From assembly GCA_030826765.1 (NCBI GenBank), contig JAUUDM010000016.1, positions 4,070 to 68,069 on the forward strand: a DNA stretch of 64,000 bases. The letters are read 5' to 3'. Both the position numbers and the translations under genes were made by a program. The notes beneath the pieces are model-generated. The model saw only the letters and a program-made list of their open reading frames with translations. It was not told where the DNA came from and searched no databases. Origin of the DNA: Nautiliales bacterium (GTDB taxonomy: Bacteria; Campylobacterota; Campylobacteria; Campylobacterales; JAADDX01). Positions within the stretch are counted from its first letter, which is position 1, and every line of letters starts with the position of its first letter. Shown piece by piece: positions 1 to 64,000 of the stretch.

Positions 1-1947
1 ACCATTTCTTATGTTTATCTCTTTGTTTGTAGGTATGTTTTGTAAATTTGGGTCTTTACTTGAAAGTCTTCCAGTTGCTGTTCCTGTTTGTAAAAAGCTT
101 GTGTAAACTTTTCCATTTTGATTATGTACTTGAAGAGGTTTGATGTACGTTGATTGAAGTTTAAAAAGTTCTCTATATTCTAAAAGTTTATGAACAATAG
201 GATACTCTTTTAGTGAATTTAAAACCGCTTCATTTGTAGAATATCCAGTTTTTGTTTTTTTCTTAGCAGGAAGTCCAAGCTTTTCAAATAAAATAAAAGC
301 AAGTTGTTTAGTGGAATTAATATTAAATCTTTCTCCCGCTAATTCATAAATTTCATTTGTTAAATTTTCTAATTTTTTTTCAAGTTTTTTTTCTAATTCT
401 TTAAAATATTCTATATCAACTTTAATTCCTCTGTTTTCCATATTTATAAGTACATCAATAAAAGGAATTTCTATGGTTTTAAGTTCTTTTTCAATTTCTT
501 CACTCCACAACATAGGATAAAGTTTTTCATAAAGTTTTAAAGTAATATAAGCATCTTCGCTTGCATATTTACTTGCTTCTTCTAAAGAAACATTTGAAAA
601 ATTCTCACCTTTTTTTACTGTATCTTTGAAATGAATCATTTCGTGATTTAAATATTTTTTACTTAAAGTATCAAGTCCTACTTTTTGATCTGGATCTAAA
701 ATCCACGCTAAAAGCATTGTATCCATAAAAGGAGTGATTTTTTCAATTCCATATTTATAAACTAAATTCAAATCAAATTTAAGATTATGTCCTACTATTT
801 TTTTTGTAAATAACTTTTTAATCGATTTTAATGCAATATCTTGTGATATTTGTTTTTCTACTCCTAAATAAAAATGATTAATTGGCACATAAAAGGCTTT
901 TTCACCAAAAGCAAAACTAAATCCTACTATTTTTTTATTTCTATCAAGGGAATCTGTTTCTGTATCAAAAGCTACAATTTCATCATCCTTTATAGAATCA
1001 ATAATAGAAAATAGTTTTTTTTCATCAAGAATCAATTCACTTGGAATTTCTATTTTTTCACTTTTAGGCATAGTTGTTGGAATTATCATACCTTCTTTTT
1101 GAACTCTTTCGATGATTTTATGCATATCTAAATCTATAAGTTTATCAGCTACTTTAATTATAGGATTAACTTCTGGGAATTTAAACTCTTCTAAATTTAT
1201 ATTTTTAAATAAATCATTTTTTAGTGTTACAAGCTTTCTACTTAAGAAGGCATTATCTTTTCCTTCAAGTAGTTTCTTTTTCATAGCACCTTTTATTTCG
1301 TCAATATGATCATAAAGATTTTCTAATGTATGATATTTATTTATAAGTTTAGCTGCAGTTTTGATTCCTACACCTTTTACACCGGGTACATTATCACTGC
1401 TATCTCCAAGAAGTGCTTGAAAATTTATAAAATCTTTTGGATGAACTCCAAATTTTTTGTATGCTTCTTCTTCATTTATAAATAATTTTTTGCGTGGATC
1501 AAAAATAACAACTTTATCATCATCAATTAATTGATACATATCTTTATCGTGTGAAACTATGATTACTTTTATACCATTTTGTTTAGCAATATTTGCAATA
1601 GAAGCTATGATATCATCACTTTCATAACCATCTATTTCTATTGATTTAAAGCCCATTTCTTTAATTAGTTCTAATGCAATGGGCAGTTGAGTTTTTAAAT
1701 CTTGGGGTGCTTCTGGGCGGTTTGCTTTATACTCTGGGTATATATTGTTTCTAAAAGATTTTCCTTTGGAATCTACGGAAAATAGGATATAATTTGTTTT
1801 ATAATCTCTTCCTAAATTAGAGATAAAATTCATAAAACCAGTTATCATACCTGTTGGGGTACCATTTTTAGCCTTTAAATAGGGTAAGGCATAATAGTTA
1901 CTAAATAAAAATCCAAAAGTATCGATAATAGTTAAAATTTTAGACAT
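1..1947 (-). CDS. polA: DNA polymerase I, first ~649 codons (5'-nuclease domain through the start of the polymerase domain); the 3' end of the gene lies beyond the window start
   Basis: Absent from the ORF track because it runs off the left edge. Reverse translation from the ATG at 1947-1945 gives MSKILTIIDTFGFLFSNYYALPYLKAKNG... (5'-nuclease N-terminus). Codons at 1-120 give QNGKVYTSFLQTGTATGRLSSKDPNLQNIP (family A polymerase motif). No stop-bounded minus-strand ORFs are listed in between, which fits one continuous frame. Confidence 0.9.
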   Translation of the reverse strand, partial: MSKILTIIDTFGFLFSNYYALPYLKAKNGTPTGMITGFMNFISNLGRDYKTNYILFSVDSKGKSFRNNIYPEYKANRPEAPQDLKTQLPIALELIKEMGFKSIEIDGYESDDIIASIANIAKQNGIKVIIVSHDKDMYQLIDDDKVVIFDPRKKLFINEEEAYKKFGVHPKDFINFQALLGDSSDNVPGVKGVGIKTAAKLINKYHTLENLYDHIDEIKGAMKKKLLEGKDNAFLSRKLVTLKNDLFKNINLEEFKFPEVNPIIKVADKLIDLDMHKIIERVQKEGMIIPTTMPKSEKIEIPSELILDEKKLFSIIDSIKDDEIVAFDTETDSLDRNKKIVGFSFAFGEKAFYVPINHFYLGVEKQISQDIALKSIKKLFTKKIVGHNLKFDLNLVYKYGIEKITPFMDTMLLAWILDPDQKVGLDTLSKKYLNHEMIHFKDTVKKGENFSNVSLEEASKYASEDAYITLKLYEKLYPMLWSEEIEKELKTIEIPFIDVLINMENRGIKVDIEYFKELEKKLEKKLENLTNEIYELAGERFNINSTKQLAFILFEKLGLPAKKKTKTGYSTNEAVLNSLKEYPIVHKLLEYRELFKLQSTYIKPLQVHNQNGKVYTSFLQTGTATGRLSSKDPNLQNIPTNKEINIRNG

Positions 1948-1990
1948 AAAAAAACCTTTTTTATAAGATTATATCAAAGCAAGGAAAAGA

Positions 1991-4117
1991 ATGCAACCAT
2001 TAAAGATTTTTAATATTAAAAGAGCAATTAGTAAAGTTAAATATACTAGTGAAGGCCGTTTGGTAGTAATTGATGAAGAAAATACAATTAGGATATTTGA
2101 CTTAAATGAAATGAAGCTTGATGGGGGATTTAAGATAAAATTACCTAAAAATAGAATATTTGCAAATAGTGTTGATATTAGTCAAGATGGTGAACATTTA
2201 ATATTTACAGTTCCTAAAACCAATAAAGCAGTGTTATGGAAAACAAGTACAAAAAAACCAAGTGCAAATCTTGGATGGCATAAAGGTGAGATTGAATCTG
2301 TTGCTTTTGATATACAAAATAAATATGTAGCAACTGGTGGAACAGATGGAAGAGCATATATTTGGAATATAAAAACAGGTAAAATGGTTGGAAGTTTAGC
2401 CCCACATGCTGATTATGTAACAGCTATAGCTTTTAGTAAAAATGGTTATTGGTGTGCTACTGGAAGTTATGATAAGGCTATTTCTATTACAAATATTTCT
2501 TCTATGCAATTTGCTTATAAAATAAGAGCTCATTCCACTATGGTTACTAAAATTAAATTTTTAAATAATTTTAAAATGGTAAGTGGAGATAAAGAAGGAA
2601 ATATAATTGTAAGTGATTATTCTAAAGGTAGAGTATTAAAAAGAGTTCCAAAGCTTCCTGATATAGCGTTAGATTTCACATTTAATACAGATGAAAAATA
2701 TATGTTTGCTACTACGAAAAATAAAAATATATTTTTATTTGATATGGAAAAGTATGATTTAATTACAGATAAATTTATAAATGTAACATCAACTATAACT
2801 TCTATTGATTTTGTACCTGAGATGATGTATTTAATTGTTGGGACAGTTGATGGAATTTTATATATTTATGATATTTTATCAGATGAAAAAAAGCTTAAAC
2901 ACTATATTGAAGAAAAAAAATATGCTGAGGCTTATGATTTGATAGAAGAAAATCCATTACTTAAGAATTCTACATTTTATTCTAGATTGGAACAAATTTG
3001 GGAAAATATAGTATCTAAAGCTCACACATTTTTAGAGCAAGGTCAAAAAGATGTAGCAAATCAAATTTTAAAACCGTTTATGTCTATTCCTTCAAAAAGA
3101 ATGTTTATTCAACAATTACTTAAAGATTTTGCCGAATTTGATAAATTTAAACTATTAGTTACTAAAAAGAAATATCCGCTTGCTTATTCACTTGCAAATA
3201 AATATTCCTCATTTAAAGATACAAAATATTATAAACATATGGAAAATGAATGGAAAAAAGCTTTTAATATGGCTAGACAACTTATTTTTGAAAAAAATAA
3301 AGAAGATTATGTAAAACAGTTATTGATGCCTTTTAGAGGAGTTTCCGAAAAAACTCCTCTTATACAATCTCTATTTAATGAAAAAGAGATTTACCAAATG
3401 TTAAAACAAAAATTATCGAAAAAAGATTTTAAAGGTTTTTTTGAACTAACAAATAGATTTCCATTTTTAGCAGATTTAGATGAATATAAAGAAGCTCTAA
3501 AATTTGGAGAGAAACTTTTAAAAGCTGCTAATAACTATATTCAAAGTGGGGATTATTCTAAGGTTTTACAATATGTAAATATGCTAAGAGATTTTCCTAT
3601 GTATCAAAAAGATGCTGAAGAAATTTTAAATAAAGCAAATGTTTTAGTGAATTTTATGAAGTATATGGCGAATAAAGAGTATGATAAAGTTTATGAATAT
3701 GTAAAAAAAGAGCCTTTTTTAGAAAATGTAGAAGATTTTAAACATTTAGAAGATGAATGGCAAAAAAGAGTAGAAATAGCTGAAGAGTATAGTGCAAAAG
3801 GTGATGTAACTCATATAATTGATATTTTAAAAAATTATATGAAAATAAAAGAAAAACTTCCTAAAATAGGAGAACTTATAAAAACTGCTTATTTATATCA
3901 AATATTAGAAAAATTAAAAAGTGAAAATTTAGATAATGAAACAGTTCAACAAGCTTTTAATAGGTATATTAAACTATTTGGGCTTGATCCTGAAATAGGT
4001 GATATAATAGAGTTTGCTAAGAAAGCAGGATATAAATTAGATTTTTCTAATATACAAGAAGGTGATAATTTTAGTTGGTGGTATGAAGGTAATTTACCAG
4101 CAAATATATTTGCTTGA
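1991..4117 (+). CDS. WD40 beta-propeller (N-terminal ~300 aa) fused to an all-helical TPR-like C-terminal region; function unknown
   Basis: 708-aa ORF. WD-type repeats include GWHKGEIESVAFDIQNKYVATGGTDGRAYIWNI and HADYVTAIAFSKNGYWCATGSYDKAISI. The C-terminal half is repetitive K/E/Y/A-rich helix. Divergent from polA across a 43-bp spacer. Confidence 0.7.
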   Translation: MQPLKIFNIKRAISKVKYTSEGRLVVIDEENTIRIFDLNEMKLDGGFKIKLPKNRIFANSVDISQDGEHLIFTVPKTNKAVLWKTSTKKPSANLGWHKGEIESVAFDIQNKYVATGGTDGRAYIWNIKTGKMVGSLAPHADYVTAIAFSKNGYWCATGSYDKAISITNISSMQFAYKIRAHSTMVTKIKFLNNFKMVSGDKEGNIIVSDYSKGRVLKRVPKLPDIALDFTFNTDEKYMFATTKNKNIFLFDMEKYDLITDKFINVTSTITSIDFVPEMMYLIVGTVDGILYIYDILSDEKKLKHYIEEKKYAEAYDLIEENPLLKNSTFYSRLEQIWENIVSKAHTFLEQGQKDVANQILKPFMSIPSKRMFIQQLLKDFAEFDKFKLLVTKKKYPLAYSLANKYSSFKDTKYYKHMENEWKKAFNMARQLIFEKNKEDYVKQLLMPFRGVSEKTPLIQSLFNEKEIYQMLKQKLSKKDFKGFFELTNRFPFLADLDEYKEALKFGEKLLKAANNYIQSGDYSKVLQYVNMLRDFPMYQKDAEEILNKANVLVNFMKYMANKEYDKVYEYVKKEPFLENVEDFKHLEDEWQKRVEIAEEYSAKGDVTHIIDILKNYMKIKEKLPKIGELIKTAYLYQILEKLKSENLDNETVQQAFNRYIKLFGLDPEIGDIIEFAKKAGYKLDFSNIQEGDNFSWWYEGNLPANIFA

Positions 4118-4142
4118 CAATGGAAAAAAATTATTATATAAT
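4114..4142 (+). promoter_or_regulatory. Sigma70-type promoter, exact TTGACA-N17-TATAAT
   Basis: TTGACA at 4114-4119 (overlaps the TGA stop of the WD40 gene), a 17-nt spacer, then TATAAT at 4137-4142. The predicted transcription start near 4149 lies just upstream of the leader RBS. Confidence 0.6.
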
Positions 4143-4165
4143 AATTCTTAAAAAAGGAGTAAATA

Positions 4166-4231
4166 ATGGCTAATCATAATAATAAACATTTCCCATTTTT
4201 AGCTTATTCACTCCTTCTCCTTTGCTTCTAA
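4166..4231 (+). CDS. Candidate leu leader peptide, 21 aa (MANHNNKHFPFLAYSLLLLCF)
   Basis: AAGGAG at 4154-4159 sits 6 nt before the ATG at 4166. Four consecutive Leu codons CTC CTT CTC CTT occupy 4211-4222. The stop is at 4229-4231, 64 nt upstream of the leuA ATG. Too short to appear in the ORF track. Confidence 0.45.
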   Translation: MANHNNKHFPFLAYSLLLLCF

Positions 4232-4295
4232 TAAATAAATTTTAATAAAATTAGATATAATCACACTATAAAAATGTAATTTAAGGATAAATAAA

Positions 4296-5849
4296 ATGAA
4301 TACAATTAAAATATTTGATACAACTTTAAGAGATGGAGAACAGAGTCCAGGTTGTTCGATGACTATTGATGAAAAAATAAAAGTAGCATCTCAACTTGAT
4401 AAATTGGGAGTTGATATTATTGAAGCTGGTTTTGCAGCAGCCTCTCCAGGGGATTTTGATGCAATTTCTAAAATAAGTGAAGTTGTGAAAAACTCAACTG
4501 TATGTTCATTAGCAAGAGCTTTGGATAATGATATAAAAAGAGCAGGAGAAGCAGTATCAAAAGCAAATCATAAAAGAATTCATACTTTTATAGCAACAAG
4601 TCCAATTCATATGGAATATAAATTAAAAATGAAGCCTGATGAGGTTATAAGAAGAGCTGTAAAAGCAGTAGAATATGCAAAAACATTTGTAGAAGATGTG
4701 GAGTTTAGTTGTGAAGATGCTGGAAGAAGTGAAATGCCATTTCTAAAAGAGATTATTTCAGCAGTTATTGAAGCAGGGGCTGGGACTATTAATATTCCTG
4801 ATACTGTTGGTTATACAATGCCTTGGGAATTTGGAGCTCAAATCAAAGAATTAGTTGATTTTGTAGAAAATAAAGCAATTATTTCAGTTCATTGTCATAA
4901 TGATTTAGGACTTGCTACAGCAAACTCTATTCAAGCTGTTAAAAATGGAGCAAGACAAGTAGAATGTACAATTAATGGAATAGGAGAAAGAGCAGGAAAT
5001 GCTGCACTTGAAGAAGTGGTAATGATAATGAAAACAAGAAAAGATATTTTTAGTGATGTTAAAACAAATATCAATACAAAAGAGATTTATAAAACAAGTC
5101 GCTTAATTACTTCAATTACAGGAATTGAACCGCAACCAAATAAAGCAATTGTTGGTAAAAATGCATTTGCTCACGAAAGTGGAATTCATCAAGATGGTGT
5201 ACTTAAACATAGAGATACTTATGAAATTATGAGTGCAGAGGATATTGGACTTGAAAAAAATAATTCAATTGTATTAGGAAAACATTCAGGAAGACACGCA
5301 TTTAATGATAAACTAAAAGAGCTTGGATATGAATTAAGTGAAGTTGAGTTAAATAAAGCATTTGAAAGATTTAAAATTTTAGCAGATAAGAAAAAAGAGA
5401 TTTTTGATGAAGATATTATTGCAATTATAAATGATGAAATGATAAATGATAATAAAATGTATGAATTAATTTCTCTTCAATTAAATGATTGTTCAAATGG
5501 GCTTGCAAGTGCGGCAGCGAGTGTGAAATTTGAAGACGAAATTTTAACTGACGCTGCTATTGGAGAAGGAACAATTGATGCGGTATTTAAAGTGATTGAC
5601 AGAATTACAGGTTATTCAGGAGAATTAATTAGTTATAAAGTTGATTCTGTTACCCAAGGTAAAGATGCCTTAGCAAAAGTTACTGTAAAAGTTATTTTTG
5701 ATGAAAGTAAGCCGGCGATTTTAGGACATGGATTAAATATAGATACAATGACAGCAAGTGCAAGAGCGTATTTAAATGCTTTAAATAGTTTTTTAGTATC
5801 AAAAGATTTGCTTACAAATTGTAAAGTTTCATATAAAGATAAAATATAA
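4296..5849 (+). CDS. leuA: 2-isopropylmalate synthase
   Basis: 517 aa. N-terminus [19 protein letters not shown], catalytic region [15 protein letters not shown], and a C-terminal LeuA dimerisation/regulatory domain. Confidence 0.95.
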
Positions 5850-6646
5850 TGCTTCCAGCAAAAACAAGAATGCTTCAAAAAGCAACTGTTTTTAATAAAC
5901 ATACAATTAATGAAAATTTTGAGAAAATGACAAAAGATAAGTCATTTATCTCAAAACTTCCTACAAAAAGAGAAAATCTGTTTTTTAGAAATTATAATGA
6001 TTATTTGATTTCACTTATGGATGATGAGGTTGAAGATTTTAGATATATGAGTATGCAAAAAGCTTTTAGCTCAAAATATATTCTTGAAGTTTTTAAAAAA
6101 GATTATGAATCACTGCCTGAAAGTAAAAAAGCAAGAAAAATTGTTGTTTTTGATACAGAAACTACTGATATTCTAGGTTATATTATTTCATATGCGATGG
6201 TTGAATATGATATGATAGAAAAAAAGATAACAAAAGAAATTCACGAATTTATAAACCCCGAGGCAAAAATAAATCCAGAAGCGTATGCTGTTCATAAAAT
6301 AAGTGCCGAAGATGTAAAAGATAAACCGACTTTTAGAGAAAAAAGAGATGAAATATTAGAAACATTAATGGGTGCAGATATGGTAGTTGGACATAATGTT
6401 TTGTTTGATTTTGGTATTTTAAAAAGAGAACTTGAAAGAGATAAATATCATACAAATTATATAGATGTTCCTATTTTTGATACTATGTATTTCGCGGCTG
6501 ATGTGGTTGAGCTTGAAAAAAAGAAAATGCCAAGACTCGAAGAGTGTGTGAATTACTTTTTTGGTCATCAAAATGCTGGATATCACGATGCTTTAGAAGA
6601 TGTAAAAATGACACTTAAAGTTTATGAAAAGTTAGTTTTTGGGTAA
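5849..6646 (+). CDS. DEDDh-family 3'-5' exonuclease (DnaQ/epsilon-like domain) with a ~95-aa N-terminal extension; start codon uncertain
   Basis: Exo motifs VVFDTETTD, VVGHNVLFDFGIL and GYHDALEDV. The ATG overlaps the leuA stop (TAATG). Confidence 0.8.
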   Translation: MLPAKTRMLQKATVFNKHTINENFEKMTKDKSFISKLPTKRENLFFRNYNDYLISLMDDEVEDFRYMSMQKAFSSKYILEVFKKDYESLPESKKARKIVVFDTETTDILGYIISYAMVEYDMIEKKITKEIHEFINPEAKINPEAYAVHKISAEDVKDKPTFREKRDEILETLMGADMVVGHNVLFDFGILKRELERDKYHTNYIDVPIFDTMYFAADVVELEKKKMPRLEECVNYFFGHQNAGYHDALEDVKMTLKVYEKLVFG

Positions 6647-6895
6647 GAATTTATTAAAAAGACAATACTTATACCAAAACTAATAAAAATAGTGTATAAT
6701 TTAATTGTGAGAAGGAACAAATTAAATCTATTGTCTTTTATCCTTATATTAAAAAGGCTTTTAGTGTAGAATAATTATATTGGAATGGGTATAAGTAATA
6801 AATTTTATTTATTAATTGAATATATATTTAATTTATGTGTTATAACTCTCCTATACAGTTTTAATATATAATCATCTGGTTAATAAGGTGTTGTT

Positions 6896-9800
6896 ATGAA
6901 TTTTAAGAAATTAAGTTTAAAGTATTTTATAATCTTTATTTTTGTGAATATATTTTTAGTTACTCTTAGCGGATTATTTTTATTTAATCATATATTTAAA
7001 GAAGATACAACCTTCTATGTTAATGAAAAAATAAAAACAGTTGATTTTATTATTCATAAAGAAGCTTCTTTATTAAAAAAATTATCTGTTGACTGGGGAG
7101 AATGGGATGATGCATATAATTTTGTAAATGATAAAAATAAAGAATTTATTAATAACAATTTTGGTGGTAATACTACTTTGATAGATCTTGGAATTAAAGA
7201 AATAATTTTTTTGGATAAAAATTTAAATCTTGTATATGGCAGGATTGTTGATAAAAATAAAGAAAAAGAGATAAAAAAACTGCCTCCTTTTGATTATTCA
7301 AAAAACGGCTTTAATATTTATTTTTTAAATCATAAACTTTATTTGGTTTATATACACGATATTACAAATACAAAAAAAAATAAAAAAAATGGAAAGATAG
7401 TTGTTTTTAAATATTTAAATAAAAAATGTTTTGAAAAAAACGGTTTTCAAATATTAAAAATAACCTGCAAACATTATAACACTCTTTATAAAATTAAAGA
7501 AAATTCGCTTATTATTTACTATCCATTAGATAAGGAAATCACATTAAAAATAGCTGTTGATTTTAGTAAAGTTGTACATTTAATAAATGAATTCTTTTTA
7601 CATTTCATTTTATTGATTATTATCACTTATATCATACTGTTTGTATTAGGAATATATTTTGTAAATAAAATTACCGAAGATATCGAATTTATATTTAATA
7701 TCCTATCAAAAGGTATTAAAGATTCAAAAGCATTGGAAGCTTTAAAAAATTATAAATTTAATATATCAGAGTTTGAGTTAATCAACACTCTTTTTGAAAA
7801 ACTTTATGAAAAACTTTATGATTTTGAGCAGATTTATAACATTTTAGATCAAGATGCCCCTTTTGGTGTTTTGATATACAATAAAAACATTTTATATGGA
7901 AATAAATTTTTTTTAAATCTGTTTAGTTTAAACAAAGAAGAGTTAAAAAATTTAGACCCTCTGGTATTTTTTAAAGATAAATCATTAAAAGAAAAAATTG
8001 CCGAAATTAACAGAAAAATATTAAACGGCGAAAAGATAATTTTCAAATATTCTACAGAAATTTTTTATAAAAATAAAAATATTTACGTTTTTATGGTCTC
8101 TTTTCCGGTAATTTATAACAATAACAAGGCTATAATGACATTTGCTATAGATTTGACTAAACAGATGGAATATCAGGAAATTATAAACAGAATTTTAAAT
8201 TCCATACCTGTTATTGTATTTGAACACAGTAAAAACGGTGAAAATAATATTACAATTTCTGAAAACATTGAAAAAATACTTGGGTTTAAAGTTAATGAAA
8301 TAGATGAAAACTGGTGGGTTTTGCATTTGCATCCAAAAGATAAAGAGAGGATTTTGAATGAACAAGACGAATTGAAAATCAAAGGAAAGTTAAATCATAT
8401 TTACAGACTAAGAAAAAAAGACGGTTCTTATATATGGGTTAATGAGTATGTTTTTTATAAAAAAGAAAATAAAGAAAAAATTTACGGTTTAGTAGAAGAT
8501 CTTACAGAAGAAGAAATTATTAAAAAGTTAAACGCTTCTTTATCTGAAATAAATCAGTTTTTAATTAAAGCCGGCAATAAAAAAAGTATTATAGATTATA
8601 TTTGCAAAAAAATGATTGAAAGCGAAGTTTTTAAATTTGCTTGGATTGGAAAAGTAAAAGATAATAAAGTTATACCGTTAAAACATTTTGGTGAAGGAAA
8701 AGAGTATTTAGATGATTTAGTGATTGAGATTAGTGATGGAGTTTTATCAAAAGGTCCTACGGGTGAAGTTTTATATAATTCTAATATTATAGGAATAAAT
8801 TCTAATACTTTTACTAACGAAAAAATTTCGCCGTGGAGGGAAAAACAGATAAAAAGCGGATTTTTTTCATCTATTGCTGTGAGGTTAATTGATGATTTAA
8901 CTATTAATTTATATTCTGAATTTACAGACTTTTATACTCAAGAAGTTTTGAATATTATTTCATCTATCAGGTCTTCTTTTATGATGGCGTGTGAAAAAAA
9001 CAAATATATTGAAAAACTTCAATATTTAACTTTTTATGATGAAATAACAAATCTTGGAAATTTAAATAAATTTAAAAAAGATTTTAATGAATATCATGAT
9101 AAATATATTTTATGTATGATAAATATAAAAGATTTTACTTCAATTAATTCTAATTTCGGTTTTGAGTTTGGAAATAAAGTATTAAAAAAAGTTGCGGAAG
9201 AGTTAAAAAAACATCTTAAAAAAGAGGATGAAGTTTATAGAATGTATGATGACAGGTTTTTACTTTTTTTTAAAACCGATATATGGAATTTTGACATCAT
9301 ACACAATCTAACGCAAAGAATTTCTGATATTTTTTCAGAAGAAGGCTTATTAATTGATAATAATACAATTTTTTTGGAAATAAACGGAAGCATAATTAGT
9401 TCAAAAGATATAGAAAAAGAAAAAGCTCTTGAGGGACTTATTTATGCTTATGTTTTTGTAAAAAAAGTTGTTAATAAATGTGTAATATATCAACCTTGGA
9501 TGTATGAAGAGGTAAAAGAGAGAATATATTTAAAAGAGCTTTTGTTTAGAGCAATAAGGGAGAAACTTTTTGATGTTTATTTTCAGCCTATTGTTGATAT
9601 TAATTCATATAAAGTGGTGCAGTTTGAGGCATTACTAAGATTAAAAGACAAAAATAAATTTGTAAATATGGAGAAGTTTATAAATATAGCAAATGAACTT
9701 CAGTTAGTCCCTGAAATTACAAAAATTGTAGTTGAAAAAGTTACAAAATATTTAAAAACATGTAAGAATGTCGTAGTATCTGTTAATATATCAAAAATTG

Positions 9801-10264
9801 ATATGGAAGAGGGATTTTTAGAATTTTTTAAAGATATGGTTATTGTTAATGAGTTAGATTTTAAAAATTTTTCTTTAGAAATTACAGAAAGAGAAAGTAT
9901 TGAAAATACTGAACTTACTAAAAATTTTGTAAAAGAGTTAAAAAAAGTCGGAGTAAAACTTGAAATTGATGACTTTGGTGTTGCTTATTCTAATTTAAAA
10001 CAGACTGTGAGTATTGATTTTGATATTTTAAAAATTGATAAGAGTTTCGTAGATAAAATTTATGAAGAAAAAATTCAAATTGCAATCAAATCCACTATAT
10101 TTTTAGCAAAATCTTTTAATGCAAAAACAATTGCAGAAGGTGTTGAAACAAAAGAACAGTTAGAAATTTTAAAAGAATTAGGAGTTGATTACATTCAAGG
10201 ATACTATTTTGCAAAACCTATGCCGTTTAATAAAGCAGTTGAATATTTAAAATTACATATATAA
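6896..10264 (+). CDS. Membrane-anchored CHASE4-like sensor with PAS domains, a degenerate GGDEF domain and an EAL domain (likely c-di-GMP phosphodiesterase)
   Basis: 1122 aa. N-terminal TM, then DWGEWDDAYNFV (CHASE4-type motif), then a second TM (FFLHFILLIIITYIILFVLGIYFV). PAS-like segments follow. The GGDEF position reads RMYDDRF (degenerate). EAL motifs appear intact: FEALLRL, EITERE, DDFGVAYSNL, KIDKSF, AEGVET, QGYYFAKP. Confidence 0.85.
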   Translation: MNFKKLSLKYFIIFIFVNIFLVTLSGLFLFNHIFKEDTTFYVNEKIKTVDFIIHKEASLLKKLSVDWGEWDDAYNFVNDKNKEFINNNFGGNTTLIDLGIKEIIFLDKNLNLVYGRIVDKNKEKEIKKLPPFDYSKNGFNIYFLNHKLYLVYIHDITNTKKNKKNGKIVVFKYLNKKCFEKNGFQILKITCKHYNTLYKIKENSLIIYYPLDKEITLKIAVDFSKVVHLINEFFLHFILLIIITYIILFVLGIYFVNKITEDIEFIFNILSKGIKDSKALEALKNYKFNISEFELINTLFEKLYEKLYDFEQIYNILDQDAPFGVLIYNKNILYGNKFFLNLFSLNKEELKNLDPLVFFKDKSLKEKIAEINRKILNGEKIIFKYSTEIFYKNKNIYVFMVSFPVIYNNNKAIMTFAIDLTKQMEYQEIINRILNSIPVIVFEHSKNGENNITISENIEKILGFKVNEIDENWWVLHLHPKDKERILNEQDELKIKGKLNHIYRLRKKDGSYIWVNEYVFYKKENKEKIYGLVEDLTEEEIIKKLNASLSEINQFLIKAGNKKSIIDYICKKMIESEVFKFAWIGKVKDNKVIPLKHFGEGKEYLDDLVIEISDGVLSKGPTGEVLYNSNIIGINSNTFTNEKISPWREKQIKSGFFSSIAVRLIDDLTINLYSEFTDFYTQEVLNIISSIRSSFMMACEKNKYIEKLQYLTFYDEITNLGNLNKFKKDFNEYHDKYILCMINIKDFTSINSNFGFEFGNKVLKKVAEELKKHLKKEDEVYRMYDDRFLLFFKTDIWNFDIIHNLTQRISDIFSEEGLLIDNNTIFLEINGSIISSKDIEKEKALEGLIYAYVFVKKVVNKCVIYQPWMYEEVKERIYLKELLFRAIREKLFDVYFQPIVDINSYKVVQFEALLRLKDKNKFVNMEKFINIANELQLVPEITKIVVEKVTKYLKTCKNVVVSVNISKIDMEEGFLEFFKDMVIVNELDFKNFSLEITERESIENTELTKNFVKELKKVGVKLEIDDFGVAYSNLKQTVSIDFDILKIDKSFVDKIYEEKIQIAIKSTIFLAKSFNAKTIAEGVETKEQLEILKELGVDYIQGYYFAKPMPFNKAVEYLKLHI

Positions 10265-10468
10265 AAGGACATTGATGATAAAAACTATTTGATACCATTT
10301 CTTTAATTACAATCTTAAATCCAATAGCAGCTGCGGCTATTATGATTTATCTTGTTAATACCAATTTCAAAATATCTAATAACTTTGATAGAATAAAGGT
10401 ATGGGAATAGTAAGATATAATAAATGAGAGTGAAGAAGAATTAAAAGAGTTGTTAAGAAAAGAAAAAA

Positions 10469-10588
10469 ATGCCAAGACTTGAAGAGTGTGTGAATTACTT
10501 TTTTGGTCATCAAAATACTGGATATCATGATGCTTTAGAAGATGTTAAAATGACACTTAAAGTATATGAAAAGTTAGTTTTTGGATAG
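10469..10588 (+). pseudogene. Duplicated 3' fragment (last 39 codons) of the DEDDh exonuclease gene
   Basis: Translates to MPRLEECVNYFFGHQNTGYHDALEDVKMTLKVYEKLVFG*. It aligns base for base with 6527-6646 with 7 mismatches in 120 nt by manual alignment (5 synonymous, 1 Ala-to-Thr, and TAA to TAG). There is no upstream exonuclease-domain coding sequence. Confidence 0.8.
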
Positions 10589-10659
10589 AAGTTTATTAAA
10601 AATAATTTTTTGTGATATAATTTAACATTATTATTGATTTTTAATATCAAGGAATTTTT

Positions 10660-11470
10660 ATGAAACTCTCAAAAACTTTTAAAATCATTGGATTTGGTAC
10701 TTTACTTATAATGTCTCTATTTTTTATAATATTTAATGTAATTGATGAATATAATGAATATCAAGAAGAAGTAACTCACGAAATAAATAAATATATTCTA
10801 ATAGAAAAACAAAAATTAAAAGAAAAAGTTAATTTGTTTGCTGAGGAATTTGAATATATTTTAAATAATATAAAGGCTCTAGAAAAGTTAAAAATCAATA
10901 AGCCCATATTTCTTTTTGGATGATATAAGTAACACAGCTTTATACTTTGATATAACAAAAACAATGATAAGAAAAAGTTGTGAAGTTTTTAAAAATAGAA
11001 AAGAAGATTTTTCTATTAATTTTTCATATAAAGATTTACATAATGAAGATATTAAAAGTTATTTAATTGAACAAATAGAAAAATATAATCTTCAAAATAG
11101 AGTAATAATAGAACTTCTTGAAACTGAAGCTATGGAAGATTTTAAAGAAGTTGTTAAATTTATTAAAGAAATGCATCCTTATGGAATTAAAATAGCAATA
11201 GATGATTTTGGAACAGGATATAGTAATTTTAGTTATTTAGCAGATATTAAACCAGATTATCTAAAAATAGATGGAAGTTTAGTTAAAACTATTGATAAAA
11301 ACAAAAGGTATTATACAATTGTAAAACATGTAAATGCCTTTGCACATGATCTTGGTATCCAAACTATTGCTGAATTTGTACATAATGAAGAAGTTTATAA
11401 TACATTAAAAGAAATAGGTATTGATGCTTTTCAAGGATATTATTTTGCTGAACCAAAAGAAAAAATATAA
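10660..11470 (+). pseudogene. TM-anchored, N-terminally truncated EAL-domain gene split into two frames (10660-10923 and 10916-11470); probable frameshifted or decayed gene
   Basis: ORF1 is a TM helix plus a coiled segment ending KPIFLFG*. ORF2 is in the +1 frame, starts at a TTG, and carries only the distal EAL motifs (ELLETE, DDFGTGYSNF, KIDGSL, AEFVH in place of AEGVE, QGYYFAEP). It lacks the EAL-x-R segment. The frame switch lies at the T5 run at 10913-10917. Confidence 0.5.
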
Positions 11471-11519
11471 AGTTTAGTTATTATTTATCAAGTTTATTTA
11501 AAAAATTTACTAACATATC

Positions 11520-11548
11520 TTGACATATTTTATAAAAATTGATATAAT
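11520..11548 (+). promoter_or_regulatory. Sigma70-type promoter, exact TTGACA-N17-TATAAT, for the hsp20 gene
   Basis: TTGACA at 11520-11525, a 17-nt spacer, TATAAT at 11543-11548. It lies ~45 nt upstream of the RBS-supported ATG at 11595. Confidence 0.6.
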
Positions 11549-11594
11549 TTTAGTACAAAATAACAAAATATCATATGTAATAAAGGAGGAAAAA

Positions 11595-12017
11595 ATGTGG
11601 CCAACAGTATTTGATCCTTTTAAAGAATTACAAGATATAGAAAGAAGATTAGGAGCAGTTCTTCATACAAATAAACCTGTTCAAAAAGTAGAAACTTTTA
11701 CACCTGCAGTTAATGAAAAAGTAGAGGAAAAAGGGTATCATTTAGAAATAGATTTACCTGGAGTAAAAAAAGAAGATATTGAAACAAGTGTAAATGATAA
11801 TATATTAACTATTTCAGGTGAAAGAAAACTTGAACAACAAGAAGAAAAAGATAATTATACAAGAATTGAAAGTTTCTTTGGTAGATTTGAAAGAAGCTTT
11901 AAATTACCATCTGATGCGGATGTTGAAAATATTGAAGCTAAATTTGATGATGGTGTTTTAAAAATATTTATTCCTAAAAAACCTAAAGCTGCAGGTAAAA
12001 AAATAGAAATTAAATAA
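11595..12017 (+). CDS. Small heat-shock protein, Hsp20/alpha-crystallin family
   Basis: AAGGAGG at 11583-11589 precedes the ATG at 11595. Alpha-crystallin core: YHLEIDLPGVKKEDIETSVNDNILTISGER...FGRFERSFKLP...AKFDDGVLKIFIPK. The longer TTG start in the ORF track (11520) is the -35 box of the promoter. Confidence 0.9.
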   Translation: MWPTVFDPFKELQDIERRLGAVLHTNKPVQKVETFTPAVNEKVEEKGYHLEIDLPGVKKEDIETSVNDNILTISGERKLEQQEEKDNYTRIESFFGRFERSFKLPSDADVENIEAKFDDGVLKIFIPKKPKAAGKKIEIK

Positions 12018-12039
12018 GATACTTTTTGATAGTTTTATC

Positions 12040-12062
12040 ATTCCCAACTTATAGTTGGGAAT
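12040..12062. terminator. Hairpin between the convergent hsp20 and Fur-family genes (possible bidirectional terminator)
   Basis: ATTCCCAACT-TAT-AGTTGGGAAT forms a 10-bp perfect stem. The flanks are only weakly T-rich. Confidence 0.5.
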
Positions 12063-12065
12063 AAA

Positions 12066-12458
12066 TTATTGACACTCTTTACAAACTCCGTATAAATATA
12101 CTTCACTTTCATCAATCTCAGAAATTTCACTTAAATTAGGATTACAACTTGTTTTTATTTCAAAGTCATAAATTTTTCCACACTTTTTACAAATAAAATG
12201 TCCATGAGGCTCTTTTTTTATTTCAAAATGTGATTTTGCATCTTGAGGATGAATTTCTAATAAAATTCCTTCATCTTTTAGTGTATGTATATTTTTATAT
12301 ACAGTTGCTAATGAAATTGATGGAAATTTTTCTTTTATGTGTGCATACAAATCATCTATTGAAATATGTCCATTTTTTTGGATTGTTTGTAAAATTTCTA
12401 ATCTTTGTGGAGTTACTTTTAGAGGAGAGTTTTTTAATAGGTTTTGTGAATTTTTCAT
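12066..12458 (-). CDS. Fur-family metalloregulator, PerR-like by context
   Basis: 130 aa. Winged-helix segment KVTPQRLEILQTI...SLATVYKNIHTL, metal-site segment HGHFICKKCGKIYD, and a C-terminal CKEC. Lies directly downstream of a peroxiredoxin gene on the same strand. Confidence 0.8.
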   Translation of the reverse strand: MKNSQNLLKNSPLKVTPQRLEILQTIQKNGHISIDDLYAHIKEKFPSISLATVYKNIHTLKDEGILLEIHPQDAKSHFEIKKEPHGHFICKKCGKIYDFEIKTSCNPNLSEISEIDESEVYLYGVCKECQ

Positions 12459-12473
12459 AGTTTTTAAGAGTAA

Positions 12474-12492
12474 CTAAGAGAAAAACTCTTAG
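12474..12492 (-). terminator. Short hairpin overlapping the peroxiredoxin stop codon (weak terminator or attenuator before the Fur-family gene)
   Basis: Minus strand reads CTAAGAG-TTTTT-CTCTTAG (7-bp stem). There is no strong trailing U-run. Confidence 0.3.
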
Positions 12493-13193
12493 TCAGCCAT
12501 AATTTCTTCGATAGTAATATAATCACCAACTCTACCAGTCATTTGTTCTACGTCAGTATTTACTGGTAATGTTTTTTTACCAGGTCTCCATCCTGCAGGA
12601 CAAACTTCACCAGTTTTATATGCATGTTGATGTGCTTTGATTTGTCTTACGAATTCTTTTACACTTCTTCCAACAGGTGGAGCTTGTACTTCTTGAGCTA
12701 CAATTACACCATCTGGGTTGATTAAGAATCTTCCTCTTAAAGCAATTCCAGCATCTTCGATTAATACACCAAATTTTCTACTTAATTCAGTTGTAGGGTC
12801 AGCTGCAATTGTAAGTTTTAAATCTTTTAATAATGGTTCAGTTTCAGCAAATCTTTTATGGCTGAATTTTGTATCAGTTGATACTGCTAATACTTCACAT
12901 CCAAGTTCACCTTTGATTACATCTAAACTTGCATTCATAGCTGCAATTTCAGTTGGACATACAAATGTGAAATCTGCTGGGTAAAAACAAATAACTGACC
13001 ATTTACCTTTAAAATCTTCACTTGATACTTCTGTATAGTGTCCTGTCTCTGCATTATAAGCTTCTGCTTTGAATTCTGGTATATTTTTAAGTACTAATAC
13101 TCCTGCTTGAGTTGCTTCCATTTTATTCTCCTTAGTTTCTGTTTTATTTTCTACTACTTCTTCAGTAGCTTTTACTTCTCTTTCACAAGCCAT
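12489..13193 (-). CDS. ahpC: Typical 2-Cys peroxiredoxin (AhpC/TSA family); alternative start at 13121
   Basis: Peroxidatic motif FYPADFTFVCPTE and resolving-Cys motif GEVCPAGW. Two in-frame ATGs each have an AAGGAG RBS: 13193 (MACEREVK...) and 13121 (MEATQAGV...). The start in the ORF track (13250) lies inside the promoter -35 box. Confidence 0.9.
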   Translation of the reverse strand: MACEREVKATEEVVENKTETKENKMEATQAGVLVLKNIPEFKAEAYNAETGHYTEVSSEDFKGKWSVICFYPADFTFVCPTEIAAMNASLDVIKGELGCEVLAVSTDTKFSHKRFAETEPLLKDLKLTIAADPTTELSRKFGVLIEDAGIALRGRFLINPDGVIVAQEVQAPPVGRSVKEFVRQIKAHQHAYKTGEVCPAGWRPGKKTLPVNTDVEQMTGRVGDYITIEEIMAD

Positions 13194-13221
13194 TTTAGCT
13201 CCTTTGTGATTTTGTAGTGGA

Positions 13222-13250
13222 ATTATAATTAAAAAATAAAAAAATGTCAA
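13222..13250 (-). promoter_or_regulatory. Sigma70-type promoter, exact TTGACA-N17-TATAAT, for the peroxiredoxin/Fur-family pair
   Basis: On the minus strand, TTGACA is at 13250-13245, followed by a 17-nt spacer and TATAAT at 13227-13222. Confidence 0.6.
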
Positions 13251-13368
13251 GGATAAAAATTATTATTTAATGAAATATTTCAAAAACAAATGATTTATTG
13301 TAATCAAAATGTAAAAAATAAATAATATTATATAATTATAAAAAGAAAATATAAAGAAAGGTTTTATA

Positions 13369-13734
13369 ATGGCAAAAATTTTAATAGTTGATGATGCAAG
13401 TTTGATCAGAAGTGTGGCGCAAAAAGCTGCTGAAGAAGCAGGACATAGTGTAATTACTGCTACAAATGGTGAAGAAGGATTACAGATAACTCAAGAAAGA
13501 GATGATATAGATTTAATATTTAGTGATGTTAATATGCCAATTATGGGTGGTCTTGATATGGTAGAAAAAATAAAACAGATGGATAAATATAAATTTACTC
13601 CTATTGTTATGCTTACAACAGAATCAAATCCTGATTTAAAAGCAAGAGGAAAAGCTTTAGGTGTAAAAGCTTGGATGTTAAAACCGTTTAACAAAGCAAA
13701 ATTTTTGATGGCTATTCAAAAACTGATAGGTTAA
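13369..13734 (+). CDS. cheY: Chemotaxis response regulator CheY (single REC domain)
   Basis: 121 aa. Motifs ILIVDDAS, FSDVNMPIMGG, MLTTES and KAWMLKPF. First gene of the che operon. Confidence 0.9.
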   Translation: MAKILIVDDASLIRSVAQKAAEEAGHSVITATNGEEGLQITQERDDIDLIFSDVNMPIMGGLDMVEKIKQMDKYKFTPIVMLTTESNPDLKARGKALGVKAWMLKPFNKAKFLMAIQKLIG

Positions 13735-13738
13735 ATAT

Positions 13739-13999
13739 ATGAAAATAGAAACTGAAAAAATAGGTATTTACGAAGTAGAAAATTTAAAAAAAAGTTTATT
13801 ACAAGAACTGGAAAACTCTAATTCAATAAATATTGATTTAGAAAAAGTAAAAAAAATAGAACTTTCAGCTATTCAGTTATTTGTTTCTTTAAAAAAAAGT
13901 TGTGATGAAAAAGGTATTGTATTAACTTTTTCAAAAATAAATGAAGATATTCATAAAAATATTGAAATGAGTGGATGCGATTCTTTTTTGGGGGTATAA
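13739..13999 (+). CDS. Small STAS-domain protein (anti-sigma-antagonist fold), CheS-like by position
   Basis: 86 aa. STAS-like pattern INIDLEKVKKIELSAIQLFVSLKKSCDEKGIVLTFSKINEDIHKNIEMSG. Starts 4 nt after cheY and abuts the cheA start. Confidence 0.55.
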   Translation: MKIETEKIGIYEVENLKKSLLQELENSNSINIDLEKVKKIELSAIQLFVSLKKSCDEKGIVLTFSKINEDIHKNIEMSGCDSFLGV

Positions 14000-16051
14000 A
14001 TGGATGAATTAGATTTATTTCGTGAAGATTCAGAAGAACAACTTCAAGCAATGGAGAATGCTCTTGTTGAAGCTAATGAAAATGGTGTTGATGAAGAGAT
14101 AATAGGATCAATTTTCAGAGCTATGCATACTATTAAAGGAAGTGCCGGTATGTTTGGCTTTGATAATGTAGTTAATTTTACTCACGTTGCAGAAAATCTT
14201 ATGAGTGAAGTAAGAAATGGAAAAGTTGAGTTAGATAGTGAATTAATTGAACTATTTTTTGGGGTTAAAGATCATGTTGAAAAGTTAATTGAATTAGAGA
14301 CGGCTTCTTTACCTTTAGACGGAGAAGTTTTAGAAAAAAATTATGATTTAATAGATAAATTAACTAAAAAACTGCCTGAAAATAATTTATTAAATGAAAT
14401 AGTGTCAATTGAACAAGAAATTAAAGAAAAAAATGATACTAATGAAGACAATACAATGTGGCATTTGTCTATTAGATTACATGAGGATTTTTTCGAATCA
14501 GGCATGGATATTTTATCAATATTCAGTTTTTTAAATAGTATGGGTGAAGTAGTTATAAATATACCAATACTTAATAATATACCGAAATTAGAAGATATTT
14601 CTCCAACAAAAGCTTATATTGGATTTGAAATTGATTTTATGACAGATGTTGATAAAGATATGATAGAAGAAGCTTTTGAATTTATATTAGATGATATTGA
14701 ATTAAAAGTCTTTAGACATAATGATGAAAAAGCTGTAAAAAAATTTTTAGAAAATGTAGAAGAATGTGTATTAAAAGAATTGAATGATAATGGTATTTTT
14801 GAAATTGAAACTTCTGTTGAAAATAAAAAAGAAATTCCAAAAATAGAAGAAAAAAAAATATCAACTCCTTCTAAAAATAAAAAATCAACCAAAAATTTTT
14901 CTTTAAGAGTTGAATCAACAAAAGTTGATCAACTAATGAATCAAATTAGTGAGATGGTGATTGCAAATGCAAAAGTTGCTCAAATGGCTGAATTAAAAGA
15001 GGATAATGAATTAGAAGAAGCTTCAGAAACACTTACTCATTTACTAGAAGAAATTAGAAATTCAGTAATGAGTATAAGAATGGTTCCTGTTGAAGACTCT
15101 TTTATTAAATTTAAAAGAATCGTAACAGATACAGCTAAAAAACTTGGAAAAGATATTGAATTTATAATTACAGGTGGAGATACTGAGCTTGATAAAACCG
15201 TTATAGAAAAAATAAATGATCCACTTGTACATATGCTTAGAAACTCTATTGATCATGGTATTGAGATGCCTCCAGAGAGAATAGCTAAAGGTAAAAATCC
15301 AAAAGGAAGAATTGAATTAAAAACTTATCCTGATGCTGGAACTATTGTTATAGAAATTATAGATGATGGTGCTGGATTGGATTCTGAGAAATTAAAACAA
15401 AAAGCTATTGATAAAGGACTGATTGATAGTAATGCAAATTTAACAGATAAAGAGTGTTTTGAACTTATTTTTCATGCAGGATTTTCTACAGCTAGTCAAG
15501 TCTCTGATATCTCAGGAAGAGGTGTTGGAATGGATGTTGTAAGAAGAAATATAGAAGAGTTAAGAGGAAAAATAGAGATTGACTCCATACTTGGTAAAGG
15601 AACTAAATTCACAATTAGACTTCCGTTAACTTTAGCTATTATAGATGGATTTTTAGTACAAGTTGGAAATAGTAAATTTGTAATTCCTTTAGATATGATT
15701 CAAGAGTGTATAGAACTTACAAAAGATTACAAAGAAAAAATGAAAGGTAATAATTTTGTAAATCTTAGAGGTGAAATATTACCTATATTTGATGTAAGAA
15801 AATATTTTAATGAAGATAAAAGCTATTATGAAAGAGAAAATATAGTGGTTGTTAGATATGCAAACTATTATATTGGTCTTTTAGTAGATGAACTTTTTGG
15901 TGAATATCATACGGTTATTAAACCTTTAGGGGAAGTATTCTCTAATGTTGCTGGAATATCAGGAGGTTCAATACTTGGAAGTGGAGAAGTGGCTCTTATA
16001 TTTGATATACCCGCATTGATTGATTATTATATAAAACAACAAAGGAGTTAA
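14000..16051 (+). CDS. cheA: Chemotaxis histidine kinase CheA
   Basis: Hpt segment FRAMHTIKGSAGMFGF, N box HMLRNSIDHGIE, G1 box DDGAGLD, G2 box GRGVGMDVV, and a C-terminal CheW-like domain. Confidence 0.95.
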   Translation: MDELDLFREDSEEQLQAMENALVEANENGVDEEIIGSIFRAMHTIKGSAGMFGFDNVVNFTHVAENLMSEVRNGKVELDSELIELFFGVKDHVEKLIELETASLPLDGEVLEKNYDLIDKLTKKLPENNLLNEIVSIEQEIKEKNDTNEDNTMWHLSIRLHEDFFESGMDILSIFSFLNSMGEVVINIPILNNIPKLEDISPTKAYIGFEIDFMTDVDKDMIEEAFEFILDDIELKVFRHNDEKAVKKFLENVEECVLKELNDNGIFEIETSVENKKEIPKIEEKKISTPSKNKKSTKNFSLRVESTKVDQLMNQISEMVIANAKVAQMAELKEDNELEEASETLTHLLEEIRNSVMSIRMVPVEDSFIKFKRIVTDTAKKLGKDIEFIITGGDTELDKTVIEKINDPLVHMLRNSIDHGIEMPPERIAKGKNPKGRIELKTYPDAGTIVIEIIDDGAGLDSEKLKQKAIDKGLIDSNANLTDKECFELIFHAGFSTASQVSDISGRGVGMDVVRRNIEELRGKIEIDSILGKGTKFTIRLPLTLAIIDGFLVQVGNSKFVIPLDMIQECIELTKDYKEKMKGNNFVNLRGEILPIFDVRKYFNEDKSYYERENIVVVRYANYYIGLLVDELFGEYHTVIKPLGEVFSNVAGISGGSILGSGEVALIFDIPALIDYYIKQQRS

Positions 16052-16053
16052 TA

Positions 16054-16911
16054 TTGGAAGTAAAAGAAAAAAAATTCAATGATAATGAAATGATAGTATC
16101 TATGACTGATGCGAAAGGAATCATTACTTATGCTAATGATATATTTTGTAAAATGGCAGAATATGATTTAGAAGAGGTAATAGGAAAGCCACATAATATG
16201 TTAAGACATCCTGATATGCCAAAAGTTGTTTTTAAATTAGTATGGAAAAATCTTTTAGCTGGTAGAAATTTTTATGGTTTTGTAAAAAATAAGACAAAAA
16301 ATGGAAATTATTATTGGGTAAAAGCATTTTTTCAACCTATCATAAAAAATGGAAGAGTTGATAAGTTAATATCATATAGACAATCAGTAAACGATTATAC
16401 AAAAGAGATTATTTCACCTGTTTACAAACAACTTTTAGATATAGAATCAAAAGAAGGTATAGTAGGAAGTGAGAAATTTTTAAATGATTTTTTAAATAAA
16501 AGAAATTTAAGTTATATGGAGTTTATAGATAGGTTAAGTGTTGGAAAATCTATAACAAATCCAGCTGTTTTTGATATTAATTATGAAAGTTTTTATAACG
16601 ACCATATAATTTTTAAAGAGCATATAAAGCATCAATGTGAATTAAAAAACTTCGATGTAAAAGTAACTGATAGTTGTTGTTGTAGATTTGGAAAATGGTT
16701 AGATAGTGTAAAAAATGAAGATTATACTAATCATCCAAGTTGGAAAAATATTCATTATGCTCATGATGATTTTCATAATAAATTAAAAGAGTATGTATCA
16801 AGTATGAAAAACTCAAATTCTACTTTATCTAATAAGTTATTAGAAGATATAGAACAAGATACAGAAAAAATTTTTGATAATCTTCAAAAAGTAATTGATG
16901 AGAGCCGTTAA
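16054..16911 (+). CDS. Stand-alone sensor: Aer/CetB-type PAS domain plus a C-terminal CZB (chemoreceptor zinc-binding) domain
   Basis: The PAS domain is very close to the Aer pattern (TDAKGIITYANDIFCKMAEYDLEEVIGKPHNMLRHPDMPKVVF...NGNYYWVKAFFQPI). The CZB motif H-xx-F-x22-C-x-F-G-x-W-x21-H-xxx-H reads DHIIF...CRFGKWL...HDDFH. TTG start with AAAGGAG 6 nt upstream. Confidence 0.75.
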   Translation: MEVKEKKFNDNEMIVSMTDAKGIITYANDIFCKMAEYDLEEVIGKPHNMLRHPDMPKVVFKLVWKNLLAGRNFYGFVKNKTKNGNYYWVKAFFQPIIKNGRVDKLISYRQSVNDYTKEIISPVYKQLLDIESKEGIVGSEKFLNDFLNKRNLSYMEFIDRLSVGKSITNPAVFDINYESFYNDHIIFKEHIKHQCELKNFDVKVTDSCCCRFGKWLDSVKNEDYTNHPSWKNIHYAHDDFHNKLKEYVSSMKNSNSTLSNKLLEDIEQDTEKIFDNLQKVIDESR

Positions 16912-16955
16912 ATAATATAAAAATAGAAGAATTAGAAAAAAAAGGAGAATAAAAA

Positions 16956-18740
16956 ATGAAATCTAAAGAACAATTAGAAGAAATAAAAAAAGTTTTAAAA
17001 GAAATATCAAAAGGAAATTTTGATGTTTTTTTAAGTAGTGAGAATAAATGTTTTGATGAATTTAAAGATTTAAAAGAAAATTTATCAAATTTAGAAAGTG
17101 ATATTAAAGATGTAAATGAGGCTGCATTAAAAGGTGAAATTGATGTAAGAATTGATGCTAGGAAATATGAAAATGGATTTAGAAAAATAGCTGAAGCTTT
17201 AAATTATACTATAGATTCAAATACTGGCGCTGTTAGAGAAATGGGGCAAGTAATTAGAAAATTGGCAAGTGGTGATTTATCTGCAAAAGTTACAAATAAT
17301 TATTCAGCAGATTTAAATGAAGTAAAAGAAGCTATTAATTATTTAGCAGATACTTTAAATAATCTAAGAAAAGATGCTGTACTTATTAGTGACGCAGTAT
17401 CAAAAGGTGAACTTAGTGTTAGAATAGATACATCTAAATATAAAGGAGATTTCACTTTAATACATAAAACTACTAATTTTACAATAGAAAGTGTTAATAA
17501 ATCATTTAAAGAAATTGCAGATGCATTAGTTAAGTTTGGAGAGGGGCAGTTTAAATATAGAATTACAAATGATTATAATGGAGATTTTAATACAATAAAA
17601 GAGTCTTTTAATCAAGCTTTTATTATTACGAATACTATTTTTGAAGAAGTTATTATGATGAAAGAAGCTGTTGAAAATGGAAATTTAGATGTTAGAGCTG
17701 ATATAAGTAAATATAAAGGCGATTTTATAGAATTAGTAGGTACTCTGAACTTAATGGTAAATATTACAAAAGATGCTTTAAATGATATTAATGAGAATTT
17801 AGAAAAACTAAAAATGGGAGATTTAACTACACAAATTACAAAAGATTATAAAGGAGCATTTGGTATTACAAAAGATGCTTTTAATAATTTTGTAGAAAAT
17901 TTAACTTCTATTACTACACAAATTAAAACAGGTGCTAATGAAATTACAACAGCAGCAAATACAGTAAGTAGTGCTTCTCAATCACTTTCAACAGGAGCAA
18001 CTGAGCAAGCAAGTAGTTTAGAAGAAACGAGTGCAGCTATTGAAGAAATGAGTGGCTCTATCAATGAAACAGCCAAAAATGCTATTAAAACAAATGAACT
18101 TGCAGAAGAGAGTGCAAAAATGTCTCTTGAAGGTGGAGAAGCTGTTGATAAAACAGTTGATGCTATGAAAACTATTAGTGAAAGAATTAAAATAATTGAA
18201 GATATTGTATATCAAACAAATTTACTTGCACTTAATGCAGCAATTGAAGCAGCTAGAGCAGGAGAGCATGGAAAAGGATTTGCAGTTGTGGCAGCTGAGG
18301 TTAGAAAATTAGCAAAAAGAAGTCAAATTGCAGCAGGTGAGATTAGTGAAATAACAAGAGATAGTCTAGATATTTCTCAAAAAGCTGGAACTTTAATCTC
18401 TACAGTAGTTCCAAAAATTCAAGAAACAGCAAATTTAATTAAAGATATTGCAAATGCAGCAAAAGAACAAGATATTGCAATTTCTCAAATCACATCAGCT
18501 ATGAGTCAGTTAGACCAAGTAACACAAGCAAATGCTTCATCTTCTCAAGCTTTAGCTGCGTCAGCTAAACAATTAAATGGACAAGCAAACTCTTTAACAG
18601 AAATGATTTCATTCTTTAAATTAGCAGATAGTCATGTAGGTGGTGGTTTTAATGCAGGTAAAGTTTCTCCACAAACAGTATCAAAACCAGCTAAAAACCT
18701 AAATAGTGAATTTGATTTAAGAGATTTTGATAGATATTAA
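16956..18740 (+). CDS. Soluble methyl-accepting chemotaxis protein with an N-terminal tandem HAMP-like array (no TM segment)
   Basis: 594 aa with no hydrophobic stretch. Three tandem ~88-aa repeat pairs are followed by the MCP signalling domain ([22 protein letters not shown]...[34 protein letters not shown]). Confidence 0.9.
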
Positions 18741-18741
18741 T

Positions 18742-19251
18742 ATGAAAAATAGAGATTACGAAGATGATTTAGACCTTAGTCTAAATCAAGATGGAGAACA
18801 ATATCTATTTTTCTCTTGTAACAATGATTTTTATGCAATTGATGCTTTAAGAGTGGTGGAGATTATAGAGTATCAACTGTATACTAAAGTTCCTATGATG
18901 AAAAGATTTGTCAAAGGAATTACAAATGTAAGAGGTGATTTGATAGCTGTAGTTGATTTAAAAGATTTTTTTGGATTTGGTGAAACTATCAAAGATAAAA
19001 AAACATCTATGATTATACTAAATGTAAAAAATAGTGATAATGAACTTAAAATTGCTATTATTATCGATGAGGTGTTTGAAGCTAAATATTTAGGCGAAGA
19101 AGATATAAAAAGTGCACCAGAATTTGGTGTTAAAATAGATTCAAAGTTTATAAAAAATATGTGTCAATATAATGGAAATTATATACCTATTTTAGATATT
19201 GATAAATTATTAAATGTAAAACAATTATCTAAAATTGAATTACATCAATAA
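18742..19251 (+). CDS. cheW: Chemotaxis coupling protein CheW
   Basis: CheW-like domain (YLFFSCNNDFYAIDALRVVEI...ITNVRGDLIAVVDLKDFFG). The ATG lies 1 nt after the MCP stop. The TTG start in the ORF track (18727) would overlap the MCP. Confidence 0.9.
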   Translation: MKNRDYEDDLDLSLNQDGEQYLFFSCNNDFYAIDALRVVEIIEYQLYTKVPMMKRFVKGITNVRGDLIAVVDLKDFFGFGETIKDKKTSMIILNVKNSDNELKIAIIIDEVFEAKYLGEEDIKSAPEFGVKIDSKFIKNMCQYNGNYIPILDIDKLLNVKQLSKIELHQ

Positions 19252-19260
19252 AGGTTTTGT

Positions 19261-20202
19261 ATGATAGAAGATATTAAAACAAATGATGATTTTAATGAAG
19301 AAGATGATGAATTAGATATTATAAAGTTAGTTTCTACTAATGCAAATAATTCTAATCAATATCTGATTTTTAATGGTTCAAATGGTGAACTTTATGCCAA
19401 AAATGTTTCTAAAATCGAGGAGTTAATTGTATATAAAGATTTAGAAATTGCTCATAACTCAACGGGTTCGCTTATTATAGGAACAGCTGATGTAAGAGGT
19501 CAGATGACACCTATTGTGAATTTCGATGAGTGGTTTGGAAATAAAGTTTTAGATGATAGTGAATATGAACTTGTAGTATTAGCTAGTTATGGTGGATATA
19601 GATTTGGGATTGTTGTAAAAAGTGTTGAGTATATTGTGGCTATTGAGCCAGAAGATATGGTTGATAATTCTATATCAAATCCAAAAACTACATTTATAAC
19701 AAAAGTAAAAGTTGGAAGTGAAAATAGACTTTGTACTATTTTTGATAGTGATAAAATGCTTTTAGATATTTTTGAAAATAGTGAAAAAAGTAATTTAGAA
19801 AAAATTTCAAATGTTACATCTAAGAGAGTTAGTGAAAAATTAGTTCTATTTGCTGATGATTCTAAATTTATTAGAGAAATGGTGAGAAAATTTTTTGTAG
19901 CTATGGATCTTAATTATAAAATTTTTGAAGATGGAAAATATTTGATTGAAGAACTTAAAAAATTAAATCCTAATGATATAGGACTTATTATTACTGATTT
20001 AGAGATGCCAAATCTTGGAGGTAAGGAAGTAATTAAATTTATTAGAGAAAATTTAAAATTTAATGATATAAATATAATAGTTCATACAAATATGTCAAAT
20101 AATATTATGGAAGAAGATTTATTAAAAGCAGGTGCAAATCAAATTATAAACAAAATTGATATGAAAGAATTATCGCAGAGTATTAAAAAGAATATAAGAT
20201 AA
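19261..20202 (+). CDS. cheV: CheV (CheW-like domain fused to a C-terminal REC domain)
   Basis: CheW-like N-terminal half (YLIFNGSNGELYAKNVSKIEE...). REC half with LFADDS, ITDLEMPNLGG and VHTNMS. Confidence 0.9.
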   Translation: MIEDIKTNDDFNEEDDELDIIKLVSTNANNSNQYLIFNGSNGELYAKNVSKIEELIVYKDLEIAHNSTGSLIIGTADVRGQMTPIVNFDEWFGNKVLDDSEYELVVLASYGGYRFGIVVKSVEYIVAIEPEDMVDNSISNPKTTFITKVKVGSENRLCTIFDSDKMLLDIFENSEKSNLEKISNVTSKRVSEKLVLFADDSKFIREMVRKFFVAMDLNYKIFEDGKYLIEELKKLNPNDIGLIITDLEMPNLGGKEVIKFIRENLKFNDINIIVHTNMSNNIMEEDLLKAGANQIINKIDMKELSQSIKKNIR

Positions 20203-21008
20203 TGAACAATTTAATCTTAAATGATAAAGAATTCAAAGTTTTTCAAAAAATTATTTTTGATGAGACTGGAATTAGTTTGAGTGATTCTAAAAAGATGTTA
20301 GTTCAAAGCAGATTATTAAAAAGAATTGCTTTTTATAAGATGAATAGTTTTTTAGATTATTTGAGATATATTCAAATAAATAAAAAAGAAAAAATAGAAA
20401 TGATAAATCAAATAACTACTAATGAAACTTATTTTTTTAGAGAAATGAAACATTTTGAATTTATTGAAAAGTTAGCTAAAAATATGGATATTAAAAGTAG
20501 GTTAAGAATATGGAGTGCAGCGTCTTCGGTAGGTGCTGAAGCTTATAGCCTTGCTATGGTAGTTGATGAATATTTAAGAAAAGATCAATGGGAAATAGTT
20601 GGTACAGATATAAATACAGAAGTTATTAAAAAAGCTAGAATTGGTCTTTATCCTGAAAGTTGGGTGAAAAAAATACCATTAAAATATAGACAAAAATATT
20701 GTTTAAAAGGAAAAGGGAATTATGAAGGACAATTTCTAGTAGATAGAAAACTAATCACTAATATAAAATTTGAAAAAGGTAATTTATTGGTAAAACAAGA
20801 AGGAATAGGAAAGTTTGATGTTGTTTTTTTAAGAAATGTTTTGATATACTTCAATGATGAAATAAAAAAACGCGTTATTCATAATGTGATTTCAAATTTA
20901 AAAATCGGTGGTTATTTTATTATTAGTTTGACAGAGAATTTAAAAAACTTAGATATAAAAGAGTTAGTTCAATTAGATACTTCTATATATCAAAAGGTAA
21001 GTAAATGA
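20202..21008 (+). CDS. cheR: Chemotaxis protein methyltransferase CheR
   Basis: ETYFFRE motif, SAM-binding segment RIWSAASSVGAEAYSLAM, and VFLRNVLIYF. Confidence 0.9.
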   Translation: MNNLILNDKEFKVFQKIIFDETGISLSDSKKMLVQSRLLKRIAFYKMNSFLDYLRYIQINKKEKIEMINQITTNETYFFREMKHFEFIEKLAKNMDIKSRLRIWSAASSVGAEAYSLAMVVDEYLRKDQWEIVGTDINTEVIKKARIGLYPESWVKKIPLKYRQKYCLKGKGNYEGQFLVDRKLITNIKFEKGNLLVKQEGIGKFDVVFLRNVLIYFNDEIKKRVIHNVISNLKIGGYFIISLTENLKNLDIKELVQLDTSIYQKVSK

Positions 21009-21817
21009 AAATAATGGTTGTTTCGAGCAAAGGTGGAGTTGGTAAAAGTACAATCTCTATGCAATTAATTGCTCCTTATCTTTATATACGTAATGATAAA
21101 AAACCTATTAAATTTTATGAATGTGATGATGAAAATAGTGATAGTTTGAGTTTTGGTGCATCTAATTTAATAGATAGAAAGTTAATAAAAGTGGATGTTC
21201 CTATCTTAAGAGAAGAACTTCTTGAAATTTTTTCTAAACCTGAGTTTACTTGTATGGATATTGGGGGAAATAAATCTACTACTATGGTTTTAGATGCCTT
21301 AGATTTAAGTGGGGCTATTCATTTTGTAGATTTAGCAGTTATTCCTATTTTAGATGGGGAACAAGATGCTATTAATGCAAGTGTTGTTTATACTCAAATA
21401 AAAAGTATGAATCCTAATATTAAATTTTTGTTTGTTTTAAATAGATGTAAAAATGAGAGATTTTTAGAGTATCAGTTTGAAAATTATTTTGGAGATGTGA
21501 GAGGAATTTTCAGTGAAAAATATGCTGTAAAAAACTATCTTTTTGATAATGATAAAGATAATTATATAGCTTTATTAGATGATGATGTTATAAAATATAG
21601 TAGAAAGTTTGGTCTTACTATTTATGAAATTGCAAAACAACAAAGAGATTTTATTCCTGAACTTAAAGTAAAAGTAGAAAAAATGACAAATGAACAAGAA
21701 GCAAAACTATTAAGTTTTAAGAATTATGTAAATAAAAGTGCAATAAAATATTATGAAAATGTCTTAATAAAAGGATTTAAAAAAATTGATAAAATATCAC
21801 AAAAGGGTAAATTATGA
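21005..21817 (+). CDS. ParA/MinD-family P-loop ATPase embedded in the che operon
   Basis: Deviant Walker A in MKIMVVSSKGGVGKSTIS, with candidate A'/B motifs ECDDEN and FTCMDIGG. Overlaps cheR and the next ORF by 4 nt on each side. Confidence 0.75.
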   Translation: MKIMVVSSKGGVGKSTISMQLIAPYLYIRNDKKPIKFYECDDENSDSLSFGASNLIDRKLIKVDVPILREELLEIFSKPEFTCMDIGGNKSTTMVLDALDLSGAIHFVDLAVIPILDGEQDAINASVVYTQIKSMNPNIKFLFVLNRCKNERFLEYQFENYFGDVRGIFSEKYAVKNYLFDNDKDNYIALLDDDVIKYSRKFGLTIYEIAKQQRDFIPELKVKVEKMTNEQEAKLLSFKNYVNKSAIKYYENVLIKGFKKIDKISQKGKL

Positions 21818-22731
21818 TAACAAGTAAGATTCAAGAATTTGTAGCATTTCTAGCTTCATCTAAAAGAGTGTTAATATTAAGTAATAGAGATATGTCACAA
21901 TTTATGGATATATTTGATAATTTTGAAATGGCTATTTTTGAAGGTATTAATGAAAATAGTATAAAAAATTTAAGTTTTAATTTTACAAAAAATCATATAG
22001 ATATTGTAATTTTTGCACCAGATGAAGATTTTGAAGATATTCTTTCTATGTATGGAAAAATTAAAGGAATATCTAATGAGACAGAAATACTTTTAATATT
22101 ACCTGAATATTGTAAAACAGATGAAATAGTTGAGATAGTTGATACTTATGATGTTGTAATGGGAGGAAATTTTTCAAGAGAAGTTTTATTAAATAGATTA
22201 TTTAGAGTCCTTAGTGCTCAATATGCAGTGAATAATGTTAATTTTGTATCAGAAGCTCTTTTTAAAGATGTTGAAAATAATAATAAAAAAGAACTTGAAG
22301 AGTTCTTGGATGTTTATGAAGGTGCTGTAATATTTTTGATAGATAATTTAGCTGAATTAATTGATCAATTAAAAAATGGAAATTTATCACAAGAATTACT
22401 TCAAAGGATTGGTGAAGAACTTATGGAAGTTCATGAAATATTTTCTATTCATAACTATACAAGAAAAGTAGCTCCAATATTTCAAAAATTTTCAGAATAT
22501 TTAAAAAATTTAAAATTAGAGGATATAGATGTTGAAAATTTAGAAGCTTTTAATTATTTAACAGATATTTTAGAAGATATAAATATTTATTTAAAAGATT
22601 ATTTTATTGATAGAATTTTTCAGGATGTTTATATGTTTCAGCATTCTCTTGAAAGTAATATAGAGTTTTTAGAAGCTAAATTAGCCGGAAAAGAAGATAG
22701 TGATGATGAAGATAGTTTAGAGTTTTTTTAA
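21814..22731 (+). CDS. Unknown che-operon protein X1: degenerate receiver-like N-domain, helical (Hpt-like?) C-domain and an acidic tail ending LEFF
   Basis: 305 aa. Shares 4-nt and 1-nt overlaps with the parA-like gene and cheB. C-terminus reads ...GKEDSDDEDSLEFF. Paralogous to the ORF at 23772-24902 over the C-terminal ~130 aa. Confidence 0.65.
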   Translation: MITSKIQEFVAFLASSKRVLILSNRDMSQFMDIFDNFEMAIFEGINENSIKNLSFNFTKNHIDIVIFAPDEDFEDILSMYGKIKGISNETEILLILPEYCKTDEIVEIVDTYDVVMGGNFSREVLLNRLFRVLSAQYAVNNVNFVSEALFKDVENNNKKELEEFLDVYEGAVIFLIDNLAELIDQLKNGNLSQELLQRIGEELMEVHEIFSIHNYTRKVAPIFQKFSEYLKNLKLEDIDVENLEAFNYLTDILEDINIYLKDYFIDRIFQDVYMFQHSLESNIEFLEAKLAGKEDSDDEDSLEFF

Positions 22732-23702
22732 TGATTAAAGTATTTATTATTGATGATTCTATATTAGTCAGAACAAAAATTATTAATATTTTACAAGATA
22801 AAGAAATTAATGTAATTGGAGATGCAGGAAATCCTATTGATGCTTTAAATATTTTTAAAAAAGTTGGCCTTCCTGATTTATTTATATTAGATATAGAAAT
22901 GCCAAAAATGAATGGTGTAGAATTTTTAGAAAAAATAAACACTCAAAGACCAACACCAGTGGTTATTATTTCTTCTTTTGTAGATGAAATTGTAAAAAAT
23001 AAATTATGTAATATAAATTCTACAATAGAAATGTTGCCTAAAACAAAAATGCAAAATATGAATAATTTTTCTAAAGATTTAATTAATAAAATTCATTTTC
23101 TAACAAATTCTAATATAAAAAAGCCTTCAAATTTACCATCATCAAAAATTATTTCTATTGGTTCTTCCACAGGAGGTGTTCAGATATTAGAAGAGATTGT
23201 TAGTAAAATAAATTATGGGCATAAAGGTATAGTGATTGTTCAGCATATGCCCGAAAGTTTTACTGCTTCTTTTGCTTCAAGACTTAATTCTCTGACAAGG
23301 AGTGAAGTAGTAGAAGCAAGAGAGGGAGATATTATTAAAGATTCTAAAATCATAATAGCAAAAGGCGGTATCCATTTAGAAGTGTATCATGCAAAAGATG
23401 GTTTTAGAGTTAGATTTAAAGATTATAAAAAAGTAAATTTTCATAAGCCAAGCGTAAATGTTTTATTTAAGAGTGTTGCAGAAAATGTTGGCAAAAGAGC
23501 TATGGGAATAGTTTTGACAGGTATGGGAGATGATGGAGCGATTGGTTTAAAAATGATGAGAGAAGCTGGAGCTCTTACTTATGCACAAGATGAAAAGTCA
23601 TCAATTGTTTATGGAATGCCAAAGGTAGCTTTAGAGATCGGTGGGGCTATGGAATCTTTGAATATTAATCAAATTGTAGAAAAAATAAATAATTTTAAAT
23701 AA
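22731..23702 (+). CDS. cheB: Chemotaxis methylesterase/deamidase CheB (REC + esterase domains)
   Basis: REC domain with VFIIDDS and ILDIEMPKMNG. Esterase domain with IGSSTGG, VQHMP and TGMGDDG. Confidence 0.9.
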   Translation: MIKVFIIDDSILVRTKIINILQDKEINVIGDAGNPIDALNIFKKVGLPDLFILDIEMPKMNGVEFLEKINTQRPTPVVIISSFVDEIVKNKLCNINSTIEMLPKTKMQNMNNFSKDLINKIHFLTNSNIKKPSNLPSSKIISIGSSTGGVQILEEIVSKINYGHKGIVIVQHMPESFTASFASRLNSLTRSEVVEAREGDIIKDSKIIIAKGGIHLEVYHAKDGFRVRFKDYKKVNFHKPSVNVLFKSVAENVGKRAMGIVLTGMGDDGAIGLKMMREAGALTYAQDEKSSIVYGMPKVALEIGGAMESLNINQIVEKINNFK

Positions 23703-23742
23703 TATTTACTAAAAGTAAATAAATTTTTATTTTTAGTAAATA
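23703..23742 (+). terminator. AT-rich hairpin after cheB (12-bp inverted repeat); weak terminator or processing site
   Basis: TATTTACTAAAA (23703-23714) pairs with TTTTAGTAAATA (23731-23742). A nested alternative is ATTTACT-AAA-AGTAAAT. Confidence 0.35.
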
Positions 23743-23771
23743 TTATAGTAATAAAATAATTGGAGGATACT

Positions 23772-24902
23772 ATGTTTATAGATGTAAAAGAGATAAAACC
23801 TTTAGTATTAGAAAATATTCAAAATCAAGGTGTGGTTCTTTTATCAAATAAAAAAAAATTTATTAAAGAATTTAAAAAAAATTTTTCTAAATTATCACAT
23901 AAAATAAAAATTTTGGATGATGAAACAAAAGGTTTACATGAGATATTAAAAAATGAAGATTTATATGATATTATAATTACAAATTTTAAAAATGGCTATA
24001 AAATAAAACGAATTATGCCCCATAAAAAGGTTTTAGTTGTTGATTATAAAGAAAATTTTGATTTTAAATATATAATTGTTGATGAATTTGTATCTAAACC
24101 AGTTGATAAAGTTATTTTTTATAATGCTATGTATTCTTTAACAAAAGTTATTGCAGATGAAAAAGAATTAAAATATTATCTAAACTCTTTAGAAACTGAA
24201 ATATCAGAATTGAATTGTAATATGTGTAGAACTTTAAATAAAAATATTGATGATATAAATTTATTAAGAAAAGAACTCTTTTCCCTTATGCATCATAATT
24301 GTGAATTTCAGTATAACTCTTCTCTATGTGGAATTGAGGAAAAAATTAAAGAAAAAGAAAAAATAGAAAATGATAAATATGAAAATCATAATATGAGATT
24401 TACCCTTGATGAAGATAAAAAAATAGATGCCCAAACTTTTGTATCAGAATTAAATGATATTGATTTTGAAAGAGTTGATATATTAAAAGAACATTTTGGA
24501 GAATTTACAATATTTCTAAATAATGCCTATACTATGGATTATTTAGAATTTTATGAAAATAAAGATTATATAGTATCTATGCTTAATGAATTATATCAAT
24601 CTATAAATAGATTTTATAGATTTGAGATTTTGGCTATTACATTTAAAGATTTTGCTGATTTTATAAATAATTTAACATTAGAAGATTTACAAAAAAGTGA
24701 TAATAAGGAAATGTTTCTAGATTCTTTAATTGCTATTATTGATGATGTAATTGATTGGATTGATATAATTTTCTTTTTGAAAACTACAGATAATATAAAT
24801 TATCTTGATGCTTCTTTTTCTAGTAATTGTGAACAAATTAAAGAAATATTTAAAAATGAAGAAGTATTAGAAGATGATATGGATGATTTAGAGTTTTTTT
24901 AA
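23772..24902 (+). CDS. Unknown che-operon protein X2: receiver-like N-domain, long linker, helical C-domain and an acidic tail ending LEFF (paralogue of X1)
   Basis: GGAGG lies 6 nt before the ATG at 23772 (the TTG start at 23760 in the ORF track is rejected). C-terminus reads ...EVLEDDMDDLEFF. The final 15 nt (tttagagtttttttaa) are identical to the X1 3' end. Confidence 0.65.
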   Translation: MFIDVKEIKPLVLENIQNQGVVLLSNKKKFIKEFKKNFSKLSHKIKILDDETKGLHEILKNEDLYDIIITNFKNGYKIKRIMPHKKVLVVDYKENFDFKYIIVDEFVSKPVDKVIFYNAMYSLTKVIADEKELKYYLNSLETEISELNCNMCRTLNKNIDDINLLRKELFSLMHHNCEFQYNSSLCGIEEKIKEKEKIENDKYENHNMRFTLDEDKKIDAQTFVSELNDIDFERVDILKEHFGEFTIFLNNAYTMDYLEFYENKDYIVSMLNELYQSINRFYRFEILAITFKDFADFINNLTLEDLQKSDNKEMFLDSLIAIIDDVIDWIDIIFFLKTTDNINYLDASFSSNCEQIKEIFKNEEVLEDDMDDLEFF

Positions 24903-24919
24903 TTTATAGAAAAGAAGAA

Positions 24920-26389
24920 TTATCTTCTTCTATTTCTGTCACCACTTCTTGAAGAGTTTCTACCACCTCTATCACCACCACCGTTTCTTGATGAAGAATT
25001 TCTACTTCTGTTACCACCTCTGTAACCACCTCTACTTCTTCTTCCTCTATCTCCCCCTCTATCATTTTTGGCTCTTGATTCAATTCTTGAAATTTCATTC
25101 ATATTTTTACCGATTCTTTCGTTTCCGGCAATTTTCATTTCATCTTCAAGTAGAGTCGCAAGTTTATAAGCGATAGTAGATAAGTCATATTCTTCTTTTA
25201 ATTGTTCAATTAATGTAATAGAATTTTCACTTACATCAGCTTGTTCGATTTTTTCAAGAAGTTCGTTGCTTTTTTTACCTTTTACTTCATGGATTGAAGG
25301 TATCTCTTTTGCGATTAGTTTGCTTCCTACTGATTTTTGAATTTTTAATAAACTTCTAAATTCAGCCGGAGTTACCAAAGAGATAGCCAAACCTTCTTTT
25401 CCGGCTCTTCCGGTTCTTCCGATTCTGTGCACATAACTTTCAGAATCAAATGGAATATGGTAGTTAAATACATGAGTTACATCATTTACATCAAGCCCTC
25501 TCGCCGCCACATCTGTCGCTACTAAAATTTCAAGGTCTTTTTTGAACGCTCTGATTGTTTCTTCTCTTTGTCTTTGTTCCATATCTCCGTGAAGACCCTT
25601 AGCTGCATAACCTTGAGAAACAAGCATAGTAGTAATTCTATCTACTTCACTTTTCATCCTACAGAAAATTATAGCTTTATTTGGGTCTTTATAGTCAAGT
25701 AGTCTGATTAGTGCTTCATCTCTTTCAAACTCTTCAACTACATAAAAACTTTGAGTGATTTTTGCATTTGTTACTTCGCTTTTTGTAATTGTGATAAATT
25801 CTGGCTCAACCAAGATTCTTTTTGCCAAATCTTTGATAGCTTGAGGCATTGTTGCACTAAATAAAAGTGTTTGTCTGTCACTTGGCATAAATGTGAATAT
25901 TTCTTTGATATCGTCTAAAAATCCCATATCAAGCATTTCATCTGCTTCATCTAATACTACATATTTTGGTGCTATATCAATTTTACCACCTCTTAGTAAA
26001 TCCAAAAATCTACCTGGTGTAGCTACTATTACACTTGCTTTTTCGATATGTTTAAGTTGTCTTGAATAACTTGTTCCACCATAAACTGTAGCTGTGTTGA
26101 TTCCCAAAAATTTTCCAAATCTGAAAATTTCATCACTAACTTGTGTTGCAAGTTCTCTTGTTGGCACGATAATTACTGCTTCTACACTTCCGTCAAGTTC
26201 TAATTTATTTAAAATTGGAAGTCCAAATGCTGCTGTTTTTCCTGTTCCTGTTTGTGCTTGTCCTACGATATCTTTTCCAGCTAAAACTACCGGAATTGCT
26301 TTTTCTTGAATCGGACTTGGTTCTTTAAATCCTGCTGTTTCGATTGCTTTGTTTAGTTCGTCTCTGAAATTAAATTCTGTAAATGTCAT
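24920..26389 (-). CDS. deaD: DEAD-box ATP-dependent RNA helicase with a C-terminal RGG/RS-rich tail
   Basis: Q motif region FKEPSPIQ, motif I AQTGTGKT, motif II DEAD, SAT, HRIGRTGRAG, and the tail RGGDRGRRSRGGYRGGNRSRNSSSRNGGGDRGGR. Confidence 0.9.
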   Translation of the reverse strand: MTFTEFNFRDELNKAIETAGFKEPSPIQEKAIPVVLAGKDIVGQAQTGTGKTAAFGLPILNKLELDGSVEAVIIVPTRELATQVSDEIFRFGKFLGINTATVYGGTSYSRQLKHIEKASVIVATPGRFLDLLRGGKIDIAPKYVVLDEADEMLDMGFLDDIKEIFTFMPSDRQTLLFSATMPQAIKDLAKRILVEPEFITITKSEVTNAKITQSFYVVEEFERDEALIRLLDYKDPNKAIIFCRMKSEVDRITTMLVSQGYAAKGLHGDMEQRQREETIRAFKKDLEILVATDVAARGLDVNDVTHVFNYHIPFDSESYVHRIGRTGRAGKEGLAISLVTPAEFRSLLKIQKSVGSKLIAKEIPSIHEVKGKKSNELLEKIEQADVSENSITLIEQLKEEYDLSTIAYKLATLLEDEMKIAGNERIGKNMNEISRIESRAKNDRGGDRGRRSRGGYRGGNRSRNSSSRNGGGDRGGRNSSRSGDRNRRR

Positions 26390-26593
26390 TTTGTTCCTTA
26401 ATTTTTGTGAATTAGATTAATTCTAAATTATTTTATATAAAATTTTAAATTGTGATAATTCACTGTTGTTTATTTACCTTGCTCGGTAAGTAGATAATAT
26501 TTTGAAGTGTTTCGTGAAGAAAATATGTTAAGAATGTATCTTAAAAATCTAAAATATTCGGTTACTCACCGTTTGGTTAGCCGAATTATATCA

Positions 26594-26623
26594 TAAAAAA
26601 ACAAAAAGTGAAGGTTTTTCACT
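26594..26623 (-). terminator. Rho-independent terminator of galU
   Basis: Minus strand reads AGTGAA-AAACC-TTCACT followed by TTTTGTTTTTTT. The hairpin overlaps the galU stop codon. Confidence 0.55.
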
Positions 26624-27455
26624 ATTTTTCACTATTATTGTTTTTTTTAATTTTATTATAAAAATGATTTGTAGCTTCAATAAATCCATCTACACTACCA
26701 CAATCAAATCTTTTTCCTTTAAATTTATATCCAATTACCATGCCATTTTTTGCTTGTTCAAGCAAAGCATCTGTGATTTGTATTTCTCCTCCTTTTCCAG
26801 CTTTTGTATCTCTTAAAATATTAAATATATCGGGAGTTAAAATGTATCTTCCTATGATTGCTAAATTACTTGGTGCATTTTTGGGTTCTGGTTTTTCTAC
26901 CATATTATTTATCATAAATACACCATTTTCTATCTCTTTACCTGCAATTACACCATATTTTGAAGTCTCTTCTTTTGGAACTTCTTCGATAGCTACGATT
27001 GAGCATTTAAATTTATTATAAAGTTTTACCATTTGAGATAAAACATTACCTTCACATAAATCATCTGCTAAAACTACTGCAAAAGGGTTGTTTCCAACTA
27101 ATGGTTCAGCAGTTAAAATAGCGTGTCCAAGTCCTTTCATCTCTTTTTGTCTAACATAAGTAAATGTACACTCTTCTATCATTTTAGTTGTATCTTCAAG
27201 AAGTTTTTCTTTTGATTTGCTTCCTTTTATACTTTGTTCAACTTCTGGTGCATAATCAAGATAATCTTCAATCGCTCTTTTGCTTCTTCCCGTTACAAAT
27301 CCAAATTCTTTGATTCCCGCTTTGTTTGCTTCTTCGATTCCATAATGAATTAGTGGTTTATTCACAACTGGTAGCATTTCTTTAGGGATTGATTTTGTTG
27401 CTGGTAAAAATCTTGTTCCATATCCAGCTGCTGGAAATATACATTTTTTTATCAT
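26622..27455 (-). CDS. galU: UTP--glucose-1-phosphate uridylyltransferase
   Basis: N-terminus KCIFPAAGYGTRFLPATKSIPKEMLPVVNKPLI, plus VLADD and the EKP motif. Confidence 0.9.
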   Translation of the reverse strand: MIKKCIFPAAGYGTRFLPATKSIPKEMLPVVNKPLIHYGIEEANKAGIKEFGFVTGRSKRAIEDYLDYAPEVEQSIKGSKSKEKLLEDTTKMIEECTFTYVRQKEMKGLGHAILTAEPLVGNNPFAVVLADDLCEGNVLSQMVKLYNKFKCSIVAIEEVPKEETSKYGVIAGKEIENGVFMINNMVEKPEPKNAPSNLAIIGRYILTPDIFNILRDTKAGKGGEIQITDALLEQAKNGMVIGYKFKGKRFDCGSVDGFIEATNHFYNKIKKNNNSEK

Positions 27456-27476
27456 CCTTTTTCTCCTTTAATAAAT

Positions 27477-27527
27477 GGTACTGACTAAATAAATTTACAT
27501 TATTGTTGAAAGTTTTAGGTCAGTACC
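27477..27527. repeat. Short copy (51 bp) of a palindromic intergenic element
   Basis: GGTACTGAC-TAAA ... TTTAGGTCAGTACC gives a 13-bp stem with one bulge. The minus-strand arm GTACTGACCTAAAACTTTCAACAATA matches 46390-46415 (GCACTGACCTAAAACTCTTAACAATA). It starts at the psd stop codon. Confidence 0.6.
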
Positions 27528-28315
27528 TAGTAAATTTCACCTAAAATTTCTCCAGTTTCTACTTCATCTTTTTGGTTTAAATATTTGAAATGTTCTTCTC
27601 CAAAGAAAAGTAAAATAGTACTTCCCATTTCAAATCTTCCAAGTTCTTCACCTTTTTTAAGGTGTAGATTTTCATATTCAAAAGTAGTTATTTTAGCATT
27701 ATTTGTATTTGTTTTAATCTTACTATCAAAATTAAATACCATACTTCCTACATTTAATGCTCCAACTGCTACAAAATAAAAGATTCTATCTTTTTTATCT
27801 TTACATCTTAAAATTACTCTTTCATTTTTACAAAATAGATTATCTCTTTTTTTAAGACTTGCTAAATTTACTGGATAAAGTGCACCTGGAATATGAGTTG
27901 CTTTTAAAATTTGCATATCTATTGGAACGTGATATCTGTGGTAATCTTTTGGAGAAAGATAGATATTTACAAAAAATCCATTTGTAAGTTTGTTTTCTGG
28001 AATTAGTTCATCAATAGAGTAGCTTTTACCTTTTATTTGGTAAGCTTTTTTGTTTTCAATTTCTCCATATTCTGTAATTAAACCGTCACAAGGAGAACAT
28101 AAAACATCCTCATCTTCGTGAAATTCTATCTCTTTTTTTTCTCTTATAAAAAGAGCGTTTAGAGTAGGGTATTTACAAGGGTCCTCTTCTTTAAATAGAC
28201 TCATATCTATTTTAAAAATTTTTACATAACTTTTATTTATAAAGCATTGCAAAAATTTAGGGAATTTTGTTTTAGCAAATTTCCCAAATATCTGCGAGAC
28301 GCCATTGGTGTTCAT
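27527..28315 (-). CDS. psd: Phosphatidylserine decarboxylase proenzyme
   Basis: 262 aa. Includes YHRYHVP, and the self-cleavage motif is embedded in GRFEMGSTILLFF. Confidence 0.9.
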   Translation of the reverse strand: MNTNGVSQIFGKFAKTKFPKFLQCFINKSYVKIFKIDMSLFKEEDPCKYPTLNALFIREKKEIEFHEDEDVLCSPCDGLITEYGEIENKKAYQIKGKSYSIDELIPENKLTNGFFVNIYLSPKDYHRYHVPIDMQILKATHIPGALYPVNLASLKKRDNLFCKNERVILRCKDKKDRIFYFVAVGALNVGSMVFNFDSKIKTNTNNAKITTFEYENLHLKKGEELGRFEMGSTILLFFGEEHFKYLNQKDEVETGEILGEIY

Positions 28316-29304
28316 TGTAGTTTAACTCCTTTGTTTCCTTCTTTTAATTCTCCAATAACATAACCATCACTATTTTCTAAAACAAAATCAACATTTTCTT
28401 TGTTTACAACTAAAACCATACCAACACCCATATTGAATGTTCTATACATTTCAGATTCTTCTACGAATTGACTCATAAAATCAAAAATAGGTAAAGTTTG
28501 GATTTTATTTTTGTAAACTACGGCTTCAAGGTTGTCAGGTAAAACTCTTGGTAAGTTTTCAACAATTCCACCGCCTGTAATGTGAGCTAAAGCATTGATT
28601 TTATCTTTTAGTTTTTTAAATTCTTTTACATAAATTCTTGTTGGAGTAAGAAGTGTTTCATACATTGGTTTACCATTGAATTCACTATTTACATTCATAT
28701 TGTTTGCTTCTAAGATTTTTCTAACTAAACTAAATCCATTTGAATGAACTCCACTACTTGGTAAAGCAATTAAAACATCTCCAGCTTTTGTGTGGCTTGT
28801 TCTTTCCATTTCATCTTCTTCAGCAATTCCAACTGCAAATCCTGCTAAATCAAAATCATTTTCCTTGTACATCCCAGGCATTTCAGCAGTTTCTCCACCA
28901 ATTAATGCAGATTCACTTAGCTTACAACCCTCAGCAATTCCTTTTACAACTTGGGCAGCTTCATTAGTTTTTAACTTTCCTGTTGCATAATAATCTAAGA
29001 AATATAAAGGTTCTCCAAAATTACAAATTAAATCATTTACACACATAGCAACTAAATCAATACCAACTGTATCAAATTTTTTAGCATCAATTGCAAGTTT
29101 TAATTTAGTTCCAACTCCATCAGTTGCACTAAGTAAAACTGGTTTTTTATAACCACTTGGAAGTCTAAACGCTCCAGCAAAACTACCAATTCCACCAATT
29201 ACATTTGGTGTCATTGTCTCTTTTACAAATGGTTTTATTTGTTCAACAAAACTATTTCCTGCATCAATATCAACACCACTATCTTTATATGAAATTTTAC
29301 TCAT
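28312..29304 (-). CDS. purM: Phosphoribosylformylglycinamidine cyclo-ligase (AIR synthetase)
   Basis: MSKISYKDSGVDIDAGN..., DGVGTKL, and GGETAEMPG. I place the start at the ATG at 29304 (AAGGAA RBS), which overlaps the upstream ORF's stop as ATGAGTAA. Confidence 0.95.
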   Translation of the reverse strand: MSKISYKDSGVDIDAGNSFVEQIKPFVKETMTPNVIGGIGSFAGAFRLPSGYKKPVLLSATDGVGTKLKLAIDAKKFDTVGIDLVAMCVNDLICNFGEPLYFLDYYATGKLKTNEAAQVVKGIAEGCKLSESALIGGETAEMPGMYKENDFDLAGFAVGIAEEDEMERTSHTKAGDVLIALPSSGVHSNGFSLVRKILEANNMNVNSEFNGKPMYETLLTPTRIYVKEFKKLKDKINALAHITGGGIVENLPRVLPDNLEAVVYKNKIQTLPIFDFMSQFVEESEMYRTFNMGVGMVLVVNKENVDFVLENSDGYVIGELKEGNKGVKLQ

Positions 29305-29539
29305 AAGTTTCCTTTTTATCTTCATCGCATTCGCAATAACATTTTGGTAAAAATTTACTTAATATCCAAATACTTGGACAAAAATCAAATACTGCCCATA
29401 CCATCATCATAATTGATACAAAAGCTAAAAATGCTAATGCTAAAGTTTCATGTCCTTTTGCAAAAATAGCAATAATTAAAACAATTACAATTGAAGTCAA
29501 AGCTCTTGCAACTCTTTCAGCACAAATTTTAAATTCCAT
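29297..29539 (-). CDS. Small two-TM membrane protein, DUF2892/YgaP-like, with a Cys-rich acidic tail
   Basis: 80 aa. N-terminal ERVARALTS, two hydrophobic helices, FDFCPSIW, and a C-terminal KCYCECDEDKKETYE. Confidence 0.45.
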   Translation of the reverse strand: MEFKICAERVARALTSIVIVLIIAIFAKGHETLALAFLAFVSIMMMVWAVFDFCPSIWILSKFLPKCYCECDEDKKETYE

Positions 29540-29541
29540 TT

Positions 29542-30513
29542 TTATCCTTTTATAAGTTTATTTACTTTTTCCATTTTTTCAGCTGCTATTTTACCAGCTT
29601 TTTGTTTAGATTTTTCTAAAATTTCTAATACATATTCATCACTTAGACTTGCTTTTTTTTCTCTAATTGGTGCTAAAAAGGCATCAATATTTTTTGCACA
29701 CTCTTTTTTACACGCTACACAACCAATAGTTCCAGCCGTACACTCTGAATATATTTTTTCTTGAGTTTCTTTATCAGAGAAAATTTTGTGATATTCCCAA
29801 ACTGTGCAAACTTCTGGATTACCTTTGTCAGTTTTTTTGATTCTATTTGTATCGGTTTTTGCACCTCTTAGTTTTTGCCAAATAGTTTCAGTGTCATCAT
29901 CTAAATAGATTGAATTATTATAACTTTTTGACATTTTTCTGCCATCAAGCCCACTAAGTTTTGAAGTTTCAGTGAGCTTCTCTTTTGGTTCAGTAAATAT
30001 TTCACTTCCAAAAAGATGATGAAATCTTCTAACAATTTCTCTTGCTAATTCTAAATGAGGTTTTTGGTCTTCTCCAATAGGAACAAGTTCTCCATCATAC
30101 AATACGATATCAGCTGTTTGTAATACAGGGTATGTTAAAAATCCAGCCATATTTTTATCTTTAAATTCAGGTTGTTCAAGCATATCTTTGTAACTTGGAT
30201 TTCTTTCAAGCCAATTTACAGGAGTTATCATATTTAAAACTAAATATAATTCAGAATGCTCTTTTATATCACTTTGAATAAAAACAGTTGATTTTTCGGG
30301 ATCAATTCCACAAGCTATCCAAGTTTTGGCTAAATCAATACTCAATTCTTGTAAATTTAATTTATCTTCATATTTAGTCGAAAGTGCGTGCCAATCAGCT
30401 ACAAAGAAAAAGCATTCATTTTCTTTTTGAAGTTCAAGCCAATTTTTAATAACTCCAAAATAGTGACCTAAATGTAAAGACCCAGTAGGTCTCATTCCAC
30501 TAACTATTCTCAA
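29542..30513 (-). CDS. trpS: Tryptophan--tRNA ligase
   Basis: HIGH-type motif in PTGSLHLGHYFG, the KMSKS motif, and 323 aa in length. Confidence 0.95.
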   Translation of the reverse strand: MRIVSGMRPTGSLHLGHYFGVIKNWLELQKENECFFFVADWHALSTKYEDKLNLQELSIDLAKTWIACGIDPEKSTVFIQSDIKEHSELYLVLNMITPVNWLERNPSYKDMLEQPEFKDKNMAGFLTYPVLQTADIVLYDGELVPIGEDQKPHLELAREIVRRFHHLFGSEIFTEPKEKLTETSKLSGLDGRKMSKSYNNSIYLDDDTETIWQKLRGAKTDTNRIKKTDKGNPEVCTVWEYHKIFSDKETQEKIYSECTAGTIGCVACKKECAKNIDAFLAPIREKKASLSDEYVLEILEKSKQKAGKIAAEKMEKVNKLIKG

Positions 30514-31283
30514 AATTTAACTCCTACTTCAGCAAATGCCCCTTTGAATTGTAATTTTGTTTCGTTATCCCCATCTTCACCTAAAATATCTTGATATCTA
30601 TATCCAGCTGATGCAGAAATATCTAAAATAGGTAAAGGTAGATGATATTTTAAAGCTCCAATATAATCATAATAGTGTCCTGTTCCACTAACATTTAAAT
30701 ATTTACCTTGTGCTTCTATACTAAATCCAAAAAGTTGCATAGTCTCAGCTCTTGCATAAAGATATGGAATAGGCTCTGTAGATGAAGCTGATGAAGTTTG
30801 TGTTGAAGTTTTTACAGTTGTATCTGTACTTAATACATTTACACCAATTCCTGCTTCTAAATCAACAATAACTGGTTTAAATTCATAAAAAAGTGTAGCA
30901 TCATAACTATTGATATCTAAATCTGTATGTACTCTATCAGAAAGAGATATACTTTTACCAAACACTTTAAGTTTTCCACTTGCTATACCGTCACCACTTG
31001 TTGAATATTTTGTATATTGTAATTTCACATTTGGAATAAGAGGAATTGGATGAATAAATTTTACCCAAATATAAGGTTCTGTTTCATCTTGTAATCCAAG
31101 GTTACCAGTATTATCATTTCCATCAGTTTCGGCAGATTTATTATTCATATAATTAATTGTATCACCACTTTTTACATAACCACTAATATTTTCTTGCCAA
31201 ACACCAGCACCTGCACTAATACTTAAAAAGTCGGCACTTGCAAAACTTCCTGCTACTAATAAACTTAAAGCTAATTTTTTCAT
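30510..31283 (-). CDS. Outer-membrane beta-barrel protein (signal peptide, alternating beta pattern, C-terminal Phe)
   Basis: Signal peptide MKKLALSLLVAGSFASA, Gly/Tyr-rich amphipathic strands, and a C-terminus ending ...FAEVGVKF. Confidence 0.6.
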   Translation of the reverse strand: MKKLALSLLVAGSFASADFLSISAGAGVWQENISGYVKSGDTINYMNNKSAETDGNDNTGNLGLQDETEPYIWVKFIHPIPLIPNVKLQYTKYSTSGDGIASGKLKVFGKSISLSDRVHTDLDINSYDATLFYEFKPVIVDLEAGIGVNVLSTDTTVKTSTQTSSASSTEPIPYLYARAETMQLFGFSIEAQGKYLNVSGTGHYYDYIGALKYHLPLPILDISASAGYRYQDILGEDGDNETKLQFKGAFAEVGVKF

Positions 31284-31316
31284 ACATTCTCCTTTTTTAT
31301 TTGTATTTTACCAAAA

Positions 31317-32705
31317 TTATTGTTCATTTTCTTTATCTTCGTCATATTTTTCACCTCTTTTTCTTACAGTAAAAAGTATTGGGCTACCTTCAAAATCAAA
31401 TCTTTCTCTTAAATAGTTTGCTAAATATCTTCTATAACTAAAATGTAAATGAGTTCTATTCATAATTAAAGCAATTCTTGGTGGTGCTGTTTCGTATTGC
31501 ACAGCATAAAGAATTTTAACCGGTTTTGTTTTATCTGTTGGAAGATAATGTCTTTGAGTTGCCTCTTTGATTACTTCATTTAGTTTTGAAGTTGGAATTC
31601 TTCTTGAATAATTTTCATAAACTTTTAAAACTAAATCTTTTAATTTATCTATATTTCTACCTGTTTTTGCACTTACTGCAATTACTGGGGCAAAATGAAG
31701 GAATTTAAATTTAAGTCTTACATTATCTACAAATTTTTTATATTCTTCTTTTGTTTCGTCCCATTTATTCATTACAATAATTACACCAGTTCTATGTTTA
31801 TCCACTAAACCTGCAATTTTTTCATCAAGTTCAGCAATTCCATTTTTAGCATCAATTACAAGCAGAGTTATATCACTCTCTTCAAGGTTTTTTTCAGTTC
31901 TCATCAAAGCATATTTCTCAATATCCTTGATTTTACTTCTTCTTCTTACACCTGCAGTATCAACGAAAGTGATTAATTTATCATTAAAATAAACAGTTTC
32001 ATCAATTGGATCAATCGTAGTTCCATCAACATCACTTACGATACTTCTTTCTTCTCCAAGTAAAGCATTTAAGAGTGAAGATTTACCTACATTTACTTTT
32101 CCGATAATTGAAACTTTTATATCTTTTTTTTCTACTTCTGGAGCTTCTTCTATCGCTAAAAGTTCTTCTAATGGTAAATCTTCATCATCAGCTAAAATCG
32201 GCTCAGTTATTTTATTTTCAGGGGTAATTCTTGCAATCTCATTTATAAGTTTTGTAACACCTCTGTTGTGAGTTACACTAATTGGAAATATTTTTTCAGC
32301 TCCAAGTTCGTAATATTCGTGTACCATTTGACCTAATTTATCATTATCTATTTTATTAAGTACTAGCCAAATTGGTTTTTTTAATTTTAATAAATTTCTA
32401 AAATATCTGATTTCTATATCATCTGGATATTTTTGACCATCTGCCATAAATAAAATAATATCTGCTGTTTTTGCTATTTCTAACGCTTTGTCTTTTACTT
32501 TGTTAAAAAGTTCATCTCTATCTTCAAGACCACCTGTGTCAATTAATGTTATTTCTTTATTCTCATCGATAACAACATCTCTTTTTTTAAAATCTCTTGT
32601 AGTTCCAGCTTTACTTGAGGTAATTGCATCTTGTGCTTTTACAATTCTATTAAATAGACTGCTTTTACCAACATTTGGCTGTCCTACTATCGCTACTGTA
32701 AACAT
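31317..32705 (-). CDS. der: Ribosome-associated GTPase Der/EngA (double G domain + KH-like domain)
   Basis: Two P-loops, GQPNVGKSS and GKVNVGKSS. DTGG and DTAG motifs, plus two NKID/NKWD motifs. Confidence 0.95.
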   Translation of the reverse strand: MFTVAIVGQPNVGKSSLFNRIVKAQDAITSSKAGTTRDFKKRDVVIDENKEITLIDTGGLEDRDELFNKVKDKALEIAKTADIILFMADGQKYPDDIEIRYFRNLLKLKKPIWLVLNKIDNDKLGQMVHEYYELGAEKIFPISVTHNRGVTKLINEIARITPENKITEPILADDEDLPLEELLAIEEAPEVEKKDIKVSIIGKVNVGKSSLLNALLGEERSIVSDVDGTTIDPIDETVYFNDKLITFVDTAGVRRRSKIKDIEKYALMRTEKNLEESDITLLVIDAKNGIAELDEKIAGLVDKHRTGVIIVMNKWDETKEEYKKFVDNVRLKFKFLHFAPVIAVSAKTGRNIDKLKDLVLKVYENYSRRIPTSKLNEVIKEATQRHYLPTDKTKPVKILYAVQYETAPPRIALIMNRTHLHFSYRRYLANYLRERFDFEGSPILFTVRKRGEKYDEDKENEQ

Positions 32706-32711
32706 ATATTT

Positions 32712-33698
32712 TTATCCTTTTAAAATTTCATCAACTATAAATTTTGCACCATTTACTGAATTAATTTCTTTTAACTTTTGTGATATTATATCAATATTTT
32801 TTATTTCCTCAAAAACATCTAAACTTAACTCAGTTTGAAGTCTTAAAAATGCTAAGTTTTTATCTGCTAAAAATTTTGCATTATAATATTGATGATTTCC
32901 TGCTGCGTAAGGGTATGGCACAAAAAGAGTTGGAATTTGGTTAGCAATTAATTCAAAAAGAGTGCTGGCACCCGCACGACTTACTGCAAAATCAGCCTCT
33001 GAAATTTTATCTACTAAATTTGAATTAAAATCAAAAAAATCTACTTCTAAATTATTTTCTTTATAGAATTTTTCACATCTGTCAAAGTCTTTTTTACCTG
33101 TTTGATGAATAATTTTATATTTTTTTGTTTTTGCTACATTTAAGGCAAAATCATTAATCGCTTTTGCACCTTGACTTCCACCTAAAAATATAATAGTTTT
33201 AATTTCTTTTCTAAGTTTTGCTTTATCAAAAAAGTCACTTCTTACAGGATAAGGGTCATTATATAAAAATGTATTAAAAACTCTTTTGGCAAAAGGTTTT
33301 AGAATTTTATTTAATTTACCCATATAAGCATTTTGTTCGTGAATAAAAAGAGATTTGTTAAACATAACAGCACCAAAACTTGCAGGGGCTGCAGAGTAGC
33401 CTCCAACAGAAAAAACTTTTGTGATATTATGTTTTTTAAATATTTGTTTTGTTTTAAAACTATAATTCAAAATATTTGTTAAAGATAATAATTTTTTTAT
33501 ACCTTTTTTATTTACCACTCCACTTGTATCAAAAAAATATTTCTCTTCCCATCCATCATCATTTTCAAACCAAGCTTTGTCTTGACCATAAGTTGAGCCT
33601 ATAAAAATAGGTTTGATACCTCTTTTGTTTAACTCTTCTTTTATAGATTTTGCTATAACTAAATGTCCACCCGTTCCACCACCTGTAATTGCTATCAT
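32712..33698 (-). CDS. murG: UDP-N-acetylglucosamine--N-acetylmuramyl-(pentapeptide) pyrophosphoryl-undecaprenol GlcNAc transferase
   Basis: N-terminus MIAITGGGTGGHLVIA. Includes GGSQGA. Lies adjacent to ftsW. Confidence 0.9.
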   Translation of the reverse strand: MIAITGGGTGGHLVIAKSIKEELNKRGIKPIFIGSTYGQDKAWFENDDGWEEKYFFDTSGVVNKKGIKKLLSLTNILNYSFKTKQIFKKHNITKVFSVGGYSAAPASFGAVMFNKSLFIHEQNAYMGKLNKILKPFAKRVFNTFLYNDPYPVRSDFFDKAKLRKEIKTIIFLGGSQGAKAINDFALNVAKTKKYKIIHQTGKKDFDRCEKFYKENNLEVDFFDFNSNLVDKISEADFAVSRAGASTLFELIANQIPTLFVPYPYAAGNHQYYNAKFLADKNLAFLRLQTELSLDVFEEIKNIDIISQKLKEINSVNGAKFIVDEILKG

Positions 33699-34870
33699 TT
33701 TAAATCAACCCTTTTACTAATCATTAAAACCATTCCACACGCTATACTAAAAGCAAGCATTGAACTACCACCATAACTTACAAAAGGGATAGGAAGACCT
33801 TTTAATGGTAAAATTCCTATAATTCCAAGTATATTAAGTAAAGTTTCAAACCCTATCAAAACTCCAATTCCAACACAAAAAAGTTGATAAACATAATCGA
33901 TTAGTCTTTTTGTTTGAATATGATTTGCAATTTTAAAAATTCTCCATATTAAAAGAGCTATTAAAATAAGTACAAGCATAACTCCTAAAAACCCAGTTTC
34001 TTCCGCAATTCCCGATAATACAAAATCTGTATGAACATCACTTAAAAATCCCATTTTAAGTTGACCATTTCCAATGCCTACACCAAAAAATCCACCATTA
34101 TGAATAGCATTTATACTTTGTCTAAGTTGATAAGAGATATCATAACTTGTAATATTTACATTAAACCATTTTTGCATAGATTCAGGAAGCATTAAATATA
34201 TATTATATAAAGCACTTTTAAATCTTTCTAAACGATATGATTTATGTGCTACACCAACTACAAATAAAATTCCTCCTATCAAAATTAATGCACCAAAAGT
34301 TTTAGGAGAAACTTTTGTAAATAGAAGCATAATAGTAAATATCATTAAAATAAGCAGAGTTTCACCTAGATCACTTTGAAATATAATGGTAACTATGGCT
34401 ACTACAGTTAATAAAAACAGGTATGGCCATATAGCCATAAATTCTTCTTTAAATGAATTAAAATGTTTTGGAAGTAATTTTCTTGAAAAACTCCAGGCAA
34501 AAAAGAAAATAAGACCAACTTTGAAAAATTCTAAAGGAGATATTCTAATAATTCCTAAGCTAATCCATCTTCTTGCCCCTTTAATTACAGGACAAATAGA
34601 CTCTGGTAGTTTAGGCATAATAAGAATAGTAATAAATCCTCCAAAAAATAGAGTCCAACCTAAAATTTTAAAAACTTTATCTGGATTAAGCTGTGCAAGT
34701 ATCATCATAATGATGATTCCTACGCTGGCAAAAGTTATATATCTTAGAAAAAAATGCCACTCTCCATAATTATATTTTGTTTCAATATAAATAGGTAAAG
34801 AATAACTAAAAACAGCACCTATAGACATTAGTGCGATAACAATGATAAATATCCATTTATCAGCAGCCAT
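33695..34870 (-). CDS. ftsW: SEDS-family peptidoglycan glycosyltransferase FtsW/RodA (FtsW by murG linkage)
   Basis: 391 aa and polytopic. SEDS pattern SDLGETLLI...HTDFVLSGIAEETGFLG...LPLKGLPIPFVSYGGSS. Confidence 0.85.
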   Translation of the reverse strand: MAADKWIFIIVIALMSIGAVFSYSLPIYIETKYNYGEWHFFLRYITFASVGIIIMMILAQLNPDKVFKILGWTLFFGGFITILIMPKLPESICPVIKGARRWISLGIIRISPLEFFKVGLIFFFAWSFSRKLLPKHFNSFKEEFMAIWPYLFLLTVVAIVTIIFQSDLGETLLILMIFTIMLLFTKVSPKTFGALILIGGILFVVGVAHKSYRLERFKSALYNIYLMLPESMQKWFNVNITSYDISYQLRQSINAIHNGGFFGVGIGNGQLKMGFLSDVHTDFVLSGIAEETGFLGVMLVLILIALLIWRIFKIANHIQTKRLIDYVYQLFCVGIGVLIGFETLLNILGIIGILPLKGLPIPFVSYGGSSMLAFSIACGMVLMISKRVDLK

Positions 34871-35406
34871 TATTTAGCACTTTTTGGAATATATTTTTTT
34901 AATTTTTCTGTCAAAAAGGCAGCTTTATTTGGGTCCATTTTTGCAAAAATTTTGGATAAAACTTTTGGTGAAAGTTTAGATAAAATTTCAAGTGAAGTGT
35001 TTGTATCCATATTAGAAATAATATTAGCGGCATTTCCTGCTCTCATTTTTGAATAACTTTGCACAAGTTTTGAAGCGGTTGCATCATTGATTTGTTTAAG
35101 AATTTGTTGATATTTTTTGAGTATTGCTTCATTTTCTTTTTTTGTATCTTCAATTTTTTTTAGTGTATTATTTATTTCTTGTTGTTTTTTATTTATTTTA
35201 GCTTCTTTCTTTTTGAGTATGTTCATAGAGGCATCTTTTAATGCTTGAAATGCTTGTTTTTGTTCTTCAATTTGTTCTAATTTCATCTCAAGTTCGCCTC
35301 TTCTTTGGTCAAAAATTTTATAACAATCTACTAATTTTGCTTCTTTATTTGCATTATTGGCAAATAGTAATATAAAAAATATAAATGGTATAAATAAAGT
35401 TTTCAT
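34870..35406 (-). CDS. Exported coiled-coil protein with an MgtE-N/MotE-like C-terminal domain (flagellum-associated family)
   Basis: Signal-like N-terminus, a long coiled coil, and a C-terminal AGNAANIISNMDTNTSLEILSKLSPKVLSKIFAKMDPNKAA (MgtE-N-type repeat). Overlaps the FliJ-like ORF. Confidence 0.45.
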   Translation of the reverse strand: MKTLFIPFIFFILLFANNANKEAKLVDCYKIFDQRRGELEMKLEQIEEQKQAFQALKDASMNILKKKEAKINKKQQEINNTLKKIEDTKKENEAILKKYQQILKQINDATASKLVQSYSKMRAGNAANIISNMDTNTSLEILSKLSPKVLSKIFAKMDPNKAAFLTEKLKKYIPKSAK

Positions 35407-35825
35407 TTTTGTCCTTTAAATAGCATTAGAGCAATTTCATCCATATTTTTAGCTTCTTCTTTTTTTAGTTTATTTATTATTTTTTTAATCTCTTCACCTT
35501 GAAGATATTTCATTTTTTCATATTCTATTTCTTTATCTTTTAATTGTGCATTTAAAAGATTTTTTTGATTTTCTAAAAATTTAATTTCTTCTTTTTTTAA
35601 ATTAATTTGATTTAAAAGAGCATTTTGCATCATTTTAATTTGTGTAATCATAGAAAAATTGCCACTTTTTGGATATTCTATTTTGTTAAACTCTTCATTT
35701 AATGCAATTAACTCTTGATTTGCTTTTGCAATTTTACCATTTTGTTTAATTATTTCTCTTGTAAGTTTATCAACATCCAATTTTTTTAATTTGACTAATG
35801 CATCAAACTTAGTTTTTACCACCAA
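35403..35825 (-). CDS. fliJ: FliJ-like flagellar export chaperone (coiled coil)
   Basis: 140-aa two-helix coiled coil. The C-terminal KKEEAKNMDEIAL resembles the FliJ E-x-K-x-x-DE-x-A signature. Confidence 0.5.
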   Translation of the reverse strand: MVVKTKFDALVKLKKLDVDKLTREIIKQNGKIAKANQELIALNEEFNKIEYPKSGNFSMITQIKMMQNALLNQINLKKEEIKFLENQKNLLNAQLKDKEIEYEKMKYLQGEEIKKIINKLKKEEAKNMDEIALMLFKGQK

Positions 35826-36415
35826 CTTCCAATCTCGTTATTTATGTTGTTTGGTTGTTTTTTAAACATATTATAAATATATCTTGCAAACATATCTGTT
35901 TCAATATTCACTCTTTGATGAATTTTATATTTTTTAAATAGAGTGTTTTCAAATGTGTGTGGAATAATTGTAAGTCTAAATCTATCACTCCAAACATCAT
36001 TTACAGTTAAACTAACTCCATCAATGGCAATGCTACCTTTGTTTATTATAAATTTTATAAATTCAGTAGGTACTTTTATTACTACATCATAAGAGTTGCT
36101 ATTTTTTTTAATTTTTAAAATTTCACCAATACAATCAATATGACCTTGAACTAAATGACCATCAACTCTATCACTTAATTTCATAGCTGGTTCGATATGT
36201 ACTTGATTTTTATAATTTTCTATTGCTATTTTATCCTGAGTTTCAGGAGATAATTCTACTTCAAAACCATCATTATAAATTTTAGTTGCTGTTAAACAAA
36301 CCCCGTTTACAGCTACACTATCGCCAATATTTGGAATATAGTTTGATTTTAGTGTAAGTTTGTTGTTGCTAAAACTTTTTACTTTTGCTATTTCTCTAAT
36401 AAGACCATTAAACAT
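35816..36415 (-). CDS. ribE: Riboflavin synthase (alpha chain)
   Basis: MFNGLIREIAKV..., a duplicated lumazine-binding repeat (GDSVAVNGVCLT / GSIAIDGVSLT). I place the start at Met6 of the ORF in the ORF track. Confidence 0.9.
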   Translation of the reverse strand: MFNGLIREIAKVKSFSNNKLTLKSNYIPNIGDSVAVNGVCLTATKIYNDGFEVELSPETQDKIAIENYKNQVHIEPAMKLSDRVDGHLVQGHIDCIGEILKIKKNSNSYDVVIKVPTEFIKFIINKGSIAIDGVSLTVNDVWSDRFRLTIIPHTFENTLFKKYKIHQRVNIETDMFARYIYNMFKKQPNNINNEIGSWW

Positions 36416-37337
36416 TAAAAAACCCTTCAATTAGCTTTAGCATCTCTTCATATTTTTCAGTTTTATTTACTTTATCTCTAAATTCGCCTGCATTTTGATA
36501 TCCTTTTGAATAAGTATGTAAATGCTTTCTAAATAAGATTATACCAAAATCACCATACCATTCATACATCGCTTGAAAATGCTCTAAAATAACTTCTTTT
36601 TTTTCTTTTTCTGTGATTGATTTTTGCTCTTTTATCTCTTTAAAAATCCAAGGTTTTCCAATTGCCCCTCGACCAATCATAACTCCATCACATTTTGTAT
36701 ATTCTAAAACCCATTTTGCTTTTTGATAACTATCAATATTTCCATTGGCTAAAACAGGAATTTTTAGAAATGATTTTATTTTTGCAATTTCTTCGTAATT
36801 TGTTTCACCAGTATAAAGTTGTTTTACAGTTCTACCGTGAACGGTAAGCATATCAGCTCCACTTTGTTCAATTAATTTTGCTCGTTCAACCCCATTTATA
36901 TCATCAAAACCAATTCTCATTTTTACTGAAAAAAACTTTTTATTATGTGTTTTTGCTATAGTTTCGATAATTTTTGCAAGATTTTCAGGTTCATTTAGTA
37001 AATTCCCACCATAACCACTTTTAATAGCTTTTTTTACAGGACATCCTACATTTAAGTCAATTCCATCAATAAAATCATACTCATTTAAAATTTCTACTGC
37101 TTTTTTAGCAATTTCTGGATTTTGTGCAGCAATTTGTACGGAATAGGGAGTTTCGTTTTCATTTTTTGTAAGCATTTTTAGAGTTTTTTCATTTTTAAAA
37201 GCAATAGCATTTGCATTTATCATTTCACTTATAGTCCAGTCAGCTGAATACTTTTTTACCACTTTTCTAAAAGGTAAATCAGTATAACCAGCTAATGGAG
37301 CAAGAGCGATTATAGGAAATTTAAAAATATCTTGCAT
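36408..37337 (-). CDS. tRNA-dihydrouridine synthase
   Basis: LAPLAGYTDLPFR, GIDLNVGCP, and the TVHGRT motif. TIM-barrel flavoenzyme pattern. Confidence 0.9.
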   Translation of the reverse strand: MQDIFKFPIIALAPLAGYTDLPFRKVVKKYSADWTISEMINANAIAFKNEKTLKMLTKNENETPYSVQIAAQNPEIAKKAVEILNEYDFIDGIDLNVGCPVKKAIKSGYGGNLLNEPENLAKIIETIAKTHNKKFFSVKMRIGFDDINGVERAKLIEQSGADMLTVHGRTVKQLYTGETNYEEIAKIKSFLKIPVLANGNIDSYQKAKWVLEYTKCDGVMIGRGAIGKPWIFKEIKEQKSITEKEKKEVILEHFQAMYEWYGDFGIILFRKHLHTYSKGYQNAGEFRDKVNKTEKYEEMLKLIEGFFNV

Positions 37338-38238
37338 TTAAAAAGTCATCTAATTTAATATTTTTTTCTTTTAAATCTAAATAATATTCAAAAAATTTAA
37401 TGTCGTTCTCTTTTATTAACTCTCTTGCTTTATCAATCATTTCATATTTAATAAGTAAATAAACATAAGGAACTATTTTTTTCTCAAATAAACTTATTAC
37501 ATTTTCAGGATTATTTTCTTCTTTTAAGTATAAAGCTTTTGCAATTTTGATATATTCATCACTTGTTAAATTTGATTTTTCTATTAATTCTTTAAGTCTT
37601 GGGCTTTCTAAATTGTTTAAAATAGTTTCTTTATAGATTGGATAATTATTTGCAAGGATTTCATTTACCTCTGCTTTTTTAGCTAAAAGGGATAGGGCTT
37701 TTTCTTTTAAAGATTCTATTTTTAGGGCTTCTTTAGCTGCAGATAAATCTTCATTGTTTATTCTATTTTCTAAATTTTTAATTACCCAAGGATTATTTGA
37801 AGAAAATTTATATTTTGTTAAATCAACTATTTCACCATTTTGAAGTTTTTCTAAATCCTGCATAAATTTAAAAGTTTCACTTTTTTTAGGTTTTATTTCT
37901 AAACCTTCTACCATATCAATAAATTCTTCTAACTCTTTTAAGATTTTTACAGGTAGTTTTTTATCTTTAAATAAAATTTTATTTTCTATATTCTTAATTA
38001 TATTTATTTTATCTTTGTGAATATTCTTTTCAAATATGAAGCTCTTATATTTTATAATAGCAAAATATATTACTGATATTAAATATAACATAAATACAAA
38101 TATCATAGACCATACGGCATTATAAAGTGTTATATTTACTCCTAATATATTAAATGTGGTAGATGAATCTGTATTCATATAAGTTAATAGCCCTATAATT
38201 GCAATAAATATAAAAGATATTATTGTGTATTTTTTCAT
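37321..38238 (-). CDS. Hypothetical membrane protein (two N-terminal TM helices plus a helical cytoplasmic or periplasmic domain)
   Basis: 305-aa ORF in an operon context. I recognise no motif. Confidence 0.5.
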   Translation of the reverse strand: MKKYTIISFIFIAIIGLLTYMNTDSSTTFNILGVNITLYNAVWSMIFVFMLYLISVIYFAIIKYKSFIFEKNIHKDKINIIKNIENKILFKDKKLPVKILKELEEFIDMVEGLEIKPKKSETFKFMQDLEKLQNGEIVDLTKYKFSSNNPWVIKNLENRINNEDLSAAKEALKIESLKEKALSLLAKKAEVNEILANNYPIYKETILNNLESPRLKELIEKSNLTSDEYIKIAKALYLKEENNPENVISLFEKKIVPYVYLLIKYEMIDKARELIKENDIKFFEYYLDLKEKNIKLDDFLNARYF

Positions 38239-38247
38239 TTTAGTCCC

Positions 38248-38592
38248 TTATTTTTCTTTTTCTATAATTTCCCTACAATCTATACAGTATTTAGCAAAAG
38301 GTTTGATTTTTAATCTTTCAGGATTAATTTCTTCTTCACACATTTTACAAATACCATAAGTTCCTTTATCAATTGCAAGTAATGCTTCTTCTATCTCTTT
38401 TAACTCTTTAAGTTGTTGTTTATAAATTAGATAATTATTTTCGCTATTTGTGCTACAAGCAGCAAAATCACCATCTTCTTTTATATCACAACCATTTACA
38501 CTTTGTAGTTCATTTTCTAAATTTTTTATAATCTTTTCTATCTCTTTTTTTCTGTTTAATAGTAATTCTTTATATTCACTATTTTGAGTCAT
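38248..38592 (-). CDS. DksA/TraR-family C4 zinc-finger protein
   Basis: Coiled-coil N-terminus plus CKMCEEEI...x...CIDC (a four-Cys finger). Confidence 0.8.
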   Translation of the reverse strand: MTQNSEYKELLLNRKKEIEKIIKNLENELQSVNGCDIKEDGDFAACSTNSENNYLIYKQQLKELKEIEEALLAIDKGTYGICKMCEEEINPERLKIKPFAKYCIDCREIIEKEK

Positions 38593-38601
38593 TTAATTCC
38601 T

Positions 38602-39036
38602 TTATTTATGATATGGATGATTATGATTTATAGCAAGTCCTCTAAAAACTTGCTCAAAAAGCATAATTTTCGCAATTTTATGACTTAAAGTAAGAGGTGT
38701 GAGTGATAATTTTATATCACATCTATTTTTAAATTCTTCTTCTAAGCCATATGCTCCACCAATAAAAAAGTTTACAGTTGTTTTATCTTCTAAAAGTTTA
38801 GCAAATTTAAAACTGTCAACTAATTTACCTTCTGGAGTAAGCGCGATATTATACCCATTTGTAAGGAATTTTTCAAATGCTTCACTGTAACTTTTAGGAG
38901 TATTGTTTTTTGCTATATTTTTATTAAAAATTGTTATATTTTTTATATCTGCAAATTGACGAGATTGTTTTACAAAATTATCTATTATTGGTTTATAATC
39001 CTCTTTTTTTTCTATTGAGTAGATATTAACTTGCAT
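38602..39036 (-). CDS. rlmH: 23S rRNA (pseudouridine1915-N3)-methyltransferase RlmH (SPOUT family)
   Basis: 144 aa. FFIGGAYGL..., LSLTPLTLSH, and a C-terminal HPYHK. Confidence 0.9.
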   Translation of the reverse strand: MQVNIYSIEKKEDYKPIIDNFVKQSRQFADIKNITIFNKNIAKNNTPKSYSEAFEKFLTNGYNIALTPEGKLVDSFKFAKLLEDKTTVNFFIGGAYGLEEEFKNRCDIKLSLTPLTLSHKIAKIMLFEQVFRGLAINHNHPYHK

Positions 39037-39575
39037 ATATCACTTCCTATGACTTTATATTTTACATTTGGTATATTATCATCAAGTCTTACTCCACCAA
39101 TCATAGCTACATCTTTATTTGAAAGTTTAGCTATTTGAATAAGTTTTTCACCACCAATACTTTTGACATCTTTTGTATTTGTAGCCCGATAAGCACCTAA
39201 TCCAATATAATCTATATTTAATTTATTAGCTTCTAAGATTTCTTTTTCATTATGAGTAGAAAGTCCTAAAATTTTATTTCCAATTTTTTTACGAATATTT
39301 TCAATTGATTGATGTTTGTCTAAATCCTCTTGCCCGATATGAAGTCCATCAGCATACTCAATTAATTCTACATAATCATTTATTATGAGAGTTTTATTCC
39401 ATAATTTTCTAATTTTTTTGAGTTTTTGTTCAATATCTTTTATGTCTGAATTTTTATCACGATATTGAATAATTTTAACATCTAATTCATAACATTTATT
39501 GATAAATGATTCAATTGTTATATTATATTTTTGAATTAAATCAAAATCAAGCAATGCATAAATCATAAATGACAT
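39012..39575 (-). CDS. thiE: Thiamine-phosphate synthase
   Basis: IIQYRDK, INDYVEL...ADGLHIGQEDL, LGLSTH and GLGAYRATNTK motifs. Confidence 0.8.
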   Translation of the reverse strand: MSFMIYALLDFDLIQKYNITIESFINKCYELDVKIIQYRDKNSDIKDIEQKLKKIRKLWNKTLIINDYVELIEYADGLHIGQEDLDKHQSIENIRKKIGNKILGLSTHNEKEILEANKLNIDYIGLGAYRATNTKDVKSIGGEKLIQIAKLSNKDVAMIGGVRLDDNIPNVKYKVIGSDICKLISTQ

Positions 39576-40432
39576 ACTTTGTTTGAATTTGTTCCAGATA
39601 AAACTAGTAAATCTGCAATTGTTTTTTTAAGATTATCTCTTTTTACTATCATATCAATAAGCCCGTGTTCAAGCAAAAATTCTGCTCTTTGAAAACCTTC
39701 TGGAAGTTCTTCACCAATAGTTTGTTTGATAACTCTTGCACCTGCAAAACCAATCATTGCTCCCGGTTCAGCTAAAATAAAATCACCTAAAAATGCAAAA
39801 CTTGCACTTACTCCACCCATTGTTGGGTCAGTTAAAAGTGAAATATAAGGAAGTTTTGCATCAGAAAGACTTGCTAATGCAACAGATGTTTTTGCCATTT
39901 GCATAAGTGAGAATGTAGATTCTTGCATTCTAGCACCTCCACTGGCACTAACAATTACAAGTCCACATTTTTTTTCTAAGGCTCTATTTACTGCACGCAC
40001 AATTTTTTCACCTTCAACAGACGACAAACTTCCACCCATAAAAGCAAAATCAAATACTACAAGTTCAGTTAAAACTCCACCAATTTCACATTCACCACTT
40101 ATTACAGATGATTTTCTACCTGTTTTTTTATAGTTTTCTTCTACTCTTTTTTGATAGCTTTTTTTATCTACAAAATGAAGTGGATCAATTGGTTCAAGAT
40201 TTGCATCAAACTCTTTAAATGTATCTTTATCTGCTAGTAAATTAATTCTATCAGTTGCACTCATTCTAAAGTGATATCCACATTTAGGACAAGTGTTATT
40301 TTGTTTCATAACTTCCTTATAAAAACTTAAAGCTCCACAGCTATGGCATTTTATCCAATGTTTTGGCGCTTCTTCTTTTGACGGTTGCGGTTTTTTGTTT
40401 GTAAATTTATTCAAGAAATTTTTCCATCCCAT
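39563..40432 (-). CDS. accD: Acetyl-CoA carboxylase carboxyltransferase beta subunit
   Basis: N-terminal zinc ribbon CHSCGALSF...CPKCGYH, then the carboxyltransferase core FAFMGGSLSSVEGEK...SASGGARMQE. Confidence 0.95.
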   Translation of the reverse strand: MGWKNFLNKFTNKKPQPSKEEAPKHWIKCHSCGALSFYKEVMKQNNTCPKCGYHFRMSATDRINLLADKDTFKEFDANLEPIDPLHFVDKKSYQKRVEENYKKTGRKSSVISGECEIGGVLTELVVFDFAFMGGSLSSVEGEKIVRAVNRALEKKCGLVIVSASGGARMQESTFSLMQMAKTSVALASLSDAKLPYISLLTDPTMGGVSASFAFLGDFILAEPGAMIGFAGARVIKQTIGEELPEGFQRAEFLLEHGLIDMIVKRDNLKKTIADLLVLSGTNSNKVCHL

Positions 40433-40435
40433 TTT

Positions 40436-41143
40436 TTATCCTTTAAAAAGTATATTAGAAAGTTTATTAAAATCTTTTTTTCTTTTTGCTACTAATATAA
40501 TATCATTTTTTATTTTGATATTTAAATGAGCATTAAAATGTAATCCTGCGGCAATATCAAATTCCCTAATATCACCTTTGAAAATTACCGCTTTACATCT
40601 ATGAGCTAGTGCTAAAGATAAAGCTAATGCTCCAGGAGAGCGATATTTGATGTTGTTGTTTGCTAACTTTTGGCAGATATCAATATTTGCATATGCTTTT
40701 TCAAATAAAATCATTTCATTAATTGAAGAAGTTACTTTTTTATTGTAAAAAATATTATTTTCAATTCTTGTTTTTTTGCTTTTATAAAAATAATCTCCTG
40801 TAGCTAAATTTATAATAAAAGATTTAATAATTTTTCCATTTTTTTTGACTGCTATACTGCTTCCATAATAAGGAAAAGCATTTGAAATATTAAAACTTCC
40901 ATCAATTGGGTCAATAATAAAAGTTATTTCTTTTTTATTATCAATAAGTCCACATTCTTCAGAGTAGATATTTCCTTGTTTTGAGAAGTGTTTTATAAAA
41001 ATTTGTTCAGCTAAAAGATCGATATTCATAGAAATATCGCCACCAAAACCTTTTTGGGTTTTATCAAAAATAGATTTATTACTGCTATGAATTAATTTTA
41101 TTATCTCTTTGCTGGCATTTTTACAATTTTTTAAAAATTTCAT
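40436..41143 (-). CDS. Inositol monophosphatase/FBPase-superfamily phosphatase
   Basis: SEECG...IIDPIDGSFN...YGSSIAV pattern. Confidence 0.7.
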   Translation of the reverse strand: MKFLKNCKNASKEIIKLIHSSNKSIFDKTQKGFGGDISMNIDLLAEQIFIKHFSKQGNIYSEECGLIDNKKEITFIIDPIDGSFNISNAFPYYGSSIAVKKNGKIIKSFIINLATGDYFYKSKKTRIENNIFYNKKVTSSINEMILFEKAYANIDICQKLANNNIKYRSPGALALSLALAHRCKAVIFKGDIREFDIAAGLHFNAHLNIKIKNDIILVAKRKKDFNKLSNILFKG

Positions 41144-41889
41144 TATCTAAATATACTTCCTCTATCTTTTATTTCATTCATATTTTTATCATAAAAACTT
41201 GGAGTTCCCTTCGCACCTAATTCATTAGCCGCTTTTTCAGATTTTGAGATTATTTTATCAATATTTTCTTTTTCTTTAGCAGTTGGTGTGAATTTTGAGT
41301 AAGTATTTCCACCATTTAATGTTTCTTTAAATCTTTTTGCTTTTTCTTTATCATTTTTTGCACTTAAAATATAATAAATCATAGCTTTTGAGTGTTTATG
41401 AAAAGCTAAAGGTAAGAAAATCACGTGAATTGTATATTTATCTGCAAGATGTGATTGTTCTGCTAATTTTTCAAATCTTTGACAGAATGGACACTCTGGG
41501 TCAGTTACTACATATAAATCTTTATTTCCATGACCCATTGTAAATACAACACCATCTTTTACAGTCTGTTTATTTCCTGAAAATGGTTCTGCAGGATAAG
41601 TTGGTCTAATTATTTGTTTTGTTTGATTATTTAAAATATTTCCTAATATAGTATATTTTAAATTTTTTGTTATAAATAGATTTCCTTCACCTCTTTTATC
41701 ATAAACTGTAATTAAATAAAAATCTTTCTTTTCTTGACCTTTTACTTTAAGTCCTTTTTTTAGTTTAGGTGCAATTTGATTATAAATAGGTGATGATTTT
41801 AAAATTTTTAAAGCTTCATTTTGATTTAAAATTTTATCACTTGCAAAAAGCGATAATGTTAATAATCCAATCCCTAAAATTTTTTTCAT
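41143..41889 (-). CDS. Periplasmic thiol:disulfide interchange protein, DsbC/DsbG-like (thioredoxin fold, CPFC)
   Basis: Signal peptide [16 protein letters not shown] and the active site [11 protein letters not shown]. Confidence 0.65.
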
Positions 41890-42581
41890 TTTGCTTCCTT
41901 TAATTTTTGTATAATTTTTTCAACTACTTCTTTTGGACTTTCTGCTTTATAAATAGGTCTTCCAACTACAATAAAATCAACTTTTGCATTTTTTGCAAAA
42001 TCAATATCGGCTACTCTTTGTTGGTCTCCACTATCTTCTCCAAATGGTCTAATTCCAGGCGTTAAAGTTATAAAGTTGTTATTTGTAATTTCTTTGATAT
42101 CTAAGCTTTCATATGCACTGCATACAACGCCATCAAGTCCAGCTTCATAGCTCATTTTAGCAAATTCACTGGCTTTTTGAGCTATTGGCGCTTCATAAAT
42201 TTCTTCAAAAGTTTTTTCATCAAAACTTGTAAGAGCGGTTACAGCTAAAACTAATGGTCTTTTTTTATATTTTGCAAGTCTCTCCATTATTGTTTTCATA
42301 GCCACTCTTCCGGCACTTGCGTGAATATTAAACATATCCACACCCATTTTTGCTATTTCTTCACTTGCATCAGCCATTGTATTTGGAATATCATAAAGTT
42401 TTAAATCTAAAAATATTTTAAATCCTAAATTTTGAAGCTCTTTTACAAACTCTTTTCCGTCACGAATATAACTTCTAAAACCAACTTTTAGCCAAATATC
42501 ATCACTAATTCCACAAATTTCCTTAGCTAATTGTAAATTTTCTTCTTTTGAAGGTAAATCAAGAGCTATACAAAGTTTCAT
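41886..42581 (-). CDS. pyrF: Orotidine 5'-phosphate decarboxylase
   Basis: [20 protein letters not shown], and VVGRPI. Confidence 0.9.
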
Positions 42582-42985
42582 TTTTCTTTCTCTTTTGCTA
42601 TTTTGTCAAGCATACCGTTTATAAATTTTGTAGAGTTTTCACTACTTAAAAGTTTTGCTATTTCCACAGCTTCATTAATTACAACTTGATAAGCTAAATC
42701 TGTAAATAAAATTTCATAAACACCAAGTCTTAGAATTGCTTTATCAACTTGGTCAAGTCTTGAAAAGTCCCATTCTTTACTTAAATGAGCTTTTATTATT
42801 TCATCAATTTCTTCTAAATGATCTAAAACACCTTGAAAAAGTGAATCAGCAAATTCGTGCTTTGCACCTTTTATTTTTCTTTCATCTAAATATTCATCAG
42901 ATTGTTTAGTCATTCCTTCATTACCCAAATCAAGGGCATAAAGCATTTGAACGACTGCTGTTCTTGCTTGTGTTCTTGTTGCCAT
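42578..42985 (-). CDS. nusB: Transcription antitermination factor NusB
   Basis: 135 aa. [20 protein letters not shown]... and INEAVEIAK. Confidence 0.9.
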
Positions 42986-43449
42986 TATATTACCTTATAA
43001 AGATTTATCATCTCAATCAAACCTGTCATTGCTTCAAAACCTTTGTTTCCAGCTTTTGTTCCAGCTCTTTCAATTGCCTGTTCGATTGTATCTGTTGTTA
43101 AAATTCCAAAAGTTACCGGAGTTGAATGTTTCATTGTAGCATTTGCAATTCCTTTTGTAGCTTCTGCACTTACATAATCAAAATGAGGAGTGGCACCTCT
43201 AATTACTGCACCAACTGTGCAAATTCCATCATATTTTTTACTTGCTAAAACTCTTTCAAGTGCAAACGGCACTTCAAATGCACCTGGAACTAAAATTAAA
43301 TCTAAATTGGATTCATCTCCACCGTGTCTTAAAAAGGCATCTTTTGCCCCTTCTACAAGTCTATCAGTGATTAGATGATTGAATCTTGCTGAAATTATTG
43401 CTATTTTTGCTTGTTTATCTAAACTTAAATTGCCTTCTATTATATTCAT
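42985..43449 (-). CDS. ribH: 6,7-dimethyl-8-ribityllumazine synthase
   Basis: [20 protein letters not shown]...VPGAFEVP...[14 protein letters not shown]. Confidence 0.95.
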
Positions 43450-43476
43450 ATAGTTAACCTTTTTTTTGAAATTATA

Positions 43477-44265
43477 TCAAATATTATTTCTTATTTTATC
43501 AATATCTCCAAGTAGAGTTTTCAAATCATCAAGCTGTAACATATTTGGTCCATCACTTAAAGCATTATCAGGGTCATAATGAGTTTCAAAGAAATATCCA
43601 TCTACACCGATTGCTGCTGCCGCTTTTGCAAGAGGGGCTACAAATTCTCTTTTTCCACTGCTTTTTCCATTAGCACCACCAGGCATTTGAACTGAATGAG
43701 TTACATCAAAAACAACTGGTGCAAATTTTCTCATAATTGGAAAACTTCTCATATCTACTACTAAATTTCCATATCCAAAAGTAGTTCCTCTTTCAGTTAG
43801 CCAAACTTTATGTTTTTTTGAATTTTCATAACTTACCTCATCACATCCACGAGTTTTAAGAACTTTTAAAACAGAATATTTCATATCTTCAGGGTTCATA
43901 AATTGTCCTTTTTTGATATTCACAATTTTATCTGTTTTAGCAGCTTCTACGAGTAAATCAGTTTGACGACATAAAAATGCTGGAATTTGTAAGACATCAA
44001 CTACTTGGGCTACTGGTTTTACTTGAATAGTTTCGTGAATATCTGTTAAAAGTTTATATCCAAATTCTTTTTTTACTTCTTCTAATATTTTAAGTCCTTC
44101 TTCAAGACCAGGACCTCTAAAACTATCTAAACTTGTTCTATTTGCTTTATCATAACTTGCTTTAAAATAAAATTCATATTTTTCATTTGCATAACTTAAA
44201 TTTTCAGCAATTCTCATAATCTGCTCACGACTTTCAATTACACAAGGTCCTGCAATTAATATCAT
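43477..44265 (-). CDS. kdsA: 3-deoxy-8-phosphooctulonate (KDO-8-P) synthase
   Basis: [35 protein letters not shown], and DVTHSVQ. Confidence 0.95.
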
Positions 44266-44322
44266 TTATTTATCCTTTTTTTTGATACAATTATAGCAAA
44301 ATAAATTAAAAGGGTAATTTAT

Positions 44323-46386
44323 ATGAATTTAAAAGAAAAGAATATTTCGAAATTAATTATGTTCTTACCAATAGTTAGTGTTATTATAACATCTTTATTG
44401 ATTATTAGTGTTGCAATTTTTTCAATAAATCAGACTTTTGAAAAGCAAAAACAAGAAATTACTAAAAAATTTATGCAAAATTTAAAATCCACTACAAAAG
44501 AAAAAGTTAATTTAGCTTATGTAATTGTAGATGCACTTTATAAAGAAAATTTAAAAATATATAAAGATAGAGAAAAAGCTAAAAATGTAACATTTAAAAA
44601 TTTTCCAATTTTTTTTGATAATTTTAGATGGCCTAAAAAAGGTTATATTTTTATGTTTTCTATAAAAAACAAAGGTGTAACTGTATATCATATAAATCAT
44701 AAATTTATGAAAATAAATAGGTGGAATTTAGTTCGTCACGGACAAAAAATTATTCAAATGATTACAAATGCGGCAATTAAGCATCCTGATGGAACTTATG
44801 TTAAATATTTAGCATACAACCCTGATGGAAAACCACAAGATAAAATTTCATATGTAAAAGTTTATAAACCTCTTGATATTTTGATTGGTGCTGGAGTTTA
44901 TCTAAATTATCTTGATAAAGATTTATTACAACTTCAAAAACAAGCTAACGAGTTATTAAATAATTTAATTAAAAAATTTATAATAATCTCTTTCATCAGT
45001 TTAATTTTGTTTAGTATTATAGTGTTTTTTCTCTCTAAAGAAGCGCAACAATTATTTGTTAGATATGAAAACGAGATTCAAAAAGAGAAAAATAAATTTA
45101 AGAAAAAGGCTTATTTTGATAATTTAACGGGTCTTTATACAAGATATGGAGCTAAAAAAGAGTTTGCAAAAATTAAAAAAGAGTTAGATGCTAATAATAA
45201 AAAAACAGCAATTTTATTTATAGATTTAGATCATTTTAAAGAAATTAACGATTCTTTAGGTCATAAGGTTGGAGATGAAATCTTAAAAGTAATAGCTGGT
45301 AGGCTTAAAAAATGTGTAACTATCAAAGATAAAGTTGTTAGATTTGGTGGTGATGAATTTATAATTATTTTAAATGAAATTAAAGACGAAAAAGAAATAA
45401 AAGAACTTGTCGAAAAAATTTTACTAGTTATAAAATTTGCAATAAATATAGATAATGTGAATTTTTATGTTTCTGCAAGTATTGGTATTACTATTTATCC
45501 GGATGATTCTAATGATTTCGAAACTCTTATTAGATTTGCAGATTCTGCTATGTATGAAGCTAAAGAAAGAGGAAAAGATAGATATATGTTTTTTAAAAAA
45601 GAGATAGGAAAAGCAGTAGATGATAAATTAAAGCTTAAAACTGAAATAAGAAAAGCTATAGAAAAAGATGAATTTGAAATATATTTTCAGCCTCAAATTG
45701 ATAAGAATGAAAAAGTTTACGGTGCTGAAGTATTGATTAGATGGAATAATCCTGAAAAAGGAATAATTTCTCCTTTTCATTTTATTCCTTTGGCTATTGA
45801 AGCAGGAATTATTGATAAAATAGATTTATGGGTGATAGAAGAAGCTATAAAACAGCATATTAAATGGCAAGAAAAAGGATATTATCCTATATTATCTTGT
45901 AATATAACAGTTTATCAGCTAGAAAAAGGGATATTTGCTGATAATTTAAAAAAATTGCTTCATAAATATAATTTTGATGCAAAATATTTAAATATAGAAG
46001 TTACAGAAGAAGGAGTTATGAAAAATCCAGAATTATCTATAAAAATACTTAATGAAGTGAATGATTTAGGAGTAAAAATAAATATTGACGATTTTGGAAC
46101 TGGATATTCTTCATTTGCATATCTTAAAAAACTTCCTGTTAATAAATTAAAGATTGATAGAGAATTTATAAAAGATATTCCAGATGACAAAGATGATGAA
46201 GTTATTACAAAAAGTCTGATAAGTTTAGCTAAAAATATGAATTTACAAAGTGTAGCTGAAGGAGTGGAAAATCAAGAACAATTGGATTTTGTACTATCAA
46301 ATGGTTGTGATTATATTCAAGGATATTTTTATTCACCACCAATTCCAGCCAGTGAATTTGAAGAAAAATTTTTAAAAAGTAATTAA
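44323..46386 (+). CDS. Membrane sensor with a periplasmic single-Cache-like domain, GGDEF and EAL domains (both motif sets appear intact)
   Basis: Cache_2-like segment (KGYIFMFS...HPDGTYVKYLAYNPDG...KISYVKVYKPLDILIGAGVYL) between two TM helices. GGDEF domain with RFGGDEF. EAL domain with AEVLIRW, EVTEE, DDFGTGYSS, KIDREF, AEGVEN and QGYFYSPP. Confidence 0.85.
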   Translation: MNLKEKNISKLIMFLPIVSVIITSLLIISVAIFSINQTFEKQKQEITKKFMQNLKSTTKEKVNLAYVIVDALYKENLKIYKDREKAKNVTFKNFPIFFDNFRWPKKGYIFMFSIKNKGVTVYHINHKFMKINRWNLVRHGQKIIQMITNAAIKHPDGTYVKYLAYNPDGKPQDKISYVKVYKPLDILIGAGVYLNYLDKDLLQLQKQANELLNNLIKKFIIISFISLILFSIIVFFLSKEAQQLFVRYENEIQKEKNKFKKKAYFDNLTGLYTRYGAKKEFAKIKKELDANNKKTAILFIDLDHFKEINDSLGHKVGDEILKVIAGRLKKCVTIKDKVVRFGGDEFIIILNEIKDEKEIKELVEKILLVIKFAINIDNVNFYVSASIGITIYPDDSNDFETLIRFADSAMYEAKERGKDRYMFFKKEIGKAVDDKLKLKTEIRKAIEKDEFEIYFQPQIDKNEKVYGAEVLIRWNNPEKGIISPFHFIPLAIEAGIIDKIDLWVIEEAIKQHIKWQEKGYYPILSCNITVYQLEKGIFADNLKKLLHKYNFDAKYLNIEVTEEGVMKNPELSIKILNEVNDLGVKINIDDFGTGYSSFAYLKKLPVNKLKIDREFIKDIPDDKDDEVITKSLISLAKNMNLQSVAEGVENQEQLDFVLSNGCDYIQGYFYSPPIPASEFEEKFLKSN

Positions 46387-46388
46387 AA

Positions 46389-46542
46389 GGCACTGACCTA
46401 AAACTCTTAACAATACACAAATTTTATCCATTTCGAAAAATGGAAAAGTGTGGAAATCAAAAATTTGATTTTAAGTACACTTTTTTTAATCCATTTTTCT
46501 CCATTAAAATTTGTGGTTGTTTCATTTATTTAGGATAGTGCT
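46389..46542. repeat. Long copy (154 bp) of the palindromic intergenic element; imperfect long hairpin
   Basis: Termini GGCACTGACCTAAA ... TTTAGGATAGTGCT are inverted. The arms share blocks GCACT, CCTAAA, AACAA, CACAAATTTTA, GAAAAATGGA, AAAGTGT and AAATCAAA around the central palindrome AAATCAAA-AA-TTTGATTT. The left arm matches the element at 27477-27527. Confidence 0.6.
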
Positions 46543-46568
46543 ATTAAAAAAATAATTAAGGAATGAAA

Positions 46569-47312
46569 ATGAATGTAACAAAATATAGTGCAAGTGGAAA
46601 TGATTTTGTGATTTTCCATACTTTTAAAAAAGAAGATAGAAGTGAACTTGCAAAAAAATTATGCCATAGGCAAGAAGGAGTGGGGGCTGATGGACTTATA
46701 GTTTTGATCCCTCACGAAATTTATGATTTTGAATGGCAGTTTTATAATGCAGATGGCAGTGTTGCGGCAATGTGTGGAAATGGAAGTCGTGCGGCTGCTC
46801 ATTATGCTTTTCGTAATAATTTAGCAGATAAAGAAATGAAATTTTTAACAGGTGCAGGAGTAATTAGTTGCACAGTTGAAAAAGATATAGTTGAAACTGA
46901 ACTAACTAAACCAGAACTTATACAAGATTATTTTACAGAAGAAGGGTATGAGTGGATTTTGATTGATACAGGAGTTCCTCATTTAGTAGCACTTGTAGAT
47001 GATATTACAAAATTTGATAAAGAATTAGCAAGAAAAATGCGACAAAAATATAATGCAAATGTAAATTTTGCAAAATTTGAAGATGGTATTTTAAAAGTTA
47101 GAACTTACGAAAGAGGGGTTGAAGATGAAACTTTGGCTTGTGGGACTGGAATGTGTGCAAGTTTTTTGAGTGCAAAAAATAAAGATTTTATAGATAGTTA
47201 TTCAAAAGTTTATCCAACAAGTAATGAAGAGTTAGAAGTTAGGTTTGTTGATGATACACTTTTTTTCAAAGGTAAAGTAAAAAAAACATTTGAAGCATAT
47301 TTATCTATTTAA
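46569..47312 (+). CDS. dapF: Diaminopimelate epimerase
   Basis: YSASGNDFV and the two catalytic Cys motifs, MCGNGSR and ACGTG. I prefer the second ATG (46569), which sits 7 nt after AAGGA; 46563 is the alternative. Confidence 0.9.
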   Translation: MNVTKYSASGNDFVIFHTFKKEDRSELAKKLCHRQEGVGADGLIVLIPHEIYDFEWQFYNADGSVAAMCGNGSRAAAHYAFRNNLADKEMKFLTGAGVISCTVEKDIVETELTKPELIQDYFTEEGYEWILIDTGVPHLVALVDDITKFDKELARKMRQKYNANVNFAKFEDGILKVRTYERGVEDETLACGTGMCASFLSAKNKDFIDSYSKVYPTSNEELEVRFVDDTLFFKGKVKKTFEAYLSI

Positions 47313-47328
47313 GGAATAAAATTTGCTT
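47313..47328 (+). promoter_or_regulatory. Sigma54-like -24/-12 element (GGAAT-N5-TTGCTT) upstream of flgB
   Basis: GG at 47313-47314 and GC at 47325-47326 have canonical spacing, and the flanks match the Campylobacter/Helicobacter form GGAAC-N6-TTGCTT. It lies 24 nt upstream of the flgB ATG. It is valid only if the genome encodes RpoN. Confidence 0.4.
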
Positions 47329-47351
47329 ATAAAAATTAAAAAGGAGTATCA

Positions 47352-47780
47352 ATGAGTTTTGAAATATCTAAATCATTTAAATATTTAGAATCAAGTCTTC
47401 AATATAGAGCAATTAGACAAGATTTGATAGCGGGAAATATTTCAAATGCTGATACTCCTTTTTATAAAGCAAGAGATATTGATTTTGAAGATATGCTAAG
47501 TAAAAAAGCCGCCAGAGAATTTAAAAAAGATGATAAAAAATTAGAACTTGCAAGAACTACTGAAAATATGATGCCAGGAATTGATGAAGAAAATAGTGAT
47601 AAACCAACTATATTTTTTAGAGATGGTCATTTAGCAAGAAATGATGGAAATACAGTAGATTTAGATGTAGAAAGTACAGAATTAAGTAAAAACAGTATGA
47701 TGTATAATGCAAGTATAGAAGCTCTAAAAAAACAAGCTTCTATTTTTAAAGCGGTAATTGCATCTAGTAAAAATATATAA
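47352..47780 (+). CDS. flgB: Flagellar basal-body rod protein FlgB
   Basis: N-terminal rod motif LQYRAIRQDLIAGNISNADTPFYKARD. Confidence 0.9.
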   Translation: MSFEISKSFKYLESSLQYRAIRQDLIAGNISNADTPFYKARDIDFEDMLSKKAAREFKKDDKKLELARTTENMMPGIDEENSDKPTIFFRDGHLARNDGNTVDLDVESTELSKNSMMYNASIEALKKQASIFKAVIASSKNI

Positions 47781-47789
47781 GGATAAAAA

Positions 47790-48281
47790 ATGAGTTTTAT
47801 GAGCAGTTTTGATATTAGTGGATATGGTCTTTCAGCGCAAAGATTTAGAATTAATACAATATCTAGTAATATTGCAAACGCAAATACAATCCAGACTCCA
47901 GAAGGTGGTCCATATAGAAGAAAAGAGGTTGTTTTTAAGGCGATTGATTTTGATAAAGAGCTTAATAATGAACTTAATACTAATTATTTAAAATATTCAA
48001 ATCCTTTAGCTGAAGAAGGAAATGATGATATACAAGCAAAACCGGCTTTAACAACTGTATCAGTTGCAAAAATAGTTAGAGATGATTCAAAACCAATTTT
48101 GAAATATGAGCCAAATAATCCAAATGCAGATAAAAATGGATATGTTGCTTATCCAAATATTAATCCAGTTATAGAAATGTCCGATTTAGTAGAAGCGACA
48201 AGAAGTTACCAAGCAAATGTAGCAGCATTTCAAAGTGCAAAAACAATGGCAAGTAGTGCAATAAGTATTTTAAAAGGATAA
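47790..48281 (+). CDS. flgC: Flagellar basal-body rod protein FlgC
   Basis: SGYGLSAQRFRINTISSNIANANT...GGPYRRK...YPNINPVIEMSDLVEATRSYQANV. Confidence 0.95.
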   Translation: MSFMSSFDISGYGLSAQRFRINTISSNIANANTIQTPEGGPYRRKEVVFKAIDFDKELNNELNTNYLKYSNPLAEEGNDDIQAKPALTTVSVAKIVRDDSKPILKYEPNNPNADKNGYVAYPNINPVIEMSDLVEATRSYQANVAAFQSAKTMASSAISILKG

Positions 48282-48284
48282 CAG

Positions 48285-48587
48285 ATGGCAATTAATGTAA
48301 ATAATATAGGAAATATTTCTACTCAAGATCTGTTAAATGATAAAAAAGTATCTAATAATGAGAGTGGTCTTAATTTTGGTGATATGCTAAAAAAAGAGAT
48401 TGATTCTACAAATGAAGTTATGGAAAATGCTCAAAAAGCAGAGGTAGATATAGCAACAGGAAGTGTAAAAGATTTAGCAAAAGCCAATATTGCTATAGAA
48501 AAAGCAGATTTAAAAATGCAAATGATGTTAGAAGTGAGAAATAAAGCAATTAACGCATATAAAGAATTATCAAAAATACAAGTTTAA
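48285..48587 (+). CDS. fliE: Flagellar hook-basal body complex protein FliE
   Basis: 100 aa. FGDMLKKEIDSTNE and the C-terminal MMLEVRNKAINAYKEL pattern. flgBC-fliE synteny. Confidence 0.85.
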   Translation: MAINVNNIGNISTQDLLNDKKVSNNESGLNFGDMLKKEIDSTNEVMENAQKAEVDIATGSVKDLAKANIAIEKADLKMQMMLEVRNKAINAYKELSKIQV

Positions 48588-48593
48588 TAGTTA

Positions 48594-50330
48594 ATGTCTC
48601 ATAAATCTCCTCACAAAATTACACTAAAGATAGGTGTTTTATTTATTTCTTTTAGTGTTCTTATTTTACTATTTTTAGCAATGATTTTTTTTTTGGATAT
48701 CCATAAACAAGATTATATGATATCTACGATTATATCCAAAAAAGATTTATCTCTTAGAGGTAAGATAATATCAAAAGATAATCAACTTTTAGCAAATAAT
48801 GAAAAAATATATGAGGTAGCTGTTTTTCAAAATTATATAAATCCTAATAAATTTAATTTATTTATCAATTTACTCTCTATTTATACAGATACTCCAAAAA
48901 GTTATTTTTTACATAAATTTAAAACAGCAAAAACAAATAGAGTAATTTTATTAAAAAATATTCCTTTTAAAATTAAAAAAAATTTAAAATATTTATCAGA
49001 TGTTTTAGCAATTAAAAAAGTATTTCTTGAGAATAAAAAAACTCATATTATTTATGGATTAGATATTTATGAAAAACCTTCAAAACGGGTTTATAGGTTA
49101 AAAGACACATTAGAGCCAGCTTTAGGATTTACTTCTTATGATTATAAATTTACTCATAAATTAGTCGGAAAATCAGGAATTGAAAGATATTATGATGAAG
49201 CAATGCAACCTAAACAAAATGGAATTGTCAAAGGTTATAGAGATGTAAAAAATAGAATAATTTATGATAATAAAGTTATTATACAAAAAAAAATAGATGG
49301 AGATGATGTTGTTTTAAATATAAATTCAATTTTTCAAAGAAAAATAGAAAAAATGCTGGATATTATGAAAGAAAAATTAAAAGCTCAGGAAATTCTGACA
49401 GTTGTAATGGAGAGTAAAACAGGAAAAATAATAGCAATTGCTAGTTCAAATAGATATGATCCAAATCATATAACTAATGTAAAAAATCTAAAAATATCAC
49501 ATATTCAATATAATTATGAGCCTGGGTCTGTAATGAAACCTATTACTTTATCTATTTTATTAGAACATAATAAAGTAAATCCATTGGAAGTTTTGAATGC
49601 TCACAATGGTGTTTGGTATTTTAAAAGACATTTTACAATTTATGATGATGAGAGATTTAAGTGGCTTAGTGTAACTCAAGGGGTAGTTCATTCAAGCAAT
49701 ATTGTGTTTGCTCAGTTAGGACTTAGACTTACTCCATCTGAATTTCGAAATGGACTTTTACAATTTGGATTTAGTAAAAAAAGTGGTGTTGATTTACCTT
49801 ATGAATATAAAGGTCATCTGTTTTCTTTAAAAGAGTTTCAAAGAGAAACTCATAGAGCAAGTATGGCATTTGGATATGGACTTCAAGTTAATTTAATTCA
49901 ACTTTTAAAAGCTTATAATATGTTTAATAATTATGGAATAATGATAACTCCAAAAATTGCTTATAAATATGGAAATAACATCATTCAAACTACAAAAAAA
50001 CAAGTAATTTCACCGACAATTGCCCAAACTGTTTTGCAAATCTTAAGAAAAGTTGTTTTACAAGGAACAGCAGTAGCAGCTAAGGTAGATGGAATTTTTA
50101 CAGCAGGAAAAACAGGAACTGCTAAAATAAATAAAAATGGAAAATATATAAAAGGGTTGTATAATTCAAGCTTTATAGGCTTTGCTAATGATAAAACTCA
50201 TAAATATACGATAGCGACTTTAACAATAAAACCGGACGAAAAACATTATTTTGCATCTCAAACTTCTGTTGTTGTATTTAAAAATATTGTAAATATTATG
50301 CTTGAGATGAATATGCTTAAGAAGTATTAA
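48594..50330 (+). CDS. Class B penicillin-binding protein (transpeptidase, FtsI/PBP2-type)
   Basis: N-terminal TM anchor. SxxK motif in PGSVMKP, SxN motif in HSSN, and KTGT in AGKTGTA. Confidence 0.85.
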   Translation: MSHKSPHKITLKIGVLFISFSVLILLFLAMIFFLDIHKQDYMISTIISKKDLSLRGKIISKDNQLLANNEKIYEVAVFQNYINPNKFNLFINLLSIYTDTPKSYFLHKFKTAKTNRVILLKNIPFKIKKNLKYLSDVLAIKKVFLENKKTHIIYGLDIYEKPSKRVYRLKDTLEPALGFTSYDYKFTHKLVGKSGIERYYDEAMQPKQNGIVKGYRDVKNRIIYDNKVIIQKKIDGDDVVLNINSIFQRKIEKMLDIMKEKLKAQEILTVVMESKTGKIIAIASSNRYDPNHITNVKNLKISHIQYNYEPGSVMKPITLSILLEHNKVNPLEVLNAHNGVWYFKRHFTIYDDERFKWLSVTQGVVHSSNIVFAQLGLRLTPSEFRNGLLQFGFSKKSGVDLPYEYKGHLFSLKEFQRETHRASMAFGYGLQVNLIQLLKAYNMFNNYGIMITPKIAYKYGNNIIQTTKKQVISPTIAQTVLQILRKVVLQGTAVAAKVDGIFTAGKTGTAKINKNGKYIKGLYNSSFIGFANDKTHKYTIATLTIKPDEKHYFASQTSVVVFKNIVNIMLEMNMLKKY

Positions 50331-51826
50331 TTCTTTTCTTTTTTAAGTAACAACATAAAAATAAAAACAACTCCCACAACTCCCCAAAATCCAGCATGCA
50401 TCCAAATAGAATGATATCCATAATTCATAGCCATAAATTTTTCATATTGAGAAAATAAAACATCTCCCATTTGGGAATATAAAGAATGAAGTTTATCAAG
50501 TATAGATGAGGTTAATATTTGATTTTGAAATTCGTTTATGGCGTTAAATTTTTCCTCTGTAAAATATACCAAATTATTTGTGGCAATTGCTGTTCCAAAT
50601 CCAGCCCCAATAAATCTTAAATAATCTGTAATTAAAACTGATTGTTCTTTAAATTCTCCTGAATTATTTATGATTAGTACGGTAATCGGAGCGAAAAACA
50701 TACCTAAAGCCATACCAAAAAGCATTGTTTTTATAACAGCAATATAAAAAGGAGTGTAATAATTAATTGTAGGAATTAAAATTAAAGTAGAAATTAAATA
50801 TAAAATTCCTGCAATTGTTAGAGTGAAACTTGGTGAAAATTTATCTACAAGTTTTCCTGCAACTATACTGAATATTCCTATCCAAATCCCAAATCCTAAA
50901 ACTCCAATCCCTGCCATACTCGAAGGAAGTCCTTTGATATGTTCGTAAAAATATGGAAGTAAATAAAAATATTGAAACATTGAAAAACCAAATAGAGTCA
51001 TAAAAATTAATGCCCCAATTGTAAAATGATAATTTTTAAACAGTGAATATTCAAACAGTTTAATTTTAGAAATAATTTCACTTATTGCAAAAAATAGAGT
51101 AGAAAGAATTGTTGTAAAAATAAGATAAACAATAAAAGATGAATTTAACCATCCATATTGTTGCCCTTTTGATAGTAAAACTAACAGTGAAACCGTTGCT
51201 ATACTTAAAAAAATTAAAGAAAAAATATTTATTTTTGGAATTTGTCTTTGGCTTTTATCAGGCAATAATAGTGAACCAAAAATTATTAAAACTATACCAA
51301 CAGGAACATTTATAAAAAAGGCACTTCGCCACGAAAAATACTCTGTTAAATATCCCCCAAGGGTAGGACCAGCTGCTGGAGCAAAAGCTACTCCTAAGGC
51401 AAAAATCCCCATTGCAATTCCTCTTTTTTGAGGTGGAAAAAAGTTAAATATCATAACTTTTGCACTAACTAATATTAACGCTTCTCCAAATCCTTGAAAA
51501 ACTCTTGAAAAAATTATAAATCCTAAACTATTAGAAACTCCACAAAGCAAAGAAAAAAGAGTGAATATTGTTATGCCTAAAATATATGTATTTTTATTTC
51601 CTATTAGTTTGATTATAGAATCAGTAATCAAAAATCCAATGGCAGCTGAAATCATATAAGCCGTAATTACCCATTGAACTCCATACAAATCAGTTGATAA
51701 AGGTCCTTGAAGTCTTGGCACCATAATATCCACGATTGTGGTGTCTAAAACAGCCATAAAAACCCCAACTATTGTTAAAACAACCCAAATTGTAAGTTCT
51801 GTTTTATTTGATGATTTTATATACAT
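50327..51826 (-). CDS. MFS efflux transporter, 14-TMS DHA2/EmrB-type
   Basis: 499 aa and highly hydrophobic. MFS motif region FSRVFQGFGEA and ...PPQKRGIAMGI. Paired with the HlyD-family gene upstream. Confidence 0.85.
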   Translation of the reverse strand: MYIKSSNKTELTIWVVLTIVGVFMAVLDTTIVDIMVPRLQGPLSTDLYGVQWVITAYMISAAIGFLITDSIIKLIGNKNTYILGITIFTLFSLLCGVSNSLGFIIFSRVFQGFGEALILVSAKVMIFNFFPPQKRGIAMGIFALGVAFAPAAGPTLGGYLTEYFSWRSAFFINVPVGIVLIIFGSLLLPDKSQRQIPKINIFSLIFLSIATVSLLVLLSKGQQYGWLNSSFIVYLIFTTILSTLFFAISEIISKIKLFEYSLFKNYHFTIGALIFMTLFGFSMFQYFYLLPYFYEHIKGLPSSMAGIGVLGFGIWIGIFSIVAGKLVDKFSPSFTLTIAGILYLISTLILIPTINYYTPFYIAVIKTMLFGMALGMFFAPITVLIINNSGEFKEQSVLITDYLRFIGAGFGTAIATNNLVYFTEEKFNAINEFQNQILTSSILDKLHSLYSQMGDVLFSQYEKFMAMNYGYHSIWMHAGFWGVVGVVFIFMLLLKKEKN

Positions 51827-51827
51827 T

Positions 51828-52940
51828 TTACTTTTTTATAGTTACTTCGCAACTCATACCAACTCTTAACTTATCATCTGGATTTATAAGTTTTAGTTTT
51901 ACTATAAATCTTTGTGTAAGTTTTGTAAATTCTCCACTGCTTAAATCTCTTGGAACTATTGCAAATGTAGATGCACTAACTGGTAAAATAGTTTCTACTT
52001 TTGCTTTATAATTTTTATCTAAGGCATCTATGTGAATAGTGGCAGGATTTCCTATTTTTAGCCCTTTTAATTTAGTCTCTTCTAAAAAAACAGATACATA
52101 AATATCTTTTGGATTTACAAGAGTGACAATATTTTGTCCTTTTTTAATTACTGCATAATTATTTACATATTTTTTAGCAACTATTCCATTAAATGGAGCA
52201 TAAATAAAACTATCATTTATTTTTTCTTCAATTAATTTAGCTTGTTTTTGCATAGCTTTTTTGGAATTAATTAAAGATATAATTGTTTTTGAGAGTTTTT
52301 TAACATCATTTTTTTCATTTTCTATAAGTTGTTGTTCTATAAGTAAATTATTTTTAGATAAAATTGTTGCATCTAAACTTTTTTGAGCTGATTTAATTTT
52401 GAATTTCATTGAATTATAATTTGTAAAAGCAGTTTCATATTCATTTTTTGAAACTTTTTTTCTTTGGTATAAAAATGAGTATCGTTTATAATCATCTTTT
52501 AGTTTTTTAAGCTCTACTTCCATAGAATTTATATTTAATCTATTTGCTTGAATATTTTTATTTAATATTTTTAATTGATTTTCATTTAAGTCACTATTTA
52601 ATTTAATATCATTGATAAGTTTCGCTTTTTGAATATTCATAGAATCAATTTTGTTTTGAAGTGATAAAATATTAAATTTAGTTTGATTGAGTGAAGTATT
52701 TAATTCTTTTGTTTCTAATGATGATAGTAACTGATTCTTTTGAACTTTATCACCTGAAACAAAAGGTAAATAATTTATTTTTCCGTCAATTTTAAAAGAA
52801 AGATAAGTTAAAGAATTTGTTTTGATAAATCCTGCATCACTTGAAATATAATTTTCATTATAATTTATATATTTTATTAAAGCTGTAAGAGATAAAATTA
52901 TTAAAATCCCAAGAATTAGAAGTGCAATCTTTTTTTTCAT
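51828..52940 (-). CDS. HlyD/EmrA-family membrane fusion (periplasmic adaptor) protein
   Basis: N-terminal anchor, a long coiled-coil hairpin, and a C-terminal beta-barrel segment (IYAPFNGIVAKKYVN...GMSCEVTIK). Confidence 0.85.
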   Translation of the reverse strand: MKKKIALLILGILIILSLTALIKYINYNENYISSDAGFIKTNSLTYLSFKIDGKINYLPFVSGDKVQKNQLLSSLETKELNTSLNQTKFNILSLQNKIDSMNIQKAKLINDIKLNSDLNENQLKILNKNIQANRLNINSMEVELKKLKDDYKRYSFLYQRKKVSKNEYETAFTNYNSMKFKIKSAQKSLDATILSKNNLLIEQQLIENEKNDVKKLSKTIISLINSKKAMQKQAKLIEEKINDSFIYAPFNGIVAKKYVNNYAVIKKGQNIVTLVNPKDIYVSVFLEETKLKGLKIGNPATIHIDALDKNYKAKVETILPVSASTFAIVPRDLSSGEFTKLTQRFIVKLKLINPDDKLRVGMSCEVTIKK

Positions 52941-53056
52941 TTAAATACCTTTTATTTTTTTGTAATTATACCAACTATTTAGTCGAAATGTGAATTTTTT
53001 AAGATTGATTATTTATATTTGGTATAATTAAGTAAAAACTTTGATTGGAGTCGATA

Positions 53057-54511
53057 ATGAAAAAAATAGCAAGTTTGTTGTTAGCAGGAAGTTTAGCATT
53101 TGCTGGAAATATTTATATAAAAGAAAATAATAAAATAGCACAAAAAGTAGATGTTCCTCTATTGTTTAAAACTACAGCATTAAATAATATTCAAAATGTA
53201 GCAATTTCTAATGATGATAAAAAAGTGATAATGGCAACGAGGATAAAGGTAAAAATTTTTGATACAAAAACAGAAGAGTTAATTAAAACATTAAGATTTG
53301 AGAATCCTGTAATAAAAGCTCAATTTTCAACAGATAATAAAAAAATATTTATTTTAACAAACAAAAAGTTTTACATTTATGATAGTAATAAATATAAAAT
53401 GATTGGTAAAATTGATAGAGTTACTAGTTATACTTTTGATAATTTTTTTATCAAAAACAATTTTTTAACAATTTTAGAAGATTACAATCCTACTATTGTT
53501 AGAATTTTTAATTTAAAAACTGGAAATAAAATAGTTTCTTTTAAAATTAATGGAAGAATAAAAGAAGGAGATTTTTCACCAAATTTAAAAAAAATAGCAT
53601 TTACTTCAAATCAAAAATCTTTTATTTATAATTTAAATGGGGAATTACTGCATAAATTACCAGAGCTTGGAAAATATTATAAAATCAAATGGTTAAATAA
53701 CAAAGATGTTGTTGTTGAATCAACAAATAGAGCATATATTTTTGATATAAAAACTTCTGAAATACTTAACACAATTAAAACAAAAAACAATATAGCTGGT
53801 ATAGAAATTTTAGATAATAAGCATATTGCTACTTTTATTTATAATTATAAAATGAAAATTTTTGATATTAATAAAAATAATTTCTTAAATAAAGAATATA
53901 TATTAAAAGGTGAAAGTTCAAATGATTATATCGAATCTGTTGATTTATCAGACGATAAAATACTTTTGGCAATTGCATATAATAGTAAAAATATGAAACT
54001 TTATAAAACTTCTGAAATATTTAAAAATTTTATGACAGAAAATGATAATTTAAATAATAAAATTTCACAAGTTGAAGAACCTAAAAAAGAAGAAAAAGTC
54101 AATCCACAAATTGTAGAACCAAAACCAAAAGTAATTATTAAAAAAGAAATTGTGGAAAAGGTTGTTGTAAAGAAAATAAAAGAACACGAAAATAAAAAAC
54201 CAACGCTTATAATTTATGCATCTCAAACAGAGGGAGAAGTTCCATTAACAGTAAATTTTAAATTTTTAGCAAATGATGAAGATGGAAAAATTGCATCTTA
54301 TTATGTAAATTTTGCAGGGAAAGAGATTATACATAAAGGTAATCCTACTAAATTATTTAATTATACTTTTACAACTCCTGGAAAATATAAAATAATGGTA
54401 GCGGTAAAAGATAATCAAGGTGCAATCACTACAAAACAAGTTACAATTAGTGTAAAACCTAAACACGAAGAGACATTTGAAGAGTATAAAAAAAGTATAA
54501 TGGGTGAATAA
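53057..54511 (+). CDS. Secreted protein: beta-propeller-like repeats, a Lys/Glu/Pro/Val linker and a C-terminal PKD-like Ig domain
   Basis: Signal peptide MKKIASLLLAGSLAFA. There are ~40-aa repeats each ending in I[FY]D/N. The PKD-like segment reads PTLIIYASQTEGEVPLTVNFKFLANDEDGKIASYYVNF...YKIMVAVKDNQGA. ATG at 53057 with a GGAG RBS (the TTG at 53045 is rejected). Confidence 0.6.
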   Translation: MKKIASLLLAGSLAFAGNIYIKENNKIAQKVDVPLLFKTTALNNIQNVAISNDDKKVIMATRIKVKIFDTKTEELIKTLRFENPVIKAQFSTDNKKIFILTNKKFYIYDSNKYKMIGKIDRVTSYTFDNFFIKNNFLTILEDYNPTIVRIFNLKTGNKIVSFKINGRIKEGDFSPNLKKIAFTSNQKSFIYNLNGELLHKLPELGKYYKIKWLNNKDVVVESTNRAYIFDIKTSEILNTIKTKNNIAGIEILDNKHIATFIYNYKMKIFDINKNNFLNKEYILKGESSNDYIESVDLSDDKILLAIAYNSKNMKLYKTSEIFKNFMTENDNLNNKISQVEEPKKEEKVNPQIVEPKPKVIIKKEIVEKVVVKKIKEHENKKPTLIIYASQTEGEVPLTVNFKFLANDEDGKIASYYVNFAGKEIIHKGNPTKLFNYTFTTPGKYKIMVAVKDNQGAITTKQVTISVKPKHEETFEEYKKSIMGE

Positions 54512-54565
54512 GTAATTTTAAATTCATAGAAAAGTTGTAAAATTAAATAAAAAAAGGAAGAAATA

Positions 54566-55048
54566 ATGAAAAAATATTTAGCTATAGCCTTATTAGGTTC
54601 ATCTTTATTTGCATCTCAATTTGTACAAAAATACAATATTGCGTTGATTATGCAAACAAATAAAGCAGTATTAGATAAAGTAACTAATCTAAATAAAGAG
54701 GTAAAAAATAATAAAAAATGTGAAATAAAAGAGAATATTCAATATACAAAAGATGATAAATATCCATATAATATAACATTAAATATCTCTTGTAACTCAA
54801 ATGATAATAAAGATATAGAAAAAATTAAAAATATTGTGAGTGATATTGTAAAATCAAAAGATGTAAAAATAGAAGAGTATGCAACTGAAACTTATCAAGC
54901 AAATGAGGAAAAATATAAAAATGAAAAAGAGTTTTTAGATAAACATAAAGATGTAGTTAGAATGTTAAATAAAGCTTTATTTATACAACAACAAATGCAA
55001 AAAGAGATACAAAAAGAAATGCAAGAGATGCAAAAATTATTTAATTAA
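54566..55048 (+). CDS. Hypothetical secreted protein with a Q/K/E/M-rich C-terminal helix
   Basis: Signal peptide MKKYLAIALLGSSLFAS and an AAGGAAG RBS. I recognise no motif. Confidence 0.5.
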   Translation: MKKYLAIALLGSSLFASQFVQKYNIALIMQTNKAVLDKVTNLNKEVKNNKKCEIKENIQYTKDDKYPYNITLNISCNSNDNKDIEKIKNIVSDIVKSKDVKIEEYATETYQANEEKYKNEKEFLDKHKDVVRMLNKALFIQQQMQKEIQKEMQEMQKLFN

Positions 55049-55158
55049 GTAACTATTTGTAAAAAAATCAAAAATAATACAAAAAATTTCTTTAATTGCT
55101 CCTATTTTGAAATAAAAATGAAGTATAATCTAAAAATATTTTTATTAAAGGAGCAATT

Positions 55159-55347
55159 ATGGATGGTGTAAAAGATTATTGGAAAAATCCACTATTTTTA
55201 GTAGGTATGTTTTTATGTGTAGTAGGGACACTTGCAGCAATTACTGGAGCTCATCATATTGGTGTGTGGAGTGAATTAGGCGGATTTGCTATTATTGTAG
55301 CAGCAATTTATTTAATTAATTTAAATAACAAAGAAAAAGTTCACTAA
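55159..55347 (+). CDS. Small hypothetical two-TM membrane protein (62 aa)
   Basis: AAGGAG RBS and two hydrophobic helices (LFLVGMFLCVVGTLAAITGA and GGFAIIVAAIYLI). Confidence 0.4.
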   Translation: MDGVKDYWKNPLFLVGMFLCVVGTLAAITGAHHIGVWSELGGFAIIVAAIYLINLNNKEKVH

Positions 55348-55955
55348 ATTCCAAGCATTAAAATTTTATAAAGAGATTCTATCTCTTTTTCATCTAAAAG
55401 TAGTGTTTTTTTCTCATTAAATAGAGTTTTAATTTTTTCTATTTCAAACCCTTTTTTAGGTATGCACTCTTCACAAGCAGTTAAATAGCCTCTTGCTAAA
55501 TTTACTCTATTGTTGATAGGTTTTTCACATAAAAAGCACTCAAATTCATTATGAAGTCTTCCTTCAAACTCAAGAAGTTTTATATAATTTTCTACTAAAA
55601 CTCTTTTAGGATTTCTATCAAAATTATTCAATATATCCATAAGTAAATCAAAATAAAAACTATCAATTTCTTCTACTTCAAAAAAATGTTCATTAAACAG
55701 TTTTATAAAATTTTGCCAAATCATCATTTTATTTATATCTAATAAAAATTCAAATCCAATTTGCATAACATTTCTTAAACGGTTTATTTGAACTGATGTT
55801 TCTTCTTCTTCAAAATCAATCAAAAAACCAACATTGATTGTAGAGTGTCTAGCACCATAAAAACGATAAAGTCTTAAAATTTTATTTTTTGTTAGAATCG
55901 TAACGACTAAATCTTCTTCTTTTACAAGAGTAGTATGTAAAATAAATCCTCTCAA
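55344..55955 (-). CDS. recO: DNA repair/recombination mediator RecO (epsilonproteobacterial type)
   Basis: MRGFILHTTLVKEEDLVVTILTKNKILRLYRFYGARHS...IDFEEE matches the N-terminal OB-fold pattern as I remember it from Helicobacter/Campylobacter RecO. A C-terminal Cys cluster reads CFLCEKP...CEEC. Confidence 0.7.
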   Translation of the reverse strand: MRGFILHTTLVKEEDLVVTILTKNKILRLYRFYGARHSTINVGFLIDFEEEETSVQINRLRNVMQIGFEFLLDINKMMIWQNFIKLFNEHFFEVEEIDSFYFDLLMDILNNFDRNPKRVLVENYIKLLEFEGRLHNEFECFLCEKPINNRVNLARGYLTACEECIPKKGFEIEKIKTLFNEKKTLLLDEKEIESLYKILMLGI

Positions 55956-56072
55956 TTTGTTCCTTTTAGTAATAATTATGATTTATTATAACAAATATAG
56001 TAGATTTTAATATAAATTTAAAGCTTAATTTAATATAATAAAAACATATTACTCTATATAAAGGAATTTATT

Positions 56073-59000
56073 ATGAATCTATTAAGTTTTAAAGATAACT
56101 GTGGATTTGGATTACTTGCAAGTATTGATGCAACTCCAAGTCATAAAAATGTAGAAGATGCAGTTACTGCACTTGAAAGAATGATGCATAGAGGTGCAAT
56201 AGCAGCTGATGGGAAAAGTGGTGATGGTAGTGGATTGCTTTTTGGAATGCCTACTAAATTTATGAAAAAAGTAGCACACAATGAAGGTGTAGATTTACCT
56301 GAAATTTTTGGTATTGGTGTTATTTTTACAAAAGATGATGAATTATTAAAAATAGTAGAAGAAAAACTTCAAAATAATGATTTGAAAGTAGTTTTAACAA
56401 GAAAAGTTCCTGTAAATACTGAAGCTCTTGGAGAGTTAGCTCTTAAAACTTTACCAAATATTTATCATTTATTTATAACTCCAAATTCTTTAGTTGCGAC
56501 TAAAAGATTTGAAGAAATGTTATATTTAAGTAGAAAAGAGATTGAAAATACAATAGATGATGAAGATTTTTATATTCCTACAATGAGTAGTAAAAAAGTG
56601 GCTTACAAAGGGCTTGTAATGCCTACTCATATCAAACAATTTTATGTAGATTTAGATGATAAAGATTTTGAAGTCGGATTTGCACTGTTTCATCAAAGAT
56701 TTTCTACTAATACTTTACCAAAATGGAGACTTGCCCAACCATTTAGATACATCGCTCATAATGGTGAAATCAACTCTATTCAAGCAAATAGAATCAACGC
56801 ACTAATAAAAACAGAATCAGTAAAAAGTGATGTGTTTAGTGAGGAAGAAATTGAGAGACTTCTTCCAATAGTTCAGATGGGTGGAAGTGACAGTGCAAGT
56901 TTGGATAATATCTTTGAATTTTTAACAATGAATGGAATGGATTTCTTCAAAGCAGCAAGAGCTTTAGTTCCAATGCCTTGGCAAAATTCACCTCATATGG
57001 ATAGTGAACTTAGAGCATTTTATGAATTTACATCTACTTGTTTTGAAGCATGTGACGGACCGGCAGCTGTAAGTTTGACTGATGGAAGATATATCGGAGT
57101 TGTATTAGATAGAAACGGACTTAGACCTGCAAAATATATTATCACAAAAGACAACAGAATTTTAATTTCAAGTGAATATGGTGTAAATGATATTGATGAA
57201 GATAATATTTTAGAAAGAGGAAGACTTCAAGCAGGGCAAATGATTGGAATTGATTTGAAATTTGGTCTGATTCTAAAAGATGAAGAAATCAATAACTACT
57301 TAAAATCAAGACATCCATATAGTGAATGGTTAAATAAAAATTTAGTTTATCTTCAAGAATATACAGAAAACACTTATGCCGTAAGTGATTGTAAAATAGA
57401 AGATTTGGCACACAAACAGAGATATTTTGGTTTTTCAAGAGAAGTTATAAAAGAACAAATCATTCCTATGATGACAGAATCAAAAGAAGCAACAGGAAGT
57501 ATGGGTGATGATGCTCCTATGGCTGCTTTTAGTGATTATCCTTTCAGAAGTTTTAACGACTTTTTTAGACAAAAATTTGCACAAGTTACAAATCCGCCAA
57601 TCGATTCACTAAGAGAAAAAATTGTAATGAGTTTAAATACGGGATTTGGAGAAATTCACAATATTTTACAAGAAAATCCAGACAATGCCAAAAGACTTAA
57701 AGCTTCATCTCCTATTTTAACGCAAAGTAAAGTAGAAGTTTTATCTTCTTTTGGAAATGAAGAATCACCAAGATTTGAGAGTTGCTATAAAAATAAAACT
57801 TATTCAACTACTTTTATAGGTGATTTGAAAACTTCGTTGGAAAATTTAGTTTCAACTATTGCAAATGATGTGAAAAACAACGGAGTTAGAATTATTTTCT
57901 TAGATGACAGAGGATTAGATGTAAATAACAACATTATCCCTATGACTATGCTAATCGGAAGACTTCACAAAAAACTGTTAGATGAAAAAGTTAGACATCT
58001 TACAAGTATAGTAGCAATTACAGGTGAAGTAATAACTCCTCACGATGCAAGTGTTATGATAGCATATGGTGCGACTGCAATTTATCCATATATGCTTTTC
58101 AAAACTGTAATAGATACAGCAAAAGCAGAAAATATAAACCCAGAAGATGCAATAGCAAAAACACAAAGTGCATTAAACAAAGGTATTTTAAAAATTATGT
58201 CAAAAATGGGTATCTCAACAGTTGCAAGTTATAGAAATTCAGCACTATTTGACATAATTGGACTTAGCGAAGAGATGCACAAAGAGTGTTTCATAGGAAG
58301 TGAATTATTAATCCCAGGACTTGGATATAAAGATATCGAAAAAAAATTATCTACAAGACTTCACGAAGCATTTGCAAAAGATAAAATAGAAGCTGGTGGT
58401 GTGTTTAATTTTAGAAGAAATGCTGAAAAACACGATAATATTCCAGCCATTGCAAAGGCGATTAAAACTCTATCTGAAACTGGACTTAAAGAAGAGTATG
58501 ATAAATTTAAAGAATTAGTAGAAAATAGAGATGGAGTTTACATCCGTGATTTCCTTGAAATTAAAAGTGATAGAGAGCCTATTTCAATCGATGAGGTTGA
58601 ACCAAAAGAAGAGATATTTAAAAGATTTGTAAGTGCCGCTATGAGTATCGGTGCACTTAGCAAAGAATCTCACGAAGCCCTTGCAGAAGCGATGAATACA
58701 ATTGGTGCAAAATCAAACTCTGGTGAAGGTGGAGAAGATAAAGCTAGATTTAAAACTATTAAAGAGAGTAAAATCAAACAAATTGCTTCAGGTAGATTTG
58801 GGGTAACTCCAGAATATTTAAGAAATGCCGAAGAACTTCAAATTAAAGTAGCACAAGGTGCAAAACCAGGTGAAGGTGGGCAATTACCAGGATTTAAAGT
58901 TACTGAATATATTGCAAAACTTAGAAATACAACACCAAACAAAACTCTAATTTCACCACCACCACATCATGATATTTATTCAATTGAAGATTTAGCTCAA

Positions 59001-60461
59001 CTTATTTTTGATTTAAAACAAATCAATCCAAAAGCAATCGTTTCAGTAAAACTTGTATCAACTGCGGGAGTTGGAACAATAGCAGCAGGTGTTGCAAAAG
59101 CATATGCTGATAAAATTGTTATCAGTGGTAGCGAAGGTGGAACAGGTGCTGCTCCTATTACTTCAATTAGACACGCAGGTAATCCTTGGGAAATTGGTCT
59201 TATTGAAGCACATAATGCATTAAAAGTAAATGATTTGAGAGGTTTAGTAAGACTTGAAACTGATGGTGGATTAAAAATTGGTAGAGATGTAATTATTGCA
59301 GCACTTCTTGGGGCTGAATATTATGCATTTGGTACAAACTTACTAATGGCTTTAAAATGTATTTTCTGTAGAAGCTGTCAAAAAAATACTTGTCCAGTGG
59401 GACTTACAACTCAAGATGAAGAATACATCGCAAAATATACAGGAAGTGTACAAAATGTAATCAATTATTTAACTTTACTTGCTGAAGATGTTAGAGAATA
59501 TTTAGCTGAGATGGGATATAAATCATTAGATGAAATTATCGGTAAAAATCATTTATTAACTCTAAAAGATAATGAAAAAGCCAAAAAATTTGATTTTAGT
59601 GATTTATTCTATCATGTGGATGGTGATGATACTTGTAAATTCCCTACAAATGAACCATTTGATAAAAATGAATTTGAAAAAGAAATTTTAGAAAAAGTAA
59701 GAAAAACTATTAAAAATCCAGCTCATAAATCAGTTGTAAGAACAAATATTTGTAACTTAAATAGAAGTTTTGGAACACTTACAAGTGGTGAAATCGCTCA
59801 ATATTATGGTGATAAAGGTTTGGAAGATGATAGTATTATTTTCAAACTAAAAGGAACAGCAGGTCAAGGACTTGGAACTTTCTTAAATAATGGTATTACT
59901 ATTGAACTTGATGGAGTTGCAAATGATTATATCGGTAAAGGAATGCACGGTGGTAAAATTATTATCGTTCCAGAAAATCAAGGTGAAAATCTAAGTGCTG
60001 GTGGAAATACTTGTCTTTATGGTGCAACAGGTGGAAAACTTTTTGTAGCTGGTCAAGTAGGTGAAAGATTTGCCGTTAGAAATTCTGGTGCAGTTGCAGT
60101 AGTTGAGGGAACAGGGGATCATCCTTGTGAATATATGACAGGTGGAGAAGTAATCATTCTTGGTTCAACTGGTGTAAATTTCGGTGCTGGTATGACTGGA
60201 GGAATCGCTTTTGTTTATGATACAAAACACGAATTTATTGATAATATCAACCCGGAACTCATTGATGTAAAAAGAATTGATACTGATGAAAATGAAAAAG
60301 AAAAACTTTACCTTAAAAAAAGAATAGTTGAGTATTATAATGCTACTCACTCTAAAAAAGCTAAATTTATTTTAGAAAACTTTAGAAGTGAAGTAAGACA
60401 TTTCTGGATGGTAACTCCAAAAGATAATAAAGTTCCTTTAGATCCAAATGATATGGACTAA
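56073..60461 (+). CDS. gltB: Glutamate synthase large subunit
   Basis: 1462 aa. Ntn-amidotransferase start ...NCGFGLLA, FMN/Fe-S central domain (PPPHHDIYSIEDL, GSEGGTGAAP), and a C-terminal GXGXG beta-helix domain. Confidence 0.95.
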   Translation: MNLLSFKDNCGFGLLASIDATPSHKNVEDAVTALERMMHRGAIAADGKSGDGSGLLFGMPTKFMKKVAHNEGVDLPEIFGIGVIFTKDDELLKIVEEKLQNNDLKVVLTRKVPVNTEALGELALKTLPNIYHLFITPNSLVATKRFEEMLYLSRKEIENTIDDEDFYIPTMSSKKVAYKGLVMPTHIKQFYVDLDDKDFEVGFALFHQRFSTNTLPKWRLAQPFRYIAHNGEINSIQANRINALIKTESVKSDVFSEEEIERLLPIVQMGGSDSASLDNIFEFLTMNGMDFFKAARALVPMPWQNSPHMDSELRAFYEFTSTCFEACDGPAAVSLTDGRYIGVVLDRNGLRPAKYIITKDNRILISSEYGVNDIDEDNILERGRLQAGQMIGIDLKFGLILKDEEINNYLKSRHPYSEWLNKNLVYLQEYTENTYAVSDCKIEDLAHKQRYFGFSREVIKEQIIPMMTESKEATGSMGDDAPMAAFSDYPFRSFNDFFRQKFAQVTNPPIDSLREKIVMSLNTGFGEIHNILQENPDNAKRLKASSPILTQSKVEVLSSFGNEESPRFESCYKNKTYSTTFIGDLKTSLENLVSTIANDVKNNGVRIIFLDDRGLDVNNNIIPMTMLIGRLHKKLLDEKVRHLTSIVAITGEVITPHDASVMIAYGATAIYPYMLFKTVIDTAKAENINPEDAIAKTQSALNKGILKIMSKMGISTVASYRNSALFDIIGLSEEMHKECFIGSELLIPGLGYKDIEKKLSTRLHEAFAKDKIEAGGVFNFRRNAEKHDNIPAIAKAIKTLSETGLKEEYDKFKELVENRDGVYIRDFLEIKSDREPISIDEVEPKEEIFKRFVSAAMSIGALSKESHEALAEAMNTIGAKSNSGEGGEDKARFKTIKESKIKQIASGRFGVTPEYLRNAEELQIKVAQGAKPGEGGQLPGFKVTEYIAKLRNTTPNKTLISPPPHHDIYSIEDLAQLIFDLKQINPKAIVSVKLVSTAGVGTIAAGVAKAYADKIVISGSEGGTGAAPITSIRHAGNPWEIGLIEAHNALKVNDLRGLVRLETDGGLKIGRDVIIAALLGAEYYAFGTNLLMALKCIFCRSCQKNTCPVGLTTQDEEYIAKYTGSVQNVINYLTLLAEDVREYLAEMGYKSLDEIIGKNHLLTLKDNEKAKKFDFSDLFYHVDGDDTCKFPTNEPFDKNEFEKEILEKVRKTIKNPAHKSVVRTNICNLNRSFGTLTSGEIAQYYGDKGLEDDSIIFKLKGTAGQGLGTFLNNGITIELDGVANDYIGKGMHGGKIIIVPENQGENLSAGGNTCLYGATGGKLFVAGQVGERFAVRNSGAVAVVEGTGDHPCEYMTGGEVIILGSTGVNFGAGMTGGIAFVYDTKHEFIDNINPELIDVKRIDTDENEKEKLYLKKRIVEYYNATHSKKAKFILENFRSEVRHFWMVTPKDNKVPLDPNDMD

Positions 60462-60493
60462 AAAAATTATAGAATAAAATCTATAATTTTTTT
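60460..60493. terminator. 13-bp perfect AT-rich inverted repeat between the convergent gltB and MazF-like genes
   Basis: AAAAAAATTATAG-AATAAAAT-CTATAATTTTTTT. A/T runs on both sides would give U-tails in either direction. It overlaps the 3' end of the MazF-like ORF. Confidence 0.45.
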
Positions 60494-60955
60494 GACTTCT
60501 TCTATCTCTTTTTGAGTTAGTTTTGCAATTAATCCTCTATCCCATAAAAATTTATTAACTGCTACTATTCCAATAGCATTACAAACTATCTCACTTGTTT
60601 TAGGTAAATTTGCGCGGGCTTCTATTCTATATCTCATCTCACCTCCAACTAATTGAGAACTAAGTGGTAAAACGATTACAGAATGATAATCACCTCTAAA
60701 ACACGCTTCATTTAAAAAATTATTTTGCCAAATTACAAATGGTCTTTTTTTTGATTTTTTTGTAATTTTAGCGTAATAAATTTCGCCTTTTTTGAAGTTA
60801 ATTGGAGAGATTCCTTCATAACTATTTTCGATAAAATCAGCAAAGCTAAATTGTTGACTTCTTGGTTTACATTTTAGTGAATTTTTATTTTTTTCAAACC
60901 ATTCTTCATAAGTCAAGATTCTCTTACCTTTTTGTATTCTTTTGGTATTAAACAT
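60467..60955 (-). CDS. MazF/PemK-fold toxin-like protein with a ~55-aa N-terminal extension; no adjacent antitoxin ORF
   Basis: It aligns by eye to E. coli MazF as follows: KKGEIYYAKI/GDLIWVDF, KKRPFVIWQNNFLN/HRPAVVLSPFMYNN, SVIVLPLSSQ/CLCVPCTTQS, and the C-terminal LTQKEIEEVKKIIDFIL/VAPEELQLIKAKINVLIG. Confidence 0.6.
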   Translation of the reverse strand: MFNTKRIQKGKRILTYEEWFEKNKNSLKCKPRSQQFSFADFIENSYEGISPINFKKGEIYYAKITKKSKKRPFVIWQNNFLNEACFRGDYHSVIVLPLSSQLVGGEMRYRIEARANLPKTSEIVCNAIGIVAVNKFLWDRGLIAKLTQKEIEEVKKIIDFIL

Positions 60956-61773
60956 TCATTAGCGTCAAGCAGTTCCGGATAAAATCCAGCATTAAATCCA
61001 AGTTCAAAAAGTTTGTTTATTGCTTTTAGCTGAAGTTCACTTAAAGTTATACTTTCATCATTTGCATATAAAGAAAGGTATTTTTTTAGAGTTTCGCTAT
61101 CAACTCTTACTAAATTTCTTTCAATTAACATTTTAGAAAGCAGTTCTTTATGAGTATTTCCTACTTTAACAGCTTTTGTAAGAACTTCTTCTATATTTAT
61201 TGCATCAAGCAAAGGAATGCTTCTTCTTATAGCCATTCCTCCAAGTGGAAGTGGTAAGTTTTCTTTATTTAGTTCACTCCAAATATCCCAAATTTCAGCT
61301 TCAACTTCTAATCTTTCGTCATAAGTCAAAATTGATTCGTGTATCAAAACTCCAGCGTCAACTTCTCCATCCAAAACAGCTTTTTCAATCTCTAAAAAGT
61401 TATAATATTTTATTCTGGCCTCTGGATATTTAAGTCTAAAAATTAGAGCATTTGTAGTATATTTTCCACTAAGTGCAACTTTAAAATTTCTTTTTAGTTT
61501 TTTGTCTTTTAGTTTGATGAGTTTAGGTCCATAGCCTTCTCCAAAACTTACAGCAGTTCTAAGAAGTGCATATTCTTGTGCTATGTGTGGATAAAGAGCG
61601 AAACTAATTGCACTAACATCCCAAATTCCTGCTAATGTTTGTTGATTTAGGGTTTCAATATCATCAGCCGTGTTTTTAAAATCATAATCACTACTAACCC
61701 ATCCAAATTTAATAGCATAATACATAAATATATCATCTGCGTCAGGAGAGTGTGCTAAATTTATTTGTTTCAA
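60913..61773 (-). CDS. MqnA/MqnD/SBP-family protein (futalosine-pathway menaquinone biosynthesis family)
   Basis: N-terminal LAHSPDADDIFMYYAIKFGW signature and a periplasmic-binding-protein-like fold length (286 aa). Assignment to a specific Mqn step is not possible by eye. Confidence 0.55.
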   Translation of the reverse strand: MKQINLAHSPDADDIFMYYAIKFGWVSSDYDFKNTADDIETLNQQTLAGIWDVSAISFALYPHIAQEYALLRTAVSFGEGYGPKLIKLKDKKLKRNFKVALSGKYTTNALIFRLKYPEARIKYYNFLEIEKAVLDGEVDAGVLIHESILTYDERLEVEAEIWDIWSELNKENLPLPLGGMAIRRSIPLLDAINIEEVLTKAVKVGNTHKELLSKMLIERNLVRVDSETLKKYLSLYANDESITLSELQLKAINKLFELGFNAGFYPELLDANECLIPKEYKKVRES

Positions 61774-61913
61774 TGTAAGCCTTTTTTGTGTAATTATAGC
61801 AAAAAGATATAATTATGATAATTTAATTTATATTTTAAAATAAGAGTAAATTTATAAATTTATGTTATAATTAAACATATGTAGTTATAAAATAAATAAA
61901 GATATTCTATAAA

Positions 61914-63185
61914 ATGAAGACATTAAAACATATTTCAAAACTTATTCCATATATAAATGATGCATTTACAGAATTTTATGATGCAATGCTTAGTGATCCG
62001 AAACTTTCCATATTTTTTGAAAATGATGAACAAATACAGCATCTTATCAAAATGCAAAAAGCTCGTTTTCTAAAAACATTAAGTATGGAGGATGAAGAAA
62101 TTCAAAATTTATATATAAGGTTAGGAGAATATCATTATGATATTAAAATTCCATATGTTGATTTTATAAAAGGTGCTCAAATTCTTGAAGAATATTTTTT
62201 AATGCATGCAGGGAATATTGATAATTGTAAAGAGATTATAAAAGAAATTTTTATTTATTTTAAATATATGAAATCTTTTACTGCAAAAGGTTATCTTAAT
62301 AGGATGATAGAAGAGGATCAAAAAGATATAGATAATTTTTTTTCTCATTCAAATGATGAATGTTTTCAATCACCTTATATTACAGCAAAAATAAAATGGT
62401 TAAGAAAACTTTTAGATAGAATAATGGATGATGTTGATATTGATAATATAGATTTAACATTAGAATGTTGGTCAGAAGAAATTACTAAATTTTCTAAAGA
62501 TAAAAAAGAATTTATATGCAGTATTGAAAAAAGAATTATGTTAAATACACAAAATCTTTTTTATTTTCTAAAGAGACAAGATTATTTAGAAATTTTACCA
62601 CTTTATAGTTCTTTACTTGAAATTTATAAATTAACATTACTTCTTAATAATCTTGTAACTGTTGAAATAGCAGATGAGACTATATGTTGTTTAAAAATTG
62701 ACGGATTATCAAAATTTCTAAGAAAAGAGAGCTTTGAAGAAATTCTAAAAAAAGAGATAAATTATGCTAAAAGATACAAAGAATATACTTTTAGTGTAGC
62801 TTATATTGATTTTGATAATTTTAAGTATATAAATGATAATTTTGATCATTATAGTGGGGATAAAGTTATAGAAAAATTTGGTGAAACTGTTCGAAATAAT
62901 ATTAGAGGTTCTGATATAGCGTTTAGAATTGGTGGTGATGAATTTGCTATTATATTTAAAAACGCTACAAAAGAAGCTGCAAAAAAAGTTTGTCAAAAAA
63001 TAGAAACAGAATTTTCATCTTATGAATTTGCTTTTAATGATGAAACAGTATTTAAAGTAACTTTAAGTATAGGAGTAGTGGAATATAATAGAAATATAGA
63101 TATTGATTTTAATTCAATGATAGAAAGAGTTGATGCTAAATTATATGAAGCGAAAAAAAATGGTAAAAACCAAATAGTTTATTAA
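61914..63185 (+). CDS. Globin-coupled sensor diguanylate cyclase (N-terminal sensor globin, middle helical domain, C-terminal GGDEF with I-site)
   Basis: Sensor-globin pattern FTEFYDAMLSDPKLSIFFENDEQIQHLIKMQKARFL...RLGEYHYDIKIPYVDFIKGAQIL (candidate proximal His). GGDEF domain reads RGSDIAFRIGGDEFAIIF, with RxxD located 5 residues upstream. Confidence 0.75.
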   Translation: MKTLKHISKLIPYINDAFTEFYDAMLSDPKLSIFFENDEQIQHLIKMQKARFLKTLSMEDEEIQNLYIRLGEYHYDIKIPYVDFIKGAQILEEYFLMHAGNIDNCKEIIKEIFIYFKYMKSFTAKGYLNRMIEEDQKDIDNFFSHSNDECFQSPYITAKIKWLRKLLDRIMDDVDIDNIDLTLECWSEEITKFSKDKKEFICSIEKRIMLNTQNLFYFLKRQDYLEILPLYSSLLEIYKLTLLLNNLVTVEIADETICCLKIDGLSKFLRKESFEEILKKEINYAKRYKEYTFSVAYIDFDNFKYINDNFDHYSGDKVIEKFGETVRNNIRGSDIAFRIGGDEFAIIFKNATKEAAKKVCQKIETEFSSYEFAFNDETVFKVTLSIGVVEYNRNIDIDFNSMIERVDAKLYEAKKNGKNQIVY

Positions 63186-63513
63186 TTGGAAATTTATAAA
63201 CTATTTAAATTAAACTAATTTTTATGAGTTTATATCTATAAGTTTTTCTTAAAAGTATATATTCTTATGAATATGTTCAAATAAAAAGCAAAATTAATTA
63301 TACTAATATTCTATAGTCCTACTAAATAGTTGATTTAGAATTTTAATATTATATGTAAATTTGAAGAGAGTGTTAAATTAATTTATTTGTAATTAGATTA
63401 TATTTTAAGTATAATCAAATTAGTAATATTAGCTATAAATAAATTTAAAAAGTAATAATTTACAATTTTATTTATAAATATAATTATACACAAGTTAGTA
63501 GGAGAAGTTTATT

Positions 63514-64000
63514 ATGAAAATACTAAAAATATTAGCTTTATCTTTAATATTTGTTTCAGTATTATATTCATTTGAACAACCAAATGTTGATTTTATATCT
63601 ATGTCAATGGGTGATGCTGGAGTTGCAAGTAGTTATGGTGCTATGAGTGCATATAAAAACCCTGCTCTTTTATCAAGTAGAGATAATAATAGAAGTACTG
63701 AAATAGCTTTTAGTATAGGGTTAGGACTTTATGATTATAAATTAGGAAATGATTTAAATAAAATTAGTGATGCAGATTTTTCATGGACAATAGATCAAAT
63801 AAAAAATGGAAAGGGTAAAGATGAAAAAGTAAAAGAAAATGCATCTATTATTAAATCATCTTTAAATAATTTATCTATGACTAATAATAATTTAGCAATA
63901 TTTCCTTTTGTTAGATTATCTGTAAAAATGGGAGAATTTTCTTTTGGTGTTTATAGTATGGCTATAGCTACATTATCTAGTGTAATTGATAAAGATAGAT
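63514..64000 (+). CDS. Outer-membrane protein, 5' part only (TraF-like/UPF0164-like beta-barrel); continues beyond the window
   Basis: Not in the ORF track because it is truncated by the window edge. GGAG RBS, then ATG at 63514. Translates to MKILKILALSLIFVSVLYSFEQPNVDFISMSMGDAGVASSYGAMSAYKNPALL... and stays open to 64000. Confidence 0.5.
   Translation, partial: MKILKILALSLIFVSVLYSFEQPNVDFISMSMGDAGVASSYGAMSAYKNPALLSSRDNNRSTEIAFSIGLGLYDYKLGNDLNKISDADFSWTIDQIKNGKGKDEKVKENASIIKSSLNNLSMTNNNLAIFPFVRLSVKMGEFSFGVYSMAIATLSSVIDKDR

Follow-up and report, generated by a model that had tools for sequence, protein, structure and literature searches.

A predicted LeuL-family leucine leader peptide upstream of leuA in an AT-rich lineage of the Campylobacterota

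The 21-codon open reading frame (ORF) preceding leuA in the window, the 64,000-nucleotide stretch of DNA analyzed here, is by its sequence a member of the LeuL family, a real and already known kind of leader, and it is very probably functional in sensing leucine. Our favored reading, to which we assign a probability of roughly 0.8, is that of a LeuL-type leucine-sensing leader controlling leuA. As its mode of action we favor, more tentatively, stall-controlled, factor-dependent termination, possibly in combination with a second promoter.

Organization and family membership of the leader locus

The first-pass annotation had described an exact consensus promoter, a Shine-Dalgarno sequence followed by a short ORF with four consecutive Leu codons, and a 64-nt spacer between the leader stop and the leuA start codon (4296). 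Each of these elements was recovered to the nucleotide (Table 1), and its broader proposal of a leucine leader ORF with a strong promoter of its own in front of leuA is supported by the results presented here. The promoter, P1, of sigma-70 consensus type, is the only 12/12 match within 3000-7000, and the window as a whole contains three perfect TTGACA-N16-18-TATAAT sequences, against 0.19 expected from shuffles. Its -35 hexamer overlaps the TGA stop codon (4115-4117) of the WD40-repeat gene upstream, and transcription is predicted to start at approximately 4149. The leuA product presents HMGL-like (E 9e-100), HCS_D2 and LeuA_dimer Pfam domains, and its closest relatives all belong to the Campylobacterota.

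Table 1. Features of the leader-leuA region, in window coordinates.
Feature	Coordinates	Strand	Description	Support
Promoter P1	4114..4142	+	TTGACA 4114-4119, 17-nt spacer, TATAAT 4137-4142	12/12 consensus match
Leader Shine-Dalgarno	4154..4159	+	AAGGAG, ATG 6 nt on	Invariant in the five-sequence alignment
Hairpin 5' arm	4154..4173	+	Ribosome-binding site, AUG and codons 2-3	MFE and centroid structure
Leader ORF (LeuL-type)	4166..4231	+	ATG 4166, 21 codons plus stop, MANHNNKHFPFLAYSLLLLCF*	Orthologues in relatives
C-rich, G-poor tract (rut-like)	4175..4252	+	Leader 3' half to spacer start	15 C and 2 G in 78 nt
Hairpin 3' arm	4199..4216	+	Codons 12-17 (LAYSLL), Leu-run codons 1 and 2 among them	
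Leu run	4211..4222	+	CTC CTT CTC CTT, 2 codons short of stop	
Invariant block (candidate P2)	4251..4265	+	TTAGATATAATCACA, -10-like TATAAT 4256-4261	Identical in five sequences, flanks diverge
leuA Shine-Dalgarno	4283..4287	+	AAGGA, ATG 8 nt on	TTTAAGGATAA conserved in the alignment
leuA	4296..5849	+	2-isopropylmalate synthase, 517 aa	Pfam domains

Of 123 Campylobacterota loci, 91 have a short ORF upstream of leuA that is preceded by a ribosome-binding site and ends in a C-terminal Leu run; none was found in the 21 outgroup loci searched for the same type of ORF. The Leu run lies two codons from the stop in 44 of the 77 distinct family leaders, making this the modal geometry. The comparison of leuA upstream regions called for by the first-pass annotation was carried out on a five-sequence alignment of the window and its four closest relatives (L081-L084, with LeuA 89-90% identical), and it showed that all four have retained both the ORF and its Leu run. 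These relatives keep P1 (TTGACA and a TATA(A/C)T box, likewise conserved in Sulfurovum-type loci) and the reading frame, and encode orthologous peptides of the form MAN[DHG]N[HQY]K[KN]FP[HY]ISYSLLL[CS]L. That the ORF arose by chance, or encodes a small hydrophobic peptide with a separate function unrelated to leuA, would agree with its short length, its hydrophobic C-terminus and the AT-rich genome, but we consider this extremely improbable given the recurrence of its position upstream of leuA across genera, its rare Leu codons, the conserved ribosome-binding site and frame, and the dedicated consensus promoter.

A leucine leader had been thought undescribed in the Campylobacterota, a view that is outdated. 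Porcelli et al. 2013 (PMC3847290) predicted LeuL in most of the Epsilonproteobacteria that carry leu genes, as leaders of 20-35 amino acids with C-terminal leucines specified by rare codons, a ribosome-binding site and their own promoter, and translation of the C. jejuni LeuL was shown in 2025 by Ribo-seq/TIS profiling (PMC11955535). As in LeuL, the window presents a short ORF with ribosome-binding site and own promoter directly 5' of leuA and several C-terminal leucines, and its C-terminus (SLLLLCF) is close to those of Sulfurovum leaders (…SLLLLLAF, …SLLLLCL). Unlike LeuL as published, the window has a spacer of only 64 nt that lacks a hairpin, a perfect P1 -35 hexamer, an invariant -10-like block between leader and leuA, and an exonuclease gene, rather than leuBCD, after leuA. 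The separation from leuBCD weighs against the leader as the best explanation, and so does the nearest genome relative (L001, with LeuA 87% identical), which is leaderless and whose leuA starts approximately 20 nt past an upstream gene that by eye resembles thiG. This genome-level relative is labelled Nautiliales, and the two Nautiliales genomes in the LeuL survey are listed as "none" (PMC3847290).

Leucine codon usage in the window, counted over 39 long ORFs (TTA 56%, CTT 26%, CTC 0.7%, or 11 of 1467), bears out one half of the earlier contrast between the Leu run and TTA-preferring genes. With CTC accounting for just 0.7% of Leu codons, the two CTC codons of the run are extremely rare, CTC being the rarest Leu codon of this genome, but its two CTT codons are common, so that the host-rare codons characteristic of LeuL make up only half of the run, a further point against the leader as best explanation. 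The Leu runs of the four closest relatives read CTT CTA CTC. Across the family, CTC makes up 36% of Leu codons in leader tails versus 4% in leuA, and CTG 25% versus 2%. The run is the presumed site of ribosome stalling when leucine is limiting. The peptide motif K-x-L-P-K-I-E-I-K-N of a sister subfamily has persisted despite many synonymous changes, which hints that the nascent chain itself may join in stalling.

Predicted pairing of the Leu run with the leader and leuA ribosome-binding sites

The Leu-codon stretch had been noted as complementary to the leader ribosome-binding site over 7 bp, and the predicted pairing proved to be stronger than this. The predicted fold of the leader RNA (-14.3 kcal/mol, z = -3.84, with none of 200 shuffles as stable) is a 17-bp hairpin made of three blocks (4154-4160/4210-4216, 4162-4165/4205-4208 and 4168-4173/4199-4204). 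The same hairpin is formed by the four closest relatives (z -3.6 to -4.8), and between them and the window one pair has changed with full compensation (U-A to C-G) and another has been restored. Across the family, cognate duplexes between the leader ribosome-binding site and the Leu run average -11.5 kcal/mol, compared with -9.7 ± 0.3 kcal/mol for permuted ones, a value reached in none of 20,000 permutations. In the model, placing a ribosome on the Leu codons raises the unpaired probability of the leader ribosome-binding site from 0.29 to approximately 0.6, and opening upon a modeled stall is significant over 42 representatives (P ~ 1e-6). Together, these predictions support a role of the Leu-codon stretch as an anti-Shine-Dalgarno sequence pairing with the leader ribosome-binding site; the pairing is conserved and shows lineage-specific co-adaptation. 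In the E. coli trp leader, a distal transcript segment pairs with the leader ribosome-binding site and limits leader translation to early rounds. The window leader resembles it in having its ribosome-binding site closed by a distal segment, but here that segment is the regulatory codon run.

The first-pass annotation had also proposed pairing of the Leu run with the AAGGA sequence of the leuA ribosome-binding site, which a stalled ribosome would unmask, resulting in translational attenuation. The masking segment would be the second CUCCUU (4217-4222). The 5-bp helix is indeed found in the window MFE structure, and the modeled unpaired probability of AAGGA increases there from 0.31 in the free RNA to 0.80 upon stalling. 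The effect is, however, confined to the window. In the four closest relatives the helix is absent, the Leu runs lack the second anti-Shine-Dalgarno sequence and the corresponding probabilities show no effect (0.49 to 0.51, 0.70 to 0.71, 0.33 to 0.47 and 0.54 to 0.39). Family-wide, cognate duplexes with the leuA ribosome-binding site hold no advantage over permuted ones (-4.2 versus -4.8 kcal/mol), and in 42 representatives the leuA start region shows no change in accessibility (0.57, 0.61 and 0.59). Even in the window, the helix comprises just 5 bp closing a 60-nt loop, a ribosome placed on the stop codon leaves the leuA ribosome-binding site equally open (0.82), and the fold of the whole 162-nt region is of unremarkable stability (z = -1.03). 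As in ermC/cat translational attenuation, where a stalled leader ribosome remodels the pairing of a ribosome-binding site, the window contains an anti-Shine-Dalgarno sequence within the ribosome footprint that can pair with the downstream site; unlike in ermC/cat, pairing with the downstream site is not conserved, and the conserved partner is the ribosome-binding site of the leader itself. Control of leuA by such unmasking thus appears improbable.

Possible factor-dependent termination and a candidate second promoter

The enterobacterial leuL leader, including that of E. coli, senses charged tRNA-Leu by ribosome stalling at four consecutive Leu codons. The window shares the four consecutive codons, and 6 of the 42 representatives, of Sulfurovum type, present a covarying hairpin and, after it, a U run 5' of leuA, as would be expected of classical attenuation by a terminator and a mutually exclusive antiterminator hairpin. 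The searches argue strongly against such a switch, which we regard as highly improbable in this locus. In agreement with the first-pass annotation, which had seen no terminator/antiterminator pair, no intrinsic terminator was found within 3000-7000 or in the leader-leuA spacer, and all family representatives whose spacers measure up to 85 nt likewise lack one. No Rfam family was matched at the gathering threshold, and the Leu_leader covariance model stayed unmatched up to E 10. Moreover, the antiterminator is absent from the models of those relatives that do have a terminator, the hairpin of which holds similar modeled probabilities in the free RNA (0.81), with the stop codon occupied by a ribosome (0.89) and upon stalling (0.86). 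Most family members have no recognizable terminator.

Because a terminator hairpin is lacking, we read the proposed premature end of P1 transcription as factor (Rho)-dependent. The leader ORF ends within a C-rich, G-poor tract (Table 1), and across the family C makes up 21% and G 7% of the sequence between the Leu run and the leuA ribosome-binding site (C/G ~3), compared with C/G ratios of approximately 1 in the sequence preceding P1 and 0.7 within leuA. Base composition and hairpin absence make it conceivable, as a tentative proposal, that the signal is passed on by Rho-type termination. Two considerations weaken this proposal: CUN Leu and UCN Ser codons by themselves account for part of the C-richness, and the leader hairpin would itself hide some of the tract from Rho. 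Leader-peptide control of Rho-dependent termination is exemplified by tnaC-tnaAB, where the stall depends on a nascent peptide bound to a small molecule. The window resembles tnaC-type leaders in lacking an intrinsic terminator and in having a leader ORF that ends beside a C-rich, G-poor, unstructured stretch, which a stalled ribosome would cover. It differs in that the stall would come from a shortage of charged tRNA, and its dependence on Rho is putative. This class of control has been reviewed (PMC12360218). In C. jejuni, RNA has been reported to end soon past the LeuL stop codon, and the published LeuL mechanism is itself a proposal (PMC3847290).

In the favored LeuL-type reading, when Leu-tRNA is ample the first ribosome would complete the leader and depart. 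The hairpin would then shut the leader start, leaving approximately 130 nt of untranslated, G-poor, C-rich and unstructured RNA before leuA, and transcription from P1 would stop early in a factor (Rho)-dependent manner. When Leu-tRNA is scarce, a ribosome stalled on the Leu run would keep the hairpin open and cover the C-rich tract near the stop codon, allowing RNA polymerase to reach leuA.

The block at 4251-4265, the sole invariant intergenic stretch among the five aligned sequences, would probably add a leader-independent promoter for basal leuA expression, or else a pause site. It is accordingly listed as a candidate promoter, P2 (with a start at ~4265-4268), or sigma-dependent pause element. 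The block resembles other promoters in the window, such as TTTGCTATAATTACAC at 61788-61803, and a homologous motif occurs in 25 Sulfurovum-type loci, with TT..G.TA..AT invariant. G-N-TAnAAT is found in 15 of 42 spacers, compared with 2.2 expected. On this evidence, the chances that P2 is an active promoter appear evenly balanced.

If P2 were the main leuA promoter, the effect of the leader might be small. Taken further, leuA could be transcribed essentially from P2, with P1 and the leader exerting little or no control over it in this lineage, as a remnant of, or addition to, an ancestor of Sulfurovum type whose downstream hairpins were lost. This scenario fits the absence of change in the block, its agreement with the usual promoter type of the window and the usual distance to the ATG, and the absence from the window clade of the hairpin and terminator found after the motif in loci of Sulfurovum type. 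We nonetheless deem it unlikely. P1, the ribosome-binding site, the frame, the Leu run and the hairpin have all been kept even though the spacers of the relatives diverged freely, which argues for continued selection, and a perfect-consensus P1 would read into leuA regardless. Furthermore, detection in C. jejuni is limited to the LeuL start, the sole start site mapped by dRNA-seq lying upstream of LeuL (PMC3847290).

Joining these elements, LeuL leaders of the Campylobacterota may use no terminator/antiterminator switch at all: the Leu codons would double as an anti-Shine-Dalgarno sequence that closes the leader start, a stalled ribosome would both reopen this start and mask a C-rich factor-loading zone, and the conserved -10-like element would provide either a sigma-dependent pause or a promoter for bypass. 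As a complete scheme, this remains speculative and rather doubtful.

Implications for the LeuL family

With the results presented above, the LeuL family comes to include an AT-rich lineage (26.6% GC) whose nearest genome-level LeuA relative carries the label Nautiliales, a group where the original survey had recorded no leader. Since most members have no recognizable terminator and the conserved RNA feature is a leader start that closes on itself, they also suggest that the accepted model, attenuation by a hairpin, may not apply to most of the LeuL family. The mechanism thereby becomes a well-defined question open to experiment in C. jejuni, for which genetic tools are at hand. ORFs of 20-30 codons upstream of leuA should be annotated as leader peptides, and not as intergenic sequence.

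The LeuL-type leader ahead of leuA

All of the elements that the first-pass annotation had described ahead of leuA were found in the window sequence at the positions it had assigned to them (table below). The downstream protein carries HMGL-like, HCS_D2 and LeuA_dimer domains and is a bona fide 2-isopropylmalate synthase. The 64-kb window contains three perfect TTGACA-N16-18-TATAAT promoters where 0.19 are expected, indicating that the organism uses such promoters and that P1, the promoter of the leader, is strong. The proposed bias in Leu codons was also borne out, with TTA, CTT and CTC accounting for 56%, 26% and 0.7%, respectively, of the Leu codons in 39 long ORFs. No tRNA genes were found in the window.

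Features of the leuA leader region (window coordinates)
Feature	Position	Detail	Basis
P1	4114-4142	TTGACA 4114-4119, 17-nt spacer, TATAAT 4137-4142	sequence
Leader RBS	4154-4159	AAGGAG	
Leader ORF	4166-4231	ATG 4166; MANHNNKHFPFLAYSLLLLCF*	
Leu run	4211-4222	CTC CTT CTC CTT	
Spacer, leader ORF to leuA		64 nt	
leuA RBS	4283-4287	AAGGA	
leuA start	4296	ATG	

The window ORF presents the defining features of LeuL and hence adds one member to a family already described. The first-pass annotation was aware of no leu leader in the Campylobacterota, but this family was published in 2013 (PMC3847290). In Campylobacter jejuni, a transcription start was mapped 5' of a 28-aa ORF, LeuL, which precedes leuABCD and contains five rare Leu codons, an RNA end was reported shortly past its stop codon, and leader-peptide attenuation was proposed (Porcelli et al. 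2013, PMC3847290). LeuL-like ORFs were reported in most epsilonproteobacterial genomes with leu genes, among them those of Sulfurovum (…SLLLLLAF) and C. concisus, while Caminibacter and Nautilia are listed as 'none' (PMC3847290). Ribo-seq and start-site profiling have since shown that C. jejuni LeuL is translated (PMC11955535); in the literature on LeuL, we found no paper that tests the mechanism.

For comparison, 160 leuA loci were fetched from genomes and metagenomes; C. jejuni leuL is not among them. A candidate leader, defined as an RBS-preceded ORF of 10-45 codons with a Leu run at its C-terminus, precedes leuA in 91 of 123 Campylobacterota loci and in none of 21 outgroup loci (LeuA 54-58% identical; titled records including Aquificota and Nitrospirae). 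The 77 distinct leader peptides span 19-40 aa and in 44 of them, as in the window, exactly two codons lie between Leu run and stop. CTC and CTG make up 36% and 25% of Leu codons in leader tails, versus 4% and 2% in the adjacent leuA genes.

Both ORF and Leu run are kept in the closest relatives of the window locus (L081-L084; LeuA 89-90% identical). These four loci retain TTGACA and TATACT boxes, the RBS and the spacer block TTAGATATAATCACA, the remaining spacer having diverged, and their ORF reads MAN[DHG]N[HQY]K[KN]FP[HY]ISYSLLL[CS]L. The nearest genome-level relative (L001; LeuA 87%; labelled uncultured Nautiliales MAG; ~40% GC locally) has no leader in the region before leuA (L001 2900-3000), and leuA starts ~20 nt past a preceding gene, thiG-like by eye only; the leader was thus lost, or leuA relocated, in this neighbourhood of the tree. 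We assign a probability of about 0.85 to the element being a LeuL-type leucine-sensing leader.

A sister subfamily carries the motif K-x-L-P-K-I-E-I-K-N directly before the Leu run (L003, L006, L007, L014, L018, L020, L025, L031, L036, L049-L055, L065, L070, L100, L108 and L137). Its titled records comprise Campylobacter concisus and various Campylobacterales/Campylobacteraceae MAGs, and Porcelli's table places it also in C. curvus, Sulfurospirillum and Nitratiruptor (PMC3847290). The motif is kept across 18 distinct nucleotide versions (Pro CCC/CCA/CCT, Ile ATA/ATT/ATC, Glu GAA/GAG, Leu TTA/TTG/CTT); its maintenance despite synonymous changes points to selection on the peptide and suggests that the nascent chain may have a role in stalling. 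Within the window clade (the window and L081-L084), F-P at codons 9-10 is also retained through synonymous changes.

Genomic surroundings of the leader

The product of the gene 5' of the leader (1991-4117, +) is 708 aa long and has a WD40 beta-propeller at its N-terminus; the TGA stop of this gene sits within the -35 hexamer of P1, with no terminator between gene and leader. This gene stands in place of a conserved non-coding block of ~100 nt found 5' of P1 in three of the close relatives (L081 ~2670-2780, L083 ~250-360, L084 ~880-990), which reads …TTGTAGATTATGGCACATAA…TGTAGTGCTATAAAGTAGTTAAGTAATTTTAGTCTAAAAT…TTTGTCAAGAT and has no match in Rfam. Downstream, leuA is followed not by leuBCD but by an RNase T/DnaQ-like exonuclease gene (5849-6646, +). 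Its ATG and the leuA stop overlap (ATGA), so that the leader would govern this gene too, if co-transcribed. The two other perfect promoters, both TTGACA-N17-TATAAT, lie at 11520-11548 (+), immediately 5' of an Hsp20-family gene (ORF 11520-12017) or across its annotated start, and at 13222-13250 (-), at the start of minus-strand ORF 12489-13250; the mechanical starts of both ORFs are probably too far upstream.

Predicted pairing of the Leu codons with ribosome-binding sites

The complementarity between the Leu-codon stretch and the leader RBS, pointed out in the first-pass annotation, proved to be the best-supported RNA feature of the LeuL family. Folding of the leader RNA (4149-4231) gives a single hairpin (4154-4160/4210-4216, 4162-4165/4205-4208 and 4168-4173/4199-4204); its energy is -14.3 kcal/mol (z = -3.84), which 0 of 200 shuffles match. 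L081-L084 form the same hairpin (z -3.6 to -4.8), differing from the window by one two-sided pair change (U-A to C-G) and by an A·C mismatch replaced by G-C. Across the 42 representatives used for family tests (at least 30% different), the duplex of a leader's RBS region with the 3' end of the same leader's coding sequence averages -11.5 kcal/mol, versus -9.7 ± 0.3 when permuted, a cognate value reached by 0 of 20,000 permutations; in 60% of the representatives it falls over 2 sd below composition shuffles. In the model, a ribosome masking the Leu codons leaves the leader RBS unpaired with a probability of ~0.6 instead of 0.29 in the window, and of 0.46 instead of 0.33 family-wide (p ~1e-6). 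Stalling at 4211-4222 is likely the signal, and the conserved consequence of the stall that can be computed is that the start site of the leader itself is predicted to open.

It had also been proposed that a ribosome stalled at the Leu codons unmasks the leuA RBS. Such a translational route can be modelled in the window, where the predicted unpaired probability of the AAGGA core is 0.31 without a ribosome, 0.80 when a ribosome is stalled at the Leu codons and 0.82 when it sits at the stop codon, but this route is conserved neither in relatives nor in the family. In L081-L084, whose Leu runs (CTT CTA CTC) are without the second CUCCUU, the modelled change in AAGGA accessibility on stalling is nil or reversed. 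Family-wide, cognate duplexes of leuA RBS and leader end average -4.2 kcal/mol, slightly worse than permuted ones (-4.8), and the leuA start region stays about equally accessible (0.57, 0.61, 0.59). With no conserved masking, the route is conceivable for the window sequence alone, its pairing seems incidental to the use of CUC-CUU codons, and we deem the route an improbable means of transmitting the stall signal.

Possible transmission of the stall to leuA

The reported absence of a terminator was confirmed, none being found in a scan of 3000-7000 or in the window spacer. Rfam searches returned nothing for the whole window at gathering thresholds and chance-level matches only for 3900-4500 at E up to 10. 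A hairpin-plus-U scan of the 42 representative spacers, which began 6 nt before the stop and which hairpins starting deeper in the ORF could escape, detected no terminator within the window clade, nor in any spacer of up to 85 nt, including that of C. concisus. Terminators do occur in the longer spacers (100-135 nt) of the Sulfurovum-type subfamily, as a small covarying hairpin (stems AGCC/GGCU, AGCG/CGCU, CACC/GGUG and others) followed by four to six U. A classical switch, in which the stall would act through such a terminator, could not be modelled even there: across 11 Sulfurovum-type loci, the modelled hairpin probability was 0.81 without a ribosome, 0.89 with one at the stop and 0.86 with one stalled, and no antiterminator was apparent. 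We consider a terminator switch a most unlikely route to leuA.

Sulfurovum-type spacers (L004, L005, L008, L011, L029, L038, L041, L046, L058, L102 and others) present, in order, a hairpin with the motif GGTAAAATTAGA as its 3' arm (-8.5 to -11.8 kcal/mol), a U run and, 14 nt past the motif, the small covarying terminator hairpin with its U tract; folding of this three-part arrangement predicts no antiterminator.

Family averages for the stretch from Leu run to leuA RBS are 21% C and 7% G, and the C/G ratio is ~1 upstream of P1 and 0.7 in leuA; window positions 4175-4252 contain 15 C and 2 G. Part of this C-richness stems from the CUN and UCN codons themselves. Judged by base content, the C-rich, G-poor composition is as expected for a putative Rho loading site, and leader peptides under Rho control are a known class (review PMC12360218). 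A stall would relieve factor-dependent premature termination in the G-poor spacer, allowing leuA expression; we tentatively favour such relief as the possible transmission to leuA.

The block at 4251-4265 (TATAAT 4256-4261) is invariant in the five window-clade sequences and resembles window promoters, in which TATAAT and then (T/C)ACA lie 25-35 nt before the ATG (e.g. 61788-61803). When the window was searched for a second copy of TTAGATATAATCACAC, all near-matches were promoter-like, and none marked another regulated site. The homologous motif of the Sulfurovum type shows no variation at TT..G.TA..AT across 25 loci, these being the positions important for an extended -10 element, and the spacers of 15 of 42 representatives contain G-N-TAnAAT versus 2.2 expected, all in this subfamily. 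Pairing of UCUAAU (stop-codon region) with AUUAGA (beside the block) reaches -8.5 to -11.8 kcal/mol in the Sulfurovum type versus -2.3 to -3.6 kcal/mol in the window clade, too weak there to be the reason for conservation. The block is most simply read as a second promoter; it may instead have a sigma-dependent pause role, since the Sulfurovum-type terminator follows the motif at a fixed 14 nt. That a conserved second promoter provides a parallel input to leuA is, in our assessment, an even prospect.

The finding of the leader is sound and well observed, but its family has been known since 2013, and its interest lies in the mechanism.

Follow-up and report, generated by a model that had tools for sequence, protein, structure and literature searches.

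A probable F8-class chemosensory operon with a transmembrane-less receptor in an uncultured low-GC member of the Campylobacterota

The F8 chemosensory class, whose cognate receptor type is 34H, was assigned to Sulfurimonas, Sulfuricurvum and Hydrogenimonas by Mo et al. 2022 (PMC9321776, S3 Table). The published F8 clusters of Campylobacterota, those of Sulfurimonas autotrophica, Sulfuricurvum kujiense and Hydrogenimonas thermophila (Mo et al. 2022, PMC9321776, PMC9239204), share the CheY/CheA/CheW/CheV/CheR/CheB set with the locus described here. In these clusters, as in ours, a STAS gene separates cheY from cheA, hypothetical genes are scattered among the others, and the receptor encoded in the cluster is 34H. 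Mo et al. 2022 classify these clusters but are silent on the ParA-like gene, the PAS-CZB gene and the two genes that we call X1 and X2. The F8 systems of P. syringae pv. tomato (cluster II, PMC11253619) and Methylomicrobium alcaliphilum (PMC7184735) resemble our locus in having a single 34H receptor in the cluster, a C-terminal pentapeptide on this receptor and a pentapeptide-type CheR. However, their receptors are transmembrane, with membrane arrays about 20 nm tall, and ParA-like or LEFF proteins have not been reported in these systems. Aer2 of P. aeruginosa and V. cholerae (ancestral F7) is, like the receptor here, a TM-less poly-HAMP protein with a pentapeptide tether that is encoded within its own che cluster. 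Aer2 is 36H with an in-line haem-PAS, whereas our receptor is 34H and has no PAS; our locus encodes instead an Aer-type (FAD) PAS on another protein, where it is fused to CZB.

We analysed a stretch of 64,000 nucleotides (hereafter the window) from an uncultured member of Campylobacterota with a low GC content of about 26%. An ORF check located 12 ORFs, all on the + strand, at 13369-24902 of the window, in the order 5'-cheY, STAS, cheA, Aer-type PAS+CZB, TM-less poly-HAMP MCP, cheW, cheV, cheR, ParA-like, X1, cheB, X2-3'. At the junctions the genes overlap by 1-4 bp or are separated by gaps of 57 bp or less. The operon is bounded upstream by a divergent ahpC/perR-like pair and downstream by a convergent DEAD-box helicase. 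ORF positions and Pfam domains bore out the original prediction of a 12-gene chemosensory operon of co-directional, abutting genes. CheY (13369..13734) is an F8-type single-domain response regulator of 121 aa (Pfam Response_reg, REC, E=2e-23). CheA (14000..16051) is full-length, with Hpt, dimerisation, HATPase and CheW-like P5 domains in Pfam, and its NCBIfam CheA score is below the equivalog cut-off despite E=3e-130. The other conventional components are CheW (18727..19251; Pfam CheW, E=2.5e-28), CheV (19261..20202; Pfam CheW and Response_reg) and CheB (22731..23702; REC and methylesterase in Pfam).

The operon is assigned to the F8 class by heptad number, CheY identity and gene order. A heptad count by comparison with Tsr (36H) gave 34H for the signalling domain of the MCP, in which 7 residues are missing per arm, symmetrically about the tip. 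The CheY is 72% identical to the F8-CheY of S. autotrophica and 70% to that of S. kujiense, and the composition of the operon fits the F8 rows of the S3 Table of Mo et al. (PMC9321776). When gene neighbourhoods were compared across Campylobacterota, the same gene order was found in about 40 loci of Sulfurimonas, Sulfuricurvum and Arcobacteraceae; Y-STAS-A-(PAS/CZB)-MCP-W-V-R-ParA-X1-B-X2 is kept in L001, L002, L004, L007-L043, L044 and L046. Since this order is shared across dozens of independent loci, whose proteins are 30-80% identical, the operon is more than a chance arrangement. The cluster, which had been suspected to be an undescribed variant, maps to the catalogued F8 class (PMC9321776). 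No described function of the ParA-like protein, X1 or X2 was found in the literature. Most of the odd parts of the operon have known precedents; the ParA-like ATPase, X1 and X2 are uncharacterised.

The receptor (16956..18740) has one HAMP, four HAMP_2 and an MCPsignal domain in Pfam. It was predicted to have no hydrophobic segment, and its maximum Kyte-Doolittle 19-residue mean is 1.06; hydropathy thus agrees that the only receptor of the operon is TM-less. A receptor of this kind is not new: in the sister class F7, Aer2 likewise lacks TM segments and combines several HAMP domains with a pentapeptide. The C-terminal DFDRY (18723..18737) satisfies the published xZxxZ definition of the pentapeptide and is preceded by an unstructured linker of ~30 aa. 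The terminus [LI][DN]LR[DENQ]F[DEN][RS][YF]-COOH was found in 20 of 21 orthologous MCPs. CheR (20202..21008; Pfam CheR_N and CheR) is probably of the pentapeptide-dependent type. Its best PDB match is Salmonella CheR (1BC5), a pentapeptide-binding enzyme, to which it aligns without a gap through the loop of the beta-subdomain (RGTGPHEG / KGKGNYEG). As homology shows, the TM-less, Aer2-like 34H receptor couples via CheW and CheV to the full-length CheA, and CheA phosphorylates the F8-CheY, CheV and CheB. CheR and CheB adapt the receptor, probably tethered by its C-terminal DFDRY.

The gene upstream of the receptor encodes a stand-alone sensor (16054..16911; Pfam PAS_3 and CZB). Its PAS domain (aa 9-127, nt 16078-16434) matches the PAS of E. 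coli Aer (8dik) with E=2e-30, including the PHNMLRHPDMP motif, in agreement with the Aer-type PAS and the split between PAS-CZB sensor and receptor that had been predicted. The 3His/1Cys motif of the zinc-binding CZB domain (aa 184-241, nt 16603-16776) was found by a regular expression, which fails in more distant PAS-CZB orthologues (L020, L022, L032-L038). Of the related loci, 12 have the PAS-CZB gene and others lack it. Some orthologous receptors have a sensor in cis, namely a PAS domain in L023 and a periplasmic 4HB with TM segments in L042; the others have no recognised sensor domain, and some of these, like that of the window, adjoin a PAS-CZB gene. This variation supports a modular input. 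For the receptor of the window, which has no sensor domain of its own, the input would come in trans from the adjacent PAS-CZB protein, whose FAD-PAS would report the redox or energy state and whose CZB would report zinc and oxidants. By analogy, it would act on the receptor as CetB does on CetA. A trans-acting Aer-type PAS protein is already known from this bipartite energy taxis system of Campylobacter jejuni (PMC2628428), and the split PAS sensor is therefore not new; there, too, the PAS is on its own polypeptide and is encoded beside the presumed MCP partner. However, CetA is membrane-anchored with a single HAMP, in contrast to our soluble poly-HAMP receptor, and CetB lacks a CZB.

The second gene of the operon (13739..13999) encodes a CheS-like, STAS-only protein of 86 aa (Pfam STAS and STAS_2). 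In related loci it always lies between cheY and cheA, and the Ser within KI[DE]xSxIQL is conserved across orthologues. CheS of Sinorhizobium meliloti, to which we liken it by description, is also STAS-only, is encoded next to cheY and cheA, and binds CheA (PMC12654446), so that a STAS protein in a che operon has a precedent and is not new. As a counterpart of CheS, the STAS protein probably binds CheA and would tune the CheA-CheY traffic.

X1 (21814..22731) and X2 (23760..24902) have no Pfam match. X2 probably starts at the ATG at 23772, given the 376 aa of the database copy P0004. The AF2 model of X1 (pLDDT 79) is composed of a pseudo-receiver (aa 1-140), a five-helix bundle (aa 147-290) and a disordered acidic tail, and its Foldseek matches are REC domains only. 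The model of X2 (pLDDT 69.5) is composed of a pseudo-receiver, a disordered insert, a helical bundle and an acidic tail; its N-terminal REC fold was matched at a TM of about 0.7 and an rmsd of 2.5-3 Å. The acidic pair, Thr and Lys of functional REC domains are all lost in X1, and X2 has Asn at the phospho-acceptor position. The helical bundle of X1 and X2 has no detectable relative in Pfam, NCBIfam or PDB. The two proteins had been regarded as LEFF-tailed paralogues, and this view was strengthened by hhalign of the X1 group against the X2 group with the last 15 residues removed (97.4% probability, E=1.5e-11, 272 columns). At E<=1e-10, 697 representatives of their family were found; a sample of 52 included 47 with a true REC domain. 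In members of the family the REC domain is accompanied by a novel helical bundle and by an acidic tail with the terminus [LIVM][ED][FL]F-COOH. Judged by sequence, X1 and X2 are degenerate, non-phosphorylatable members of this large uncharacterised response-regulator family.

X1 ends in DSDDEDSLEFF-COOH (22696..22728), a tail that is almost invariant in the family, and X2 ends in EDDMDDLEFF-COOH (24870..24899). Among the 145 best X-family matches, the tail is LEFF in 71, LELF in 21, LDFF in 7 and LDLF in 6. The same tail terminates GGDEF proteins within the L017, L025 and L028 clusters, and outside the phylum X-family members adjoin che-type genes (Desulfurispira). The LEFF tail does not fit the xZxxZ definition because its position 2 is Leu. 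It would be a portable docking peptide by which X1, X2 and the diguanylate cyclase of sister clusters would be tethered to one shared partner in the pathway. The analogy of two other peptides, at the CheZ C-terminus and at the FliM N-terminus, makes a REC domain (CheY~P or CheB) the likeliest candidate; the acidic LEFF tail presumably resembles the CheZ C-terminus.

The ParA-like gene (21005..21817) encodes a protein of 270 aa with a deviant Walker A, SSKGGVGKST. It has a fixed position in the clusters and overlaps its neighbours by 4 bp, including the overlap of its stop with the X1 start. Its Pfam matches to ParA and CbiA are just below the cut-offs, its NCBIfam matches are ParA_partition (E=3e-10) and StbB (E=4.5e-6), and in comparison with PDB the P-loop alone matches any sequence, namely MipZ. 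There are >339 homologues at about 60% identity, among which the Walker/ATPase motifs are invariant, and 37 of 37 genomic loci found are of the Campylobacterota type. The protein represents an undescribed ParA/MinD ATPase subfamily that is very divergent and was found in Campylobacterota-type loci only. Motifs and position support the prediction of a ParA/MinD-type ATPase embedded in the operon. The predicted pairing of a soluble receptor with this ATPase holds in the window but is not strict, since TM receptors are paired with the ParA-like gene in two lineages (L005/L019 and L042), and the gene is missing from L044, in which the receptor is soluble and both X1 and X2 occur. The ATPase would probably position or partition the signalling array.

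Assignment of the operon to F7, reportedly the sole class in Arcobacter, is highly improbable. The low GC is Arcobacter-like, Vibrio Aer2 is the best NCBIfam match of the MCP, and Arcobacteraceae MAGs carry the same F8-type cluster although the cultured Arcobacter surveyed by Mo et al. have F7 only. However, the receptor is 34H rather than 36H, there is no cheD, the gene order is unlike cheYARDB, and the CheY is only 39% identical to the F7-CheY of A. butzleri. The F8 operon encodes none of CheZ, CheC, CheX and FliY, as had been predicted, and none was found among 40 other window ORFs scanned. X1 and X2 might then be the missing CheY-P phosphatases, helical proteins like CheZ or CheT that would capture CheY~P through their C-terminal peptide, since both combine a helical bundle with a flexible acidic linker and a hydrophobic C-terminus. 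CheT of S. meliloti, a CheZ-like, unannotated helical protein encoded at the 3' end of its che operon, acts on CheY-P and binds CheR (PMC12654446). Compared by description, X1 and X2 differ from CheT in having an N-terminal pseudo-receiver and no DxxxQ motif. The X1 and X2 groups have neither DxxxQ nor another acid/amide pair conserved in common, even a cut-off of E<=1 gave no signal of CheZ or Hpt, and there was no PDB profile match. True response regulators make up the wider X family, which suggests an output or adaptor domain; a phosphatase role is unlikely.

As for the location of the array, two readings are possible. A free cytoplasmic two-layer array like that of R. sphaeroides CheOp3, in which the ATPase partitions the array on the nucleoid as PpfA does and X1 or the receptor N-terminus is the ATPase-activating adaptor, is possible but rather doubtful. 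In the CheOp3 operon, too, a ParA/MinD-family ATPase accompanies a soluble receptor (TlpT/PpfA). The reading accords with the solubility of our receptor, with the intact motifs of our ATPase, with the translational coupling of X1 to it and with the co-occurrence of the two in about 28 loci. Moreover, Campylobacterota non-F3 classes usually have just one or two receptors, from their own cluster, so that there may be no same-length TM receptor to anchor the array. However, the ParA-like gene is not beside the receptor gene, unlike ppfA-tlpT, CheA is not split, the ParA-like gene persists in lineages with TM receptors, and X1 and X2 of L044 occur in its absence. In addition, a basic N-terminal activating peptide was not recognised in X1, and the arrays of the TM-less Aer2 adjoin the inner membrane and are not free in the cytoplasm (PMC7184735). 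The second reading, a polar array that is tall and close to the membrane, as in ancestral F7 Aer2, with the ATPase targeting it to the pole as ParC does, can also be proposed only tentatively. The Aer2-like architecture of the receptor, the sister relationship of F7 and F8, the distance of Aer2 arrays from the inner membrane (about 35 nm) and the retention of the ParA-like gene in TM-receptor variants of the cluster argue for it. Vibrio ParC/ParP also has such an ATPase within a che operon. In contrast to Vibrio, the operon lacks a gene for a ParP-like partner with a CheW domain, which X1 does not have either, and our ATPase is so divergent that just its P-loop matches solved ParA/MinD proteins.

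In conclusion, the region is best explained as a whole as a complete F8-class operon of an uncultured low-GC member of Campylobacterota, and we consider this explanation probable. Its output is probably not the direct flagellar switch; array-associated regulation, including c-di-GMP turnover, would be likelier.

The chemosensory operon of the window (13369-24902) can be assigned, on sequence grounds, to the F8 class. Three independent proxies point to this class: the heptad class of the receptor, the identity of CheY, and gene content and order. Compared with Tsr, a 36H receptor (6s1k, 3zx6 and 1qu7), the window MCP has a deletion of 3+4 residues per arm, symmetric about the hairpin tip. Since seven residues are missing from each arm, the MCP is a 34H receptor, and this was the outcome of the heptad count that the original prediction had proposed. 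Receptors of type 34H are cognate to F8 (Mo et al. 2022, PMC9321776; P. syringae study, PMC11253619). F8 is listed for S. autotrophica, S. kujiense and H. thermophila (Mo et al. 2022, PMC9321776 S3 Table), and the F8 rows of that table contain CheA, CheW, CheV, CheY, CheB and CheR but no CheZ or CheD. Two published F8-CheYs, taken from the supplementary FASTA of Mo et al. 2022, share 72% and 70% identity with the window CheY, against 39% for the F7-CheY of A. butzleri. In the accessible part of its source, F8 of Campylobacterota is drawn as Y, STAS, A, M, W, V, R, hypotheticals and B, with no CheD, CheZ or CheC, and the gene content and order of the window fit this drawing. The operon thus falls in a catalogued class, contrary to the original prediction that it may be an undescribed variant. 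As for the accessories called non-canonical there, four features turned out to have precedents, whereas the ParA-like protein and X1/X2 stood as undescribed.

Twelve ORFs on the + strand make up the operon, as had been predicted, and their junctions are overlaps of 1-4 bp or otherwise gaps of no more than 57 bp. In order, and with their Pfam matches, the + strand genes encode CheY (REC), a STAS protein (STAS only), a single, full-length CheA (Hpt, dimerisation, HATPase and CheW-like), a sensor protein at 16054-16911 (PAS_3 and CZB), the MCP (HAMP, four HAMP_2 units and MCPsignal, with at least five HAMP units), CheW (CheW), CheV (CheW and REC), CheR (CheR_N and CheR), a ParA-like P-loop protein at 21005-21817 (ParA and CbiA just under the cut-offs), X1 at 21814-22731 (no match), CheB (REC and methylesterase) and X2 at 23760-24902 (no match). 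The true start of X2 is probably the ATG at 23772, because the database copy has 376 aa. The CheZ, CheC and CheX families had no match in the operon, which agrees with the expected lack of these phosphatases. Forty further ORFs scanned in the window were housekeeping, c-di-GMP or WD40 genes, and no other che, MCP or flagellar gene was among them; a search with Rfam gave no rRNA or tRNA for the whole stretch. The promoter/terminator scan was uninformative in this AT-rich DNA (83 sites against 85.6 expected).

The operon is bordered 5' by a divergent ahpC/Fur-family pair and 3' by a convergent DEAD-box helicase gene. The peroxiredoxin (AhpC/TSA) ORF at 12066-13250 (-), which would have an N-terminal extension of about 50 aa if its start is TTG, adjoins the Fur-family (PerR-like) regulator and is separated from the divergently oriented cheY by 118 bp of intergenic DNA. 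The DEAD-box helicase at 24920-26389 (-) has a long RGG/SR-rich low-complexity C-terminal tail (…RGGDRGRRSRGGYRGGNRSRNSSSRNGGGDRGGRNSSRSGDRNRRR). Genes for c-di-GMP proteins are dense in the window, at 6896-10264, 10916-11470, 44323-46386 and 61914-63185, and encode CHASE4-PAS-GGDEF-EAL, an EAL-only ORF (184 aa, TTG start, possibly truncated), dCache-GGDEF-EAL and protoglobin-GGDEF (a globin-coupled sensor). The WD40 beta-propeller is a fold family uncommon in bacteria; two such proteins are encoded at 1991-4117 and 53045-54511, the second with a PKD domain. Two ORFs among housekeeping neighbours, at 37321-38238 (-, 305 aa) and 30510-31283 (-, 257 aa), had no Pfam match at E≤1e-5. Genes lie on the + strand at 2-24.9 kb, on the - strand at 24.9-44.3 kb and on the + strand again beyond. 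The sign of the GC skew switches exactly at these flips of orientation (~24.9 kb and ~44.3 kb), and therefore it follows the coding strand and does not mark an origin or terminus.

The same gene order recurs in about 40 loci, which bears out the check on neighbourhood conservation across Campylobacterota suggested by the original prediction. The nearest metagenomic relatives of X1 (44-72% identity) lie in loci with the identical 12-gene order (L001 and L002). When an alignment of the ParA-like protein was run against one genome per GTDB species, 37 loci were obtained, the best match being 64% identical. All 37 belong to Sulfurimonas, Sulfuricurvum, Arcobacteraceae or unclassified Campylobacterota-type MAGs, and the window che proteins are closest to the Sulfurimonas/Sulfuricurvum type. 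Cultured Arcobacter is listed as F7 only (Mo et al. 2022), so the Arcobacteraceae MAG loci, which include a complete Halarcobacter MAG, extend the distribution of the cluster. Annotated with the window proteins, the loci read cheY-STAS-cheA-[PAS/CZB]-MCP-cheW-cheV-cheR-parA-like-X1-cheB-X2. Because this order is conserved, the operon is no chance juxtaposition. Some parts do vary. Twelve loci have the PAS-CZB gene and others do not, five lineages have no X1, and the product of the gene 3' of cheB is either X2-type or REC-GGDEF, depending on the locus. In one F8 cluster (L044, 1136-11071), the ParA-like gene is missing although a soluble poly-HAMP MCP, X1 and X2 are encoded, which shows that the ATPase is separable from X1/X2.

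CheS of S. meliloti is a STAS-only protein that is encoded beside cheY1 and cheA, binds CheA, and modulates the binding and dephosphorylation of CheY1 (PMC12654446). The window STAS protein likewise consists of a single STAS domain and its gene lies beside cheY and cheA. The Ser of its KI[DE]xSxIQL motif is kept in the window protein and its orthologues. In three loci, a gene for a 1255-aa SBP-PAS-SpoIIE (PP2C phosphatase) protein lies directly 5' of cheY-STAS (L005, 1-1733; also L006 and L019). The receptor of this cluster variant is a TM protein, and its ParA-like gene and cheB have no X1 gene between them. The SBP-PAS-SpoIIE protein is a candidate regulator of the conserved Ser of the STAS protein there.

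The PAS domain of the sensor protein matched the FAD-binding PAS of E. coli Aer (E=2e-30). Its CZB domain scored 31.9 bits in Pfam against a cut-off of 29.4, and the regular expression for the 3His/1Cys motif, Hxx[WFYL]...Cx[LFMVI]Gx[WFLVI]...HxxxH, matches at aa 184-241. In C. jejuni, the CetB/CetA pair consists of a separate Aer-type PAS protein that acts on a neighbouring MCP (PMC2628428). The window has a comparable arrangement, in which the Aer-type PAS protein is separate and its gene adjoins that of an MCP with no sensor of its own. However, CetA is membrane-anchored and has a single HAMP domain, whereas the window MCP has at least five HAMP units and no TM segment. Judged from the domain content, two things are new relative to CetB/CetA: PAS is fused to CZB, whose 3His/1Cys motif is intact, and the partner is soluble and poly-HAMP. 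The orthologous receptors have no sensor, an in-line PAS (L023), or a periplasmic 4HB with TM segments (L042). Since their sensors are modular in this way, the comparison supports the idea that clusters with the PAS-CZB gene would receive their input in trans.

The MCP has no hydrophobic segment, as first noticed from the sequence; the maximal 19-residue Kyte-Doolittle mean is 1.06. Pfam found HAMP and MCPsignal only, with no PAS, and the best NCBIfam match is Aer2 of Vibrio. Beyond a linker of about 30 residues, the MCP ends in [LI][DN]LR[DENQ]F[DEN][RS][YF], a C-terminus kept in 20 of 21 orthologues. Its terminal DFDRY is an xZxxZ pentapeptide, with aromatics at positions 2 and 5, and the window CheR aligns with the pentapeptide-binding CheR of Salmonella without gaps through the beta-subdomain loop. 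Such a pentapeptide is a fundamental feature of Aer2-like receptors (PMC7184735). Like Aer2, the window MCP is TM-less and has multiple HAMP domains and a C-terminal x[HFYW]xx[HFYW] tether, although Aer2 has an in-line haem-binding PAS and is 36H, whereas the window MCP lacks PAS and is 34H.

Where the array would lie in the cell can be read in two ways. A soluble receptor is what a free cytoplasmic array such as that of R. sphaeroides CheOp3 (TlpT/PpfA) would have, and this array is a candidate. However, the window differs from a CheOp3-type cluster in that the ParA-like gene is not adjacent to the receptor gene, and in that a single full-length CheA replaces the split CheA3/CheA4. Arrays of Aer2 are membrane-proximal even though Aer2 has no TM segment (PMC7184735), and therefore a TM-less receptor alone does not predict a free cytoplasmic array. 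By analogy with Aer2, a membrane-proximal array would be an equally good reading.

The ParA-like protein has a deviant Walker A, SSKGGVGKST, with the signature lysine, and a Walker B-like CxDIGGN, both of which are invariant in 12 diverse homologues. It thus carries the KGGxxGK[ST] sequence, signature lysine and Walker B aspartate of the ParA/MinD superfamily, together with a family-specific motif, IPxLDGEQD. Its matches to libraries are weak: those in Pfam are below gathering scores and those in NCBIfam are sub-threshold (ParA_partition, E=3e-10; StbB). No solved relative was found by phmmer, and a profile search of solved structures matched only the P-loop, that of MipZ and of Ras-type proteins. 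More than 339 homologues exist at about 60% identity. As far as shown by domain libraries and the searchable literature, this subfamily is undescribed. The gene lies three genes (cheW, cheV and cheR) 3' of the MCP gene, between cheR and X1. That the gene is fixed in position and overlaps cheR and X1 by 4 bp argues for co-translation with the che proteins. From the analogy with PpfA and ParC, the natural inference is that the protein may position or partition the array. The correlation with receptor type is loose; two lineages with TM receptors retain the ATPase, and L044, whose receptor is soluble, lacks it. In Vibrio, ParP is encoded 3' of the ATPase ParC and integrates into the array by a C-terminal CheW-like domain. 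The operon encodes no ParP-like partner with a CheW domain; unlike ParP, X1 has no CheW domain and is modelled as a REC-like domain followed by a helical bundle.

In AF2 models of X1 and X2 (pLDDT 79 and 69.5, respectively), an alpha/beta domain at the N-terminus is followed by five or six helices that form a bundle, and then by a disordered tail. The N-terminal domain dominates a Foldseek search against PDB, hence only receiver domains were matched (Spo0F, DivK, PhoP, RssB-N and CheY; TMt ~0.7, rmsd 2.5-3.6 Å). An iterative HMM started from either protein merges both before it drifts into CheY, CheB and CheV. When the last 15 residues were removed, the two profiles still aligned over 272 columns (97.4%, E=1.5e-11). 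Therefore the two proteins are true paralogues, as had been proposed, beyond sharing a tail. The acidic pair, Thr and Lys of a functional receiver are lost throughout the X1 group, and the phospho-acceptor position is Ala in the window X1 and Asn in the window X2. Every catalytic REC residue is kept in some X2 orthologues (e.g. L016 and L017) and in the wider family. An exhaustive HMMER search for this family gave 3355 representatives at E≤1e-3, 697 at E≤1e-10 and 104 at E≤1e-30. A bona fide Response_reg domain, in some cases together with PAS, is present in 47 of 52 that were sampled, and none of the 52 has a Pfam domain over the C-terminal bundle; NCBIfam likewise found REC only. The bundle of X1/X2 gave no Pfam signal at E≤1, and a profile search of PDB sequences matched designed coiled coils only. 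As far as shown by domain libraries and the searchable literature, this LEFF-tagged (pseudo-)response-regulator family is also undescribed.

The family is found outside the phylum beside che-type genes, in Desulfurispira natronophila and in a cluster with MCP-CZB, CheY and a CheB-CheR fusion. In D. natronophila (L048, 2059-11518), a canonical REC-bundle member that ends in ...DLDIFF is divergent from a che cluster of cheY, MCP, an 87-aa ORF, cheA, a stand-alone HATPase_c protein, cheD and cheB. The 87-aa ORF occupies the STAS position and has no Pfam match.

Several known activities were considered for X1/X2. A CheZ/CheT-like phosphatase was rejected as the leading idea: the conserved catalytic DxxxQ that CheZ and CheT carry on a long helix is missing, and no other acid/amide pair is conserved across X1 and X2. 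The DRIFQ of X1 has the form DxxxQ; it is replaced by K or Y in orthologues and absent from X2, and Pfam CheZ gave no match to X1/X2 at E≤1. An Hpt-like domain was rejected in that the semi-conserved His of DIHY[FL]D is Tyr in the window X1 and Asn in X2, and no Pfam Hpt signal was obtained in either at E≤1. [quoted passage not shown] The 145 best family representatives most often end in LEFF (71), followed by LELF (21), LDFF (7) and LDLF (6); the others have conservative variants of these four residues, and an acidic run always precedes them. The tail is equally constant in the Campylobacterota loci. It is not an MCP-type pentapeptide, since it reads [DE]-L-E-F-F with Leu at position 2 and does not fit xZxxZ. 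Sister F8 clusters contain GGDEF ORFs of 244-245 aa (L017, 4259-4993; L025, 7604-8341; L028, 2606-3340) whose products, two of them with a PAS remnant, end in ...N/ENDDLEFF without an X-type bundle. Because these proteins share the tail without the bundle, the tail is a module in its own right, probably acting in trans.

It is conceivable, though tentative, that the [LIVM][ED][FL]F-COOH tail is an unrecognised portable tethering code of chemosensory pathways, if this is taken jointly with the docking and output-domain steps that follow. The code would be a mirror image of the NWETF pentapeptide, with the tag on the effectors instead of the receptor. True response regulators, the pseudo-receivers X1 and X2, and a diguanylate cyclase would be the tagged effectors. 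The tag would dock them on one conserved F8 component, either a REC domain (CheY~P or CheB) or the ParA-like ATPase. The ATPase is not the sole tail receptor, because L044, L048 and L049 have no ParA-like gene. A single-domain CheY-like protein and CheB recur in the chemosensory contexts examined; the stand-alone X-family member of L045 has neither nearby. The C-terminal peptide of CheZ and the N-terminal peptide of FliM are the analogues invoked for such docking. By this analogy a REC surface is the leading candidate for the tail partner, albeit a doubtful one. The helical bundle would then be a new output domain of response regulators, and arrays may be linked through it to c-di-GMP turnover or to array positioning.

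Genes for REC-GGDEF, HD-type and GGDEF proteins often flank F8 clusters. Genes for REC-GGDEF (~420 aa), or for REC-REC-PAS-HD and GGDEF, recurrently follow the cluster, after cheB or X2 in L012, L013, L014 and L035-L038, and at 13864-16376 in L004. This hints at a c-di-GMP output for the F8 cluster. FliM-binding residues are reported to be absent outside F3, F14 and CheYz proteins. Together, these flanking genes and the absence of FliM-binding residues suggest that the output of F8 is not the flagellar switch directly.

In conclusion, X1 and X2 expose a large family of response regulators, with hundreds of 50%-identity clusters and a range that extends beyond the phylum, whose output domain is absent from Pfam, NCBIfam and PDB. 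Experiments on F8 to date have been done only with transmembrane receptors, whereas in Campylobacterota the F8 receptor is TM-less and the system includes a ParA/MinD ATPase of its own. Therefore, the Campylobacterota system is a tractable test of how the topology of receptors co-evolves with the positioning of arrays. Should the tag be a docking motif, it would connect outputs to chemosensory arrays by a new mechanism and would provide a simple sequence handle to find such outputs in genomes.

Follow-up and report, generated by a model that had tools for sequence, protein, structure and literature searches.

A PAS-CZB protein as the probable, separately encoded input subunit of a cytoplasmic chemoreceptor in Campylobacterota

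The window considered here, a stretch of 64,000 nucleotides from a Nautiliales bacterium (GCA_030826765.1, contig JAUUDM010000016.1), carries a 12-gene chemosensory operon in which the gene of a PAS-CZB protein lies between cheA and the gene of a soluble 34H receptor. The source is a member of the Campylobacterota with a GC content of about 26%. The genes of the operon are as follows.

13369..13734, + strand: CheY-type response regulator that opens the operon (Pfam Response_reg, 83 bits)
13739..13999, + strand: small STAS-domain protein (Pfam STAS and STAS_2)
14000..16051, + strand: CheA histidine kinase with Hpt, dimerisation, ATPase and CheW-like domains (Pfam)
16054..16911, + strand: PAS-CZB protein, soluble, 285 aa, start codon TTG
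16956..18740, + strand: soluble poly-HAMP MCP, 594 aa (Pfam HAMP_2 four times, HAMP once, MCPsignal)
18727..19251, + strand: CheW (Pfam CheW, 98.9 bits)
19261..20202, + strand: CheV, a CheW domain with a receiver domain (Pfam)
20202..21008, + strand: CheR methyltransferase (Pfam CheR and CheR_N)
21005..21817, + strand: ParA/MinD-like P-loop ATPase (weak Pfam ParA and CbiA matches)
21814..22731, + strand: conserved protein of ~300 aa whose acidic tail ends in LEFF (no Pfam match)
22731..23702, + strand: CheB methylesterase (Pfam CheB_methylest, 189 bits, and Response_reg)
23760..24902, + strand: 380-aa protein whose tail is acidic and likewise ends in LEFF (no Pfam match)

A sequence scan found no terminator within the intergenic gaps of the operon, promoter-like sites occurred at chance frequency in the AT-rich DNA of the window, and an Rfam scan of the window returned no match. 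The CheY-type gene is kept at the head of the operon in all related loci, the STAS gene is kept between cheY and cheA in related loci, and the ~300-aa protein is conserved, together with its LEFF tail, in all of the operons. The ParA/MinD-like gene is found in loci L081, L003, L085, L089 and L090 and is missing from L082, L084, L001, L004, L005 and L091, while the 380-aa protein takes the slot of receiver-domain proteins, its counterparts in L082 and L084 carrying Response_reg.

The cluster encodes its own cognate 34H receptor, and the link between 34H receptors and the F8 class of chemosensory systems is stated in the literature (PMC9321776, PMC11253619, PMC7184735). The genes of the orthologous operon of Sulfurimonas autotrophica (WP_013326778 to WP_013326787, our locus L091) are likewise listed as F8 in table S3 of Mo et al. 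2022, and a gene-by-gene comparison between this operon and that of the window gives identities of 41-72%, except for the STAS protein (36%) and the ~300-aa protein (33%). A cytoplasmic system of the F9/DosM type was also considered, prompted by the STAS and ParA-like genes, and was rejected on the grounds of the 34H receptor, its one signalling domain and the single-domain CheW.

The PAS-CZB gene starts 2 nt past the stop codon of cheA and has an AAGGAG Shine-Dalgarno sequence 6 nt 5' of its start codon. Its product comprises two domains, an N-terminal Aer-type PAS and a C-terminal CZB four-helix bundle, without an output domain, and the AlphaFold2 model of the whole protein is of high confidence (pLDDT 95.4, pTM 0.84).

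16090..16386, + strand: Aer-type, FAD-type PAS core, residues 13-111
16393..16575, + strand: helical linker, residues 114-174, a long helix (114-149) followed by short helices in the AlphaFold2 model
16582..16902, + strand: CZB four-helix bundle, residues 177-283
16603-16605, 16681-16683, 16762-16764 and 16774-16776, + strand: predicted zinc ligands H184, C210, H237 and H241, respectively

The sequence-only reading had described a split sensor in which PAS and CZB are joined without an output domain and encoded apart from the receptor, and had proposed an HMM scan for PAS_3 and CZB (PF13682) as a check. Both domains are indeed matched above their Pfam cut-offs, PAS_3 over residues 25-108 with 55.5 bits (cut-off 25.6) and CZB over residues 184-247 with 31.9 bits against 29.4, a narrow margin of 2.5 bits.

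The PAS domain of E. coli Aer (8dik), to which the N-terminal domain is 40-43% identical, is the best solved-structure match by sequence (phmmer, E = 2.3e-30), and also the best fold match of the AlphaFold2 model (Foldseek; TM 0.93, rmsd 1.2 A). Eight residues, R51, H47, W64, N79, Y87, W88, N28 and F31, are invariant in all 73 of the family members compared, and correspond in that order to R57, H53, W70, N85, Y93, W94, N34 and F37 of Aer. H52 (Aer H58) is kept in 72 of the 73, R109 (Aer R115) and S16 (Aer S22) in at least 90% of the 73 homologues, and D54 (Aer D60) is less conserved, at 54 of 73. The residues named for the flavin pocket and redox switch of Aer, R115, S22, H53, F37 and N85 (PMC13232288), thus have their counterparts here in R109, S16, H47, F31 and N79. 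Aer W79 is not kept across the family, in which F, I, V or L takes its place. The FAD-type Aer PAS pattern recognised in the initial reading stands, with ITYAN, PHNMLRHPDMP and VKN..KNG..YWV all found, although its wording slipped in three places: 'GY' is EY, 'F..W' is F...W, and 'G..W.G' is GRNFYG, with the F of this last motif standing where Aer has W79. The Aer PAS in isolation loses FAD when stabilising contacts are lacking (PMC13232288), and FAD binding by the PAS-CZB protein may therefore depend on its partner.

The linker that follows is common to CetB-like, PAS-only relatives, with which the alignment reaches as far as residues ~158-170. For the C-terminal half, a sequence profile run against PDB sequences found neither DgcZ nor any other CZB domain, and fold comparison was therefore needed. 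Because a fold search with the whole protein was flooded by PAS and LOV matches, and was set aside as a test of CZB identity, residues 112-285 were modelled separately (pLDDT 95.3). The top PDB fold match of this model was the CZB domain of DgcZ (3t9o_B; TM 0.73, rmsd 2.3 A, 111 columns, probability 1.0), albeit with a Foldseek E-value of only 0.03. The CZB profile is matched in 64 of the 73 family members, with a best E-value of 5e-11. The complete CZB signature that had been read from the sequence is likewise present (H184-IIF, C210-RFGKW, H237-DDF-H241), and the four candidate ligands H184, C210, H237 and H241 are conserved in 69, 62, 70 and 71 of the 73 family members. C210 is replaced in 11 of the 73 (~15%) and H184 lost in four, and about 60% of the family has a run of three cysteines, CCC, at the single-cysteine position of a canonical CZB domain.

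The gene immediately downstream encodes, as had been supposed, a soluble poly-HAMP MCP with HAMP and MCPsignal matches and no hydrophobic or transmembrane segment, the maximum Kyte-Doolittle mean over 19 residues being 1.06.

16956-17915, + strand: HAMP array of ~7 units, residues 1-320, with a G-x-[LF] motif every ~45 residues
17916-18629, + strand: 34H signalling domain with methylation-site EQ/EE pairs, residues 321-558
18711-18737, + strand: terminal motif FDLRDFDRY, after a variable tail, conserved in 12 orthologues

The receptor is assigned to the 34H class because, in comparison with the 36H receptor Tsr, both of its arms are missing 7 residues at symmetric places. Among its Pfam matches, which are to HAMP and MCPsignal only, there is no sensor domain of its own; its best NCBIfam match is Vibrio Aer2, and its relatives in Methylomonas, Thauera and Rhodocyclaceae bear 4HB, TarH or NIT sensors. 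A Rosetta-stone test found a fused CZB (PF13682) in none of the 120 closest receptor homologues, one of which has an in-line PAS_4 that is unrelated to the Aer-type PAS. The number of HAMP units varies from ~6 to ~10 per orthologue, and the array is poorly conserved (identity of 0.19-0.65 per 15-residue block), with no obvious docking site.

Clustered at 90% identity, the PAS-CZB proteins form a family of more than 120 clusters with a uniform length of ~285 aa, and every named source belongs to the Campylobacterota, S. autotrophica DSM 16294 included. A scan of GTDB genomes with a degenerate PAS pattern recovered at least five full-length members among the matches listed. A full-length profile search of representatives returned mostly multi-PAS proteins among its best 150 matches, with full-length matches from ~8 clusters at 50% identity; among those best 150, no full-length PAS-CZB match lay inside a longer protein. 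In each of the 14 independent loci compared, the window and 13 others including S. autotrophica DSM 16294, cheA is followed by the PAS-CZB gene and this by the MCP gene, at 32-70% identity between the PAS-CZB proteins; the three genes overlap or are separated by gaps of 0-44 nt, with no terminator between them. In S. autotrophica the PAS-CZB gene is situated between cheA (WP_013326785) and cheW (WP_013326782) of the F8 operon. The co-conservation of the gene pair, which had been put forward as a further check, is thus borne out down to 32% identity.

Two natural variants of this arrangement are informative. In Sulfurimonas sp. AH-709-D16 the same operon slot is filled by a 167-aa, CetB-like protein that consists of PAS plus linker and has no CZB domain. 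Locus L092 has no gene in this slot, and its receptor, an orthologue recognisable by its LDLRDFDRY end, carries an in-line PAS after its first HAMP unit. The genes of PAS-only relatives, 43-51% identical over residues 1 to ~165, also lie directly 5' of an MCP gene in many members of the Campylobacterota, the Actinomycetota and the alphaproteobacteria. The precedent of CetA/CetB invoked in the sequence-only reading is therefore strengthened by the PAS-only protein that a sister lineage has in the same slot.

Covariation provides a weak and non-discriminating, if suggestive, indication that the sensor evolves with the HAMP array. When the background of CheY, CheA and CheR was removed from a mirror-tree analysis of 12 related taxa, the residual distances of the PAS domain, the linker and the CZB domain correlated best with those of the HAMP array of the receptor (r = 0.44-0.61, as opposed to -0.20 to 0.22 for CheW). 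In the same 12 taxa, however, the unrelated ~300-aa protein shows just as strong a correlation with the HAMP array (r = 0.61), and the signal may therefore reflect shared fast evolution.

The PAS-CZB protein is most likely a plug-in input module of the adjoining sensor-less receptor, and we consider it probable that the two proteins together make up a cytoplasmic chemoreceptor whose input subunit, PAS-CZB, has a gene of its own. In this model the partner would be the soluble 34H receptor encoded by the next gene, with its ~7 HAMP units, methylatable signalling hairpin and C-terminal tether motif. The sensor, with its cofactor bound, would dock non-covalently on the HAMP array and bias the packing of the HAMP units and the methylation helices, much as the Aer PAS does laterally in cis and CetB in trans. 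The biased receptor would in turn control its cognate CheA within a probable F8 system that includes CheY, STAS, CheW, CheV, CheR and CheB. The CZB bundle would most likely hold one Zn2+ on H184, C210, H237 and H241 and respond to oxidants or to zinc availability, and, added to a CetB-like core rather than part of it, the bundle would serve as a second, accessory input or as a scaffold for dimerisation. The best reading of the locus is accordingly a CetA/CetB-like bipartite energy-taxis receptor placed in an F8-class cytoplasmic system, with CZB as a second, accessory redox or zinc input.

The closest known parallels are CetA/CetB of Campylobacter jejuni and CetA2/CetB2 of Magnetospirillum gryphiswaldense, FAD binding and interaction having been shown in the latter (PMC2628428, PMC12442639). 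These systems share with the window a small, output-less protein with an Aer-type PAS that is co-transcribed with an adjoining sensor-less HAMP-MCP. However, CetA is membrane-anchored, with a single HAMP, and belongs to an F3 system, whereas the receptor of the window is soluble, has ~7 HAMP units, is of the 34H class and is encoded within a probable F8 operon with its own CheA; moreover, the sensor gene comes first in the window and the sensor has an additional CZB bundle of 110 residues. In E. coli Aer, a PAS domain, a membrane anchor, a single HAMP and a 36H domain are all found on one polypeptide, and the receptor is unmethylated. Here, by contrast, the PAS is on a separate soluble protein, and the receptor has methylation-site motifs and a dedicated CheR and CheB. 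Aer2 of Pseudomonas aeruginosa and Vibrio cholerae, from F7 systems, resembles the window receptor in being soluble with several HAMP_2-type HAMP units, yet it is a 36H/F7 receptor with an in-line haem PAS between its HAMP units, while the receptor of the window is 34H and probably F8, has no PAS of its own and is accompanied by a separate flavin-type PAS. It is the variant receptor of L092 that has the Aer2-like layout of HAMP, PAS and poly-HAMP.

A different docking geometry is suggested by analogy with TlpD of Helicobacter pylori, in whose crystal structure the N-terminal PAS and C-terminal CZB domains are neighbours at the distal end of the receptor (preprint 10.64898/2026.01.16.699579), and where CZB domains may straddle a coiled coil. 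TlpD, McpA of Salmonella enterica and DgcZ of E. coli have the 3His/1Cys four-helix bundle in common with the window protein, but in all three the CZB domain is covalently joined to the output, whereas in the window it lies on a separate polypeptide rather than C-terminal to an MCP signalling domain, and is fused only to a flavin-type PAS. The list of CZB contexts in the sequence-only reading, which named TlpD and DgcZ, was incomplete. The PAS of the cytoplasmic TlpD lacks a ligand pocket and shows no sequence relationship to the PAS considered here, although it adjoins CZB distally in a geometry that the PAS-CZB protein would recreate in trans. Along these lines it is conceivable, if rather doubtful, that the protein acts as a detachable 'head' that reproduces the PAS-plus-CZB distal end of TlpD, with a pair of CZB domains clamping the coiled coil or HAMP rod and a zinc-thiolate gating the flavin signal. 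The CCC run specific to this family might then sharpen the zinc-thiolate state that gates the flavin signal to the kinase, and the cytoplasmic array could compute the coincidence of FAD redox state and of oxidant or zinc availability sensed by CZB. If this is true, the protein would provide the first demonstrated case of a CZB domain acting in trans, and PAS-only proteins, PAS-CZB proteins and in-line PAS domains would be natural, exchangeable sensor cartridges for one receptor scaffold.

The variability of the C-terminal half raises the opposite possibility, that PAS is the sole sensor and the CZB-like bundle a dimerisation or scaffold module in which any metal is structural and carries no signal. 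Identity within the CZB half is 25-64% (alignment A3) as opposed to 32-70% for the whole protein, with the flavin residues of the PAS invariant, and the loss of the cysteine ligand in 11 of 73 members and of H184 in four points the same way. With the cysteine replaced in these members and one lineage having no CZB domain at all but a PAS-plus-linker protein in the same slot, zinc sensing may be dispensable; the dimer interface of DgcZ, furthermore, is formed by its CZB domains (quoted in preprint 10.64898/2026.01.16.699579). Nevertheless, the full 3His/1Cys set is kept in ~85% of members at 32-70% identity, which exceeds what a scaffold would need, and the site is regulatory in every characterised CZB protein (TlpD, DgcZ and McpA; PMC8262984, preprints). 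We therefore regard a purely structural CZB as unlikely.

The choice of partner deserves similar scrutiny. The PAS-CZB gene is no less tightly adjoined by cheA than by the gene of the receptor, starting 2 nt past the end of cheA or overlapping it in all loci, so that by gene order alone CheA could be the direct partner; the contact of the sensor with the receptor is, after all, one that we infer. The protein might then act on CheA, or on the STAS protein, CheV or the LEFF-tailed proteins, to give redox control of the kinase that is independent of the receptor. This is improbable in view of the L092 variant, in which the PAS that compensates for the missing gene sits in the receptor and not in CheA. 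Signalling by Aer-type PAS domains, moreover, is known to be directed at HAMP and methylation helices (PMC13232288), and that by CetB at CetA (PMC2628428), and a receptor deprived of PAS-CZB would have no input whatever. It is less probable still that the protein is a free-standing factor in redox or zinc homeostasis, such as a zinc buffer or a regulator of c-di-GMP enzymes, since despite the receiver-GGDEF protein that ends some related operons, the GGDEF-EAL-CZB gene just 5' of the operon in one relative and the 'CZB-only' proteins with no assigned role that make up 27% of CZB sequences (PMC8262984), PAS-CZB was found nowhere outside the chemosensory operon slot in the 14 independent loci, the C-terminal profile retrieved no architecture other than PAS-CZB, and the GGDEF neighbours are not conserved, being missing from the window, L081, L082 and L091.

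A separate PAS-CZB module beside a sensor-less receptor was not found described in the literature that could be searched, and its gene is the only one of the operon that is missing from a published survey of chemosensory systems in the Campylobacterota. In the part of the supplementary CZB data set of Perkins 2021 that was available to us, there were no entries from Sulfurimonas or Arcobacter.

CZB domains rank among the commonest cytoplasmic sensor modules, and how they communicate with receptors is only now being worked out. To our knowledge, the CZB domains studied so far, those of TlpD, McpA and DgcZ, all have a covalent link to their output. In our model, a CZB domain fused to the best-understood of redox PAS domains must act on its receptor non-covalently. 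The PAS-CZB family would thereby supply the F8 input in Sulfurimonas and its relatives. The system also comes with natural controls built in, namely the PAS-only orthologue in the same slot, the members that have no cysteine ligand and the receptor with an in-line PAS. As the proteins are small and soluble, in vitro reconstitution should be feasible, and S. autotrophica DSM 16294, the genome of which is complete, is available as a host in culture. The bacteria that carry the family are sulfur-oxidising relatives of Campylobacter and inhabit oxic-sulfidic interfaces, a setting in which their lifestyle centres on redox taxis.

The open reading frame at 16054-16911 (+) has a TTG start and encodes 285 residues, with a ribosome-binding site (AAGGAG) 6 nt upstream of the start and only 2 nt separating it from the cheA stop codon. 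As the sequence-only reading had claimed, the product combines a PAS and a CZB domain, both exceeding their curated Pfam thresholds, and neither a hydrophobic segment nor an output domain was found in it.

Domain matches in the PAS-CZB protein
Residues 25-108: PAS_3, Pfam 55.5 bits against a curated threshold of 25.6
Residues 184-247: CZB (PF13682), Pfam 31.9 bits against a curated threshold of 29.4

NCBIfam additionally aligns residues 205-277 locally with its DgcZ equivalog (E = 2.2e-5). Every motif quoted in the earlier reading is present, with three transcription slips in its PAS pattern: the protein has EY for GY, F at the position of Aer W79, and F...W rather than F..W.

Among solved structures, the PAS half best matches 8dik, the PAS domain of E. 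coli Aer (E = 2.3e-30); full-length Aer ranks second, ahead of MmoS and NifL, which are FAD-binding PAS proteins. With 73 homologues as input, AlphaFold2 gives a model (pLDDT 95.4, pTM 0.84) that superposes on 8dik with a TM of 0.93 and an rmsd of 1.2 A. Subtracting 6 from the Aer numbering (given in brackets), all 73 homologues keep R51 (R57), W64 (W70), N79 (N85), Y87 (Y93), W88 (W94), N28 (N34), H47 (H53) and F31 (F37), while H52 (H58) is kept in 72 and R109 (R115) and S16 (S22) in at least 90% each. In a cryo-EM preprint, the flavin redox switch of Aer is formed by R115, S22, H53, F37 and N85 (PMC13232288). Given the match to the Aer PAS domain, the shared fold of the model and the retention of the flavin residues, we strongly infer that the PAS half binds FAD.

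Modelled separately, residues 112-285 (pLDDT 95.3) find as their top PDB fold match the regulatory CZB domain of DgcZ, 3t9o (TM 0.73, rmsd 2.3 A, probability 1.0). The predicted zinc ligands are well kept among the 73 homologues (H184 in 69, C210 in 62, H237 in 70 and H241 in 71), 64 of which match the CZB profile, with a best E of 5e-11. The ligand cysteine closes a run of three, C208-C209-C210 (16675-16683), that roughly 60% of family members share (47, 44 and 62 of 73, position by position) and that, to our knowledge, is absent from the canonical CZB motif C-x-[LF]-G-x-W; it could alter the redox reactivity or metal preference of the domain. In the AlphaFold2 model the PAS and CZB domains are joined by a long helix (114-149) and short helices, a linker region also common to PAS-only relatives.

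The gene stands fourth in a compact operon of 12, with gaps of at most 57 nt, several overlaps and no terminator-like site found in the intergenic gaps.

Genes of the operon, in order
1, CheY; 2, STAS protein; 3, CheA
4, 16054-16911 (+): PAS-CZB protein
5, 16956-18740 (+): MCP
6, CheW; 7, CheV; 8, CheR
9, 21005-21817: ParA/MinD-like ATPase, in about half of related operons and missing from the others
10, 21814-22731: protein of about 300 aa (305 aa here), no Pfam family
11, CheB
12, 23760-24902: receiver-like protein of 340-380 aa (380 aa here), no Pfam family

Co-conservation of the sensor gene with the MCP gene, a check proposed in the sequence-only reading, holds at 13 of 13 independent loci besides the window, spanning 32-70% identity (L081, L082/83, L084, L085/86, L087, L089, L090, L091, which is S. 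autotrophica DSM 16294, CP002205, and the GTDB loci L001-L005); in each, the PAS-CZB gene is flanked by cheA and by the gene for the poly-HAMP MCP, all in the same operon. Word-indexed searches gave about 127 family clusters at 90% identity, 278-301 aa long save for a few shorter ones that look truncated. All of them comprise PAS plus CZB, or plus a CZB too diverged for Pfam. Their annotations read only "PAS domain S-box protein" or "hypothetical"; where a source is named, it is Sulfurimonas, Arcobacter/Arcobacteraceae, Campylobacterales or, once, a MAG labelled Helicobacter; and a profile search with the CZB half retrieved no architecture other than PAS-CZB.

The putative partner receptor is, as previously described, a soluble poly-HAMP MCP; we found no sensor domain in it. 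Its HAMP array spans residues 1-320 and comprises about seven units, in which a G-x-[LF] motif recurs roughly every 45 residues and Pfam matches HAMP_2 four times and HAMP once; among orthologues the array is weakly conserved and varies in unit number. By sequence the receptor is assigned to the 34H class, since each arm of its signalling hairpin lacks 7 residues, at symmetric positions, when compared with Tsr, a 36H receptor; the EQ/EE methylation-site pairs are kept. Its C-terminus, FDLRDFDRY (18711-18737, residues 586-594), lies beyond a variable linker of about 30 residues that is probably disordered, and 12 of 12 orthologues keep the motif DLRxFxR[YFM]. This motif is likely to be a variant of the C-terminal CheR/CheB tether; the 34H receptor in the F8 system of P. 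syringae reportedly has one. The cognate receptors of F8 systems are of the 34H type (PMC9321776, PMC11253619, PMC7184735), and Mo et al. 2022 assign the orthologous S. autotrophica operon genes to F8, without the PAS-CZB gene among the F8 components they list.

Natural variants of the sensor slot are informative. In Sulfurimonas sp. AH-709-D16 (L006) the slot holds a 167-aa PAS-only protein, 51% identical to window residues 4-167, that stops exactly where CZB would start, with the MCP start codon 20 nt beyond its gene; this form comprises four clusters (P0072-P0075). A CetB-like PAS protein is therefore the system's core, and CZB was either added to that core or lost in the L006 lineage. In the operon of locus L092 there is no separate sensor gene, and the MCP gene directly follows cheA. 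The orthologous receptor encoded there (P0343, L092 5001-7712) keeps the conserved C-terminal motif, here LDLRDFDRY, and carries, after its first HAMP, an in-line PAS_4 (residues 81-190) with a dense cysteine cluster, CYNQFRAQDCKTANCACDNAMRSETMCDSEC, which suggests a metal or iron-sulfur cofactor. This mutual exclusivity, a single case, is what an input role of the PAS-CZB protein at this receptor would predict. Poly-HAMP receptors that are more distantly related (Methylomonas, Thauera, Rhodocyclaceae) bear their own 4HB, TarH or NIT sensors, and none of the 120 top-matching receptor relatives carries CZB. Many Flavobacterium/Tenacibaculum genomes also encode close PAS-only relatives, with 42-46% identity across residues 4-165, and no MCP gene lies near them (L016, L019-L021, L025, L032-L033 and many other Flavobacterium loci). 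These organisms are non-flagellated, and the CetB-like module must there have a different partner.

The Aer PAS domain signals laterally to the HAMP and methylation-helix cap (PMC13232288), and CetB signals to CetA in trans, CetB2 binding both FAD and CetA2 (PMC2628428, PMC12442639). CZB domains hold Zn on three His and one Cys, and what they sense is HOCl or how much zinc is available (PMC8262984; preprint 10.64898/2026.07.03.735341); the crystal structure of TlpD shows two of them straddling the receptor coiled coil, with the N-terminal PAS adjoining (preprint 10.64898/2026.01.16.699579). On these precedents, we propose that a PAS-CZB dimer docks on the distal receptor, either along the HAMP rod or where that rod meets the methylation helices; FAD redox state would be the primary signal and the CZB zinc site a second input or gate. 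Mirror-tree analysis lends weak support to the pairing, the sensor following the HAMP array (partial r = 0.44-0.61) more than CheW (-0.20 to 0.22), although the array likewise tracks an unrelated fast-evolving protein.

The pair would work like CetA/CetB, although the receptor departs from CetA architecture in being soluble, with about seven HAMPs and a 34H/F8 assignment. As in TlpD a true CZB domain is present, but here the MCP does not carry it; the HAMP rod is shared with Aer2, whose in-line haem PAS is missing. PAS-CZB is not one of the seven groups in a published census of CZB architectures (soluble MCP, membrane MCP, DGC, DGC-EAL, EAL-CZB, CheW-CZB and CZB-only; PMC8262984); a full-text literature search for "PAS-CZB" returned no match, and neither CZB nor zinc comes up in a 2026 review of aerotaxis. 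The parts are familiar; what appears new is the PAS-CZB combination, CZB putatively acting in trans, and so tidy a set of natural variants.

Other features of the neighbourhood deserve mention. The two operon proteins lacking a Pfam family both have an acidic C-terminal stretch that runs into a final LEFF (NLEFF, SLEFF, DLEFF), a tail present in nearly all loci examined (window, L081, L082, L084, L085, L089, L090). They look paralogous in sequence because they share a motif just upstream of it (F.DVY.FE.S..NI.F / NI.Y.DASF). The tail resembles the NWETF pentapeptide, which tethers CheR and CheB to receptors, and the C-terminal CheY-binding peptide of CheZ, yet is borne by non-receptor proteins. 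The ParA/MinD-like ATPase recalls PpfA, which positions cytoplasmic chemoreceptor clusters in Rhodobacter. Immediately upstream of the operon, and divergent, are genes for a Fur-family (PerR-like) regulator (12066-12458, -) and an AhpC-type peroxiredoxin (12489-13250, -), a neighbourhood not conserved at other related loci. The last operon product of some relatives is a receiver-GGDEF protein, and one relative has a GGDEF-EAL-CZB protein and a hemerythrin just upstream (L089 16771-17784; L090 16519-17805; L087 1187-3845), which hints at a link between the chemosensory system and c-di-GMP. Elsewhere the window encodes three more proteins of c-di-GMP signalling, CHASE4-PAS-GGDEF-EAL (6896-10264), dCache-GGDEF-EAL (44323-46386) and protoglobin-GGDEF (61914-63185), the last likely an oxygen-sensing cyclase, as well as two bacterial WD40 beta-propeller proteins at 1991-4117 and 53045-54511, the second with a PKD domain.
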